DNA of 63,990 nt, the filler included, from Folioceros fuciformis (lineage: Eukaryota): assembly GCA_049999805.1 (NCBI GenBank). It is 11 parts of 11 records of this genome, joined end to end, with 100 filler letters (N's around TTAATTAATTAA, not from the genome) between each part and the next. Parts side by side here need not be neighbours in the genome. Positions count along the whole stretch, not along the records: positions 1 to 17,260 come from JBNGIO010004634.1; 10 more parts are not named here. One strand, 5' to 3'. Shown here piece by piece: positions 1 through 63,990 of the stretch. Each line of letters starts with the position of its first letter. The first letter of the stretch is position 1. The translations under genes were made by a program, and so were the position numbers. The notes under the pieces were generated by a model. The model made no database searches and was not told where the DNA came from. It saw nothing but the letters and a program-made list of their open reading frames with translations.

Positions 1-2035
1 AGTATGTTATGATGGTCTCATGTGCATGGTTTCGTGGTGGGCGCATACTTGTGCACATCACGAAAGTCTGTAGGTTTTGTATCCTTGAAACCCACGGTTT
101 GAAAGTAATCACACACGGGTAGAAAACAAGGCTTTTCGAGAATAAAGAGTATGAATATCCATTCAAAATCATGTGTGGACATAAATCTAATACATTCGTG
201 TCCCGTCATATCATTCATGGTGTGATTGCATCGTGAAGAGTGCTTGTTGTCTTCATTTTGCCACCTACAAAAACCCGTGAAAACCAAGTACCATAGCAAG
301 AATGGCCATTTACTGTATTTAGAGCAAAACCCCCTTTTTGTGGACAAACCTGAATTATTTCAAACAAGGTAACTTTGTAAAAATGTTGATGCTCCCTTTG
401 GAGGAGGATCGCGTAAGAGGGTTAGATAAGATGATCCAAATGAGGAAGGATAAGCACTTACCTATACATTGGGCTTCATCCACCTTGCCTTTGATGAAGT
501 TTTGACCTTCTCTCTTACTGTCTTGCAACATTGCTAGGAGAATTAAAGAAGACCGAAGAATTGCTGAAAGTCTTGAAAGGCAAAATCAACGAGAAGGGCT
601 ATTATGGAGTCCACATGGTGACTGGATCCCCTGGAAATAATGGTAGTGTTGTTTATTTTGAGTTTTGGTTGAATTCTAGGGGAAAGTAGTTAGGAAATTG
701 GGCTAGGTAAATTGGTTAGGGTCTAGGTAGTGGTTGTGGTTTAAAGGTGAACAGCCAATCCGCTAACCTATGAAGAGCCAATCGGAGCCCATCAGTTGGT
801 AGGAAGGGGACACACTGGCCACGGAGGCGAGGTCAGCGGCGGCTCCTAGAACTCGAGAGGTCTTGGTGGCGGGGACATCGCACACAACAACATTTTGTCC
901 TAGCGGCGGAAGGGCCGCATCAGGCCTCTTCTTGGAGTTGGGGTAGAAGGCCCTTTCTTTGCGGTTTTTTGGAGATGGAGGAGAGGCTTCTTCCAAGAAG
1001 GTTTTGGTAGCCTGTCTTGCACGCAGTGCGAGCAAGGAGAAGTAGGGAACGCAGCTACTAGGCCTGAGCGATGCAGGGGGGCTGGGATTGGTCAGGGAGC
1101 TGCGGATGTGCATTTGAGGCTGCAAGGCTTATGTGGCGTACAAGGTTGTACATTAGTTGATTGATTGCTCTTGGGATCGTGATGGAGGAGGATGAGAAGG
1201 AGAGCGTGGCTCCTCCCGCGAGAGAATGGGTTTGGAAAAACAGGCACAAGACAGGGGGCCTGACTATCATTCTGTGCCTAGCGGCGTGGTCGATTCTCTC
1301 TAGAAGTGCAGGGATTGCGGTTAGATAGTCCGTGGGTAACACATGTGCTTGGTTTGGTGCGAACTGCAGTTCCATGGGTTCCTCTACATATGTTGAATCA
1401 ACCAAAATGATTGTGCAATCTGCCCCCAATCAAGCTCCTCTGTTTCATTCTTGGTGATCAGGCTAGACAAGGCCGTGGGTGTGTGCAGTGGTTGCAATCC
1501 ATACCAATGTGCAACTGCATAGGCTTTTTGCAAACTTAGGAGGAAAGCTAGCTCACCTCACATTCCATTTTATAGAACCCAAACTTCATTGCAATGTCAT
1601 TGCTACTCTGAAGGCTGGCCTTAGGCCACTCATTTTGAATATCTGCAATCCCCACGTTCTACACTTGCAACGTTCTCCTGTATTAACTGCACTCCTCTTG
1701 GGTGTCATGGGCTACCTACACAACACGTACATCCCACAAACTCTTTGGAATTGATCAATTGAACTCCATTTCACTTGGGATTTGGATGTGATTACATGAA
1801 CCATATTGACACACACATTTCATTCCTTTCCAAGGTCATATGACCATAAGTTCTCATGTCGGGAAACAACCTCCCATAGCTTAGTCACAACCTTCAATCC
1901 TAACAAAATGTGAGCTTGGTTTGAGTGAAGGAGGAGACAGAGAGTAGGCTAGCTTGAGTTTGGTGCCCTTGGAACCCTGAAAACCTTAATGAGATGTTTG
2001 AGGGAAGAAATGTAATGTTGTCCCCGGTGGATGAG

Positions 2036-2181
2036 AGAAAAAGATTTCTTGTCTAATGGCTGGATCGGGACAGAAAAAAAAGTCTTGTCTAATGGCTGGA
2101 TCAGGACAGAAAAAAAAGTCTTGTCGAATGATTGGATCAAGACAGAAAAAAAAGTCTTGTCTAATGCCTGGATCGGGACAC
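2036..2181. repeat. 36-bp minisatellite, about 4 copies
   Basis: Unit approx. GGACAGAAAAAAAAGTCTTGTCTAATGGCTGGATCA repeated; gives a 12-aa periodicity in the overlapping ORFs. Confidence 0.9.
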
Positions 2182-2810
2182 CTTGATAACCGCCCACTAC
2201 CGAAACAATCATGCCCATTAGCTTCGAATCGGTGTTCGAATCGATATTCCATACTCGTCACAATATTAATACATAGTGTTAATGTATACGTTAATCCATA
2301 CTCACCACGTAATTAATGTATAGCATCATCATCGTTATTACTATTGTTGTTGTTGTTATTATTATTATTGTGAATCGTCAACATTCTCTTAGAATGCAGA
2401 CTCCTTTTCCCACTCCGACATCCATGATGCTGGGACTACACCTGCACACCTTGGTGTTTGATACTTACTACAACGGGGTTCCAACTTCTTGGAGTGTCGA
2501 TGACGATGGAAGACTGGCAAGGTATGTATGCACGATATTCCGACGTGGTTACTTGCATTTCGATTGTATGGACAGCAACTCTGTCCACTTTGGCAGCCCA
2601 GCGCTACCCTTGTGGATGATGCTGCTGCCACCATAGGTGCTTTGCAGGCTACAAGGTGAGATGCCGACCCAATTTTGTTAACCCGACTAGGAAGGAGCCA
2701 GCCAACCATCTCCATGTCTTAGTTTGGAGGGAGACGGAGTTAAGCAAGCACGTTCACCCCGGAAGCAGGGTTCTCTCTTTAACATCCACATAGCAGGGTC
2801 CTCACTTTTC

Positions 2811-5720
2811 TCACGGTCGACCCTCACAACTGTAAAAACCACCTGCGAATCGATGCACACGATACCCATCCCTTACAACAATGTGTCTTTCTTCAAGCCT
2901 TGACATAATTTCCGTGTAACTATGGCAATCACTGCACATGCGTAGATTCTTCGTTACCACCAGGGGTGTCCCACTCTCAGTGTTCAGCAGACCAAACGCT
3001 AGGGCTAGCTTCTCAGCGTGCCCACAGAGGGCATCTTCCTTTCCCTTCTCAGACAGAGGCTTCAACACCAATTTCGTCTGAGGTACGTGTGCCGCCCTTC
3101 TTCCTTCACACGTGAATTCGTGCTCTCTACCATAACAGCAATATCATCTCCTCTTTCTCCCACCGCAAATGTATGTACCTGCTTCTTCACCTCAATCGTC
3201 GCCACTGCAGGTTTCTTGTTAGCTCCTGCTGCTCTGCGCTGTGTTTCAATCCTGTCTACATCGCTCCACATACCTGCATCTGCGTAGGCATTGGCCATGA
3301 GCACATACGCAGACGCCCTCTGAGGGTCCAGCCTAACAATCTTTTCAAAACACCACACCGCCCTCTCTACATCCCCGTAACTCTTGCAGGCATTCAATAA
3401 AGACGTCAAGCCCACAACACTACTTTGGCCCTCGCATGATAATAGCATCTTCTCTGCCTCATCTAAGTGGCCAGCACGCCCAAGAAGATCAAGCATGCAG
3501 GTGTAATGCTCAACAGTGGGTTTGATGCCATGCTGTTCAGCCATGGACTCGAAGTATTTGCGACCCTCGTGGACCAGTCCAACGTGACTGCACGCTGCTA
3601 AAAGGCAAGTAAAAGTAGCATCATCTGGCTGAATACCGCCAACTAGCATCTCCTCAAAACAACCTAGTGCCTTGTGACCTTCATCATAAGCACCATACCC
3701 AGCTATCAGGGCAGTCCATGTGACCACATCTTTTGTCGCCAAGCTGTCAAAAACCCGGCGTGCACCTACCAGTTCACCGCATTTTGCATACATGTCCACC
3801 AGGCCGTTGCCCACCACTACGTTATCCAGCAGTCCTCTTTCGACGATCTGTGAGTGCAATTGCATGCCCTTCTGAAATGCACCAGTGCTTGCACAGGCCT
3901 TTAGAAGGCAAGCAAAAGTAACCTGGTTAGCCACAATGAGGCCCGCCTCCTCCATTTGTCCATACACAACAAGCGCCTTGTGGCCGAGTCCTTGCTCGGC
4001 ATACCCAGCTATCAGCACGGTCCATGTAATCACATCCTTTGTGTTCATGCTGTCAAAAACCTGGCGTGCACCTTCCAGTTCACCACATTTCGCATACATG
4101 TCCACCAGGCAGTTGCCTAGCACTACGTTATCCAGCAGCCCTCTTTCAACAATTTGTGAGTGCAGCTGCCGGCCCTCGTGCAAGTCCCCAGTGCTTGCAC
4201 AGGCTTTCAGAAGGCAAAGAAAAACTACATGATCAGCCAAATTCAAGCCTGCCTCCTCCATTCGTCTGTACACAACAAGTGCCTCATGCCCCATCCCTTG
4301 CTTGGAACACCCTGCGATCAGCACCGTCCATGTCACCACATCCTTTGTAGCCATGCTGTAAAAAACCTGGCGAGCAACGTCCAGTTCGCCACATTTCACA
4401 TACATGTCCACCAGGCAGTTGCCCACCACTAAGTTATCCATGAGTCCTCTTTTAACAATCTGTGAGTGCAGCTGCCTGCCCTTCTGTAAGGCACCAGTGC
4501 TTCCACACGCCTTCAGAAGGGAAGCAAAAGTAAACTGGTTAGCCAAAATCAGGCCCGCCTCCATTTTTCCATACAGAACAAGCGCTTCTTGGCCGAGCCC
4601 TTGATGTGCATACCCAGCAATTAGGGAATTCCATGTCACCACATCCTATGCGGCCATGCTGTCGAAAACCTGCTGTGCACCTTTCATTTTGCCACATTTT
4701 CCATACATGTCCACCAGGCAGTTGTTAACAAACAAGTTAGTGAACATGCCAGTCTGCACCACATCACAGTGCACTTTTCTGCCAGATTCCAAGGCGGCGG
4801 CCAATGCACAAGCTTGAAGGGCAGCTACAAAGACGTGGGCATCCGCCTTCATTCCTGAGCTCCGCATCTCGTGGTACAGTTGTACGGCCTCCTTGGGTTT
4901 CCCGTGCTTAACATATGCAGAGATTATGGAAGACCACATGAAGACATTTGGTTTCCTCACCTTGGTGAACACATCCATTGCCTCGTGCAGCCTACCTTCA
5001 AACGCATACATGCGCAAGATGGTTCCCCAAGTATGAACTCGACTCGTACCCAAGTTTGGCGGTGAGATCATGAACTCGTCGACCCAAAACCAAATCCTTC
5101 TTTGCTGTACACAATTTCAGCCCAGTGTACAACAGAGATACAGAAACACCAGAGTCGCTCTGCACCAGAGATTCCAGGGCTCCCACGGCCTCAGAAAGCC
5201 TCCCCTGGTGGCACAATAAGTTCACGGTCCCATCTGTTCCCGGGCCCATTTCCGATCCAGCAGGCCTACCAGGTTCAGGATTGACTGGAGAGCTGGACTC
5301 TGAAACAGAATGACCATGGCCCATCTGCATATCCAAGGAAACGAGCTGCTCATCAACCCAAGCTGGCTTAAACGTGTTGTTCAACCACAACACGTCGCCG
5401 CACCCCTTACGCCGAAAGTTAGGCTAACGGGAGCTCTTCTTGTCTCGTCGGTTATCCCACCACATGGTTGGGTCCAGGAAAAATTGTTGCCACAAGTGCT
5501 CCTGCTCCTGGCGACGCCCATCCTTGGAAATCTGGTCCCCAAGCACACACTTTGTCGGGAGTGGAGTTGCTGGGATCCTTACGATGCTACATCTGGAGGC
5601 CTTGTTTGCTAGGGGTTGACTCCCTAAGATGAGGTCAGCGGAAGCTTCTGGTAGACTCCCAGTACGCACACCAATTTTTTGCTGGGTTCACAACGGGTCC
5701 GATTGCCATACTGCAGGCAT
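2811..5720 (-). pseudogene. PDF-motif + PLS-PPR + E1/E2 + DYW:KP (GRP-ending) RNA editing factor pseudogene
   Basis: Colinear with 6135-9347 from ATG 5720 (MPAVWQSDPL). Lesions: TGA 5688-5690, TAG 5424-5426, 2-bp deletion near 5020, TAG 4646-4648, 2-bp insertion near 3088. C-terminus KKPAVATIEV...HAEKLALAFG...CSDCH...SCEGRP. Confidence 0.93.
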
Positions 5721-6134
5721 TGTTCAGGGGCTGATGTCTGTAGATGAGTATGACGATAAACTGTGCCAGGTTGGACAGGTGCTGTGCATGCTGAACACAC
5801 CGTAGGAGCAACTGGATCCGAGGCCGCGGTCTAAGGAACATTTAGTTTCCTTGGCCGGTGCACGGGTTTTGCCATCCAAACGTTGGTGGTGATATTGCTG
5901 TCCCAGAGCGAAACAAACTTGCAGCCTCGTAGAGATTGCGAGGAGTAGTCTGGGCAGCTAGGAGGGCGAGCGCGCAGAGGCGAACATCACGAGTCGAACG
6001 GTCAGAACTGGAAGGCGAGTGCTGAGAAGGCATATAGCTGACGGCTGACATCTAACGTATTCTACAGATAACACATCCCAGCGGAAAGCAGTGACCTTTG
6101 CCCGACAAGATTGGGCAGTGTCTGCTTCATCATC

Positions 6135-9100
6135 TCACGGTCGACTTTTGCAACTACAACGACCTGCTGCGAACCGATGCACACGATACACATCCCTTAC
6201 AACAATGTCTCTTTGTTCAAGCCTTGACATAAGCTCCGTGGAACTGTGGCAGTCACTGCACATGCGCAAATTCTTCGTTACCACCAAGGGTGTCCCACTC
6301 GGAGTGTTCAACAGACCAAACGCTAGGGCTAGCTTCTCAGCATGCCCACAAAGAGCATCCTCCTTTTCCTTCTCAGACATGGTCTTCAACACCAATTTTG
6401 TCTGAGGTACGTGACCTCCTTCTTGCTTCAGACGTGCATTTGTGCTCTCCAGCTTTAGGGCAATATCCTCTCTTTTTTCTCCCACCAGAAATCGATGTAC
6501 CTCATTATTCACTTCAATGCTGGCCACTGCTGGTTTCTTAGTAGCTCCAGCTGCCCGTCTCTGCGTTTCAATCCTGTCTACATCGGTCCACATACCTGCA
6601 TCTGCATATGCATTGGCCATGAGGACATAGGCGGGCGCCTCCTCGGGGTGCAGCTTAACAATGCTTTCAAAGCACCACCTCGCTCTCTTTACATCCCCGT
6701 GACTTTTGCATGCATTCAGCAGCGACGTCAAGGCCACAACGTTGGTTTGGTCCTCGCAAGATAATAGCATCTCCTCTGCCTCATCTAAATGGCCGGCACG
6801 TCCGAGAAGGTCAATCATGCAAGTGTAATGCTCAACGGTAGGTTTGATACCATGCTCATCAACCATGGAATCAAAGAGCTTGCGACCCTCGAGGACCAGT
6901 CCCTCGTGACTGCATGCTACCAGCAGGCAAGTAAAAGTAGCAGCATTAGGCTGAACACCGGCTACTAACATCTCCGCAAAACAAGCTAGAGCCATGTGAC
7001 CTTCATCACAAGCACCATACCCAGATATGAGGCCATTCCAGATCACCACATCCTTCGTCGGTAAGCTGTCAAAAGCCCGCCGTGCGGCCTCCAGCTTGCC
7101 ACATTTCGCGTACATGTCCACCAAGCAGTTGCCCAACACTACGTCATCCAGAAGTCCTCTGTCGACAATCTGAGAGTGAAGCTGTCTGCCTTTCTCTAAG
7201 GCACCCGTGGTTGCACAAGCCTTCAGGAGGCAAGCAAAAGTAACATGATCTGCCAAAATCAGGCCTTCCTGCTCCATTTGTCCATACACGACAAGCGCCT
7301 CTTGTCCGAGTCCTTGCTGAGCATACCCAGCTATTAGAGCATTCCATGTCACCACATCCTTCGAGGGCAAGCTGATAAAAACCTGGCGTGCATCTTCCAG
7401 TTCACCACATTTTGCATACATGTCCACCAGGCAGTTGCCCAGCACTACGTTATCCTCGAGTCCTCGTTCCACAATCTGTGAGCGGAGCTGCCTACCCTGC
7501 CGTAAGGCACCGGCACTTGCACAGGCCTTCAGAAGACAAGCAAAAGTGACATGGTTAGCCAAAATCAAGCCCTCCTGCTCCATTTTTGCATACACAGCAA
7601 GCGCCTCTTGGCTGAGTCCATGCTGTGCATACCCAGCTATCAGGGCATTCCACGTTACCACGTCCTTCTTCTTCATGCTGTCAAAAACCTGGCGTGCATC
7701 TCCCAGTTCACCACATTTTGCGTACATGTCCACCAGGCAGGTGCCCACCACAACGTCTTCCAGCAGTCCTCTTTCGATAATTTGTGAGTGTAGCTGCCTG
7801 CCTTTCTGTAAGGCACCAGTGCTTCCACATGCCTTCAGAAGGCAACCAAAAGTAGCATGGTTAGCTACCGTCAGCCCCTCCTGCTCCATTTCTCCATACA
7901 CAACAAGCGCCGCATGACCAAAGCCTTGCTGTACATACCCGGCAATTAGGGCATTCCATGTCACCACATTCTTTGTCTTCAGGCTCTCAAAAACCTGGCG
8001 TGCATCTTCCAGCTCACCACATTTGGCATACATGTCGACCAGGCAGGTGCCCACCACTACGTCATCCAGCAGTCCTCTTTCGACAATACTTGAGTGAAGT
8101 TGCCTGCCCCTCTGCAAGGCACCGGTGCTTCCACATGCCTTCAGAAGGCAAGCAAAAGTAACATGGTTAGGCAAAAGCAGCCCCTCCTGCTCCATTTGTC
8201 CATACACACCAAGCGCTTCATGTCCGAGGCCTTGCTGTGCATACCCAGCAATCAGAGTGGTCCATGTCAGGACATCCTTTGAGGCCATGCTGTCAAAAAC
8301 CCGGAGTGCATCTTTCATTTTGCCGCATTTCGAATACATGTCCACCAAGCAGTTGCCAACAAATAAGTTGGGAGGAATGCCACTGTCCACCACATCAGAG
8401 TGCACTGTTCTGCCCGATTCCAAGTCGGCTGCCAATGCACACGCTTGAAGAACAGCTACAAAGACGTGAGCATCCGCCTTCACTCCTGAGCCACGCATCC
8501 CATGGTACAGTTGTATGGCCTCCTTAGGTTTCCCATGCTTAGCAAATGCAGAGATGATGGAAAACCACATGAAGACATTTGGTTTGCCAACCCTGGTGAA
8601 CACATCCATGGCCTCCTGCAGCCTACCTGCACGAGCATACATGCGCAAGATATGGTTCCCCAAGTATGCGCTCGACTCGTACCCAAGTTTGGTAGTGAGA
8701 TCATGAACTCGACGCCCCAAAACCAAATCCTTCTTACCTGTACACAGTTTCAGAACATTGTATAACAGAGACTCAGGCACAGCAGAGTCGGTCTCAGCCA
8801 GAGATTCCAGGGCTCCAACGGCCTCGGAAAGCTTCCCCTTCAGACATAACAAGCTCACGGTTGCAGCCGTCATGAGGCCCATTTTCGATCCTGCACGCCT
8901 GCCAGGTTCAGGCGTAACCGGAGAGCTCAACTCGGAAGGCGAGGCAACAGGGCCCATCTGCATATTCAAGGAAATGAGCTGCTCATCAACCCAAGCTGGC
9001 TTGGACTTGTTTAACCACAGCACCTCGCCGGACCCCTTACGCCGGAAGTGAGGAGAACGAGGGCCCTTCTTATCTCGTCTGTTATCCCACCACATGGTTG

Positions 9101-9347
9101 GGTCCAGAAACAATTGTTCCCACAAGTGTTCCTGCTCCTCGCAACGACCATCTCTGGAAAATCTGTCCACACCCACACCTTTTCTCAGAATTGGAAGTGC
9201 TGGGCTCTTCACACTGCTGCATCTGGGGGCTTTCTTTGCCAGGAGTTGACTCCCTAATATGAAGTGGGCGGGAGTTCCTTGAAGAATCCCTGCACACATA
9301 CCGATTTGCTGGGTGCACAATGGGTCCGATTGCCACAATGTACCCAT
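6135..9347 (-). CDS. PLS-class PPR protein with N-terminal OSB-like PDF motif and C-terminal DYW:KP deaminase-like domain (candidate U-to-C organellar editing factor), 1070 aa, intronless
   Basis: About 21 P/L/S motifs, P2-L2-S2-E1-E2, KPAVASIEV replacing the PG box, HAE(x)nCSDC zinc site, ends SCKSRP; N-terminal LWEQLFLDPTMWWDNRRDKKGPRSPHFRRKGSGEVLWL..KPAWVDEQL. Confidence 0.95.
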   Translation of the reverse strand: MGTLWQSDPLCTQQIGMCAGILQGTPAHFILGSQLLAKKAPRCSSVKSPALPILRKGVGVDRFSRDGRCEEQEHLWEQLFLDPTMWWDNRRDKKGPRSPHFRRKGSGEVLWLNKSKPAWVDEQLISLNMQMGPVASPSELSSPVTPEPGRRAGSKMGLMTAATVSLLCLKGKLSEAVGALESLAETDSAVPESLLYNVLKLCTGKKDLVLGRRVHDLTTKLGYESSAYLGNHILRMYARAGRLQEAMDVFTRVGKPNVFMWFSIISAFAKHGKPKEAIQLYHGMRGSGVKADAHVFVAVLQACALAADLESGRTVHSDVVDSGIPPNLFVGNCLVDMYSKCGKMKDALRVFDSMASKDVLTWTTLIAGYAQQGLGHEALGVYGQMEQEGLLLPNHVTFACLLKACGSTGALQRGRQLHSSIVERGLLDDVVVGTCLVDMYAKCGELEDARQVFESLKTKNVVTWNALIAGYVQQGFGHAALVVYGEMEQEGLTVANHATFGCLLKACGSTGALQKGRQLHSQIIERGLLEDVVVGTCLVDMYAKCGELGDARQVFDSMKKKDVVTWNALIAGYAQHGLSQEALAVYAKMEQEGLILANHVTFACLLKACASAGALRQGRQLRSQIVERGLEDNVVLGNCLVDMYAKCGELEDARQVFISLPSKDVVTWNALIAGYAQQGLGQEALVVYGQMEQEGLILADHVTFACLLKACATTGALEKGRQLHSQIVDRGLLDDVVLGNCLVDMYAKCGKLEAARRAFDSLPTKDVVIWNGLISGYGACDEGHMALACFAEMLVAGVQPNAATFTCLLVACSHEGLVLEGRKLFDSMVDEHGIKPTVEHYTCMIDLLGRAGHLDEAEEMLLSCEDQTNVVALTSLLNACKSHGDVKRARWCFESIVKLHPEEAPAYVLMANAYADAGMWTDVDRIETQRRAAGATKKPAVASIEVNNEVHRFLVGEKREDIALKLESTNARLKQEGGHVPQTKLVLKTMSEKEKEDALCGHAEKLALAFGLLNTPSGTPLVVTKNLRMCSDCHSSTELMSRLEQRDIVVRDVYRVHRFAAGRCSCKSRP

Positions 9348-9897
9348 CGTTCAGGCACCACAGTCGAATGTGGCAGACCCTGAAAACTGAGTGTGACCAC
9401 ACGAAACGGCCGTACAGGTAGTCTAGAGGCGCATGGACACGACCAGGCGGCTTACACACCCGTGCCCTCTCCGCGAACTAAGCTACAGCCTTTCACAACC
9501 CAAGACAACGTTGGTGGGGACGACGAACGACGAGAGCAGCAGCGATGCAAGGAATCACCCAAAACTGACGGCTGCCCCACCACCCGAGCAGCTTCGTTGC
9601 CTATACGTGCAGCTTTCTTGCCTACAAGATTCGTATGTGATGATCCGTATGTGGCGAATGGCATCGAAACCCTCTCACATGCTATGTTCTTCCACCGTAA
9701 ACCGTAATCCAAACGGAATCCATGTTATATTGATTCACTTTTATTGTTTCAGTAAACATGATTTCTCAAATCAATTTTAAATTCCGGGCCGTCCCAGCAT
9801 GCTGAAACCCGTTAAAGTACCGTCCATGCCTCGTCCCAATGTGGTGACCAAACCTTGAATTAGAGTCACAAGGATATTATTATTTTTTGTTATTATT

Positions 9898-11280
9898 AAA
9901 AAAAAGATGAAAGTTCCATCCACTCCAAAGATGAAAGGAACAACTCGAGAAGGGCCAAAGGCCAAAAAGGGTACTAGCTCCTTTCGAGCATCATTCTCAA
10001 AAACTACCTATTGCTCCCAATTGTCATGATGAGGAATAACAAAAGGCCTAACTATCACGAATGCCAAAGAAGTAGGTTGATGTGCTGTTGTTGTTGTTCT
10101 AAAAACCATATTGGTCAATGCTCTTTGCAAGGGAATGGATATGCGTTATCAGAAGAAGGCCACCACAAAGGAAGAGGAAGAACACCATTCCTATGACTCT
10201 AATGTATCTTTGCACACTCCTTGATGAGCCTTGAAAAGTGCTTGTCCATCGCCCCATGAGTCTCAAGATCAAGAGGGATGAAAATATGCTTGTTTTGCAA
10301 GGGAGAATATTTATGGACTTTGGCGCCTGCACAACCCTGCACCGCCCATTGAAGGGGGTTGATGACGACGTGCTTGCAAATCAAATCTCTAATGGGATCT
10401 ATAACAACCACATCAGCGACATGAACTTGTTCCTCCGTAGTGAAAAAGAGGTCGGCTTTAAGTGAAACTTTCTTGCACAAAGTATATGGACACTCCCTAT
10501 CCAAAAGAAACCCACATTTCCTAATCATTGCCAACATGACTCCCCGAACTGCATCATTGGTGGCAATGCGATGCCCCCCGACGAGACAACGTGCCGGATG
10601 GGACCTTGTGTTGACAATGGCAACTCCACAATTGCATGTAGGGAGAAAAAAAACCAAGGGGTAGGCCATACCTAAGGGAAAGTTGCTAGTGTGATTCGAA
10701 ACATTTGGATGCAAGGTCAAGCCAAAAGCCCACTCTTTTACTTGACCAAGAGTGAATACGAGCCCAAAATGACATAGGGATGGATGACTCCGAAAGAAGG
10801 GCTCTTAGTGCCAGGCCATATTTCTTTTCTAGGAGGGAGGCCTAATAGCCCCTCAATCCTTCCGTAAAAAATGAGGTGAAAGGAGGTAGAGACTCACAAG
10901 CCTCCAAAGGTAAAAAGAGTCCCTCGCTTGTCTAAGAGATACTGTAAAAGGAAAAAGCCCTCCTCAAGGCCTGAGATAAAATCTTCAAGAAGGAGGAAAT
11001 CTTGGAGCAAAAATTGAGAGGCCGAAATTGGAGTCGAGAGGACCCAGCTACCAAGAAAGGTAGCTAAGGCAGAGCCCTCCACGGCCAAAACGTCAACTCT
11101 TCCAAAGGCAACCAGCATGGAAGCTTACTTCTAATCCAAATCACGAGCAACACACTCAAAGGTGCCAGGACCTATGATGTCCCCAAGAGCCTGCATAACT
11201 TGATTGTCAAACTTCTTAAGACTTGATAAAAAAATTGAAGAAGGTGCAATAGTTCTAGTAAGAAGATTACACAACAGCAT
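9898..11280 (-). mobile_element. 5'-truncated, decayed CRE-clade non-LTR retrotransposon (restriction-like endonuclease end)
   Basis: Fragments LLTRTIAPS..FDNQV, ASMLVAFGRVDV..FLGSW; then CNC..H..C zinc knuckle, GGHRIATNDAVR, KADL..ADV, AKVHKY and FIPLDLETHG, typical of RLE-bearing CRE elements. Ends in a T-run + (AAT)n on the element strand. Confidence 0.75.
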
Positions 11281-13106
11281 TCACTACTTGCACTAGATGC
11301 AAGTGCAAAAGAACATATGATCAATTTATGTGTGCCAACATATCAAAGAAGGCACACCATGATCAATTTATGCATGCGAACATGCCAATAGAAGGCACGT
11401 CATCCAACGATAGAAGCAATGCAATTGGAGCAGACATAGAAATCATATTTCTATATCTGATCTATTAGCTATTGAAACCTACTATAGCAATGTACCACAA
11501 AGGAAGACTTTGGATCGATAAAGAATCTTTCTTGTTGTAGTGAACTTGGTGATTTACACACCTAAACCCAACATCAATTCTAGGGCTACTAAGTCTTAAG
11601 GAATTGCTATCACGTACACCATTACTATTTGATTGCATAGTGCTTTGCTTAGGACTTGGTTATTAATGCAGATTGCATGATGTCCTATACATTGAAGAGA
11701 GGAATCGCCACTTCACGATTCAAAACACTTAAAAGATAGATAACTCGTTAAAGGCCTGCAAGCAAAGCATAGCAAAGATAACTCTTATTATTGAAATACA
11801 AGCAAAAAAAGCAGGGGTAGCTCCTATCATTGGAATACAAGCAAAGTAGTGTTGAGTAGTGTTGCTGGTGAGCGATTGGGGTCAACTTGCATATGTATAC
11901 ATTTACTGTACACTTCTAGGCATGACAAACTTTGTATACAAAGACACACAACAGCACAAAAGGACAAAGAGGAACAAGTGAGAAATAATGTGAAACACAA
12001 TTATCAAGGATATGCAAAGCTCGTCCTCTATTTACACTCTTACTTTGCAATCATGCAAATGGATTGCATATAAAGCATGTCTGCCCTCACCCTTTCCTCT
12101 CTCGATCTCAAACTTATACCCAAGAATATGCAAAGAAAGAGTAATTGATACAAGGCTACACATGCAAACACAAGTCAACTTTTGGATGCAAGCACTAGAA
12201 CATCAGGATTATGGTAAGAATGTGGTTAACTTGCACACCATACTTGCAAGATCATAAGTAGGTAAAGAGTGGATTCAAGTCAATGTCCAATTTTAGCGAC
12301 CCTCCCATGTAGAGGCTCATCCCTTCATAGTGTCATTTCTTCAAATAGTTAAAACCCATATCATGGAAGAGATTATTATAAACTCCACATTCAAAACTTA
12401 TTCAGGAAGTTTTAAGGTCTAATGTTTGGTAGCAACCTCTATCCGGCGTGGTTTGCCCTTCTCATAGAACGATGGTTTTTTTAAACTGAAATATATATTT
12501 ATAAAACATTATGTCACCTTTTCACAAAATGCATTAAGAACAGCGTTTGAAATAAATCGGCTTCCTCCATAAAGCTGCATTTCGTCTTTTCTACCTGCCA
12601 GATGTCATCCCTTTCCATCCCAAAAATGTGTCATATTGCACATATGGTGTTAGTAACCCTAAACCGCATGCCGTTTGCGTATTCGAAACAACTCTTGTCA
12701 AAGGGATCTCATTATGGCAAGCACATGATGTTCATTAAGGTTTCACCAAGTATACACTTATAAAAGAGCAGAGCAGGTTCTTGGCGTGCTCAAGTGCGTG
12801 CCTCAGCGGGTTGCAACTTTGCATCCTACCTATCAGCGAATCCTAACTTTGAAACTGCGGAGATTCTAATCGTTTTGTCATGGGGAAAATAACTTCATCG
12901 CCTCTCTCCTCATAGTCTTTGCCCATATTTGGCTCTTCTTGCTCGTTTGCCTGTCGTATCGGCGAAGCTGCGTTCGAGAAAGTCTCAAAATGATTATGAT
13001 TCCATTGCTCAGCACTGGGATGTTGCTCAAGTTCCTTTCCGCTCTCATCTACTTCGGTGTTTGCTCTCTCCTTACCTTTCCCCTTGGTCTTCTTCTTTGC
13101 GTGGCC

Positions 13107-13537
13107 TTAAGATTGAGAGAGTTCGAGTAGATCCAAAGGTGCATTATTCCCATGCACCATTTGTAGTGTCTGAGCTCGTTGTTTGACAAACCTCCCACTT
13201 GCAACCTCACGGGCAAAGAATAATGAGTGCCCTTGAGTATGCAGCTTTGTCGTCAACTCTTCTTCTTCCGATGGAAACACATGTCCAATTATTCTCTGTT
13301 CGATAAAGATTGTATGCCGCTGTTCCATGTCGATGGCGATACAGTTGCAACCCTCCAACAGTGCGGCCAGAAATCTGCTACCACTCCTAGAACACCCATT
13401 TATCACCCTCTCTCCTCTGTCGCTAAAGAGCCTGAATAGGAGTATCATCAATCCAAATGGATTTGGTAAGGATTAACAACCCAGCCATCATTGGATACGT
13501 TCAATAATTTCTTGATGACGGCGCTATGCTTGATTAT
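13107..13537 (-). pseudogene. C-terminal fragment of a beta-class N4-cytosine/N6-adenine DNA methyltransferase-like gene, frameshifted and cut by a Copia insertion
   Basis: Restoring one base near 13462 gives VVNPYQxPFGLMILLFRLFSDRGERVINGCSRSGSRFLAALLEGCNCIAIDMEQ..IEQRI. This matches the N6_N4_Mtase pattern HPTQKP..L..LI..S..GD.VLDPFxGSGT..AA..GR..IG.E. Confidence 0.65.
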
Positions 13538-13720
13538 TGTTGGAAGTAAAGCCAACACATAGTCTAAGTGACATTTAGGGTTTGGTGATAGGCCCAAGAT
13601 GAAACGTCATTTGGGTTTAGTATATAAGTAAGACTTGTTGACAATTTTAATAACACAATTCATTTTTGTCTTTCTATATTGAAAAGTTTAATTGAGCCAA
13701 ATTGCTCTCCGCATTTTTCA

Positions 13721-13732
13721 TGGTATCAAAGC
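13721..13732 (+). promoter_or_regulatory. Primer binding site (tRNAi-Met type)
   Basis: TGGTATCAAAGC directly after the LTR-terminal CA. Confidence 0.85.
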
Positions 13733-13763
13733 TCCTAATGCTCTCTACCTTTCCTAAGACATA

Positions 13764-14447
13764 ATGCCCAGTCGGGGTAGATCTCGTGTAGATCAACGTC
13801 AACGCAGGAGAAGACTTTGTGGTGGAACATATTGTCCACGACACCTTAACCAAGTCCCAGTTGACACTATCCCTGATCTGTACGAGGCAAACTACTCCGA
13901 CATACGACTACGCCAGTGGCCCGGGAGGAATTCAGGCATATCAAATTCTAGGGCGTGTGCTATCAGGCTTCAGCAGTCGAGAATCTCAGAAACAGATTCT
14001 CGTTACCCTGCTCGGTGCATCGCCAGGAACCTGCTTGATCCTCACTTCCAACCACTGGCCAAGAGTGCTGAACTGGAGTCACTAACTTCAGCATCACCAT
14101 TTGACACCCCTGACTTCTGTCCAACGGCTGATTGGAAATTGAAAGCTTCTGGAGAAGTCTGCGATCTGCCACTTCATCAATGGACGATTAGGCGGCGACA
14201 GGGAGATAAACTTGCTGAAGTTAAAGAGCGAATTGAGAAATCTGCTAAAAACAAAAAACAAATTTCTCAAGAGACTCCAGTAGAAACTTCCCTTTGGAAT
14301 TTTCTAATAAACCAGCACATCTTGAGAGACGGAGTTGCTCGCCTACAAGTCTGCATCGAAACACAAATATCCAGAATTGACAGGAATATCTCTCAAATTG
14401 TTGGAATGCTGCATTTGATGGATCTTAGACAGGGATTTTCCACATAA
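13764..14447 (+). CDS. Extra ORF of the Copia element upstream of gag (227 aa, Arg-rich N-terminus, heptad-like C-terminus)
   Basis: ATG-initiated ORF about 30 bp after the PBS; positional analogue at 61636-62220. Confidence 0.5.
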   Translation: MPSRGRSRVDQRQRRRRLCGGTYCPRHLNQVPVDTIPDLYEANYSDIRLRQWPGRNSGISNSRACAIRLQQSRISETDSRYPARCIARNLLDPHFQPLAKSAELESLTSASPFDTPDFCPTADWKLKASGEVCDLPLHQWTIRRRQGDKLAEVKERIEKSAKNKKQISQETPVETSLWNFLINQHILRDGVARLQVCIETQISRIDRNISQIVGMLHLMDLRQGFST

Positions 14448-17260
14448 TTCCTGCCTGCCAGTGGAGACTCTATCCTATGACCTTGCTTCCACTGGCGGAG
14501 AGCGCAAGAGATGCCAAACAATGCGCATCATTAGCAGTGGCTCTTAGCGTGGATTTGAAGCGTCACATTTGCATTACTTACCTTTGGCTTGTTCGCATCC
14601 CCTATTGTTTGTTTGGTCCATCAACTAACCTATCGTTTCAGCAGACAAAGAAATGACAGTTAGAAACCCTAACTAAAGAAAACCGAAACATTTTTTTTTG
14701 AAAGAAGGGATTGGTGTCTGTTCATTCTTGCACCACTACATATCCATGAAGGTAGATGAGGGAGCTAGCTTGTTAAGGTCGAGATACACATGTATCCACC
14801 CCCTCCCAGGCTGTCACCCTCAACTAGTCCCCTGGACACGTTTTGTTAGTATCACTAATGAGCATTTGTCAGGAATAGCAAGATCGGAGCATAACTGACC
14901 TAACTATTTTTCTTTTCAAACCATAGTTTTTTGAAAGGAACTTAGCTAGTTCACGTATGTCCGATACTGAGAGTACACATAGTGTATCTGACCTTAGCTT
15001 CGACGGGTTCTTGGAGCCTGAGGGGGAAGAATACCTATAGGCTGCAAATATCTCCAGTTTCTGGACCAACCCACTTGTTGTACCTATCACAAGAACAACA
15101 ACCCCCTCCTTCATGTCACAACTGAAGGAGAAAGATAGGTTTAATGGGAAACTGTACCCTGTGTGGAAAGTGCGCATGAAAGCCCTCCTCATAGCCAGGG
15201 GAGTCTGGAGTGTTGTGGGTGGAGGATTTCCTGAACCGGATCCTCAGACCGGTAGCCAAGCTGATATAGATAAATGGACAGCTCACAATGAAGTTGCTGT
15301 AGCTGTCATTATCAATGGCTTGGATGCTCTTCTTGTTCCTGACGTTGAGTACCTAACCAAGGGCATCGAGATTTGGAATCAACTCGAGAAAACATATCAG
15401 GTTACTAACATCATGACCAAATGTGCCATATGGCAAGAATTCTACGCTATGAGGATGAAGGACGGGGACAAAGCGGGTGGATTTACCAGTAAATTTCGCC
15501 ACCTCTGTGCTAAGCTTGCCTCTTTCAATTACAAGATTGAGGAAGAACATGTTGTGGTCTAGATGTTGAGGAGCTTGCCAGCATCACTCCATCAGTTTGT
15601 TAGCTCGTACAACGGACCCTTGTGCACCTCACAGGCTGCTGTTGCTGCCGAGAATGCAAGCACCCTCATTGTCGACGACATAGTGGCTGCCTTGCATCAA
15701 GAAGAACAGAGCCGTTTGTTCTTTGTAGGAAACACAAGAGCAAAGGCTGACAAAGTGTTAGCTGCAAAGTTCAAGCCTAACAGACAAAAAGGCAAGAACA
15801 GTTCTAGTTCTGACTTTACCTCTTCAGGTACCAAGAAAACTAGTAACTGCAATTGGTGTGGGGCACCTAGCTACTGGGCACGCGACTGTCGGAAGAAGAA
15901 GGCAAGAGAACCCCAGCGGCAGTAGGCCACAAAGCAATCTGCTAGTGTAGCCTTGAAGGATAAGGGAGAAAAATCGAAAGCCACAATGAAGATTCTCACT
16001 ATCTGCCTGACAAGCACTGTTCATGATGTTGGGGATTGGTACCTTGACTCAGGAGCTACCACCCACATCTGCAACGACAAAACCTTGTTCTCCAAGCTAT
16101 CCTTGCATCGCATGAAGGACAATGTTCTGTTAGGAGATGAGCGAAGTAACTCTGGACTTTTTGTGGAGGGATATGGCACTTGTACCTTCATTCTCAATGA
16201 TGGATCTATACAACCTGTCGAAGGAGTCTTGAATGTGCCAGACATGGCAAAGAATCTTCTGTTGATGAGCAAGCTCATGCAGTTGCATGCGTATGAGATA
16301 CGCGTGACGGATGAGGCATGCTGCTTCTACAGGAAGACTTCTCCCTGTGTCTGTGTATTTAGAGGTTTTCTTGACTATGATCTGTACAAATTAGATTTGA
16401 GATGTTCTCCTGCCCACCAGTCAGCCTTCACAGTGAGCATGACTTCTAGTCAGCTTGCCTCATTATGGCATGTGCGTTTAGGGCATGCCAATAAAACCAA
16501 GTTGATAGATATGTCTAAGCACGATTGCAAGAGGGAACCATTGCCTAGCTGTTTTAAGGACTTACCTGTTTGTGAGTCTTGCATTCTTGCTAAACAGAAG
16601 GAACTTCCTTTCCCTAAGGCTGCTCACAGAGTGTCCTCAGTGTTAGGTCTTGTGCATGTTGACATTTCAAGTGAGATACATACACCTTCTTTAGGGAGGG
16701 CTTTGTATTACATGACTCTGACTGATGATTATAGCCGGTATTCATGGACTATTCCCATGCGATTGAAGAGCGACACCCTTGGCTGCTTTAGGGACTGGCT
16801 GCCAACAGTTCAACGTCAATCAGGCTGCCTACTCAAAGTATTGCGAAGTGACAATGGTACTGAATTTGTCAACAATGCTTTCGATGAGTACTTATATGAG
16901 CACGGCATCCAGAGGCACTTGATTGTGCCGTATACCCAACAGCAAAATGGCGTTGCTCAATGCAAAAGCCAAACCCTGCTGGGTATGATGAGAAGTATGT
17001 TGTTATGGGCTGGCCTTCCACAAGGGTACTGGGCAGAGGCTGTAGTCACAGCCACTTACATCTTGAACAGGGTCTTGACCAGTTCAATCAAGGGGAGGAC
17101 ACCCTTTGAGGTCTTCTAGCACCGTAAGCCTAGCTTACTTCACCTCCGGGTCTTCGGGTCTAAGGCTTTTGCCTATATTCATGCAGAGAAGAGAAAAAAG
17201 TTAGACAATCGTGCTCAAAGCCTTATTTTTGTCGGCTATAGTGAGCATGTTAAGGCTTAC

Positions 17261-17360
17261 NNNNNNNNNNNNNNNNNNNNNNNNNNNNNNNNNNNNNNNN
17301 NNNNTTAATTAATTAANNNNNNNNNNNNNNNNNNNNNNNNNNNNNNNNNNNNNNNNNNNN
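17261..17360. other. Artificial contig linker N44-TTAATTAATTAA-N44 (six-frame stop)
   Basis: The same 100-bp linker is at 25673, 30549, 36028, 45122, 50450, 52728, 56843, 59085 and 61333; plain N gaps at 46183, 46798 and 50044. Confidence 0.98.
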
Positions 17361-17460
17361 ATGCAATAGGGTTGATTGGGTCTGTTCTCATTGAACTTTA
17401 TTAAAATTCTTTTTGTTTCAGTAGCTCTAGTTTAAGTGCTTTTTTTATTAATGATCCCCC

Positions 17461-17552
17461 CCTTTCGTTTAGGGCTAATTATCCCTCTTTCGTTTAGGGC
17501 TAATTGTCCCTCTTTCGTTTAGGGCTAATTATCCCTCTTTCGTTTAGGGCTA
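17461..17552. repeat. 25-bp tandem repeat x about 4 containing TTTAGGG, about 170 bp upstream of the CHZ gene
   Basis: TTTCGTTTAGGGCTAATTATCCCTC repeated; internal AGGG..CCCT inverted motif. Confidence 0.9.
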
Positions 17553-17722
17553 GATGGGTTTCGAGTCTTCTTTCATAGTAAATTCTCGATTTTTAATTGA
17601 TATATTTTCAGGAGGGAACGGAGCGAACTAGTCGTTTGGTGATTTAGAGAGGCAATGCTTTCACCTACCTTTTCACTTTTTGTTGGCAAGAGGGGGTTGA
17701 GCTTCGGAAGTGTAGGCGAGCT

Positions 17723-19264
17723 ATGGCGAATGTGGAGGGGGCGACGGAGCCAGTGGATCTGAGCGAGGCGCTTGCTGCCGCGCTCGCCTCGCGTGCGTCC
17801 GAGCTCAAGGCGACTCCGAAGGATTTCAGTCTCGCCGCTATTCGGCGCATGCTGGAGAAGGATGTGAAGCTGGAGCCATTTTATCTGGATGAGCACAAGG
17901 GCCTCGTCAAGGATCTCCTTAGCGAATTCTTTTGCCAGGGAAGCGAGTCAGACGATGGCGCAGATGAAGATGCGCAGCCTGACTCTGCCGACGCAGCAGC
18001 CAAGATCAAGGTATCGGAACAGGAGGCTGAGGCGCACCCTGATCCAGCACCTGTACTAACGGGAGAAATTATCGGGGCTGCCGTGAAGAAGCGGGCCTCG
18101 TACGTGCTGGAGAATGTCGAGACTCTGACATTGGCCACATTCCGACGGTTGTTGGAGAGCGATCTTGGTTTGGAGGAGAAGGGACTCGATGCATTCAAGG
18201 GCTTAGTGAGCCAGCTGGTGGACAAAATTTTTGCCCAGGAAGTTGAAGAGGAGCCCCTTGCCGCTGCTCCCGGGAGGAAGCGGGCCAGGAACGGGGAAGA
18301 AAGCGCTGTGAAGAAGGGGGATAACAGCGAAGTCGACGGCAAGAGCAGCAAGAAGGTGCAGGATGTGAAGGCGAAGGCAGTCAAGAAGCCAGTGAGAAGA
18401 GGCCGGGTGGAGTTAAGCGATGACGACGAGGCTCCTGCTCCTAAGAAGATTCGAGGGAAGGCGGTGAAGCGAGGTGTGGACAGAGATGGAGACTCCTTCA
18501 CTGAACGGCAGAAGAGACCTAAGTTGGAAGTTCAAAAGGGAAGTGGTAACTCGAAGAGATCGAGCGCGCAGCAAGATAGCGCTTCAGGGAGCGAGGAGGA
18601 TACTGGCGAGGAAGGCAATGCCAGTAAGGGTAAGCCGAAGCAGGTAGCTAGAGGAGGGAAAAGGGGCAAGGCATCGAGCTCCAGGGAGGACAGTGAGGAT
18701 GGGGAGTCTGAAAGTGATGGAGGCAGCAAGAAGTCTCGCAACGCCAACGGGAGGAAGGCGTCGGAGCCGAAGCAGGGAAGTAGTAAACAAGTAGACCACT
18801 TGAAGAGCATTATTAAGGCCAGCGGTATGACTGTGCCTCCCAGCATCTACAAGAAAGCCAAGAATGCTCCAGCGGGTAAACATGAAACTGTCCTTGTGAA
18901 GGAGTTGGAATCATTGCTGGAGCGGGAAGGCCTGTCTGGGCAAGCTTCCGAGAAAGATATAAAGGCTGTTCGGAAACGCAAAGAGAAGCTGAGGGACTTG
19001 GAGGGGATCGACTCTAGCAACATACTTCCTGACCGTAGAGGTAGGCGGGCAGCCAGTGCCACTCTGTTTGCTCCTACGTACTCGCCGACTTCATCTGGTG
19101 ATGAAGATGAGGAAGCTGATGATAAGAGTAATGAAGATGAAGAGAATGATGCCGAAGGCGAAGAGGAAGAAGAAGACGGTGGTAGCAGCGGAGGGGAAGA
19201 CAACGAAGAAGAAGAACAGGAGGCGGACGAAAGCGAGGGAGGGGGAGGCGATGAGAGTGAATAG
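17723..19264 (+). CDS. Chz1/HIRIP3-like histone H2A.Z-H2B chaperone (CHZ domain), 513 aa, single exon
   Basis: Two DEK-C-like repeats (SLAAIRRMLEKD..LDEHK; TLATFRRLLESD..LDAFK), K/E/S-rich linker, CHZ-like DLEGIDSSNIL..RRGRR, acidic tail. Confidence 0.8.
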   Translation: MANVEGATEPVDLSEALAAALASRASELKATPKDFSLAAIRRMLEKDVKLEPFYLDEHKGLVKDLLSEFFCQGSESDDGADEDAQPDSADAAAKIKVSEQEAEAHPDPAPVLTGEIIGAAVKKRASYVLENVETLTLATFRRLLESDLGLEEKGLDAFKGLVSQLVDKIFAQEVEEEPLAAAPGRKRARNGEESAVKKGDNSEVDGKSSKKVQDVKAKAVKKPVRRGRVELSDDDEAPAPKKIRGKAVKRGVDRDGDSFTERQKRPKLEVQKGSGNSKRSSAQQDSASGSEEDTGEEGNASKGKPKQVARGGKRGKASSSREDSEDGESESDGGSKKSRNANGRKASEPKQGSSKQVDHLKSIIKASGMTVPPSIYKKAKNAPAGKHETVLVKELESLLEREGLSGQASEKDIKAVRKRKEKLRDLEGIDSSNILPDRRGRRAASATLFAPTYSPTSSGDEDEEADDKSNEDEENDAEGEEEEEDGGSSGGEDNEEEEQEADESEGGGGDESE

Positions 19265-20062
19265 TGCTGGACTGCTCTTCAGAATTATGGCATTAACTCG
19301 GAGTCAAAATACCTCGTCTTTACATCCCGGAGCTAAACGTGGATTCTGGGTGTGAATTGTTTGGCTCTGGAGCTGGTGATGGTGGACGATGGCCTGCAGT
19401 GGGCATGATCTTGCGGTCAGCTTGTAAGCTCGTGATCCTGGGAAGCAGATGTATGCAACTGGCAGCTATGGATGGATCTCCAGTCATCAGGCAATCGGCA
19501 CACAGCGGTCTCCTTGGTCATCCGTCCACTACCGACCTTTCGAAGGGCTCTGCCTGCTCCACTATTGCATGGAAGCAGGGCAGGCAACAGAGCCCATCGA
19601 GAGAGGTGCTGAAAGGAACGGCATCTGGGCCAAGCATAAGGTTGACGTTGCTTGAAGGTGAAACAGGGCCTGTGGAGAACTCGAGGCTGGACTTTGGCCA
19701 CCAGTGGACTTTGGCGCACTGGAGATCGGAGATATGATTCATAATCTCTACCAGAAGGTTTCCACTCTTGGTATCAAACTTATGACATCAATCCTGGGAA
19801 AACGGTTCCGAAAATGGCCATCCATTTCATTTACTGGAATTCGATGTAAGTTTACACAATTGGCCCAGTGGCTTCTCGCAGGTTCGCATCTCACCGAGTT
19901 TGTACACTGACATGTCGGTCAATGGGGATTTCACTTCCCCTGCGTGTGGGGACCATTCAGTGTATTTTCCTTTCTGACGAAACACTGGTGACACTACTAC
20001 TACATGTCTTCCTGATTAGGTGATTGTGTTTGGGGTAATAAGACGTCCCGTGGTCTGATTCT

Positions 20063-22345
20063 TTAGTTATTCAATCGTACTCTTCCCATTCTTGTCGTGA
20101 ATGTATGCACCTCTTGGTCATGCAGAATCCAACTCCGGCCGGGCGTTTTCCATGCGCCCGCCAAGCGTCTCTTTTCCTCAACATCTTCCGCCTCAGGCCA
20201 CATCTGAGCTTGCCGGTAAATATTCGACATCAGGACATACGGAGAACTGTGGGAAGGTTCCAGACTCACAGCGCGGTCGAAAGCCCATCTCCCAGTCTCC
20301 ACGTCCACATACTTCTGGCAAGCACCGAGAAGTGCGCACCACACAGCCAAGTCCGGCTCCCTCGCCATGCCGACAACCAGGTCTCCAGCCTGTCTGCAGA
20401 GTCCTGCTCGCCCCAGGAGGTCTACCATGCTAGCATAATGCTCACTCCCGGGAACTATCCCGTAGTCCCTAACCATGGACTTGAAGCACTGTGCACCTCT
20501 TTCCACCATCCCTCCATGGCTGCAGGCCGAGAGCAGCGACGCGAAAGTCATTGCATTCGGCTCCGTCCCCGCTTGCCGCATCTCGTCATAACATCGAAAG
20601 CTCTCCTTCCAGCTCCCCGCCCGAGCATAGCCGGCAATCAGAGAGTTCCATGCCACCAAGTCGGGTTCTGGAAGAGAGTCGAACACGCGCTGGCCTTCCC
20701 CGATGCTTCCACATCTTCCGCAAGCAAAAATGAGGGCGTTTGCCACCGCAGCGCTCTCCCTGAACCCTCTCCTGCAGACCTCGGACTGGATGTGCATCAA
20801 AGGAGCTAGGGATCCCAGGCTACCGCAAGCATGCAGGAGCAGCAGGAAAGTGGACTCGTTTGGCTCCATCCCGTCCTCCTGCATCTTGCCATAAAGCTGA
20901 AGAACATGGCCGATCTGCTCCTCCTCCTGCTCCTGCTGCGCGTACCCTACAAAAATAGCATTCCAAGAAACCACATCACGCTCCGGTAATGCGTCGAAGA
21001 CAGTACGGGCATCGACCAGGGCCCCGGAGATGGAGTACGCATGAATCAAGCTGTTGCTGACGAACAGATCGCAAGCGCTGCCGTGTCTGGCAAGGTCAGT
21101 GTGGATCGTCTTTACCTTCTGCAGCGCGTGCATCTTGATGCACTCGGCATCAATTCGCGTGCCTTCTTCCTCAGCTGCAAGGATGCCGCAAGCCTTGAGC
21201 ACGCTCGCGAAGGTGCGGGCATTAGGGCTAACATCAGCCGCTCGCATCTGTGCATAAAGCTGCACGGCCATGTCCCCCTCCTTGTTGTGAGCATAGCCTG
21301 CGATCATGGAGTTCCAAGAAACGACGTCGCGATTTGTCATGGTGTCGAACACTTGACGAGAATCCACAACGTTGCCGCATGTCGCATAGACATGCACGAG
21401 AGTGCTACAAACGAACACGCTCGAGTTGCAACCCGTTTGGACGGCATGGCCATGAAGCATCTTGCCACGATGCAGGCATCGCAGCTTGACGGGGTGTCCG
21501 TCTACGCGACACTCTTCTTCCATGGCTGCAAGCCCGACACATCCTTTGAGCAGGCTGACGAATGTTCGTTCATCCGGGTTGACACCTTCGTGTCTCATCA
21601 GCCCATATAGCAGCAAGGCATCCTCGCACTGGTCCTGTTGGACATAGCCAGCGATGAGGACATTCCAGGACACCACATTACGGCATGGCAGTAGATCAAA
21701 AACATCCTGTGCATCCGCCATTCTCCCACAACTTGCGTACATGTCGAGCAGAGTTGTGGATACGAACGGATCAGAGTCAAGCCCATCCCTGACAGCGTGG
21801 GCGTGAATCCTCCTGCCTTCTTCCAGGTCTGCCGAGCTGCCGCATGCTTTCAGTAGACTGATGAAGACATACTTATTGGGGCGGACTCCTTCCTGCAGCA
21901 TTTGACCATACAGTCCCAGAGCTTCCTGCGCTTGCCCTGCTTTCGTGTATCCGGAGATGATGGCAGTCCAGGAGAGGACGGTTCGTTGCGGTAACCTGTT
22001 GAATACCTCGGCTGCATGAGTCATGCTCCCACATTTCACGAATGTCTTCACCAGAGATTCTCCAAGAAATCGATTGCTATCCAACCCATTTCTCACCAGG
22101 TGAGCATGCACTTGCCTCGCTTCTGCCAAGGCCCTCTTCTGGATGCACGCCTGCAACAGGTCACTATACGTGCGCACCGTCGGTATGCAGCCCTGTTGGT
22201 CGAGGTGGAGTAGAGTGTCGGACACTTTGCAGTCTCCCATCATGCTAGAATGGGAGGGCTTGCAAGCCTGGGCATAGGTAGCCCTGAACGCAGAACTGGC
22301 TGGCAGGGCACAGGAGGTCGTGGGTCGGAACACCGCACCTGGCAT
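20063..22345 (-). CDS. PLS-E(+) PPR protein with extended LL-type motifs, ending just after the PG box, 760 aa
   Basis: PLS triplets; two L motifs with about 16-aa inserts (AAMEEECRVDGHPVK; AAEEEGTRIDAECIK); E1/E2; KTPGRSWI..VHTF then stop. Confidence 0.93.
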   Translation of the reverse strand: MPGAVFRPTTSCALPASSAFRATYAQACKPSHSSMMGDCKVSDTLLHLDQQGCIPTVRTYSDLLQACIQKRALAEARQVHAHLVRNGLDSNRFLGESLVKTFVKCGSMTHAAEVFNRLPQRTVLSWTAIISGYTKAGQAQEALGLYGQMLQEGVRPNKYVFISLLKACGSSADLEEGRRIHAHAVRDGLDSDPFVSTTLLDMYASCGRMADAQDVFDLLPCRNVVSWNVLIAGYVQQDQCEDALLLYGLMRHEGVNPDERTFVSLLKGCVGLAAMEEECRVDGHPVKLRCLHRGKMLHGHAVQTGCNSSVFVCSTLVHVYATCGNVVDSRQVFDTMTNRDVVSWNSMIAGYAHNKEGDMAVQLYAQMRAADVSPNARTFASVLKACGILAAEEEGTRIDAECIKMHALQKVKTIHTDLARHGSACDLFVSNSLIHAYSISGALVDARTVFDALPERDVVSWNAIFVGYAQQEQEEEQIGHVLQLYGKMQEDGMEPNESTFLLLLHACGSLGSLAPLMHIQSEVCRRGFRESAAVANALIFACGRCGSIGEGQRVFDSLPEPDLVAWNSLIAGYARAGSWKESFRCYDEMRQAGTEPNAMTFASLLSACSHGGMVERGAQCFKSMVRDYGIVPGSEHYASMVDLLGRAGLCRQAGDLVVGMAREPDLAVWCALLGACQKYVDVETGRWAFDRAVSLEPSHSSPYVLMSNIYRQAQMWPEAEDVEEKRRLAGAWKTPGRSWILHDQEVHTFTTRMGRVRLNN

Positions 22346-22545
22346 GAGGTGTCGGTGATGCCTCCCAACATCGGTCTTGCCTCTTATTTCGCAGCGATGA
22401 GTTCAATGCTGCTGTGTCATGATGCCCACCAGCTCAGCAGCTGGGAGCTGAAGCACTCTGTTGTTTCGTAGCCTGCTCATCTCAGGTGCCTGCTGGAAAA
22501 CCTGGTGTCGAAAAGAATGTTCAACCAGGCCCGTCTGAAGTGTAA

Positions 22546-25023
22546 ATGGAGGCCATCATCCTCGCAACTAGCTCAGCTTGTGCAGTGGGGTTGGATACTG
22601 GGTTCTGGCTTTACACTTCTTCGGCGTCTGTTATCAGGCGTAATGGCTGCATGATGCGATGCACTTCGTTCCCTCAAAGATCGACAGGGCCGCCCGCGGC
22701 AACAGCTTTTCTGGGTCCGACAAAGAGCGAGGACATGCAAACTGGCCATCTTCCTGCTACATCCAAAAGGGCCTGGATGAATAATGATGACCCTTGCAGG
22801 CCTGCAGGATACCAAAGAGCCGTAACGGCTGAGACTGTTACCGAACATTGTCAGGAGGGGCAGCTTGCGGAGGCTGTTGAGGCCCTGGGAATTCTGGTGC
22901 AGACAGATTGTCGTGTACCAGCATCACTGTTCTATACTACCCTGAAGAGTTGTGGGTTTAAGAAGGATTTGGTTTTGGGTCGCCGTGTCCATGCTCTTAC
23001 AGTGGAGCATGGGTATGAGGCGGACACGTTCCTGTGCAACCACATTCTGCGGATGTATGCTTCCTATGGTAGGTTGGAAGAAGCGATGGATGTGTTCACC
23101 GCGGTTGCCAAACCAGATGCCTTTATGTGGTCTTCCATAGTTTCTGCACATGTGAACCAGGGAGAAGCTAGGCAGGCCATACACTTGTATGATCGGATGC
23201 GGAGCTCAGGTGTGAAGCCTGACGGCCATGTATTTGTGGCAGCTCTTCAGGCTTGTGCCAGGGGAGCGGACTTGAAAGCTGGGCAGCAGGTGCATGCTGA
23301 TGTGTTGGCCAGTGCGGTTAAGCCTGATTTGTTTGTTTGCAATGCGTTGGTGGACATGTATGCAAAGTGTGGCAGCTTGGAAGAAGCTCATAGTGTCTTC
23401 GACGGACTAGACCGGAAGGATGTGGTGACTTGGACAGCTCTGATAGGTGGATATTCTCAGCAGGGCTTGGGTCTGAAAGCCCTTCAGCTCTACAGTGCTA
23501 TGCAAGAAGAGGGCGTGGCTGCGCCCAATTCCGTGACATTTGCTTGCCTCCTGCAAGCATGCGCAAGTGTGGGTGCCCAGGCTTTGGAGACGGGGAAGCA
23601 GCTTCATGACCAGATTTTGCGACGAGGGTTTCAGGGTGATGTGCTTGTAGCCAACAGTCTGGTGAACATGCATGCAAAGTGTGGCAGCTTGGAAGATGCC
23701 CAGCGAGTGTTTGAGGGCCTCGCTCAGAAAGACGTGGTTACATGGAATGCCATGATCGCAGGATATTCTCAACATGGCCTGGGGAAGGAAGTGCTTCGCC
23801 TCTTTCAGGCTATGCAACAGGAAGACACGATAGCGCCCGACTCTGTGACATTCCTGTGCCTACTGCAGGCATGTGTAAGTGTAGGTTTCCCCGCTTTGGA
23901 GAAGGGGAAGCAGCTTCATGCACAAATTAGAGAACGAGGGCTTCAAGCCGATGTGTTTGTTGCCAACAATTTGGTGAACATGTATGCTAAGTGTGGCAGC
24001 TTGGTAGACGCTCAAAGCCTGTTCAACGAGCTTTCTCAGAAAGATGTGGTAACGTGGAATGCCATGATTGCAGGATATTCCCAGCAGGGCATGGGGCAGG
24101 AAGCCCTTCGTCTTTACAAGGCTATGCAAGAAGAAGGCACAATTGCACCGGACTCTGTAACATTTCTGTGCGTCCTTCAGGCATGTGCGAATGTAGCAGC
24201 GTTGGACGTTGGACGAGAGCTTCATGCACGGATTGAACAGCAAGGGCTACTTCAAAGCGATCTGACATTAGGCAACAGTTTGATCAACATGTATGCAAAG
24301 TCTGGGAGCATGGTTGATGCACAACAGGTATTTCACGCCTTGCCTGAAAGAAGCGTTGTCACCTGGAATGCACTGATTGCAGGCTACACCCGCCAAGGAA
24401 ACAGCGACATGGTTTTTCACTTGTTTCACCGTATGAGCCAGCATGGGATACAGCCAGACGCCATTGCCTTCCTCAGTGTTCTAACAGCATGCAGTCAAGC
24501 AGGTTTAGTGGAGAAGGGACGAGAGTACTTCGATGCAATGAGCACATTCCACAGCATCACACCTACGGCAGAGCACTACACCTGCATGGTGGATCTCCTG
24601 GGTCGTGCAGGGAAACTGGAGGAGGCACTATATCTAGTGAGCACAATGCCTGTGAAGCCCGATGCTGCAGTTTGGCACACTCTACTGGGTGCTTGCCGAA
24701 AGTGGAGCAACGTGGAGGTGGGACGCCATGCGTTCGAGGAAGCAGTGAAGCTGGACAGCAAAGATGCCGAGGCGTACGTCTCAATGTCGAACATCTACAT
24801 GGGTGCCTCTAAATGGGAGGAAGCTCAGGAGATTCAAGCGAGGAGAATAGACATCCAGGCTTGGAAGCAACCGGGCCAGAGTTGGTGGACTGACATGGAG
24901 GGACTTGTGCACAGTTTTCTGGTTGCGGACAAGAAGCATCCAGAGAGTGGGGACATCTATGCCAAACTGAAACAACTCTTCTCCAAAATGGAAGAAGAAG
25001 AGTACTATATGATTGAATGGTGA
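22546..25023 (+). CDS. PLS-E+ PPR protein with PG-WW box and truncated DYW domain, 825 aa
   Basis: PLS triplets, E1/E2, KQPGQSWWTD..VHSFLVADKKHPES..IYAKL; no HxE/CxxC. Confidence 0.93.
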   Translation: MEAIILATSSACAVGLDTGFWLYTSSASVIRRNGCMMRCTSFPQRSTGPPAATAFLGPTKSEDMQTGHLPATSKRAWMNNDDPCRPAGYQRAVTAETVTEHCQEGQLAEAVEALGILVQTDCRVPASLFYTTLKSCGFKKDLVLGRRVHALTVEHGYEADTFLCNHILRMYASYGRLEEAMDVFTAVAKPDAFMWSSIVSAHVNQGEARQAIHLYDRMRSSGVKPDGHVFVAALQACARGADLKAGQQVHADVLASAVKPDLFVCNALVDMYAKCGSLEEAHSVFDGLDRKDVVTWTALIGGYSQQGLGLKALQLYSAMQEEGVAAPNSVTFACLLQACASVGAQALETGKQLHDQILRRGFQGDVLVANSLVNMHAKCGSLEDAQRVFEGLAQKDVVTWNAMIAGYSQHGLGKEVLRLFQAMQQEDTIAPDSVTFLCLLQACVSVGFPALEKGKQLHAQIRERGLQADVFVANNLVNMYAKCGSLVDAQSLFNELSQKDVVTWNAMIAGYSQQGMGQEALRLYKAMQEEGTIAPDSVTFLCVLQACANVAALDVGRELHARIEQQGLLQSDLTLGNSLINMYAKSGSMVDAQQVFHALPERSVVTWNALIAGYTRQGNSDMVFHLFHRMSQHGIQPDAIAFLSVLTACSQAGLVEKGREYFDAMSTFHSITPTAEHYTCMVDLLGRAGKLEEALYLVSTMPVKPDAAVWHTLLGACRKWSNVEVGRHAFEEAVKLDSKDAEAYVSMSNIYMGASKWEEAQEIQARRIDIQAWKQPGQSWWTDMEGLVHSFLVADKKHPESGDIYAKLKQLFSKMEEEEYYMIEW

Positions 25024-27048
25024 AAGCCGTTGAAGGTTTGAAACGTGAGGGCCAAAGTCACACATGACATCATTTCAAAGGCTGGCAACTGAAGTTCCGA
25101 TCAAAATCAACTTGTGACCTGGATCGGCGACCGGTATGTACCATATCTTTGTATTTGCATGAAGGACGACCAAGATGAATTATTGGCTTGGAAGATGTAG
25201 TTCGGACCATCTTCCAAGCTGTGACTACGCTCAGAGCTACTGGACTACTTGCTTCTGTAGTGACATGAACTCTCCGCCCCCGAGGTGGCTGTTGCATCTC
25301 AACAACAAAAAGCACCTTCAAGATAGCACATTACACATAGTGATGGCTGTTGACCCAACAGATTTGCTGAATGTAGGAGGAGAAGAGTTGGCTGTCCCGT
25401 CAAGCAATCCCTCCATCGCTACCCATCCCAGACAAACGAGAGAAAAAGATGGTCACCAGAACATGCAAAAAAGCGGGCGCGGAATGACAATAATGTACAA
25501 TATTACATAAAAATGAGAGCGGTAAAGAGGCAGCGGCTACGCTCCGGGTTCCGACACGGGTCACCCTGGGAAAGCTCTGATCATGCTGCCTGGCATCCTC
25601 AGCGACAGGGGAGGAGGCTGGGCCAATTTCAGTCTGCGCGACAGGCCATGTGTGCAGCCTTGCAAGGTCCGCNNNNNNNNNNNNNNNNNNNNNNNNNNNN
25701 NNNNNNNNNNNNNNNNTTAATTAATTAANNNNNNNNNNNNNNNNNNNNNNNNNNNNNNNNNNNNNNNNNNNNGTCGCGCCCGTTAGGGTGCGAAACGCCG
25801 TGTCCCACAGAGGGCGAGTCGTGCCCGTCTGCGCACGAGTCTGGGCGCAGGCGCCCGCGCATGAGATCGAGCTTGCCGGGGAGCAGGTCAGCGCGAGCGG
25901 CTGGCGAGGGAGATCGGGCCTCGTCTTTTGCAGCGGGTGGCGGGGGAGATTGGGCCTGGTGCGCGTTGGCAGGGCACTCATCTGGGTCGAGATTCCTCAC
26001 AAGATTGTGGCAGGTCTGCGCAGAAACAGGGCTAGATTTGTGCAGGATCTGAAACGCACCAGCTGGGCGCCCCTCCGGTGCCGGGTCTGCAACTATGTGC
26101 AACGGTGGTGAGAGCGCAGCAGCGGAATCTTCTGGTTTGATGTCGACCTCGTCTTCTAACCCGGTTTGTAACGGCAAGTGTGCAGTGGAGGGCGCCTGAT
26201 CGTGCCTTTCTTGAGTCTATTTTCGGGCCAAGAGATTGCTGAAGGCGGCTCCGGATGCGAGAAGGAGTTCATCATTGTTTTCACCGGAACTGACGATATG
26301 CAGATAGCCCGGGGTCCATCCTGGCGCATCCTTACAGAAGCCATGGAGAGGGCAGTCCACACGCGGACCCTGGCCTGGACGGCAGGAACACTGCTTGTGG
26401 CGGTTGCAAAAGCAGAGGGTAGGCGATCGTCAGTGCCTCTGATGTCTCTGCCTCGTCAAAGTTCTCCGCTTTTTCTGTTTGGTCTTGAATGTGAGCCGGG
26501 CCGGTCTTCGCCGGGCCTCCGTTTGGGGAGATCGTAGCCGATCGAGAAGGCGTGCACTCATCTTGGGGTTGGAAGGCGCCATCGCAAGCCGCTAAAGCTC
26601 GTACGCGGGGGCGCGGGATCTGGCCGGCAAGGAGGTAGTGAGGCCGGGGGAAGGGGAGGAGACCTTCCCCGGCCTCCAATTTAAAGGCCATGGAGAGGAG
26701 CGCCTCCCTATATCTAGCGTTTGAACGGTTACATAACCGCAGTGAACGAGAGCGTGGTTGGTAGCCTGGCTACCATTAGAACTTGAAATAAAGTACCTCA
26801 GGGCCGGATTAATGCTGGGATGGGGGCCCGACTATGGCCTCCTTCTATACTCATTTTGAACCGTCTTTTTTTTGTTTTGACCTATGCTGGCCTGGCTGGG
26901 GTAGGAATCTGTTCCTCCCTCATCCTAACCTATAGGAGTAAAGAAGAGCTGACAGCCCCGGCTGCATCTATGCAAGTAGGCGACGTGGAGATTCCGCAGA
27001 GTTCGAAATCGACGAGAAGGGGATCTAGACTCCGGAACAGGAGACTAG

Positions 27049-27294
27049 GCTCTGATACCATGATTGGAATACCTAACAGTAGGTAGACATGCGTAGACAT
27101 GGACTCTAGAACAAAAGCAAAGCAAATTAGCATAACTAAGAAAGAGTCAAAAAGGTACAAAGCATAGTGTTGTTTATATACTATGCGGGGCACCCTTTCA
27201 TGAAAAGGCATACCCCTTCAGGGTAAGTGCTAGTTAAGTAGTTAACCTAACGACTAACTATGGGTTATGGATGACTGAACCCTTATTCCTAACA
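27049..27294 (-). mobile_element. 5' LTR (27061-27294) + PBS (27049-27060) of a second LTR element nested in the RT of the Copia at 27295-30548
   Basis: Minus strand TGTTAGGAAT...ATTCCAATCA then TGGTATCAGAGC; interrupts RT right after GSI*HLVQNTRFDVAC. Confidence 0.8.
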
Positions 27295-30200
27295 ACAAGC
27301 AACGTCAAACCTAGTATTTTGTACCAAGTGCTATATACTGCCTACAACCCCTTTATAGGGTATATCCTTCATTTCTTCTATCTCTGCAGGAGTGCTGGGG
27401 CACATAGAGGAACGTAATCGTTCGCCAGTTTGCATAGGGGTGTCAACAGGCTTACAATTCTGCATCTGATATTTTTCTAGCATATCAATAATGTACCTCT
27501 CTTGATGAAGAATGATACTATTGGAGTTAATGATAACCTGGATGCCAAGTAGATACTTGATAACACCATTGTCAGTCATTAAAAACTCCTTGTTGAGTTC
27601 ACTTTTGGTCAAGTTGAGAAAACCGAGATCATCGGAACAAACAACAAGGTCGTCAACATACAAACCCATGAAAAGGTGAGCGTTACCTTGCCATCTTATG
27701 AAGACACTGGAATCTACATGGGATTTAATGAAGCTGTTGCTAATGAGAAAGGTTTGCAACCTCTTATACCAGCCACGAGGCGATTGTTTTAATCCGTATA
27801 AGGTCTTGAGGAGTTTACATACTTTGTGGGCTTCACCAGGTTTAATATAGGCCTTTGGTTGTTGAAGAAAGATTGCTTCTCGCAGAACGCCATTCAGGAA
27901 GGCTGTTTGTACATCCATTTGATGTACGTGTAGCTTGTGGATGGCAGATGGAGCAAGCATGACTCTAAGCAAGGTAAGTTTCACAACTGGACTGAAGATG
28001 CTTTCCTTTTGATAGTCTAAGCCGTCCTTTTGTGTAAACCCCCGCGCAACAAGTCTGGCTTTGTACTTTGAAAGACTACCATCAGCATTATATTTCTTCT
28101 TTAAGACCCATTTACTCAACACGATACTTCTGCCAGAAGGAGGATCTACGAGAGTCCAAGTATTATTAGCAATAAGTGAGTTGAACTCTCGATCCATAGC
28201 AGCTTGCCACTCAGGGCCTTCGTCACCGTTAAGTGCTTCTCAAACGGCACAAGGATCACTGATAATGGAGACGGAGCTTGCTACTAGTCCACGGGAAAAC
28301 TCAAGGTCATCATAGTGTGTACTTGGTATTCCTTTATTTGCTCTTGATGAACATCTTAAACGTGGACCAGGTGAATCTGCAGGTGTAGGGGTTAGTAGCA
28401 ATTTGGCAGGAGCTTGTGCAGCTAAATTTGTGTCTGCTCCTTCGTCCCCCGATAGTGGCACAAGTCTGCTAGGGATTGGACGCGAGGCCAGATGAGGAGA
28501 AGACAACACACCGGTGGGAAAACCAGGCGTGGGAAGCTCATCACCGGGAGCCAGGAGTCGAGTGATAGAACCTGTAGGGGCCAGCATCAACGGCTAGAGG
28601 CCAGACCGCACCACCCAAAACCTACACCCCCTGAGGCGAGGAAGGGTTCGGACTGGAAATCCCAGGCCCAAGGCCAAAATCATCCTCAGTTGTGGAGGGC
28701 AGGAAGCGAACCGGAGTGGCAGGAGCATAGACACCACCAGGCGGAGGGGCGGGAGGCGGAGCTGAAGGAGGTGCAGCAGGAACAACAAGAATAGCACCAT
28801 CTTCAAAGGAGGTCAAAGCGGACTCAGGGCCATCTTGCCATGGGAGAGCATCGAGCAGAGTCGGAGGGGAAGAGGTGGGCAACAGAGACAACTCATCAAA
28901 TATGGCATTCCGAGCAAGAGTGATGCGTCGGGTGCCTCTGTCTAACAGACGATAGCCTTTGACATGATCAGAGTCACCATAACCAATAAAGGTCAGTTTG
29001 GTGGAGTGCGAATCCAATTTCTTCCGAAGTTTTGATGGAACATAGGCATACTCATCACATCCAAAAACACGAAGATGACTAATATTTGGCTTGCGTTCTG
29101 TCCAGACTTGATATGGAGTCTTGCCAGGAACAGTGGAATTGCTACAATGATTTTGCACATAACAAACAGTAGCAGTAGCTTCAACCCAGAAAGAATTTGG
29201 GAGATGGGCTGTAGCCAAAGAGCTCCGCACAGCATCAAGAAGTGATTTGTTATGCCGCTCGGCCTTGCCAAGTTGTTGATGGGCGTAAGGCACTATCTTT
29301 TGATGTTGAATGCCACAAGCAAGCAGGTGAGCTTCAAAAGCTTGGGAAGTTAATTCCTTAGCAAAGCCTCTGACTTATGAGTGAGAAAGTAGAGGGTGGT
29401 ATAGTGGCTAAAATCATCTAGAATAACAAACATGTACAGTCTACCTACAAGAGAAGGGGTCTGCATAGGTCCACATAAGTCAGCATGCACAACCTCAAGT
29501 AAATGAGTAGTGTGTGAAGTGGACCTGGCATAGGGTTGGCTATGTTGTTTCCCAACAAGGCCACCGCGGCACAAAGGCAAGTCAAACAAGGGGGGTAAGC
29601 CGACAACCATCTGTTGCTTCTGCATTCGATATAAGCCCTGGATATGAAGATGAGATAACCTCAAATGTCACAACATAGTTTGAAGACTGAGCTTGTTTGC
29701 AGTGACGAGACTGAATGAGGAATGACTTGATTTGGCAAAAACTAGATCCAAGTTACTGTCACTCGGAGGAACTAAGCCTCGAGCTATGGGATAGAGGCAT
29801 CCCACAGGATGACAAATAAGCTGTAAGCTCTGACCACTGCTTGCAGTCAGCTTGACGTGATAGCCTCGATGTGAAAAGATAATGAAGTTGCCAACCTTCA
29901 TTGTAGCTTGATGTGCAGATAGCAGATTTTGAGAAAGACTAGGCACATGTAGTACATCTTTTACATAGGCAGTAATGCCCTGTATCTGAATTTGTATTGT
30001 GCTCGTGGCAACACCCATAAGGGTGAAATTGTCACCAAGATGAACAGGTTTCTTCTGCTGTAAAGGAGCATATGTGAGAAACCAGTTTCTCCGAGGAGTC
30101 ATGTGCTAAGTGCAGCCACTCTCAAGGAGCCACCAATCGGAGAGGGGGTATGGTAACAAAATGGGAGAGTGAGCAGTAAACAAATAAGTAGGTGCCACTG

Positions 30201-30548
30201 TAGGAGTGATAGAAGTGGGTCCTGCAGAAGTAAGAGCATGGTTAGAATAGGCAGTAACGCCATTAGCTCTATCTTGTTTCCGTTTGCGACACTCTGGGGC
30301 TATGTGTCCCTTCTTCTTACAGTAGTGGCAAACGAGATCCTTATGAGCCGGGTTATTTGGAGGTGGTTTGGATTTAGGTCTAGGTGGGAAGGGAGTACCA
30401 GTTTTAAAAGGAACCTTTCTGGGTCTGTTAGAACCCGCATACAGGGCTGAGGTGCCTGTATTACTAGTATCTAAAAGATGAACACCTCGCAAAATAGCTT
30501 CATGCCGGATTTTCGCCAACAAAGATGTAAGAGTGAGAGGATTAGCCG
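27295..30548 (-). mobile_element. Ty1/copia internal region (gag zinc knuckle, protease, integrase, RT), degenerate
   Basis: CHYCKKKGHIAPEC, WLLESGCT*HMT, VHADLCGPM, HLRVFGC, YKARLVARGFTQ, QMDVQTAFLNG, LYGLKQSPR, YVDDL; several stops and frameshifts. Confidence 0.95.
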
Positions 30549-31848
30549 NNNNNNNNNNNNNNNNNNNNNNNNNNNNNNNNNNNNNNNNNNNNTTAATTAA
30601 TTAANNNNNNNNNNNNNNNNNNNNNNNNNNNNNNNNNNNNNNNNNNNNCTCCCCAATCAACGCACTTAGGTCCTCCTAGCCACAGATCCTGGCCAAGCTC
30701 GCTCTCCTTCGTTGATGATCCACTCAAGGTCTCGCAGCGACCAGTCTGTCCTTGGCCTTCGACCTCATCTCAACACCTCGTCCTCGCACCTTGGCTGGTT
30801 TTTGATCGGCACTCGTCTCCAACTCTCCTCACAACCCTAGCCTTTGCTAGTGGTGGCCAAAGCTACCGGCTTCGAGCTTCATCCAATGCCCTAGCCAACA
30901 ACGATTGACCACCTTCCCCAAATAAACGTTAGTGCCAATAGAGAGTGGGCTAATCCCTGCTCGAGGTAGCCACTTAATAAACTATTTAGGTTAATATATA
31001 ATATTATCTAAATAGTTAAGTTAATTATATATAAATTCATATTGCCAAGCCGAAAACCGAACCTATACTCAGACCTAATATTAAGCCGAACCTATCGTCT
31101 GCTACTAAAGCCGAGTTTCATTAGGCTTGGTATTGAATTACTCCCATCCTGCGGACAACACTACCCTTTATCCTCAGGTTAGTAAGCGCCTCACTAACTA
31201 TCACCTGGTTAGTTGGCCTAATTGTCAGTAAAAATAGAAAAAAAAACTAAAAATAAAGGAAAAAGGAAAACCTTACTAAGCCACATTTGATCTTTTTTTT
31301 TATCAAACTAAACCAGTGCTCCAAAATTTAGTGTTTCGCAACATGTTAGTCTCAAGCAATAAGAGGACATGAACTAGAAGTGTCAAAGGGTCACAGTCTG
31401 CTTTGTTAGCATAGGCGATTGGTGTGGTGAATGCAAATGTTTGCTAGAGCAAACAGCTAGCTACGACATCTATATTCTCCAATCTTTGTAGTAGTGTGGG
31501 TCCTCTACAAGGGCCTCATGGGGTGTTATGGTGTGAAGGCCTTTTACCTTGTTCTTGTGCTAAGGGGATAGGGCAATAAGATAGTGCACACTTATCTTCC
31601 CCTAATTGTGTCTTGCATTCAAGGACTTTCCCACACTCATTTGCATCTAGAGAAATGTTGTCATATGCATCTAGAGGAATGCTTTCATACTTTGATTACA
31701 TTGCCGCGAATGCCTCTATGGTCACTTGCATTGGTCCCTAAATGACAACATGGTGACAAGGATGATTATATGCAAGTACATGGTTTACAAGATGCTGATA
31801 TTCTATTTATATATGATAAATGATATTCACAAGGTGCTCCAATACACT

Positions 31849-32265
31849 CCAAGCCAAGCTGCAGCACTAGGCCGCCAAGCCAAGCTGCCGCTCTAGGCCT
31901 CCAAGCCAAGCTGCCGAACTAGACCTCCAAGCCAAGCTGCCGCACCAGGCCTCCAAGCCAAGCTGCCGCACCAGGCCTCCAACCCAAGCTGCATTCTAGT
32001 ACTATACTGTCCTGTTTCTAGTAGTTTTGGTTTTTTTTCACTGTCCTGTTTCTAGTACTATACTGTCCTGTTTCTAGTAGTTTTGGTTTTTTTCACTGCC
32101 CTGTTTCTAGTAGTTTTGGTTGAGTTTCAGCCACATGAAAGCGGCGGTTTTGTTTCAGCCACATGAAAGCGGCGGTTTTGTTTCAGCCACACGAAAGCGG
32201 CGCAACTACTACAGTCTTTGCTCCGCAACTACTACAGTCTTTGCTCCTCAACTACTGCAGTCTTT
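31849..32265. repeat. Cluster of four different adjacent minisatellites
   Basis: 26-bp CCAAGCCAAGCTGCCGCACCAGGCCT x about 5.5; CTGTCCTGTTTCTAGTA-based repeat; 28-bp GTTTCAGCCACATGAAAGCGGCGGTTTT x3; 23-bp GCAACTACTACAGTCTTTGCTCC x3. Confidence 0.9.
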
Positions 32266-32727
32266 GCTCTGAAAGCTACCCCAAGCTCAAACAGGCATCC
32301 CAACTCTTTTCTTGTGAGCCGAGTGACCTCCTCCGGCACGCTCACATTCTAGGCTCACCTCCCAGCTATAGGCAGCCCAGCTCAGCGCCAGACTCGAGAG
32401 ACCAGGATCATTACCTCTACAGAATTTCTCAAGAATCCTCAGAGTGCTCTCAATGCTCTACACTCAACTCTGGCGTCAGACTATCTCCCATGCAAGCTAC
32501 AGTTGCATACATTCCTCTCTTGCTTATGGTGCTTTGGGCCCAGTCTACACGGACCGGGGGTAACTCGTCTACATATTTGAAAAATAAGAAGAATCCGCGG
32601 ACTTTACCGCCTACCGTATGGTACATGGAGACGTGTCAATGGAAGCGAGGGAAATCGCGCTTCCATGTTACCAGGGGGCCGCCAGGTCATCCTCCGTCGA
32701 CCTCGGGAACAACACCTCACGCAACTT

Positions 32728-34084
32728 CTATCCTGAGGACGGAGCTGCAGGAGGAGCCTCGGCCGCCATGCGCTTGTATTCCGGCTTGAGTTCGTATGTG
32801 CCTTGGTTGAGCCCCCTCTTATTGTAAATGCACAGTTCGTTCAGGACCTCCTTGAGGAAAGCCTGCCAGCACACAAAATTTATTCAGACGAAGCCTATAA
32901 TGCCAGCCATGTCGCAGAAACTGTGTTCATCAATGCAGAGAGAGGACACTACGAACCACAGGCTGAGCAGTCGCTTGGGTAAGACTCTTCAATCCCCAGT
33001 TAGGAGTCTGCTCGAAGAGTTGGAAAACCATGTCTTCCAATTGCGTGCGATCTCCGCGAATCCGCTTTCCTTCAATTCCTTTTGCAGGCACCACGCTCTT
33101 CTTCTTATCCTGAGAAGACGAACATACGCTGGTGAAAATGGTGCCTTCACGAGCGGGAGCAGATGCACATGGTGATGCATGGAAAGGAAAGCCTATTAAG
33201 TTGGGAGTCGGAAAAGATAAAGCACACTGAACCTTTGTACTCGTATTCCACGATCCCGGTGGTGGCCTCATGTACCTGCCACCATCCTCCGACAGCACCT
33301 AAAACCAGGAAACACATCAATATACACAGAGTGCAATTCGGAAAAAGGTGAGGAAGGCATGATCTCCAGGCTACAAACCTGAAGTGTTCGTGGTTTAACC
33401 ATGGACTTGGTCAGTCTCTCCCGACAAATCTTTCGGTACTCATCAGGATCCTGGCCCCTCCTCTGCATGTCGAATTTGTGCTTCACTCTTCCCTCCGCTG
33501 CCAATTTCCCTGCAGCGGATATGCAATCGTTGTGTTCAGGTGAGCTTCCCGTCCATCCACCCACCCAGAGTTGAATTCAGCATCAACACAGCTTGCCACC
33601 ACCCTGGTGCATGCCAATCCCTCACAAGGAGGGCAGCGAAGCAATTACCATCAGTTGACTCGGTGAAGATGCACATAGGCACAGGGTCCTTCGCCGCAGG
33701 GAGCACATACTTCTTCGGCAATTCTCCATCCTTCCCCGGCACCTCCATGGAAAACTGCGGCGTTTCGCAAAGTTTCGTCAGTCCGGCTCACCTCTACAAC
33801 CCTAGACAGACAAGCCGCGATATAGCTGCCAAAGAAAGACAATTGCAACATCACGCCTTGCTCTCTCATGGCACCTCTGGAGGAGAATTAGGGTTGAGCA
33901 GATCCCAGGTGGTGGTCAGCCGAGCCAGGGGCTCCGTGGATGCTGCATCGCGCTGCTGCTGCCATAATTTAGCGAGCGCAGTTGGCACCTTGAGCAGCAA
34001 AATATCGCGCTGGGACGCTGTGGTGTCGAGCGCTACTCCAGGCAACCCAGGCATATCAGCTTTTTCGTCGCCCCCCACGACCAT
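32728..34084 (-). CDS. RAP30: General transcription factor IIF subunit beta (RAP30), 6 exons, 266 aa
   Basis: Exons 34084-33875, 33754-33649, 33509-33379, 33298-33233, 33109-32957 and 32862-32728, all GT-AG, joining to 801 nt. Motifs LLKVP, EGRVKHKFDM, LFEQTPNW, FLKEVLNELCIYNKRG..YELKPEYK. Confidence 0.92.
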
Positions 34085-34439
34085 GGCGCTTCCCACGCTG
34101 CGCTACCACGCCGGCTGCATAGATGAACAAATTGTGAGGCAACGGGAAGGTGGTTGTTCCTCAGTCTCAAGCGACCTCAGGCCAGAGGATCGCGGGTCTT
34201 TCCCAGGAATAACAGAAGAGGAAGAGGGGACGACCTCGTAAGAATTGGGAGCGCAGTAGGCTGCAGATGATGTAGAACAAAGGATCCTACTGCCACCGGC
34301 GGGCAGGCAGGAAGGCTCAGGACGTAACGCCAGTCAATAACTATGTCAGCTGACTGAGAGGAAAAATGGAAGTATCTACGTACATATGTATACAAACGTA
34401 TGAACAAACAAACACACATACTGGACTGGATAGGTATTT

Positions 34440-34930
34440 TTATTATTATTAAAAAAAGATGAAAAGTTCCATCCACTACAAAATCCCAAATAGATATTTT
34501 CTATTATGGAGAGTCCACTCTTTAGAGTGGAGAATCTTATTTACTCCAAAGATTGTAGGAACAACCCAAGGAGGTCTCTTCTATTCCAAAGATTGTAGAA
34601 CAACCCAAGGAGGTCTCTTCTATTCCAAAGATTGTAGGAACAACCCAGGTCCCTCCTACTCTAAAGATTGTAGGAATAATCCATCCATTTACTCCAAAGA
34701 TTGTAGGAATAACCCATCCATCTACTCCAAAGATTGTAGCAACAACCCAAGCAGGTCCCATCTACTCCAAAGATTGTAGGAACAACCCAAGTAGGTCCCA
34801 TCTACTTCAAAGAATTGTAGGAACGAATCAAGTAGGTCCCATCTACTCCAAAGATTGTGAGAAAAACCTAAACAGATCCCATCCACTCCAAGAACAACCC
34901 AAGCAGGACTATTAATCAAAAGTACTAGCC
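34440..34930 (-). repeat. CRE-like 3' end plus minisatellite of about 33-40-bp units (CTACTCCAAAGATTGTAGGAACAACCC)
   Basis: 34440-34477 matches 9890-9925 (TTATTATTAAAAAAAGATGAAAGTTCCATCCACT); about 10 variable repeat units follow. Confidence 0.8.
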
Positions 34931-37900
34931 CCTACATTCTTACTATATGATAAACCATCATTTACATCAATTTACCATCATATCTTCCTCCTTTGGATGC
35001 CTTGATCAAAGAATGCGAAGAAGCCTATTCACTCAAAGATCTTCACAATCAACAACAAAGAATCCTAGTAGGTCAAAGAACATATTGCAGCTAAGGAAGA
35101 TCTCCAAACTCCATAAGAAATCACGAACAGACAACAAGACATATGTGAGAAAACTCTCGAGCAGCCACAATAGTCCAAGTGGAAAAAAAAGACAAGGCAA
35201 ACAAACATCACGTGCATCTAATCCACACAAAAGCAAAAAAAAAAAAAAAAAACAAATTTTAGAGAAACATTATTCATTATTTGCACCATCTAAGGGAAGA
35301 GGCTAGCTTTTCCTCTCCCTGTCTCTATCTCTCTTTGTTTTTAATAGTTTTCAACAATATCAATAAAGTTGTTTTCATATTCCTCTCCAGAAGTAGCATG
35401 TTATCAAGAACAAAACATATTAATACTTGACACTTGTTTCTTAGCCGTACTATTGGACCTCTTCCGAGATGTCGAATGTGATGCTTAGTCTACTCTGTGT
35501 CCGCCGTTGTCTCCCGGGCATCGTGGCCACGTCGTGGTGTGAGACGTGATGCTTTGAAACCTGCTCATACGGTCGTCCATAGCCCTATATCTGGACAGCC
35601 TCCCCCTGCATTAGCTGCTCGTGGTAGCCGAAATGAGTCCTTCCCATTGCGTATCCGCCGATAGTCTCCACTGAATCCAAAATGCGTGTCTAGCCGACTA
35701 TGAACTCTTCGGCCCGTCTTTGGCTGTTGTTCAGGACTCCCGCCTCTCTTCTCCTGGGAGGTGCAGGACGAGAGAGGAGTGGAACTACGCAGCGCAGTGG
35801 AATCGTGGCAGCGCATGCAGCCACTACGACGTAGTGCCTGCAAGCACGTCCCATGCACGGCCGTGTGGAAAGGCAGGGCTGGTGGAAGCGCGCACCTTGG
35901 AAGGCATCACGGGATGCTTTAAATTTGTCTAGCATCGCAGCTCCCAATCCCCATGAAAACTGTCGCAAACCGCAAACATACAGAAGTCTGAAACATCTCG
36001 CTCCAGTAACATTAAATCAAGTTCTATNNNNNNNNNNNNNNNNNNNNNNNNNNNNNNNNNNNNNNNNNNNNTTAATTAATTAANNNNNNNNNNNNNNNNN
36101 NNNNNNNNNNNNNNNNNNNNNNNNNNNAGCCTGGAGCAGCCCTTGGCCTTGATGTGGTAGCCCGCGGAGGTGCTCTTGGCGGACCATGGCGAGCTCCTGC
36201 TCCCGGACCGCTTCGGCAAACCTGCTTCAATCAGTCCCCAGCTCCCGATTCTGTCTCGGGGTCGGGGTCGGGGCCGGAGCCGGACCGGACTCCCGGAGCC
36301 CCATCTGGAAGCGTGGCCCGGCGACGACAATCCCGCAAGGTTGATCTCGCCGAATTCCCCTACCTGCTGCCGCCCCCGTCCCGCATCAAGGTTGATCCCG
36401 ACGCCGCAGGGTGCCCCAGACCACGGGAAGTCTGTCATCGGAACTAGCGCGATCCGGCCGCCGAAGGTTCCCGCTCCCCTCTCCTTCGGAAGAGCCTTCA
36501 CAAACACCAAGGCGCCGTGCAAAGCTCGGTTACAAGAGCTTGGGCTGGTAGCAGCCTGAGGGTTGGCTTCGCAACAAAGGGGCCCTGCTTCCTGTGCCTG
36601 TGCTCGGAAACATCCGCATCGGAACAAACGCAAGCCCGTCGTTTATGTACGGTCCCCACAACGTCGTCCTTGGGCAGCAGGCCCTGGCAAGCTACGCTCA
36701 GCTTCCCCCGGCTTATGGTGAGAGTCGTTCACTCTCCGACTCTCCCCCTCCAACAGGGCCCTCATAAAAGCCCTCTGCATACGCTAAGTTGGCATCCAAA
36801 ACCTCTCACGGATAAGCTCTGGTTTAAGCGTTATCCTGTGTTTTGCTCCCGCAAATTCGATCGCCCATTTCGTCAAGTCTCATCATCAAAGAAATGAGCG
36901 TGAAATCCAAACCCTAACTGCCCTATCCCGCTCCTAGGAATGAATGTAGGGGACGCTTTACGCTTACAGTTTCTTGAAGCTAGGGTTAGTTAACCCGTGT
37001 GGGAATGGGAATGGGAATGGGCGTATCACAGAGCACGCGATTAGTCCCATTAGGGCAACATGTGTTGTGTTGTACATACAGGGTCCGAGAGTACGGTGAG
37101 AGGGTGCCCAAATAATGGGGCCAGGGCCAGGGCCCAGGGCGAGGACGGGGACGAGGGAGAGACGAGAGGTCCCATGGTGACATGTGGAGGCGTGACAAGT
37201 GTTAAGCTGTGAGGCAGCAGGCGGCTTCGGGCAGTGCGCGACAGGTCACGCACAAATGACGGCGGCTGGCAGCTAGGGCTCTCCGTTTTGCTTCCAGTCC
37301 CGATCGTCTTTCCACAACTGCTTCTTCTGAAGGACCACATGATTCGTGCACGTCTCTGGAGGCTGGACGGGCGGTTGGCCCGAAGGACGGGGGCCTGGCA
37401 TGGTCTGGCCCGGCCGGGCCGGGCCTGGCTTCAGGGCGTCTTGGTGGGCGGAGGTGGGGGACAACAATTCGAATATGCCCGTGCGAAGGAGAGTCGTGAC
37501 GAGCCGGGCTTGGGGACTGATGAGGAGTCCTTCCATGGCCTTTGTGACATGCTGCCTTTCACCTTTCCGTTCATCGTGCATTCCTGGGGAAGGATCGGAG
37601 TTAGGTCCGTAAAGTGACCGGTCAGGCGGCTACTGCAAATGGATAGACCTGGATAAAATGCTGGATTCAGATTCTGTGCTCTCCCCTTCCTCCTTGGGGG
37701 CACAGTCCTGGCTGCCGTGTTGTAACCTGCTGCTCCTTCGGAGCAGTACCGGCCCGGCCCCGCCAGGACTCTAGAGTCCTTGCACCGAAAGGGCGCGAGG
37801 TACGCGGCGAGAATGCTTGTACTGCAGGAATGCTTTTGGCCTCGGCTGGGAAGGAGGAGGAAGGAAGCAGCCTGAAAGTTGGGAGCAGAGTGGGGCATGG

Positions 37901-40869
37901 GCCATGCCCGGAGCGCTTCAGCGCAAAGTCTCACCCCTCGGTAGGCAATGCGAGGAATTTGGGATTCGCATCTGCAACCACGGCTGTCCTGTTGCTGCTC
38001 TAGATTCCGGGGGCAGGCCCAGGAAAGCGCAAGCACGCACCTGATTTGGGCATTGTGTGGAGCATTAATTCGTTTGTGTGTGTTGAAGGTCAGAAACCTA
38101 CATGTGTGTCTGTGGAGAAAGCTGCTCTAAGGAGAAAAGCTGCATTCGCTGGGAGAAAGGGAGAAGGGCACGTCGACACAAGGGCTCCTCCAATCATCGC
38201 AGGATTGTGTGGTCTGCACAGTAAACGGTACAGGAGCTGGTTCTTCATGGCACCCAACATGTCCTCCCGTCAGCAAGTGTGTCAGACAGCAGGCCATGGC
38301 GCACAGTACATACATGTGGAGCCCATCGGCGAGGCCGAGTCCGCGGCACAGGGGACATTATTGCTGGGCTGCTTGGCATTCTTCTCCCGTCACCCGTCAT
38401 GTGACGACTCGCTGGCCACCTCCTCCCAGTGCTCCCTGCTCGGTGCTTGGCGCTGGCTTCATCACTCTCTCTGCCTCACCGCCCACTGAGGATCTGCACA
38501 GTGTGCACACATGACCTTGCAGAAGTGATCACTTATTATTTAACTCGTTCGCTTTCGGGTACAGCACGGAAGTCTGAAGTCGGTCAGTACTCAACCATGT
38601 CAGGACCAGCTGCCTTCCCTCTCACAGCACACGCAGGCTGGGTACATGTGTACAGGCCACAGAAGTTTTTGTCCACACATACACGCATTTGAAGACCCTG
38701 TGCGTCATTAAGGTCAAGGGGAAAGAACCGTAGGAAAGCTCATCACAGGGCTGTGCTGTACACTATTGCTCCAAGGGCAAGGCCTGTGTCGTTTACCGAG
38801 AAACACGCTCCCAGCATCTCAGCTTCCTGGCTTTTCTAAGATGCCTGTGCACAAGAGGCCGAGTAAGCATCCCATCGATCCAACCCCTGTTTCTGTTTCA
38901 AGTCAGGAAAATACACACTTCATTTCCAACATGAGATCCACGCAATCCCATGGTTGCCATCTTCATGGGAAGGACTCAACAAGGTATTAACCACGGTCAC
39001 CTAAGTGGACATCAGATTTGGAATAGTAGCCACGAACCTTTGACATCAACCTCGGCACACATGAGGTTTTAGCACAAGGCCTCTACACATTTGCTAGCTA
39101 CGAAATTTTCCATCATGTCTCTTGCTAGCTATGAAGCTTTTCTTTTTCTTTCTTTCCACGTGGATAGAAGCATACAAGCAAATTATTATCCTTGAAGCAA
39201 AATCATATAAAATACTAGCTAACCTCAATTTAAAGATTCTAACATTCTAACTACATTAAGCAGATTATTTTCTTAATTTTGTGAGCTAAGTCTTATCACC
39301 AATAATCACATAACTTACTCAACTATATATTAACTTCTAATACAAGTTTTTACATGATATGTCCTTCCGCTTGCATGTGTAGGAGACTATTATAAGCAAA
39401 ACACCCGTTCGGACAAACATTTTGTTAAAAGTAAAAATACATCAATCTCAATCTTATTTTGTTAGAACACTAAGAAGCATTAAAAACATGTGGTTGGAAG
39501 ACTACATCAAAATTTTAAGGGCCATGAAAACAACCTTTATGATAGTTAAATACATCTAGGATGGGCGTATGTGAAAACTCATTATAAAGAAAAGAAAGGA
39601 AAAAAAAAAAACCATGTTTAAGTGACTACCTTATAATACTATCATCCCTAACTTTATTTAGAACTCCTAATATACTCCCATATACTAGTAGTAGAGATTC
39701 AAAATAAGTGAACACTTTGGCATATAAATTTGTATGTAGAAGGTAGTCTTGCATTAGTTTTAACAATCATGAAAAAAAATTAGGAGGAAGAGATGAGGGA
39801 GAAGCTATATGACTCCAAACACCCTTAGGCTAGTTGTTTCCAAATAGGGCAAAGAGTCCATGATTATGGATGCTCTATCAATTCAAGTGGGAGCAAGGAG
39901 CCCATGCTTCATTCTCCACCCTAGATGCAAAAAAGAGAAGAGCCTATTCAAAAGGCTTCACCTTCTTGTGTGAGTTTTGTGGAATAACATTTATCATAAA
40001 GCACATTGTTTTCTAGTAGTGTAGAGGACCTAAGCTTAGATTATCAACCCTAAATCTAAAACCTATCAAGTGTAGACACACGAATTATGATACCCTCATG
40101 ATTCAAGGACAAAGGATGAGAAGTCCATGTCCCATTCTCCACACAAGACATAAACAGTAAAGAGTCCATATAGATACAAAATTTAATGCACGGGTTAGGA
40201 AGAAGGCACCAAAAAGGTGTAGCATTGTGAAGAATTTTGAACTCCATAGAATGTGGCACATATGCATGCAAGGAACTTGTGCACTAGGTAGTGCTGATTT
40301 AGAAGTAAGGGTTTAGGGTTCCAAAATTGGTTTTTCCATGCATGGCAGATGCCCTTGGGTTGAACATATATTCTTGGATATTATTTGTTGCACTTGTTTT
40401 GTTTTATTTTTGTTGAATACATTTTTTACTTGAATATTAACAGACAATGGATATTGATTATCTGACTGGGGCTTCGTGTTCGCGGGCAAGCAGGGGTCCC
40501 AAATGGCCACTGTGCAGACGAGGAAGGTAAGCAGGCTTCGCAGACCGGTAAGAAACCTGCGGGCCCGTTGAAGGTGTGTCGTTAGCGCTGCCTCATTCTC
40601 CGCATGCTGTCTCCCAGTCTCGTGTTAGATGGCTTGCGGCTGCCTCTGGGTTTGCATGCCGAGAGGGACATTGGTGGAATGCGATCGCTGGGATGTGTTG
40701 GTCTTGGAGAAAGCGGGAAAGTTCAGCACGCGGGATGGAATCACTGGCGCCTCTGGCTCGTGGCGAGCAGTCGCTTGAGCGTATGAGGCGCTGCGGAGGG
40801 AGGTTGCCAGCGCCTGTTGCTGTGAGGGAATGAGGATGGACCGAAAGCACGGACGCGTGGGATGGGCGA

Positions 40870-41480
40870 GAAAAAAGCTGGCTTGAACTTGTTGTTCGAC
40901 CACAGCACCTCACTGGATCGTAAGGCCGGAAGTCAGTCGTCCCACCATGAGGTAGGGTCCAGAAAAAAATGGTTGCCACCAGTGCTCATGCTCCTGGCGA
41001 TAAGCGTGGTCTGGAACCCCGTCGCCACCCAGACATTTTCCGGGACATGGAACTGCTGGGCTCTCTGCACTGCTGCGCCTGGAGCGCGTTACCGATTCTA
41101 CACGTCTCCCAGGTTTAGGTAGGAGTATTTCGAGCGCTCGAGTTGGATGGAGAGGGGTCGTGATCCTTGCTAGTATTCAAGGAAACGAGCTTCGCAACAC
41201 CCTAATCGAGGTCAAATATGTGCTTCGGCCAAAGTACTCGCCGGACCCCTTACGCCGGAAGACGAGGGAATGGTGGGTCTTCCCACCTGGTTTGTTGTCC
41301 CACGACAAGGTTGGGTGCAGAAAAAACTGTTGCCACTAGTGCTCCTGCGTTTGGCAACGACTGGCATCGGTGGGAACGCTGTCCCTACTCGCACACGTTC
41401 AAGGAAGTGAACGTGCTGGGACTCAGATTCTTGACAATGCGGCGCTTGGAGGCCTTGTTTGCCACGAGTTGGCTCCTAAG
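40870..41480 (-). pseudogene. Two tandem degraded copies of the PDF-motif N-terminal module of the KP-PPR genes
   Basis: Copy 1 (about 40870-41090): QEHEHWWQPFF/LDPTSWWD..(P)DFR..EVLWSNNKFKPA. Copy 2 (about 41230-41480): QEH*WQQFFLHPTLSWDN..FRRKGSGE, sharing TCGCCGGACCCCTTACGCCGGAA with 9025-9047. Confidence 0.8.
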
Positions 41481-42049
41481 ACGACCTGAGCGTTGCCTTA
41501 CTGTGGCCATCGTACAGGGACCGCTGCCGGAAGATCGAGTCCAACAACAGACTAGGCTAAGATGGCCAGATATTGTACATTGCCACACCATGCGGGTCAC
41601 CACGGATGCTGGAGTCTGAGCAATGTGTGAGTATCTGCACTCTTGTGGCTTTTCTTTGGACGAGGCAGAGTGGCAGCGCAAGACGGCGGTGCCTTCGTAT
41701 TTGAAGCGTGGAGTAGAGTATGCTAGGTGATGAGGGAGAGCTCCAGCAGGCCTTTCATGCTATGACTACACGAAACATCGCGACAGCTAGCATTGGCTCG
41801 AATATGTCTGTCGTATGGTCTCCTGGATGGGGATTTTGCAAAGAGGAATCTGGTTCTTTGGCAAGCGAGTTCTTGGTCTCGCTGTAAGCACTGGGCATGA
41901 ATTAAGTATGTCTCTGGCGAATCGCATCTTACCCCTGTAAGGCTTCCACGGGGATCTCGTGGTGGCCGAGTTTCCATGAAACTCCCTTAACCAAATGCAT
42001 TCTATTCGACGTTAATCGTCTTAGCGCCTGCGGAAAACGGGCATCCGAA

Positions 42050-42390
42050 GCAGGCATTGACATCGTATCACACTCGGAGAGGGGAGTGGCGCCTGACTCT
42101 CAAACCTTTACTTGTCTCCTGGCGGCTAGTTCATGTAGGCCTGGTAGAGGAGGCTCGGGAGTATTCAAGGAGACGGTGGACTTCATGGAGTCACACCAAT
42201 AGGAGAGCAGTGCACTTGCATGGTGCATGTTCTCAGCTGATCAGGCAAACTAGAAGAGGCAAAAACCATGTTGCAGGGCTTTCCTGAGTGCATGCAATGT
42301 GGATGGCAAACATTGAGATGGGAAGGCGCTGCTTTGAACTCATATTCCAGATTGAACCCAAAGACCCAGCTGCCTTTTCTTCGATGCAGT
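42050..42390 (+). pseudogene. Decayed PPR L2-S2-E1 remnant
   Basis: Frameshifted FTCLLAA..HVGLVEEAREY, HGVTPIGEQCTCMV..SGKLEEA, NIEMGRRCFELIFQIEPKDPAA. Confidence 0.7.
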
Positions 42391-45300
42391 TCAGGCACGG
42401 TCAGGTCTTCTTGTGTGCAAGCAAGAACTTGTGTCTTCAAGGCTGCATCTCCCGCTGTGAGCAAGCTGTGCAATTTGGAGCCAACGGATGGCGTCTTCTC
42501 GGTTGGCCGGACTCAGAGGGGAACGTTTTCCAGCTGTTGGCGCCACGCTGGGGGAAGTACGGGCAGGTGTAGCAAAATCACACTCGTCGCCGTCTCTCTT
42601 CGATGATTTCTCAAGTTGGAAACTTTAGCTGAACTTGTAGTGTGACCTGCAGATTTGGAACGCAACTCGTTGCACGAAAGTGAGTACTATGGCTGGGCAT
42701 CATACCAGGGTTGCGATATTGGCATGCAGCACAAACATCTTGTCGTTGGGGAGTTGAGACCGGAGTACCTTTCAGAGGAATGTGCGGGTGCAAGAAGACC
42801 CTGCTAGTAGGCATGCCAGCCACTCTTCTGAGGTAGGTGCCCCTCTCTTCCTCTCTGTTTTAAGTCCATGGCTTGCCTCGCAAGAGTCCTGTTGTACGTG
42901 ACCCGTCGAAAAGAAACGAACCAAAATCTAGGGCTGCACTTTTGAAGCAGGTTGTTGCATATACACTCACAGCTGCAAGTCCATGTTATGCAAGTCCGTG
43001 GCTTTCATGAAATGTTCTTACGATGGCCGTGAATTATATGCAATCTACACAGCTTGTGACGAAAGTCTGTGATCATGCAACAACCGTGAACCTTAAAAGC
43101 TATTGCCTGGTCACCTCGCCAGCAAGGGGTCTTGGCATCTGGTAGCGGTAGGGCAGGTTTGCGACGTTGTACCATACCTTTGTTGTGTTGATCAGGTGAT
43201 ATTTCTACTGCTTGCATGGTCTTTCTCCACATGTGTCAACTGGTTGGACTGTTGCCTGATCTGTCACCTCGATCAGGGTTCTGGAAGAAGCTCTATCATC
43301 TGGAACAGCAGATCGAGTCAGGCGTCCCTACGAACTGAAGCAAACTATGGAAGCTAGATTGTTCATACTGACTACTACATCCAGTAGGCGTGCGTCAGTT
43401 TGTGAACTTCCGAAGCATGTGAGGTGCCTCGGAGCTTACGTCAGCCGAGGCTATGCGGAGCACGGAGTAGGCCCCTTACTTTCAAGGCCAGACTTGTCAG
43501 AAGCTTCGTTCGGTTGGTCATGATTTATTTTTCGGGTAATTCGTTACTAGGATTTCTCAACCCGTTTGGTGAAAAGAGCAGAAGTCTTGTGTCTCCGCTT
43601 CGTTGCCTTTGTCTGTTAGATCAGTTCAAAAGTCATTCTCGTGCATGGCTCGATTTTCATAGTTTTCTTTCCTCTCCTTCCTGTAGCAGCAAAATCGGAC
43701 AGCCAGATGCTGACGTGCCTGCTTTTTTGGTTGGAGATCTGATGGTGTCTCGTGAGGAAAGGCAAGTTGCTTTCCAGTTTGCTGATGGAACCTTTATTGT
43801 GGAGGTAGACAGTCAAGGCAATCCTTGTGGTGCATAGAGGAAGAAGGAATGCGGAACGTTTTTGTCTGGAATGTTCGACCTCGTATCCCTTTCCAGTCGC
43901 TGACTTTTTGGTAAATTCACAAGTACTAGAACTCTTGATATCAGAGATCGTTCTCTGGGTGGATAGATCTTTCTCTGGCGTGGGCCAGGCACGCTCCCTA
44001 CGAACTAAGAAATGGGACGTCCTCCGACACAGTCTCCTAGCAAGACTGGAGAGTGGTGAAGAAATCTAAGGCTCAGCAACTCTTTCATTGAGAATGAAAC
44101 GAACAAGCCCCGGGGCTCAAAAACCTAGCCGAGCGACCTTGGAGAAAGGCTCTCGTAGGTTTCAAGCCTTGCCGTTACAGTCAAAAGTCAGAGACTTCAT
44201 AAGAATTGGATCTCAAAATTCGGTCTAACGCCTGAGACAGGACATTTCTGATAGGTCGAAACTCAAAACTATCTCACGGTGGAGAAGCGCACAAGTGCAG
44301 ACATACTGTCAATTCATTCATTCCCTCACTCACCTGGTTGAAGTTAACTGCTGCTCCTCCGCCCCGCCCATAACTTCAATCTTGGTGGCGTCTGGTGGGC
44401 AACGTTCACTCCAGATCGTCCTCAATCCTTCAGGCCTCAGACACGCAGCTTTCTGACGGCCTCCATCTAGTGCTTGTTCCAGCACTTCAATATATATGTG
44501 GCTGCGAGACAACGGGAGCGCGTGTTGGCGTTCCATCGTCCGTACCTACGGATGGGCTTCCATCCTTTCTCTAATGCACATATGCAACCCTGAATGTACA
44601 GTACGTAGCTGCTTGCCAGGTGTGGGTCACGCGACGTACGGGCTGGGCCACATCGGCTAGGTCGCTAGGGTCCTCATGCAATGATGCAGCTCGTACCTTT
44701 CTTTCGAATTTGGAATAGAGAGCCCGGCATCCAGCCGTGCCCTCAAGTCATCATGTGCAGGTGGCGTGCCATGTGAAGCTCGCTGGTGGGGAAGGATCCA
44801 TCCCGGAAACACCCGAAACACCCTATCCCATGAGATAGGCTGCCACACTGGCCAAGCGCCCGACTAATGATGAGTGAGGCCGTCTGGAATGCCTGCGTCT
44901 AAATCTCCGAAGCAATAAATGCATCGGACGGTCTGACATCCTATGTGGCATGGCATGCACCATGTCCTGTCACTGTCTCTCTCTATCATCACGTATAGCC
45001 CGCTTGTATACAACCTAGGTTTCGCCCTAAATAAATGGTGGCATAACTTTGAGTATAACCGCTTGGTGGGTTGAACCGTGCGGTGTCTACAACCATGTGC
45101 AGGTCACCAACTGCATTGAAANNNNNNNNNNNNNNNNNNNNNNNNNNNNNNNNNNNNNNNNNNNNTTAATTAATTAANNNNNNNNNNNNNNNNNNNNNNN
45201 NNNNNNNNNNNNNNNNNNNNNTCGCAGCCCGTCTGGGCCATTGCTTTTCACCATACTCTATGCCTTTTTCTCTCGACTCCACGAGACGCCGGAGCAGCAG

Positions 45301-46118
45301 GGGAGTGTGAAGCGAACGAGCCATGCGAGTGAAGCCCGTCTCCGCCAGATTCTGCCCCTCTCCTCCCACTGTCCTATTCTGTCTTTCTTATTGCCAGCGC
45401 AGCCCGGCGTCCCTTCCCATCATTCCTGTCAACACTTCAACAACAACAACAACTCGAAGCTCCTCGCCAGCTGCGGAGCCATGGACGGAGAAGGCGTACA
45501 AAAATGCGCAAAGAGATCTCGCCTTATTCTTTTATTTGATTGGAATCGGAATCTGCTGGATCATTGTAGCTCTTATGTGGTCACCCGGATTATTCAAATG
45601 CTCATGTAGTGTAACGGACCGTACTGCTGGGGTCCCTCAAGAATGTTTGCTTCCTCGACGATAAGCTTCAAAGCTGGAAGTTACCGTATACAGCGAAGCT
45701 TCTATGGGTGTGAAACTGCAACTGGTCATGGATTATGTGTATGGAACAGGAGCTGTCATCTCTCAAATATGTGTTCTCTCTTGAAGGTTAGACAATTCAA
45801 AGTTGAGGTTAGACAATTCAAAGCAAGTAGAGTACGTATGCATGCAGGAACTAGCATGATCCTCACGTACTTACCTCACCTCACCTCACCTCACCTCACC
45901 TTAGGTTTGCTCTCTTACCACCATTGCTATGATTATTCAAAGTTGAGCTCCCACAATTCAAAGTAAGTAGAGTACATGGGACCACAATTCAAAGTGGAGG
46001 TTAGACAATTCAAAGCAAGTGAAGTACGTGAGACAATGGGTCCTAAGAGTACTCACACCACTCGAGAGCCCAGCGAGCTGCTCTCTCACCACCACCACCA
46101 CCACAAGACAACTGGCAC

Positions 46119-46305
46119 CACTGCATCACTACTACTGCTCTGCACATTGTACATCAATTGTTGCTCTGCACATTGTACATCANNNNNNNNNNGCTCTGCA
46201 CATTGTACATCAATTGTTGCTCTGCACATTGTACATCAACTACTACTCTGCACATTGTACGTCAACTACTACTCTGCACATTGTACATCAACTACTACTC
46301 TGCGC
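46119..46305. repeat. 26-bp minisatellite, about 7 copies, with a 10-N gap
   Basis: CTCTGCACATTGTACATCAACTACTA and variants. Confidence 0.9.
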
Positions 46306-46489
46306 ATTTACATCAGGGTTGGCATGACACCTACCTGTTGGTACTCGAGAAACGTAATGAACCCATGCACGTCTTTCTTGTTGCTTGTATGTGTGTACTT
46401 AGACTTCAGCACCCAATGGAATTGCTTAGACTATGGAGGCCAATGCCGGAACACACCAAAAGCATCGACTCACTCTCTCACTGCATAAA

Positions 46490-47485
46490 GTCTGCCAAGA
46501 AGGGATTGCTTGAAGTGGAGGCCACGGGAGTACACACTCACTGCACAGAGTCTGCCACGAAGGGATTGCTGTAAGTGGAGGTCGATGGAGTACACTATCA
46601 ACAAGGGATTGCCTTAAGTGGAGGCCGATGGAGTACACTGTCAACAAGGGATTGCCTTAAGTGGAGGTCGATGGAGTACACTGTCAACAAGGGATTGTCA
46701 ACAAGGGATTGCGTTAAGTGGATGGAGTACACTGTCAACAAGGGATTGACTTAAGTGGAGGCCGATGGAGTACACTGTCAACAAGGGATTGCGTTAANNN
46801 NNNNNNNTACACTGTCAACAAGGGATTGCGTTAAGTGGAGGCCGATGGAGTACATTGCCAACAAGGGATTGCGTTAAGTGGAGGTCGATGGAGTACACTG
46901 CCAACAAGGGATTGCGTTAAGTGGAGGGTGATGGAGTACACTGCCAACAAGGGATTGCGTTAAGTGGAGGGTGATGGAGTACATTGATAGCAAGGGATCG
47001 CTTAATGGACCCTACTACTGCACACTGCAAAGGGATTGCATTAAGTGGAGGCCGATGGAGTACACTGCCACCTAGGGATTGCTTTAAGAGGAGAACGATA
47101 GAGTACACTGCCAACAAGGGACCCCACTGCTGCACATTGCCTCCAAAGGACCCCACTGCTGCACATTGCCTCCAAGGGATTGCATCAAGTGGAGGTTGAT
47201 GGAGTACACTGCCACCAAGAGATTGCTTTCAGTGGAGATCGATAGAGTACACTGCCACCAAGGGGTTGCTTTAATGGACCCCACTACAACACACTACCAT
47301 CAAGGGAATGCTTAATAGACCCCACTATAGCACATTGCCACCAAAGGATTGCTTAATGGACCCCAATGTAGTACATTGTTACCAAGGGATTGCCTTAAGT
47401 GGAAGTTGAAAGAGTACAGTAGCACCAAGGGAATGCTTTAAGTAGAGGCCGATGCACTACACTGCCACCAAAGAAATGCTTTAAG
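46490..47485. repeat. About 43-bp satellite array, about 20 copies, two subtypes
   Basis: AAGGGATTGCGTTAAGTGGAGGCCGATGGAGTACACTGTCAAC, plus a variant with TTAATGGACCCCACT..GCACA. Confidence 0.92.
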
Positions 47486-50143
47486 CCCAACGACTGAATG
47501 TAGTAGACCGAGATGGTCTGACTTGTACTAGATGACAATCCGAAAACGTCAATCACCTAAAGCAACCAAGACGTGCCCACCCATGCACGTCTTGTCCTAC
47601 AAGCTTCCTTCCTCCTCACGTGATGCGATTTACAAAAAGTGGGTGGGAGATGCCAGAGGATCACAGCCCTATCTTGGAGTACAGTTAGCAGTGTCAGGTG
47701 GGCACGCCATAGCATGAAGTCACATCGCATCTCGTAATACTAGCATTACCTTGTTCAAGACTCGCACGATAGGGATGGAAGTACATCGCATATTCTATTC
47801 TTACAGTGCCCAGGCCACATGATAGCGATGGACGTAGATTGCATCTTTCAATGCATTAAAGTACAGGACCTGCATGTGTGCAAGACCTCCCTCCCGTGTG
47901 CAACAAAAGACCTCCCTCTCATGTGCAACAAACTCCATGATTCTACATGTTCATCATCAAATAATGAACATTCGTCCAACAACTGTCAAAGTTGGAGCTA
48001 CAGATGAGCATACACACTCTTCCTCAAGACACAAACCACCAAATGAATGAATGTCTCATGCTCTCAAACAAGACCAAGTTCCTTCCTCTTCCAAAGGTCA
48101 GAAAGCACTCCACCAAGAACTCATTCACTCACCACCTGGTGCTACCACCACCAAGCTCTTCCTAAACACAACCTCCATCACACAAAGCAAGATCAAAACC
48201 CCCCTTGATCCCACCCCAATGGTGGCATCCATGTACTTAGAGGCAGAAAGTAAAGCTTCCATTTGGAGGGCAGTACAGCGCATGTGCAAGGCGGTCAATA
48301 TCAAGGGCCATGGCCCATGGGCGAGGGGTCTCCCTCAGTCCTCGAGTCCAGGAGAGGACACAAAATGAGTGTGAATGAAGGAAGGCGTCGTACCGGGGCC
48401 ACCGAGCCACCGAGCCAGTGGCCCGGACCGGACCGGGCCGGGCCGGCCCTCCCCAGCCCTTCCTTCCCTGCCCTGCTCCGCCAGTGCGTCACGTTACGCG
48501 ACCCCGACACCCCAGCTACCGGACAATGATGGCAAAACGGAACGCTCAACACGCGAAAACGGAACGGGGCCAGTGGCCGTCCGTCCCGCCCGTCCCGGAT
48601 GTGACGGGCATGCAGGGTGGGTGAAGTGTCGAGCGCTGGTGTGGACACCTGCGCTTCTCGGGGACAACGTGCCTTAACACCCCTCTTTCTCACTCGCACT
48701 CGTACTGTTACTGTTACTGCTACTGTTACGCTTTCTTTGTTACTGTGCCTGTTTACTTTGTCTTATTTACTGGCGCCCGCTTCCCGGGAAGGTTCAATGC
48801 ACCTGCTTGCTCGATCTTGTAACCAATCATGCCACCCTGATTTTCTTGAAATCGTCAAATCGAATTTCATTTCGGAATTTCGGATAAGGAAATGTGCGCC
48901 ACCCCGAATAACCCAGTCGGCATATTATAATAATCCTGATGCGACGTGGATATTCCGGTCACGTGATCCCACACCCTCATCATTACGGCGTACACATACG
49001 CTCCTTGCACCTACCCTCTCTGCACAATACAATGCCACTCTAATCATAACTAGTTGCACACGTATGTATGTATGTATATATATATATTTTTTATGTGCTT
49101 CTTTTTTCATAATTTATTTTACTGGATTCCTTTCCCCTCTCACAACCAGGACAAAAGATAATCTCTTCCTTGTCGTTTCATGCGGAATATTGATAATAAT
49201 ATAAAAATCTAATTTGATAGTGACGTGACAAAAATGAATTTTATGAAATCACTTTCAAATTCAATGAATTTTAAGGGCATTATTAGAATGTGCATGCACC
49301 TGATTAGTAAAGGTAAATAATTTTTGATTCAATGTATGTAACTATTACTACTTGGTTCATTGAATAAGGAGAATAATGAAAGGATCATCTAATGTTGGTT
49401 TAATTATATTTTATGATTTATTAATTTTAAATAAAGATAGTAAAAAAAAGACTACAGCATTGAACTGAGATGGAGCAGCTCTATGTTTAGCACGATGGGC
49501 CAGAGGGAGGTAAGAGGAACATGGTTTACATGTCGTGAGGTGTGTAGATTGGTGGAAAATAGTTTAATTTTGTGATTAGCTATTCAGAAAAAAGATTTCG
49601 TGGGAACAGGAGGCGAGGCATGGCGACTCCTGGATGCGTGGCTGGGAATCGGAACTGGCAGTGGACTGTAGATCCACAGGGCGGCGTCAAACATTCATGG
49701 GATCTTGGTGGGCTCCTGCGATGGCGGCGATGGTTTACTGGGTTTGTTGGGCAGGAAGGTGGGGATGGATTGTGGGGGCTCGGTGGGGGAGTGTGGTGAT
49801 TGGAGAAACTACTGGGCATCGTTGGCCACCACGCAATTTGCAGAGGTGGAGGTGCTGGTGCAGGGATGCTTGCTGCGTGGGAGGTGGAAGTGATGGGTAA
49901 CTGGGGGAAGATGATCAGCTGCAGAGGTGACGGGTGTGGGGAATTGGGGTTCAGATTTGTGCTTCTGCTGCTTCTTCTCATTCTCCTTCTCGCAGCTGCC
50001 GAGGTCTGGGAGCCCAGCCAGAGGCTGCGGATCGAGGAAGGGCNNNNNNNNNNNNNNNNNNNNNNNNNNNNNNNNNNNNNNNNNNNNNNNNNNNNNNNNN
50101 NNNNNNNNNNNNNNNNNNNNNNNNNNNNNNNNNNNNNNNNNNN

Positions 50144-50276
50144 GTGATGTGATGTGATGTGATGTGATGTGATGTGATGTGATGTGATGTGATGTGATGT
50201 GATGTGATGTGATGTGATGTGATGTGATGTGATGTGATGTGATGTGATGTGATGTGATGTGATGTGATGTGATGTG
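50144..50276. repeat. (GTGAT)n microsatellite abutting an N gap
   Basis: About 26 perfect pentamer copies. Confidence 0.97.
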
Positions 50277-50549
50277 AGGCGGGTGTGGTTGGCCCTGTTT
50301 TGCAGGCTGGAGAAGTGCGAATGCGCATGGGATTCACCAGCGCCAGCATCTGTGGTACCGACCAGAGCGCGTTGAGCGGCGATGTGAGATTGCGATTGGG
50401 ATTGCGATTGTGATTGAGGTGGGATGGATTGCAGTAGGGTAAGCAACCGNNNNNNNNNNNNNNNNNNNNNNNNNNNNNNNNNNNNNNNNNNNNTTAATTA
50501 ATTAANNNNNNNNNNNNNNNNNNNNNNNNNNNNNNNNNNNNNNNNNNNN

Positions 50550-52213
50550 ATATGTGACAGTGTATTTGTTGTAGTCATCAATGACAGCCATGAAGTAAAG
50601 GGAACCACCAAGGGATGGTGTTGACATTGGTCCACAAAGATCCGTATGGACCATTTCCAATAGGTTAGATGCACGGTCATGTTCACCCTTCTTAGGCTTC
50701 TTCTTGACCATCTTACTATGGATGTAGGCGCCACATAATACATGTGTGTTAGTAACCTTCCAATCGAGTTTCTCACGGTACAACTCCTGCTCTATCATCT
50801 GTTTCATCTTCGTGAAATTCAGATGTGCAAGCCTTGAATGCCACAAGAGCTGAGGATCATTGTGTGTAAGACATTTGGCCAACATGGCTTGGGATGTCGA
50901 GTTGACTTGTGAATCTCCAGCGGGTGACGTGATGCAGTCCAGCTTGTATAAATCAGCCTACAAGGTACCAAGGGCCAGGATATGGTATGTCTGCGTCTCT
51001 CGCAGCTCACAATGGTTTTTGCTGAAGGAGATATTAACCATCCAGTCCCTGCAAAGATGCCGAACTGACATTAGATTTTTACACATCTGTGGGACGTGTA
51101 GCACTTGGTGGAGCAAGTGGGTGGATCCATCTTGCAGCTGAATTTGCATGGTGCCGCAGCCAGCAAATGCAAGTCCACTCCCATCTCCAAGTAGGACAAA
51201 GTGTCAAGGTGCATAGGTGTTATATTTGATGAAGCCTTCTCTCATGTAGCATATGTGTGCGAAAGCACCTGAGTTGACAAACCAATGTTTTTGATCAGCC
51301 TTGGTGTGTGCGAGGAACATAGTAGGAATGGTATTTGGATTTGTCGTTTTGGCCCGGGCAGCAACATGAGCCTCAAGTGCTCTCCTCGGCTCCCCGGCTT
51401 TTTTCTTTTTGCAGTCAGCCTCTATGTGGCCTAGAAGATGGCATCAATTACAGGTGAGTTTCCTATGGTTGGGGTTTGGCAGAGCTTGACTTCATTTGTC
51501 TTGCCTCTGACCTGCGATGGTGATCTTGTGGTAAAGCAGCCACCATGACCCCCTCTTCCTCCTCTGCCAACACAAAGGACTTGGTTGTGCGAACCTTAGC
51601 CTCCATGGGTTGAGTGCATGGTCACTTCCTCCTCGAGCAAAGCACCAATTGTGTTGGATAAAGACATAGTAGTAGTAGTAGTAGCAGTCCTCAAGCTGCT
51701 GCTTTGTTTGCTGACAAATACACGGTATTTGTCTGGCAATGACATGAGCAAAGCCACCGAAGCTTGCAACTCCGTGGCTGTTGTACCTGCGGATGCTAGC
51801 TTCTATCTAAGGTGGCGAAACCGCATCACATGCTCCTCAACACTATCTGTGTCTTTCATTTTACAATTCCAAAAAGATTTGGTGGCATGTACCAGGGAGG
51901 ATTGATTTGTAGTCGCAAACATTTGCGACAAAGCTGTCCATGCCATGTGGGATCCAGATGCATCATCAATGTGGTGGATCATTGAACTATCGATGGTGGC
52001 CTCTAGTATGGCCCTTTCTCTAAGATCTTTCTTTGTCCAAGCTGCAACATCGGCCTGCTGTGCGTTGGCCCCTGGCTTAGAGATTGTGCCATCCACGATG
52101 TCCCACAACTCCTCGACTTGCAGCAAGGTCTTGACCCTACAAGCCCAGACGTCATAATTTGCCCCGGAAAACCGATCCTTGTCCTTGAAATCAAGTTGTG
52201 TCACACTCGCCAT
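50550..52213 (-). mobile_element. Ty1/copia gag-protease-integrase fragment, degenerate
   Basis: gag ATG 52213 (DFKDKDRFSGANYDVW), CN*CHLLGHIEADC, WFVNSGAFAHIC, LWHSRLAH, VHTDLCGPM, IDDYNKY. Confidence 0.92.
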
Positions 52214-52541
52214 GGTAACCCCTTGGATGCGGTAATATGCTGGTGATTGTGTTAGCCAGGTAGGCAGCGTCTTTGAGAGCCATTGCCTTGAGATTGTGAA
52301 TTTCGAAGGTGGTAACTCGAAATGGGCTCTCACTAGCGAGGTATCCGAATGTGGTCCTCTGCTTCTACCTTGTGGCCTCTTAGCTGAAAGTGACTTCTTC
52401 AGAGGCATTAAAATGGCCACAAGTTGCATCAGGTGGCCCTGGGCTGACCTTGATTTGCCACTCCATGCCATACATTGCTGCCTTGTGTTTCAGAGAGGAG
52501 GGTGACTATGGTTGCCCGTCCTCCCTTGGAGATCCGAAGGG

Positions 52542-52727
52542 TGTGAACCTCCAAAGTTTGGGGTAGTAGTTTGTTTTGGTTGAAAAAGGGTTAATAGTGG
52601 TATGGTTTGGTTTTCTTTTTCAACTTATTTTCCCTAATTTTCCTTGATTTTCTGGTCATTTTTCCTATTTTTCTTTGTGGTAATTGGGTTAATTGACCAG
52701 GAAATAGTGGGTTTGGTTATAAGAGTG
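52542..52727. mobile_element. Terminus of a young repeat (probable LTR starting TG), also present at 59013-59084
   Basis: 72 bp identical in both places (TGTGAACCTCCAAAGTTTGGGGTAG...); both copies run into contig ends. Confidence 0.7.
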
Positions 52728-52827
52728 NNNNNNNNNNNNNNNNNNNNNNNNNNNNNNNNNNNNNNNNNNNNTTAATTAATTAANNNNNNNNNNNNNNNNN
52801 NNNNNNNNNNNNNNNNNNNNNNNNNNN

Positions 52828-54973
52828 CCTCGTGAATACGCACGGTGACTGGACTGCGGGAGAGACTACTCACAGAACAAGGAGAGACCGACGGCGTGCT
52901 CAATGGGGAAGCTGTGTCATGAGTCCTGTTCACTGTGAGAAAATCTGTGATCGAGGTCTGAACGGTTATGGCAATCTGCGCCACCTGCATGTCGATTCCA
53001 ACCACTCCAATGAGATCTCCGTCCACAGAAAAGGCTGCAAGTTCATCACCACCCAGTTCAAACAGAATTATCAGGACGTTGTGGACAACTACAAGTCAGC
53101 AGCGGTAAGGCAGGCGACGATATATAAATACCCGCATAGGCGACGGTGATGACAGTCCCTAGGAAACCATAATCTTGGTAAGGCAGCTGCCAAAATGCCT
53201 GTTGAGGCGTTGACAGGTTCCGGGATTGAGCCATGAAGGTGAAGTATGACTTGATGGCAAATAGCGGGTCTTCCAAGGAGGTGATGTGTATAGTCTCGTT
53301 GAGCACATTGGTCACCTGGCAAGCAACAGGAGTGGGTCCCGTATCCTTGATCTCATACAGGAACAAGGTGATGTTACTGTCATTGAGTTGTTGCAGGAGA
53401 GGTGAGAGCTCCTCAGTAGAAGATGGGGATTTGCCATCTGTGAACACAAGTATAATCTGCGATTCATGGCACATATGTGTCAAAAACATTTGCCCTGTGC
53501 ACGTGGGGTCTAAACATTTGCATGAGTGAATGCCATCTTTGAAAGTGTTTCAACAGCTCGTTAGAACATCGCGTGCCTTGAGCGCCCCATTCGGTGACCC
53601 GTTGTTAAAGACCTGCAGGGCTCCTGATATACCGGCCGTCAAGTTGGAAACACTGGCAGACGCATTCACCTTCAGTTCCACAATCTGTTGGAAGAGTGGA
53701 TCAGTCTTGTTTACACCATCAGTTTCTGCTACCACAAGCTGCAGGACAAACATCAGCATCTGACAGCTCGATCGTAGGACACATTTACAGTAATGAAGGA
53801 GCTAACCTAAGGACTTCTCCCTTGCGCAGAGCCCGTGCACTTCAAGAGTAGTCTACCTGGCCCAACAATGTAGCTTCGACAGGGGTGCTGTAGGATAAGA
53901 CCGTAGCACGGTCCTGATGGACCAGTGTAAGCAGCAGCTGCCCCGTGATATTCTTCGCAACTTGTAAGGCACTTGCGATTACAAAATATCCAGATTTGTC
54001 GTCCATTGAGGACGCCACATCGACAAGCACCACAAGGTCTTTGAGAACCGAAATGGCGCCCAAGTACCATGGTCTGATCCTCGGATCGTAAGCGTTGCAG
54101 TCTTCAACTTCCTGAGAAGAACAGGAGAAGCCAGAGCAGTTCAACACACCCCTACAGACTACAGACAGTGTACTGGAGAATACCACAGGTTGGAAAACTC
54201 GAGCAAACAAACCACACCTGCACACATACTCACTGTTCCGGGATAGAAGCGAAAGGTGCCATCCACAGTTCCGAAGTATGAGTTATAGTACACACCGTCG
54301 GCGGCATTCCTGTGGATCGCTGCGAACGTTTGATCCAGCATTCGCTGTGCACATATTGTGGAGAGCCTTTCCTCCGTCAGACTGGTGTCCAGGGGACCAG
54401 GTACTCTGCGAACGGATGAGGCATTCCGTATCAAGCGCGTACGACCTGGTTGTAAAGGCCCTGCTTAACCTCAAGAACAGAAGCCAGAGCGAGCCCGTGC
54501 TGACCTGACAAAGCTCCTCTTGTAATCAGCCCTCAGGCTGTTGCAATATCCCTGGCCGCCGACAACAGCGCAAGCCGAGTTATTCACCACATTCACGCAC
54601 TTGTAATCGTGATCATCATCCAGCCGCCTGTAGCAGGCAGCTCTGCTGCAAGCCGATGCGGTGCAGTTGCTCCTAAGATCTACACAACAAGGGACGGTTG
54701 TCTACATGCCCAAAAATTCGAACCTGCACAACCTGGCTGCAACGGTCTAGCGTAATTCACTGTACAGCTCCATAGCCTACCGCAACTGGCCGCATCGTTC
54801 AGCACAGCTTGCTGAGCAATGGCCCGCACCTCGCTCTCCCGCTGCAGGACATACGTCTCACCAGCCGATTGCGCAGCCACACCGCACTTTCCGCCGACGC
54901 TTGCAATCAGGCAACACATGTGCAGCACAAGCCGAAGAAACCGCCACCAGTCCTCCATTCTCCAACACCTCAT
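52828..54973 (-). CDS. alpha2delta/CACHD1-like secreted or membrane protein (VWA inserted in dCache), multi-exon, 3' end cut by the contig end
   Basis: Signal-like N-terminus; SFVRVPG; YFGTVDGTFRFYPG; YDPRIRPWY..KDLVVLVDVASSM; IILVFTDG; WQLPYQD..GTVITVAYA; DGDLIGVVGID; consistent splice sites. Confidence 0.8.
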
Positions 54974-55926
54974 CACGTCTTCAGGACAGCTCTAACCGTC
55001 TAAACCTGCTCGGATCTTGGGACAGCACGTTCCAGACAGGACGGATCCTCCAAAGTCCCATGTCCACTGACGGCAACCTCTCTACGGACCACTCGACCTT
55101 CGAGTGGTCAGCACTGTCAACACGGAGAAAACTGACGGGGTCGGCACAACCGGGCGATCTAGTTAACTCAACCTTAACGCGCGCCCCGGTCAGCATAAGA
55201 CCGTGTCTTGGGATACACCGGCCGGGCCCGGCCTTGGGAGATCCTTAGAGCTTGCCATGATCGGATTCCCTACTAGCAGAAACAGCATCAGATTCTGATT
55301 GCATTTGCTGCGCTCGCCAGTTTTTGTACTGGGCGCTGTAGGCATAGCCGCAATCGAATGTGATTTTCATGGCTTCTCCGATATGTAATTTTGCTGGAGC
55401 TTTTGTGAGGGAGTATTGGCTAGCAAGCATCCATAGCTTTCCGTACTAGGAATGGACTGCTTTAGGAGTCAAGGATAGCTGTGTGGACTTCAGATTGTCC
55501 GTCCACGTCGGTGCCTGGAATCAAGCTTGCTCCGGATCGCAGGCACAGCGACGGACCAGGATCCTGAACATCCTTATAAAATACCCAATGAAGGAATTCA
55601 ATCTGGTGGCCACGTTCCACTCCTATCAACTGTACTTGGCATTGAATGGGGAGACACTGGAGTCCAGGTGAAGACGAGGGGTTGGTGTCGACGGGTAGTG
55701 CTGTAGTACCAAGACACCGGGTCCACAGGCCAGGTGTTGGCACAGTCCATTCAGAGACACATGGCCTAACCGGGCAGTCGAGTCAGGTTCAAACCACATG
55801 TTCCTGGAATCCTGCATAGGATAGGGTACGAGAAGGAGGACAAGGAAGAAGTAGTCTCCCCGCTACGTTACCGGTAGTTTACAGAAGGACAGACGTGATT
55901 CACCGGAGGAAACCGAATCTCTCGCT

Positions 55927-56842
55927 TCATATCCTGGGCCCGCGCTCTGGAGGGCTCCGGTTGGCGTCGGCCGGGGATCCAAGTCCGGGTGAAAAGGGCG
56001 CGAAAGGCTTGACGGGCTCGACTGCCCTCCGTGACGGCGCCCAATACCTCTTGCAACAGAAGTAGCATACGGCGATGACCGCCAGAGCACCTCCAACAGC
56101 TGATGGTATGATCCACCTCAGGGGGATTGAGTGCGAGTCAGAGAAACTGACACCTCCGCAACCGGGGCAGCATAACAGATCTGTGAAGTTGTGAACATTA
56201 TCTGTCTGCTTGCACACTGGAGTGGCAGTAGCCGAGGCACCATTGCAGATATTGGTAGCGGTCTGCACGGTCTGCGGCCAAGTGCACTTTTGTGAGCCTA
56301 GGCAGACTGATGCATACGCAAGGAAACTGAGCGGGAGAGCGGACACTCACAGGACAAGAGGACACCGACGGCGCGCCCAATCGGTAGGTTATTGGGGGTG
56401 CAATAACCCTGTTGTTTATCAAGAACTCGGTGATCTCTGCCTGGAGGGCTGGGGAGATCAGGTTCACCTGCATATCGACTCCGGCTACTCCAATAAGCTC
56501 ACCCTTTGCAGATATTGCTGCAAGTTCATCACCACCAAGTTCTGTCAGCACACGGCCGTGGTGGCCAATTCTCACCAGCCATGAAGCAACCCATAACAGT
56601 ACCAGGATATGCGACGGTGATGACTTGCCCTCGGAGACTGAAATCTTCGTAAGGCAGCTGCCAATATGTCTGCTGTTGAGGCACTGCCAGGAGTCGAGAT
56701 TGCGCCAAGAAGGTGAAATAAGACTTGATGGAATAAAGAGAATTCTCCAAGGAATTGATGTCGACCGTCTCGACGTGCCCATGGGCCACCTGGCAAGCAA
56801 CAGCAGCCAGCGTAGGATCCGTGTCCTTGATAGCGTAGACGA
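55927..56842 (-). CDS. 3' part of a tandem paralog of the alpha2delta/CACHD1-like gene, with Cys-rich stalk, TM helix and short tail
   Basis: SIKSYFTFLAQSR, YWQLPYED..VITVAYP, GELIGVAGVD, WIIPSAVGGALAVIAVCYFCC-KRYW; same intron positions as the paralog. Confidence 0.8.
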
Positions 56843-57199
56843 NNNNNNNNNNNNNNNNNNNNNNNNNNNNNNNNNNNNNNNNNNNNTTAATTAATTAANN
56901 NNNNNNNNNNNNNNNNNNNNNNNNNNNNNNNNNNNNNNNNNNAAAATTGGTTTTCATTTTTCTACATGATTTTCTTCCTTTTTCTAAACCTATGTGAAAA
57001 TAGAAGATAATAAAATTTAATTTTTATAAATATATAAGAACTAAATTCATTGTGAGGTTTGAGAAAGCTCTTCTATTAAGTCGCATAGAAGCGACGATGG
57101 GGACCTCAGCAAATAGAGCTTCAAAGGTCCGTGGCTCACCTAGGTAATGATACGTACAAATTTTAGCCATTGAACCTAGAGACCATTGTAAGAGCCGAA

Positions 57200-57414
57200 G
57201 CTTTGATACCAAGTTAGAATTGCATGCTGAAACGTCTTAAGCAAAGATGCTATATTACCAATGAATTAAGTGTGTTCATAGATGGGCTTTTATAGGTGGT
57301 CTCTTAAGGGGTGTGTCCTTTCGCTAGCCTGGCTAACTACCTATACTAACAGCTAGGTCTAGCTGATTAACCATATTGGTATAAAACCAACGTGGTATGC
57401 TATTATTTCTAACT
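57200..57414 (-). mobile_element. LTR (57212-57414) with AGT...ACT termini + PBS (57200-57211)
   Basis: Minus strand AGTTAGAAAT...ATTCTAACT immediately followed by TGGTATCAAAGC. Confidence 0.65.
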
Positions 57415-57649
57415 ATTATGCACAGAAGAGGCAAAACCCCTTCCTCAATCCTGCCTTTCGCAATCACTCTGGCCAAGTAATTAGTCCAGGCCTCATCCAC
57501 CTTTTGTATTTAAGCATCTGGAGTCAAAAATGATGTAGGCCACAGATTTTCTAGCTTCAGCAACACAATCTCCTTTACTACTTTCTTATCACATGCACCC
57601 TCCCTCACCTGTGTTAATGGATTCTCCTTGCTACTGAATGGATAATCTG

Positions 57650-59012
57650 CCTGTAACCCTACTGACTAGCTAGTTACCGTAGACCGTAATGAATAGTGTT
57701 TAATAATTACGAACGGGTGTGCCTCTTTGGAAGATACACTATTTAAAACACACTTTGTATACACCTTTTGCAAATTAAAACACAAAATATCTTTATGAGC
57801 ATTGCATCTTGATATGTTAGACTAGATGCAATCCAAATCATACTAGATTAGATGCAATCTTATTGCTAGGATTTTCACATGGTATCAAAGCCTCGGCTCA
57901 CATGATCTTCTGATCATGGCTAGAAACATGTTGTTGAGGTTGTGCAAGTGATATTCAAAGTTCTGAGAACTTACCCGCTTGCTGATAGATCTTCTTGACG
58001 AGCTTTTACAGCTCTGCAAAAGAAATCATGCATCAAATCATGATAGTTTTTTTTTTGTACGAATTACGAGAAGAATCTTGCATATGCTAGTCGAGACCTA
58101 TCGATTTGGAATAGGGAAAATCTACGCTGAAAGAAGGTTTTGTATCCTAGAATGTCTAGGAAACATAGTGCCTAGGCTTAGAAAATGCTATCAAAATTTT
58201 TCCTATAAAGTTAGTGCACCATAGCAGGTCATCCATCGAGGTCTTGATCTAGGCCCAGAGCACTTAATTCTAGAGTCTTGAATGAGTACGGGCCACCCTC
58301 TCCACTCTGCTTTGCGGGCATTCAAAATTTGCATATTTTTTGTAGATATCAACCGTTAGAGAGTCTCAATGGGATTAAAAAAGCCACGGGAGAGGCACCG
58401 TGCCCCTCCCTTCCTTTCTCCCTCCGCGCTTCAACTCTACAAGACATCTTCCAGAGAATTCTTCAGGATATCATGGTGAGAACCCGCCAATCCAGCACAC
58501 GGTGCTCTCGCCATCCTGAGGCACGTGCGCCCAGGCCAGCCCGTTCAAGAGCTCACCCCCAATCCGCTCCCTTCCGACACCTGCAGAAGAAGAGGGGCAT
58601 AAGGCAGGAGGCACGCATAGCCTACCCAGGGGTGCCCCTTTTGAAGCCAAATCTGAGCAAAATTGGTCAAGATCTAAGAAGGAATTGAGTGCATATGCCG
58701 AATTGCATGATGACGGCCAATTCACAGCGAATTTTGATCAGAAATTGGGCAGCTTCACAACAGATTTACGACAGGAGGAGACGTCTTGGCATAGGGGATC
58801 TTGTCGACTTGTGTGATCAACCATGGATGATGTTACACAAGGCCTGAAGTGTCTAGGTTGTGATAGGATATGGATTCCTGTTAGAAAGTTCTCTAAAAGA
58901 TAGTCATGTTTGCATGCAATGCACTGCCTCGATTCTAACATAATCTCCTTCGAGTCTCTAGCTAGTGCTCCACTTCCTTTAGATAGCTCAAAAAGAAAGA
59001 TGGCAAGAGAGT
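57650..59012 (+). mobile_element. LTR end, PBS (57880-57891) and leader with a decayed extra ORF (from ATG 58473) of an LTR retrotransposon
   Basis: TTTTCACA-TGGTATCAAAGC; ORF MVRTRQSSTR..; LTR start uncertain. Confidence 0.6.
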
Positions 59013-59184
59013 TGTGAACCTCCAAAGTTTGGGGTAGTAGTTTGTTTTGGTTGAAAAAGGGTTAATAGTGGTATGGTTTGGTTTNNNNNNNNNNNNNNNN
59101 NNNNNNNNNNNNNNNNNNNNNNNNNNNNTTAATTAATTAANNNNNNNNNNNNNNNNNNNNNNNNNNNNNNNNNNNNNNNNNNNN

Positions 59185-61275
59185 AACCGCAAGCCAGAAA
59201 AAGGAATTAAAGCCTTGTTTGAATTTAAGCTGGCAGAGAAAGAACCAACATCAGTTGCTAAATTCCTGCGGACTACTCCAGGGCTAGACAAGGTAGCAGC
59301 TTGGGGTCCCGTTCCTATCCTTCTGGAACATAGGGTACGGTACTGTGGGGCTTTTCCAGCCTCTGAATCTCTTTGCACAGTGAATTAGAACTGTGGTTTA
59401 CTTGTTGAGTTCCCTGTGGCAGGTTATGATTGGTGATTACCTTGGACAGCATGAGCCGTTTCAGCTCTCAGTCATGCATGCTTACATTGATCAGTTCAAT
59501 TTTGCTGGCATGGCGTTTGATCAAGCAATACGGGAGCTCTTAAATGGATTCAGGCTTCCTGGGGAAGCTCAGAAGATTGACCGGATTATGGAGAAATTCG
59601 CAGAACGGTGAAAACATGACTGGCCTTCTCTGTCTTTCATGCACACTGTTCCAAGAAAGCCCTTTCAGACCCACATTACAGTTGGTTGCCGAACTGTTCA
59701 CAAAGAGGGACGTATGTGGAGAGCTGGGATCTGTTGCAAGCATAATAAGGTTTGCACAAGGCTAACGCACAGTATGCAACAGGTTCTGCAACACGAATCC
59801 AGGCCTATTCAAGAATGCTGACACTGCCTATGTGCTGGCCTACGCTGTTATCATGCTCAACACAGATGCTCATAATCCTATGGTTAAGGAAAAGATGTCC
59901 AAGGCTGACTTCGTTAAAATCAACTCTGGCCAGCCAGGTGACCAGGAAGAACATGCCCCAAGAGAACTGTTAGAAGGCATCTACGACTCCATTGTCAAGG
60001 ATGAGATCAAACTGAAAGGTGATACTGTAAAGAATGTAGCGAAGAGAAAGGATCTGGAGGAGAAAAGCAGGCTTGTCAGTGTGCTGAAACTTCGACAACC
60101 AAAGAAGAGAGCTGTTGATACTAAAGTGGAAGGTGAGCGTATTGTGCAGAACACCCAGGACCTATTGAAGAAAGGAGGGATGAAGAGGGGTGTTTTTCAT
60201 GTTGCGAAGCAGCTGGAGCTTGCTCGCCCTATGCTGGAGGCTATTGGTTGGCCGTTGTTGGCGACTTTTTCCGCATTAATGGAAAAAAGCACCTATCATT
60301 TGCAAATCTCTTTGTGTCTGGAAGGTTTTCAAATGGGTGTACATCTCACTAAAGTGCTCGCCATGGATGCCATGCGATGTGCCATCTTAGCCACTTTAAT
60401 AAGGTTGGCAATTTGAGCTCCGCAGGTTTGGGTGGCCTTTGAGAATTTCACAAAATTCCACTTCCACTCCAGTTGGCTTTGCAGCAAAATGTGGAACATG
60501 AGATCTAGTTTTCACCCCGGAGTTTTCTGCTCTACGTTCTTGCAGATTCACTCATATGCACTCTCCGGAAGAAGTGTCTGCAAAGAGCATACAAGCATTG
60601 AAGACGTTGCTGGAGGTCATTGAGAATGAGCCAGATGCTTTGCAAGATACATGGACCAACCTTCTAGAATGTGTGTCGAGGTTGGAGTGCCTTGCAACAG
60701 CTCCATCCACGTCGCTTAACCTCTTGCATGGAAACCCAGCACTCTTGCAATCATTAGTGGAACTGACAGGAAGACCTACAGAACAAGTATTTGTAAAAAG
60801 TGCTAGCCTACCTAGTGACATGATAGTGGAGTTCTTCACTGCTCTTTGTTGTGCCTCATCCGACGAATTGCAACAATCTCCGCCTCGCGTCTTCAGTTTG
60901 CAGAAGCTCGTCGAAATAAGCTACTACAACATGTCCCGCATTAGGATGGTGAGTGACGGTTGTTATCTTGGCAGTTGCGAGGAGGGACGAGGCAATTTGC
61001 CTCAAAACATTGCTGATAGCCTCAGTATTGCACAGGTGTGGGCCAAAATATGGGGTGTATTGGCGCAGCATTTTGTTGCTGCCGGGAGCCACGAGGATGA
61101 GCAGATTGCCATGTACTCCATAGATGCATTGAGGCAGCTTGCCATCAAGTATCTGGAACGATCAGAACTCGCGAATTTCAGCTTCCAGAATGACATACTG
61201 AAGCCTTTCGTAATATTGATGAGGAACAGCAGGAACGTAGCAATCCGTGCTCTCATCGTGGACTGTATTGTGCAG
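59185..61275 (+). CDS. BIG5: Partial BIG-family ARF guanine-nucleotide exchange factor (Sec7 + HDS region), BIG5/MIN7-like
   Basis: Exons about 59185-59292, 59423-59607, 59783-60403, 60546-60948 and 61036-61275; [55 protein letters not shown]. Confidence 0.9.
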
Positions 61276-61635
61276 GTGAGTACTGAAAGTCGAAGACTAT
61301 TTTGAATTGTCCAACTGATGTATGCACCACCTNNNNNNNNNNNNNNNNNNNNNNNNNNNNNNNNNNNNNNNNNNNNTTAATTAATTAANNNNNNNNNNNN
61401 NNNNNNNNNNNNNNNNNNNNNNNNNNNNNNNNGATCCATATCTAGGCTGTCTATGTGATTAGATGCTGTACAAAGGATGAGATAGGGTTCTCAACGTAAT
61501 CTGGTGTGCATTCTAGGATACACACTACACTATGTTGAATCACCTATCTCCTCTTCTGCATAGCACAGTTAGCCTAGAGTTTATGGGACAACATTAAGTC
61601 AAAATCTCAATGTTGGTCCTACAAGTTAAGCAGGT

Positions 61636-62220
61636 ATGACGCGTAGGTCTAGAAACAGGTTTCATGTTCCTTTCGTAAGGGAGTCCGTAGTTGATTTGCT
61701 TGCTGTCAGGAACAGCCGCCTTGAAGATCCTCACAGGAGAATCCCTAGACAGAATCCACGCACTCCACCTTTCTCAATTGCGTCTAGGCAATTGGATCTT
61801 GTTGAGCATCTGGATTTGCGTCTCTGCAACTACCACGCAGCACAACGCATAAATCAGTCACAAGGATTTGCGTTGCACCCAAGGAGTGAATACCTGTCAG
61901 ATGCCGATGAGGATCTGATTTTGGATGATTCCTTTTCTGCCCTTGAATATCGCCTTCGCGATACACAGGTGTTGCTTTTCAGAACAGGATCTGATCTCAA
62001 CCTGCAATTGGACTCGGCAATTGCACAAATTATAGCCCTTACAGAGAATCTGCGCCTTCAATCTGAAGCAATTAGGGTGCAGACCGAGATAACTGCGAGG
62101 ACTGCAAATTTCCTTAGAGTTCCGGAACAAGGACATTCAACGGTTGCCCCCAATTCTGCACTTTATTTACCGGTGCTGACAAATGCGTCGCGTGAACGTG
62201 CGGCTTCAGAGGCGGCTTGA
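61636..62220 (+). CDS. Extra ORF upstream of Copia gag (194 aa, Arg-rich N-terminus, heptad-like C-terminus)
   Basis: MTRRSRNR..LNLQLDSAIAQIIALTENLRLQSEAI; ends about 430 bp before gag. Confidence 0.5.
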   Translation: MTRRSRNRFHVPFVRESVVDLLAVRNSRLEDPHRRIPRQNPRTPPFSIASRQLDLVEHLDLRLCNYHAAQRINQSQGFALHPRSEYLSDADEDLILDDSFSALEYRLRDTQVLLFRTGSDLNLQLDSAIAQIIALTENLRLQSEAIRVQTEITARTANFLRVPEQGHSTVAPNSALYLPVLTNASRERAASEAA

Positions 62221-62647
62221 TCTGCCCATAGCGCTGCCTGCATCGATTCTGGTAGGTGCTATCTTGTTCCTCCAGGCACAGCAGGCATGGCCGGCGTCGC
62301 GCGAGCGGCTCTCCGCCAGACTTCAGCAGGCGCGGGTACCTGGGTTAACGGTTGGTCTTGGTTGACACCTGTCATGAAATCCAACGTGTCAGCAACTTTT
62401 CAGGTTATGATGTATCGGTTCATATCTAACCCTAATGCTTGGTGGTCGAAACGGTGTGTACCTTTTAGTTGACGTCGTTTCGTATTACCACATGTCTTTT
62501 GGTCTTCGCTCATTGTTTGGTGATTCAGATTCAGACAGTGACGTAGACGAGGACTTAGCCACTGAGCAGACTTTCCTTCAGTCTCTACAAGCCTTGTTTC
62601 CTGCATTCAATCCACCATCATATTTGGCAGTGCCTCCATCTGTCAGC

Positions 62648-63990
62648 ATGGGGACAGTAGCCCAAGGTGGTAGTTTTACAGGCGAATTCAAAGAGAAAGA
62701 CCGGTTTGACGGCAAGCCTGTGAACTACAAAAGCTGGCGGGCTCGAATGAAGGCTAACCTGAACGCTCGAGATTTGTGGGACTACGTGGATGGCTCCATC
62801 GCTAATCCTCACAAAGTCCCAGCCACTGCTATTGTGCAGCCCACTGCGGATGAGATAGCTAAGTGGGATAAAGGAAACAAGGTGGCTTTCGCTGTTCTCC
62901 TGTCAGGCCTGGATGCCACCACTGTGACAGAGGTCGAATTCCTGGAAACAGCTGAGGATATCTGGAATCAACTCAGAGATACTTACAAAGTTCAAAATGT
63001 GTACACTTTGATGACTGTTCGGAGTGACTTCCACTCTATCCGGATGCGGGAAGGGGATCCTGTTGGTCGTGCTGTTACCAAGCTGAGGCTGCTGTGAGCT
63101 CAACTATCTGCGCTAGGAGCCAAGATTAGCGAGGTTGAAATGGTGGCCCAACTGTTCACCGCCCTCCCTCCATCCTACCAGACCTTCATTTCTGGACAGA
63201 ATGCAGCACTTTCTGCTGCTTATGCTGCTGCGGCTGCCAATCAACCTTACGCTCTCAACCTCAACTCTGTGGTCGGGGCTCTCCTGCAAGAGGAGGCCAG
63301 TAGACACAAGCCAGGTCAGAGCACTCGCTCACGAGGTGAGAAGGTGTTATTTGCAGCCGAGGGCAAGTCGTTTGCGAAGGGAAGGGGGAAAGAAAAAAAA
63401 CAAGACTAACCAGCAGATGCTTGGAGGTTTCACGTCTTCAACTCCCTCCAGCAAACGACAAGGCACCTGCAATTGGTGTCAGATTCCCGGTCATTGGGAG
63501 CGGGACTGTCGGAAGAAAAAGGCTGGTGACCCAAAGAAGGAGCTTTGTCCGGAGGCACATGTTGCTGCCAAAGACAAGTCACCTACCTCTCACAAAAGCA
63601 GATCGACCGTCTTGACAGTAACCAGTTTTTGCTTGACGTCTTCTGCTGATTTGTCTACTGCCTGGTTCATAGACTCAGGTGCTACGTCTCATGTGTGTAA
63701 CAACAAGGATTTGTTTGCTACACTTACCACAAGAGTGTCACCACAGTCAGTGTATGTGGGGGACGCAAGAGACATAGTTGTGAAGGGGGTGGGTACAGTA
63801 TCTGTTACCTTGGCTAATGATGCTGAAATCCTTCTTGAGAATGTCCTGTATGTTCCTGCCATGTCCAAGAATTTGCTTTCTGTTCATGCAGCCACTCAGT
63901 TTGGTCGCTATGGCTTTACATTTGAGCAGGGTCATTGTTGTCTTTATGACCTGTCCAGATCTGGTACATGCATAGCAAGAGGTCAGTTAG
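62648..63990 (+). mobile_element. Ty1/copia gag-protease, same lineage as 13538-17260, degenerate
   Basis: KEKDRFDGK..WRARMKA, TGA at 63095, CNWCQIPGHWERDCRKKKA, WFIDSGATSHVC, NVLYVPAMSKNLLSV. Confidence 0.92.

Follow-up and report, generated by a model that had tools for sequence, protein, structure and literature searches.

PPR editing factors of the PLS class are usually described as a PPR tract followed by E and DYW domains, and the PPR class credited with U-to-C editing is DYW:KP. In this subclass, the N-terminal box of the DYW domain has a Lys-Pro pair instead of Pro-Gly (described in PMC11845758), the HxE...CxxC site carries HAE instead of HSE, and the C-terminal triplet is variable and differs from DYW (described in PMC9478123). 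U-to-C editing activity is known for synthetic KP proteins only (PMC9478123, PMC11845758). The designer KP proteins begin with a PLS triplet (PMC9478123).

[quoted passage not shown] Members of this domain family are recognized by a motif of about 50 residues with a conserved signature. By itself, the PDF motif of AtOSB1 reportedly suffices to bind ssDNA, and AtOSB2 reportedly forms a tetramer (both PMC6963530). For AtOSB1 and AtOSB2, a preference for ssDNA over RNA is reported (PMC4166229).

Here we analyse a stretch of DNA of 63,990 nucleotides from Folioceros fuciformis (assembly GCA_049999805.1), which as a whole is referred to as the window, and in which a PDF domain and a DYW:KP editing factor are encoded by one gene.

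A PLS-class editing factor with an additional N-terminal domain

An intact single-exon ORF at 6135-9347 (minus strand) encodes a protein of 1070 amino acids, P0001, with neither a stop nor a frameshift in its 1070 codons. From the N- to the C-terminus, the protein consists of a presequence-like segment, a PDF domain, a linker, a PLS PPR array, E motifs, and a DYW:KP domain. The ATG is located at 9345-9347. Since an in-frame TGA is found at 9351-9353, two codons upstream, Met1 is the earliest possible start within the exon.

Residues 1-69 (9141-9347) contain 9 K+R, 3 D+E, and 9 S+T, and residues 1-68 have a pLDDT under 50 in the full-length model. By this composition and predicted disorder, the segment is probably an organelle transit peptide. 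The PDF domain (residues 70-130; 8958-9140) is connected to the first PPR helix by a Ser/Pro-rich linker (residues 131-160; 8868-8957). In the full-length model, residues 127-158 have a pLDDT under 50 and the first confident helix starts at residue 161.

The PLS-class PPR array and the E motifs occupy residues 161-932 (6552-8867), modeled as helix pairs at high pLDDT. Pfam identifies PPR, PPR_1, PPR_2, and PPR_3, with PPR families at E 1e-102 to 1e-105, and E_motif at residues 883-945 (E 7.4e-13). The DYW-type deaminase follows at residues 933-1070 (6138-6551), with the Pfam family DYW_deaminase at residues 978-1067 (E 4.5e-33). We assigned it to the KP subclass using the criteria given in PMC11845758 and PMC9478123: a KP box, KKPAVASIEV (residues 937-946; 6510-6539), HAE within CGHAEKLA (residues 1000-1007; 6327-6350), CSDCH (residues 1030-1034; 6246-6260), and a non-DYW end, ...CSCKSRP. 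By its sequence, P0001 is thus a PLS-class PPR editing factor, with PLS array, E1/E2, and DYW deaminase, and a member of the DYW:KP subclass, with the KP pair, HAE, and a non-DYW end. The in-frame fusion of a PDF module to such a protein, as proposed in the original prediction, is present in a single ORF.

P0001 shares the PLS array, E region, KP pair, and HAE...CxxC site with the DYW:KP factors of hornworts, lycophytes, and ferns (GRP and DRH variants) and with the synthetic KP1-KP7, and its terminal SRP is close to the hornwort GRP variant of PMC9478123. In contrast to P0001, these factors and designs are described, in the published portions available to us, as a PPR tract with C-terminal domains, and an N-terminal PDF is not mentioned there. 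The combination of a specific PPR reader with a general binder or helper is shared with the RRM-PPR fusions (PMC13386178) and the trans-acting helpers MORF, ORRM, and OZ, but in those cases the accessory domain is other than PDF.

Homology of the N-terminal domain to the OSB PDF motif

The peptide that had been quoted for positions 8976-9140 is the exact minus-strand translation of that interval and corresponds to residues 70-124 of the ORF, with WWDNR at 9078-9092 (minus strand). A profile was built, as had been suggested, from OSB motifs only (137 PDF instances from 64 OSB/SSB-type proteins and zero PPR proteins). It matches the ORF with 72.8 bits and an E value of 5e-22 at residues 72-129, over profile positions 3-60 of 62, and has no match in six-frame translations of 20 shuffled windows. 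These two results exclude a chance match. As predicted, the module is genuinely homologous to the PDF motif of OSB proteins, and we regard the assignment of residues 70-130 as practically certain.

A phmmer search with a 76-residue fragment against 1,835,955,588 proteins yielded 561 matches at E<=1e-3, 131 at E<=1e-10, and 20 at E<=1e-30. The matches at E<=1e-10 are mostly proteins in which an SSB OB-fold is followed by C-terminal motif repeats, and among the 150 matches listed the Pfam SSB OB-fold is N-terminal to the motif copies in 42 (24 of 74 and 18 of 76). One match, P0128, is named 'OSB1, mitochondrial-like' (E 8.4e-11). In an alignment-based search, OSB1-4 names are found on at least 33 of the 120 relatives listed, and one listed relative bears the name 'Plastid transcriptionally active 9'. 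The identity of the PDF domain to OSB instances is 35-50%. Word-index searches with the single fragment and with residues 40-200 of P0001 returned no match, whereas the alignment query succeeded.

P0001 and the OSB proteins have in common a domain of about 60 residues with the signature W..F..P..WWDNR..K..P.P[D]F.[HR]K....LW....P.WV..L. In OSB proteins, 1 to 13 copies of the domain are located at the C-terminus, behind the OB-fold, whereas P0001 has a single N-terminal copy followed by the PPR array. Furthermore, no SSB/OB-fold is found in P0001 by Pfam, and His replaces the Asp of the triplet. Judged by this domain organization, with no SSB and an N-terminal PDF, P0001 has a domain in common with the OSB proteins without being one of them.

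No Pfam family covers the N-terminal 149 residues of P0001, and the PDB sequence search gave only a chance match (E 1.4). Because there is no Pfam model, the PDF domain is invisible to Pfam-based surveys; the domain-based survey of PMC13386178 has zero mentions of OSB or 'single-stranded'. Our literature searches turned up no account of a PDF-PPR fusion, although such proteins might be listed in the supplementary tables of PMC13386178 and PMC13393729, in line with the earlier impression that the architecture is undescribed.

Predicted structure of the PDF domain

The AF2 model of the PDF domain, based on a 54-sequence alignment, has a pLDDT of 84.3 and a pTM of 0.70 and shows a helix, a small sheet, and a helix. 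In the full-length model, built with 14 sequences only, the pLDDT of the PDF region is only 41-63, and the domain is flanked by stretches of pLDDT under 50. The first model and the low-pLDDT flanks support an autonomous fold. Foldseek against the PDB gave no usable match for the predicted fold (best E 3.4), nor did VIA-align against 48,161 chains (best Z 4.1), a result that does not make the fold new.

The lack of a match to a known nucleic-acid-binding fold is among the observations that would suit a protein-protein or oligomerisation module, joining the PPR protein to OSB proteins, other PDF-PPR proteins, or a nucleoid scaffold. The tandem arrangement of 1 to 13 copies in OSB proteins and the tetramer reported for AtOSB2 (PMC6963530) point in the same direction. 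However, the isolated AtOSB1 motif is reported to suffice for ssDNA binding (PMC6963530), and the 61 residues of the domain in P0001 include 7 aromatic and 10 basic residues, a composition typical of single-strand binders. We consider such a module unlikely.

The name-giving aspartate is replaced in P0001

In agreement with the original prediction, the intact gene reads Pro99-His100-Phe101, with the His100 codon at 9048-9050. P0001 retains the Pro and the Phe but does not have the name-giving Pro-Asp-Phe triplet. Among 237 non-PPR motif instances, 99% have Asp in the corresponding column and none has His. In group A, which comprises the nearest PPR-linked relatives of P0001, 16 of 17 instances have Asp there. 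Codon 100 is Asp in 12 to 41 contigs in each of four sequencing runs, and most paralogous contigs read Asp. From these comparisons, His100 may weaken the PDF domain in P0001.

The substitution raises the question of whether the domain works in the family but is a decaying relic in this copy, carried as neutral baggage after loss of the key Asp. The distribution of Asp described above would fit such a relic, as would the decay of other copies: the adjacent tandem copy is already a pseudogene, and more remnants are found at 40.9-41.4 kb. On the other hand, all other near-invariant positions are kept (W76, P83, WWD, R90, K93, P99, F101, L110, W111, P117, and W119), the 72.8 bits of P0001 fall within the 63-82 bits of the other PPR-linked instances against the profile, and the 1070 codons are intact. 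PHF also occurs in two unrelated matches, P0108 and P0130. A relic has only a small chance of being the correct explanation.

Further copies in the window and in sequencing runs

The tandem pseudogene at 2814-5720 (minus strand) is a duplicate of the whole gene, with presequence, PDF, PPR, and KP-type DYW regions interrupted by stops and frameshifts. Its PDF region, predicted with the reading PNF, was recovered by tblastn at 5268-5570 (minus strand; 69% identical). It reads '...SSR-stop-PNF...', with the in-frame stop inside the motif, and its halves match the OSB-only profile with E values of 1.5e-8 and 1.5e-6.

Two further modules had been placed at 40870-41480. Here tblastn finds two decayed presequence and PDF remnants at 40867-41359 (minus strand), one at 41231-41359 (E 1e-11, with a stop) and one at 40867-40974 (E 0.003). 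This bears out the prediction in part only: the degenerate pieces are present, but they contain stops and deletions, have no match to the OSB-only profile, and are not adjoined by a PPR body. A '(P)DFR' at about 41 kb was rejected as a retained motif, its reading frame differing from that of the motif remnant.

Together with many contigs of at least 90% identity over the motif in the four sequencing runs, the pseudogene and the remnants bear out the proposal that the module is multi-copy. All four runs consist of contigs of unrecorded kind. A 488-nt contig of run X1 is identical to 9069-9556 and spans the motif interior, the start codon, and 209 nt upstream; as a contig of unrecorded kind, it is evidence neither of expression nor of where a transcript ends.

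The PDF-PPR architecture in lycophytes and ferns

PPR proteins account for 5 of the 150 listed phmmer matches and 14 of the 120 relatives listed in the alignment-based search. They come from Adiantum capillus-veneris, A. nelumboides, Pteridium, and Diphasiastrum complanatum, and transcriptome-derived ORFs are among these fern and lycophyte PDF-PPR proteins. Eleven motif positions are invariant across 14 full-length PDF-PPR proteins, and the PPR-linked copies have a sub-signature, LWLN-S and KP-WVD. The PPR-linked PDF domains of P0001, ferns, and the lycophyte cluster on the motif tree. On this tree of 79 rows, the PPR-linked label requires 3 changes, against a mean of 20.7 for shuffled labels, and none of 500 shuffles is as low. 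A single PPR-linked clade is not rejected by the AU test (p 0.795), and neither is a single origin of the fusion. As judged from these sequences, the PDF-PPR fusion is an inherited architecture and not an accident of the locus.

The fusion had been proposed as a PDF-PLS-DYW:KP speciality, and in this respect the prediction is not supported. Both Diphasiastrum DYW proteins with an N-terminal PDF are classical DYW:PG proteins, reading PGCSWIEV, and the full-length fern PDF-PLS proteins end after an E-like region, without DYW. Since DYW:PG and DYW-less PLS proteins share the domain, its role is not tied to U-to-C chemistry.

The PDF domain is very probably part of the translated protein. Met129 and Met131 (MQMGPV...) lie just past the motif, and the pseudogene retains MQMG, so that one of these residues could be imagined as the true start, with the upstream frame a fossil insertion of an OSB fragment. 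Such a 128-codon open frame with a 72.8-bit match would not be expected to persist, however, and conservation of the fusion at the protein level extends to ferns and the lycophyte, including the transcriptome-derived ORFs. Moreover, a start at Met129 leaves no presequence-like segment. We consider an untranslated motif highly improbable.

In 7 of 15 PDF-PPR proteins, the motif begins no later than residue 21, and fern starts are at residues 14-21. So early a start leaves little room for a cleavable transit peptide, unless the models are 5'-truncated. This N-terminal position, the usual place of a presequence, could mean that the motif lies within a cleaved targeting sequence, or acts in import only, and is absent from the mature protein. 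The 10 D+E among the 61 residues and the confident fold of the domain are both unlike presequences, though; OSB proteins carry this domain at the C-terminus, and its residue-level conservation over OSB and PPR contexts is unexpected for a transit peptide. The probability of this scenario appears slim.

Proposed role of the PDF domain

The explanation that we favor, although at no better than even confidence, is that the PDF domain serves as an accessory single-stranded nucleic acid binder or nucleoid tether. The roles envisaged in the original prediction were tethering to ssDNA or R-loops, added RNA affinity, and action on ssDNA. The presequence would be removed at import, and the PDF domain would stay on the mature protein through a flexible linker of about 30 residues. 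By analogy with OSB proteins, the chances that it binds single-stranded nucleic acid there seem about balanced; as such a binder, it would act independently of sequence. As the PPR tract follows it in the protein, the domain would be placed 5' of the RNA element read by the tract, where it could raise general affinity and keep the substrate single-stranded. Alternatively, it could retain the editor at the nucleoid or the transcription bubble and thereby give it early access to nascent transcripts, a possibility suggested by the preference of OSB PDF motifs for ssDNA. The preference reported for AtOSB1/2 favors the DNA reading over the RNA reading but bears only indirectly on the PPR-linked form, and a role in RNA affinity would require this preference to have changed.

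A more far-reaching proposal, which we advance as speculative and rather improbable, is that PDF-PPR proteins form an ancient, hitherto unannotated group among the organellar editing factors, common to Folioceros, lycophytes, and ferns. The PDF domain would dock the editor on the non-template strand or nucleoid ssDNA for co-transcriptional editing, as an in-cis substitute for the helpers of seed plants. It would then be a component so far missing from the picture of the natural editing machinery, U-to-C as well as C-to-U, and one absent from the synthetic KP/PG editors.

The known range of the PDF domain now extends beyond OSB proteins. PMC9478123 discusses the low activity of designer KP editors and unknown factors, and the omission of the PDF domain may bear on the weakness of these editors. 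The lineages with PDF-PPR proteins are precisely those in which editing is very heavy and also runs in reverse, and a conserved N-terminal domain of nucleic-acid-binding pedigree would be a functional component new to the editosome.

An OSB-type PDF domain in a DYW:KP editing protein

The PDF-PPR-DYW:KP gene occupies positions 6135-9347 on the minus strand as a single open reading frame of 1070 codons. An in-frame TGA, read from the sequence, precedes its ATG by two codons. Pfam places PPR repeats throughout the encoded protein (P0001), followed by an E motif at residues 883-945 and a DYW deaminase at 978-1067 (E 4.5e-33), while the first 149 residues are without any Pfam match. The peptide in which the original prediction had recognized an OSB-type motif corresponds to residues 70-124, in exact agreement with the translation of 8976-9140. 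That the PDF region of the gene is not translated is a rival but very unlikely reading. Because residues 1-69 are basic and hydroxylated, with just three acidic residues, we infer that they resemble an organelle presequence.

Homology searches identify the motif at residues 70-124, with high significance at the sequence level, as a homolog of the OSB PDF motif. A phmmer search of 1,835,955,588 representative proteins with a 76-residue fragment returned 561 matches at E<=1e-3, 131 at <=1e-10 and 20 at <=1e-30. Among the 150 matches listed, proteins carry 1 to 13 motif copies, and in 42 of these proteins (24/74 and 18/76) a Pfam SSB OB-fold precedes the motif copies, an arrangement given as the OSB architecture in excerpts of PMC13393729. 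In its source, one match (P0128, E 8.4e-11) bears the name 'OSB1, mitochondrial-like protein'. A second search, with an alignment of eight PPR-linked motifs, gave 191 proteins at E<=1e-3 among 8000 scored candidates; at least 33 of the 120 listed have OSB1, OSB2, OSB3 or OSB4 in the source name, green-algal records also occur, and among the relatives is a protein with the annotation plastid transcriptionally active chromosome protein 9.

To avoid circularity, we built an OSB-only profile that left out every PPR protein (seed, a Drosera OSB1-like motif; 137 instances from 64 proteins with an SSB domain or OSB name). The predicted homology was borne out: the profile matches the window ORF with an E-value of 5e-22 (72.8 bits, profile positions 3-60 of 62) and finds no match in 20 shuffled windows.

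AlphaFold modeling of residues 61-134 from a 54-sequence motif alignment (mean pLDDT 84.3, pTM 0.70) predicts a long helix, three short strands (WWD, FRR and VL) and a C-terminal helix. In the full-length model (mean pLDDT 76.3), which rests on a shallow 14-sequence alignment, disordered residues 1-68 (pLDDT <50) precede the motif region, a second disordered segment spans 127-158, and confident helix pairs extend over 161-932. Of the domain's 61 residues, 7 are aromatic, 10 basic and 10 acidic. A less likely rival reading makes the domain a protein-interaction module. Comparison of the predicted fold with the PDB by Foldseek (best E 3.4) and with 48,161 chains by VIA-align (best Z 4.1) gave no usable match, a result that shows neither novelty nor function.

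The window's copy reads PHF

In the window's gene, the aspartate of the name-giving P-D-F triplet is replaced by histidine (His100). Among 237 non-PPR instances this column is Asp in 99% and never His; of the 17 PPR-linked instances nearest to the window's copy, 16 have Asp. The commonest motif difference in public contigs aligned to the gene is 9050 G>C, which changes His100 to Asp and occurs in 12, 41, 31 and 33 contigs from sequencing runs X1, X2, X3 and X4, respectively. The gene family thus has PDF and the window's copy PHF. Less probably, the domain is a relic in this copy; the remaining near-invariant motif positions are all retained.

Other copies and neighboring genes

A tandem pseudogene at 2814-5720 (minus strand) retains the presequence, a PDF motif with an internal stop, the PPR region and a KP-type DYW domain; the OSB-only profile matches its motif in two halves (E 1.5e-8 and 1.5e-6). 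Two decayed presequence and PDF remnants at 40867-41359 (minus strand) have no PPR body attached and could be a duplicated or captured 5' gene fragment.

Two further PLS-class PPR genes stand head to head at 20063-22345 (minus strand) and 22546-25023 (plus strand). They belong to the E and E+ types and have PG-like boxes; Pfam gives no DYW match in either, and the N-terminal PPR region of the second is similar to that of the PDF-bearing gene. Elsewhere in the window are Copia-type LTR retrotransposon pieces at 15986-17119, 27331-28197 and 51803-52471 (integrase, RVT_2 and gag by Pfam) and at 62435-63989 (a gag/protease-like ORF, judged by eye). The plus strand carries exons of a large Sec7-type ARF-GEF at 59853-61305 (Sec7 domain end and HDS region) and, at 17723-19264, a very acidic 513-residue ORF, rich in Lys and Ser, with no Pfam family at E<=1e-5. 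At 11 places within 17261-61432, N runs occur in pairs of 44, 12 bases apart, alongside 10-N and 100-N runs; these are masked or gap stretches.

PDF-PPR proteins in other plants

The PDF-PPR architecture is genuine and is found repeatedly, in three lineages of seedless plants. PPR proteins with an N-terminal PDF make up 5 of the 150 phmmer matches listed and 14 of the 120 listed in the alignment search, and come from Adiantum capillus-veneris, Adiantum nelumboides, Pteridium aquilinum, Diphasiastrum complanatum and other assemblies. One to three PDF copies precede the PPR tract. Among the relatives found, PPR is the sole recurring non-OSB context of the motif. A kinesin-motor protein of Coptis chinensis (P0030, 1526 residues) has three copies at 190-389, P0047 (Striga) joins SSB and PDF to an ICR-like tail, and in P0140 PDF adjoins a peptidase S41 fragment; these contexts may be gene-model fusions.

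The original prediction linked the fusion to KP-type editors, and the relatives do not support a KP-specific reading. Both DYW-bearing ones, from Diphasiastrum, are classical DYW:PG proteins (PGCSWIEV ... CSCGDYW). Seven proteins from ferns and other sources (P0009, P0165, P0098, P0216, P0232, P0247 and P0252) lack DYW and end after an E-like region, as does P0179 from Diphasiastrum. Four are uninformative on the C-terminus: P0101, P0105 and P0178 end inside the PPR array, and P0064 has unrelated C-terminal sequence. By the criteria in excerpts of PMC11845758 and PMC9478123, only the window's protein is of KP type among those compared (KKPAVASIEV, HAE, CSDCH and the end ...SRP, which resembles the hornwort 'GRP' variant of PMC9478123). 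Within the window, the module occurs at both loci of KP type (the intact gene and the tandem pseudogene), which represent a single duplication and allow no statistic; it is absent from the two E/E+-type genes.

In another, unlikely reading, the motif is part of the targeting signal. It starts within the first 21 residues in 7 of 15 PDF-PPR proteins, which is difficult to reconcile with an ordinary cleavable transit peptide unless these gene models are truncated. In these fern and lycophyte proteins (P0098, P0216, P0232, P0101, P0247, P0179 and P0064) the motif begins at residues 1-21 with almost no presequence, reflecting either 5'-truncated gene models or different targeting. In P0249 and P0256 (Diphasiastrum), the C-terminal half of another PDF motif lies upstream of the complete one (…EALWINNNRFNPHWVRARL), so two copies were once or are still present; P0256 starts inside this half-motif.

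The PPR-linked label requires 4 changes on a tree built from 261 motif instances, versus 22-24 in shuffles (ten printed of 200 run). A 79-row IQ-TREE tree, comprising all 24 PPR-linked rows, five rows that had been their neighbors and 50 others chosen at random from 237, requires 3 changes (shuffled mean 20.7; 0/500 shuffles as low). It groups the window with fern copies (15 rows, support 80) and the Diphasiastrum copies with one Adiantum copy (7 rows, support 95). A single clade of all 24 PPR-linked rows is not rejected (p-AU 0.795; 63 columns, low resolution). One or a few old fusions, then spread along with the PPR family, would fit these trees.

Possible role of the fusion

Excerpts of earlier work describe the PDF motif of AtOSB1 as sufficient for ssDNA binding (PMC6963530), AtOSB1 and AtOSB2 as preferring ssDNA over dsDNA or RNA (PMC4166229), and PDF domains as the part of OSB proteins chiefly responsible for binding ssDNA (PMC13393729). 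Because of this literature and the PTAC9-annotated relative, we give roughly even chances to an accessory role on this PPR protein. Attached by a flexible linker and positioned on the 5' side of the RNA that the PPR tract binds, the domain would bind single strands regardless of sequence, and would thereby add affinity or anchor the editing factor at the nucleoid.

Literature retrieved with the term 'PDF motif' includes none on PPR proteins, and OSB/PDF terms combined with PPR, DYW or editing terms retrieved no description of a PDF-PPR fusion, although older primary papers and supplements may differ. Among the matches listed, only the review PMC6963530 contains both a PDF-motif and a PPR term. 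In the retrieved text of a survey from 2026 that covers domain fusions of editing factors kingdom-wide (PMC13386178), 'OSB' and 'single-stranded' have 0 occurrences, as have 'PPR', 'pentatricopeptide' and 'hornwort' in that of a 2026 study of OSB family evolution (PMC13393729). The PDF domain itself is known and its conserved PPR context is apparently new, an architecture relevant to organellar RNA editing research.
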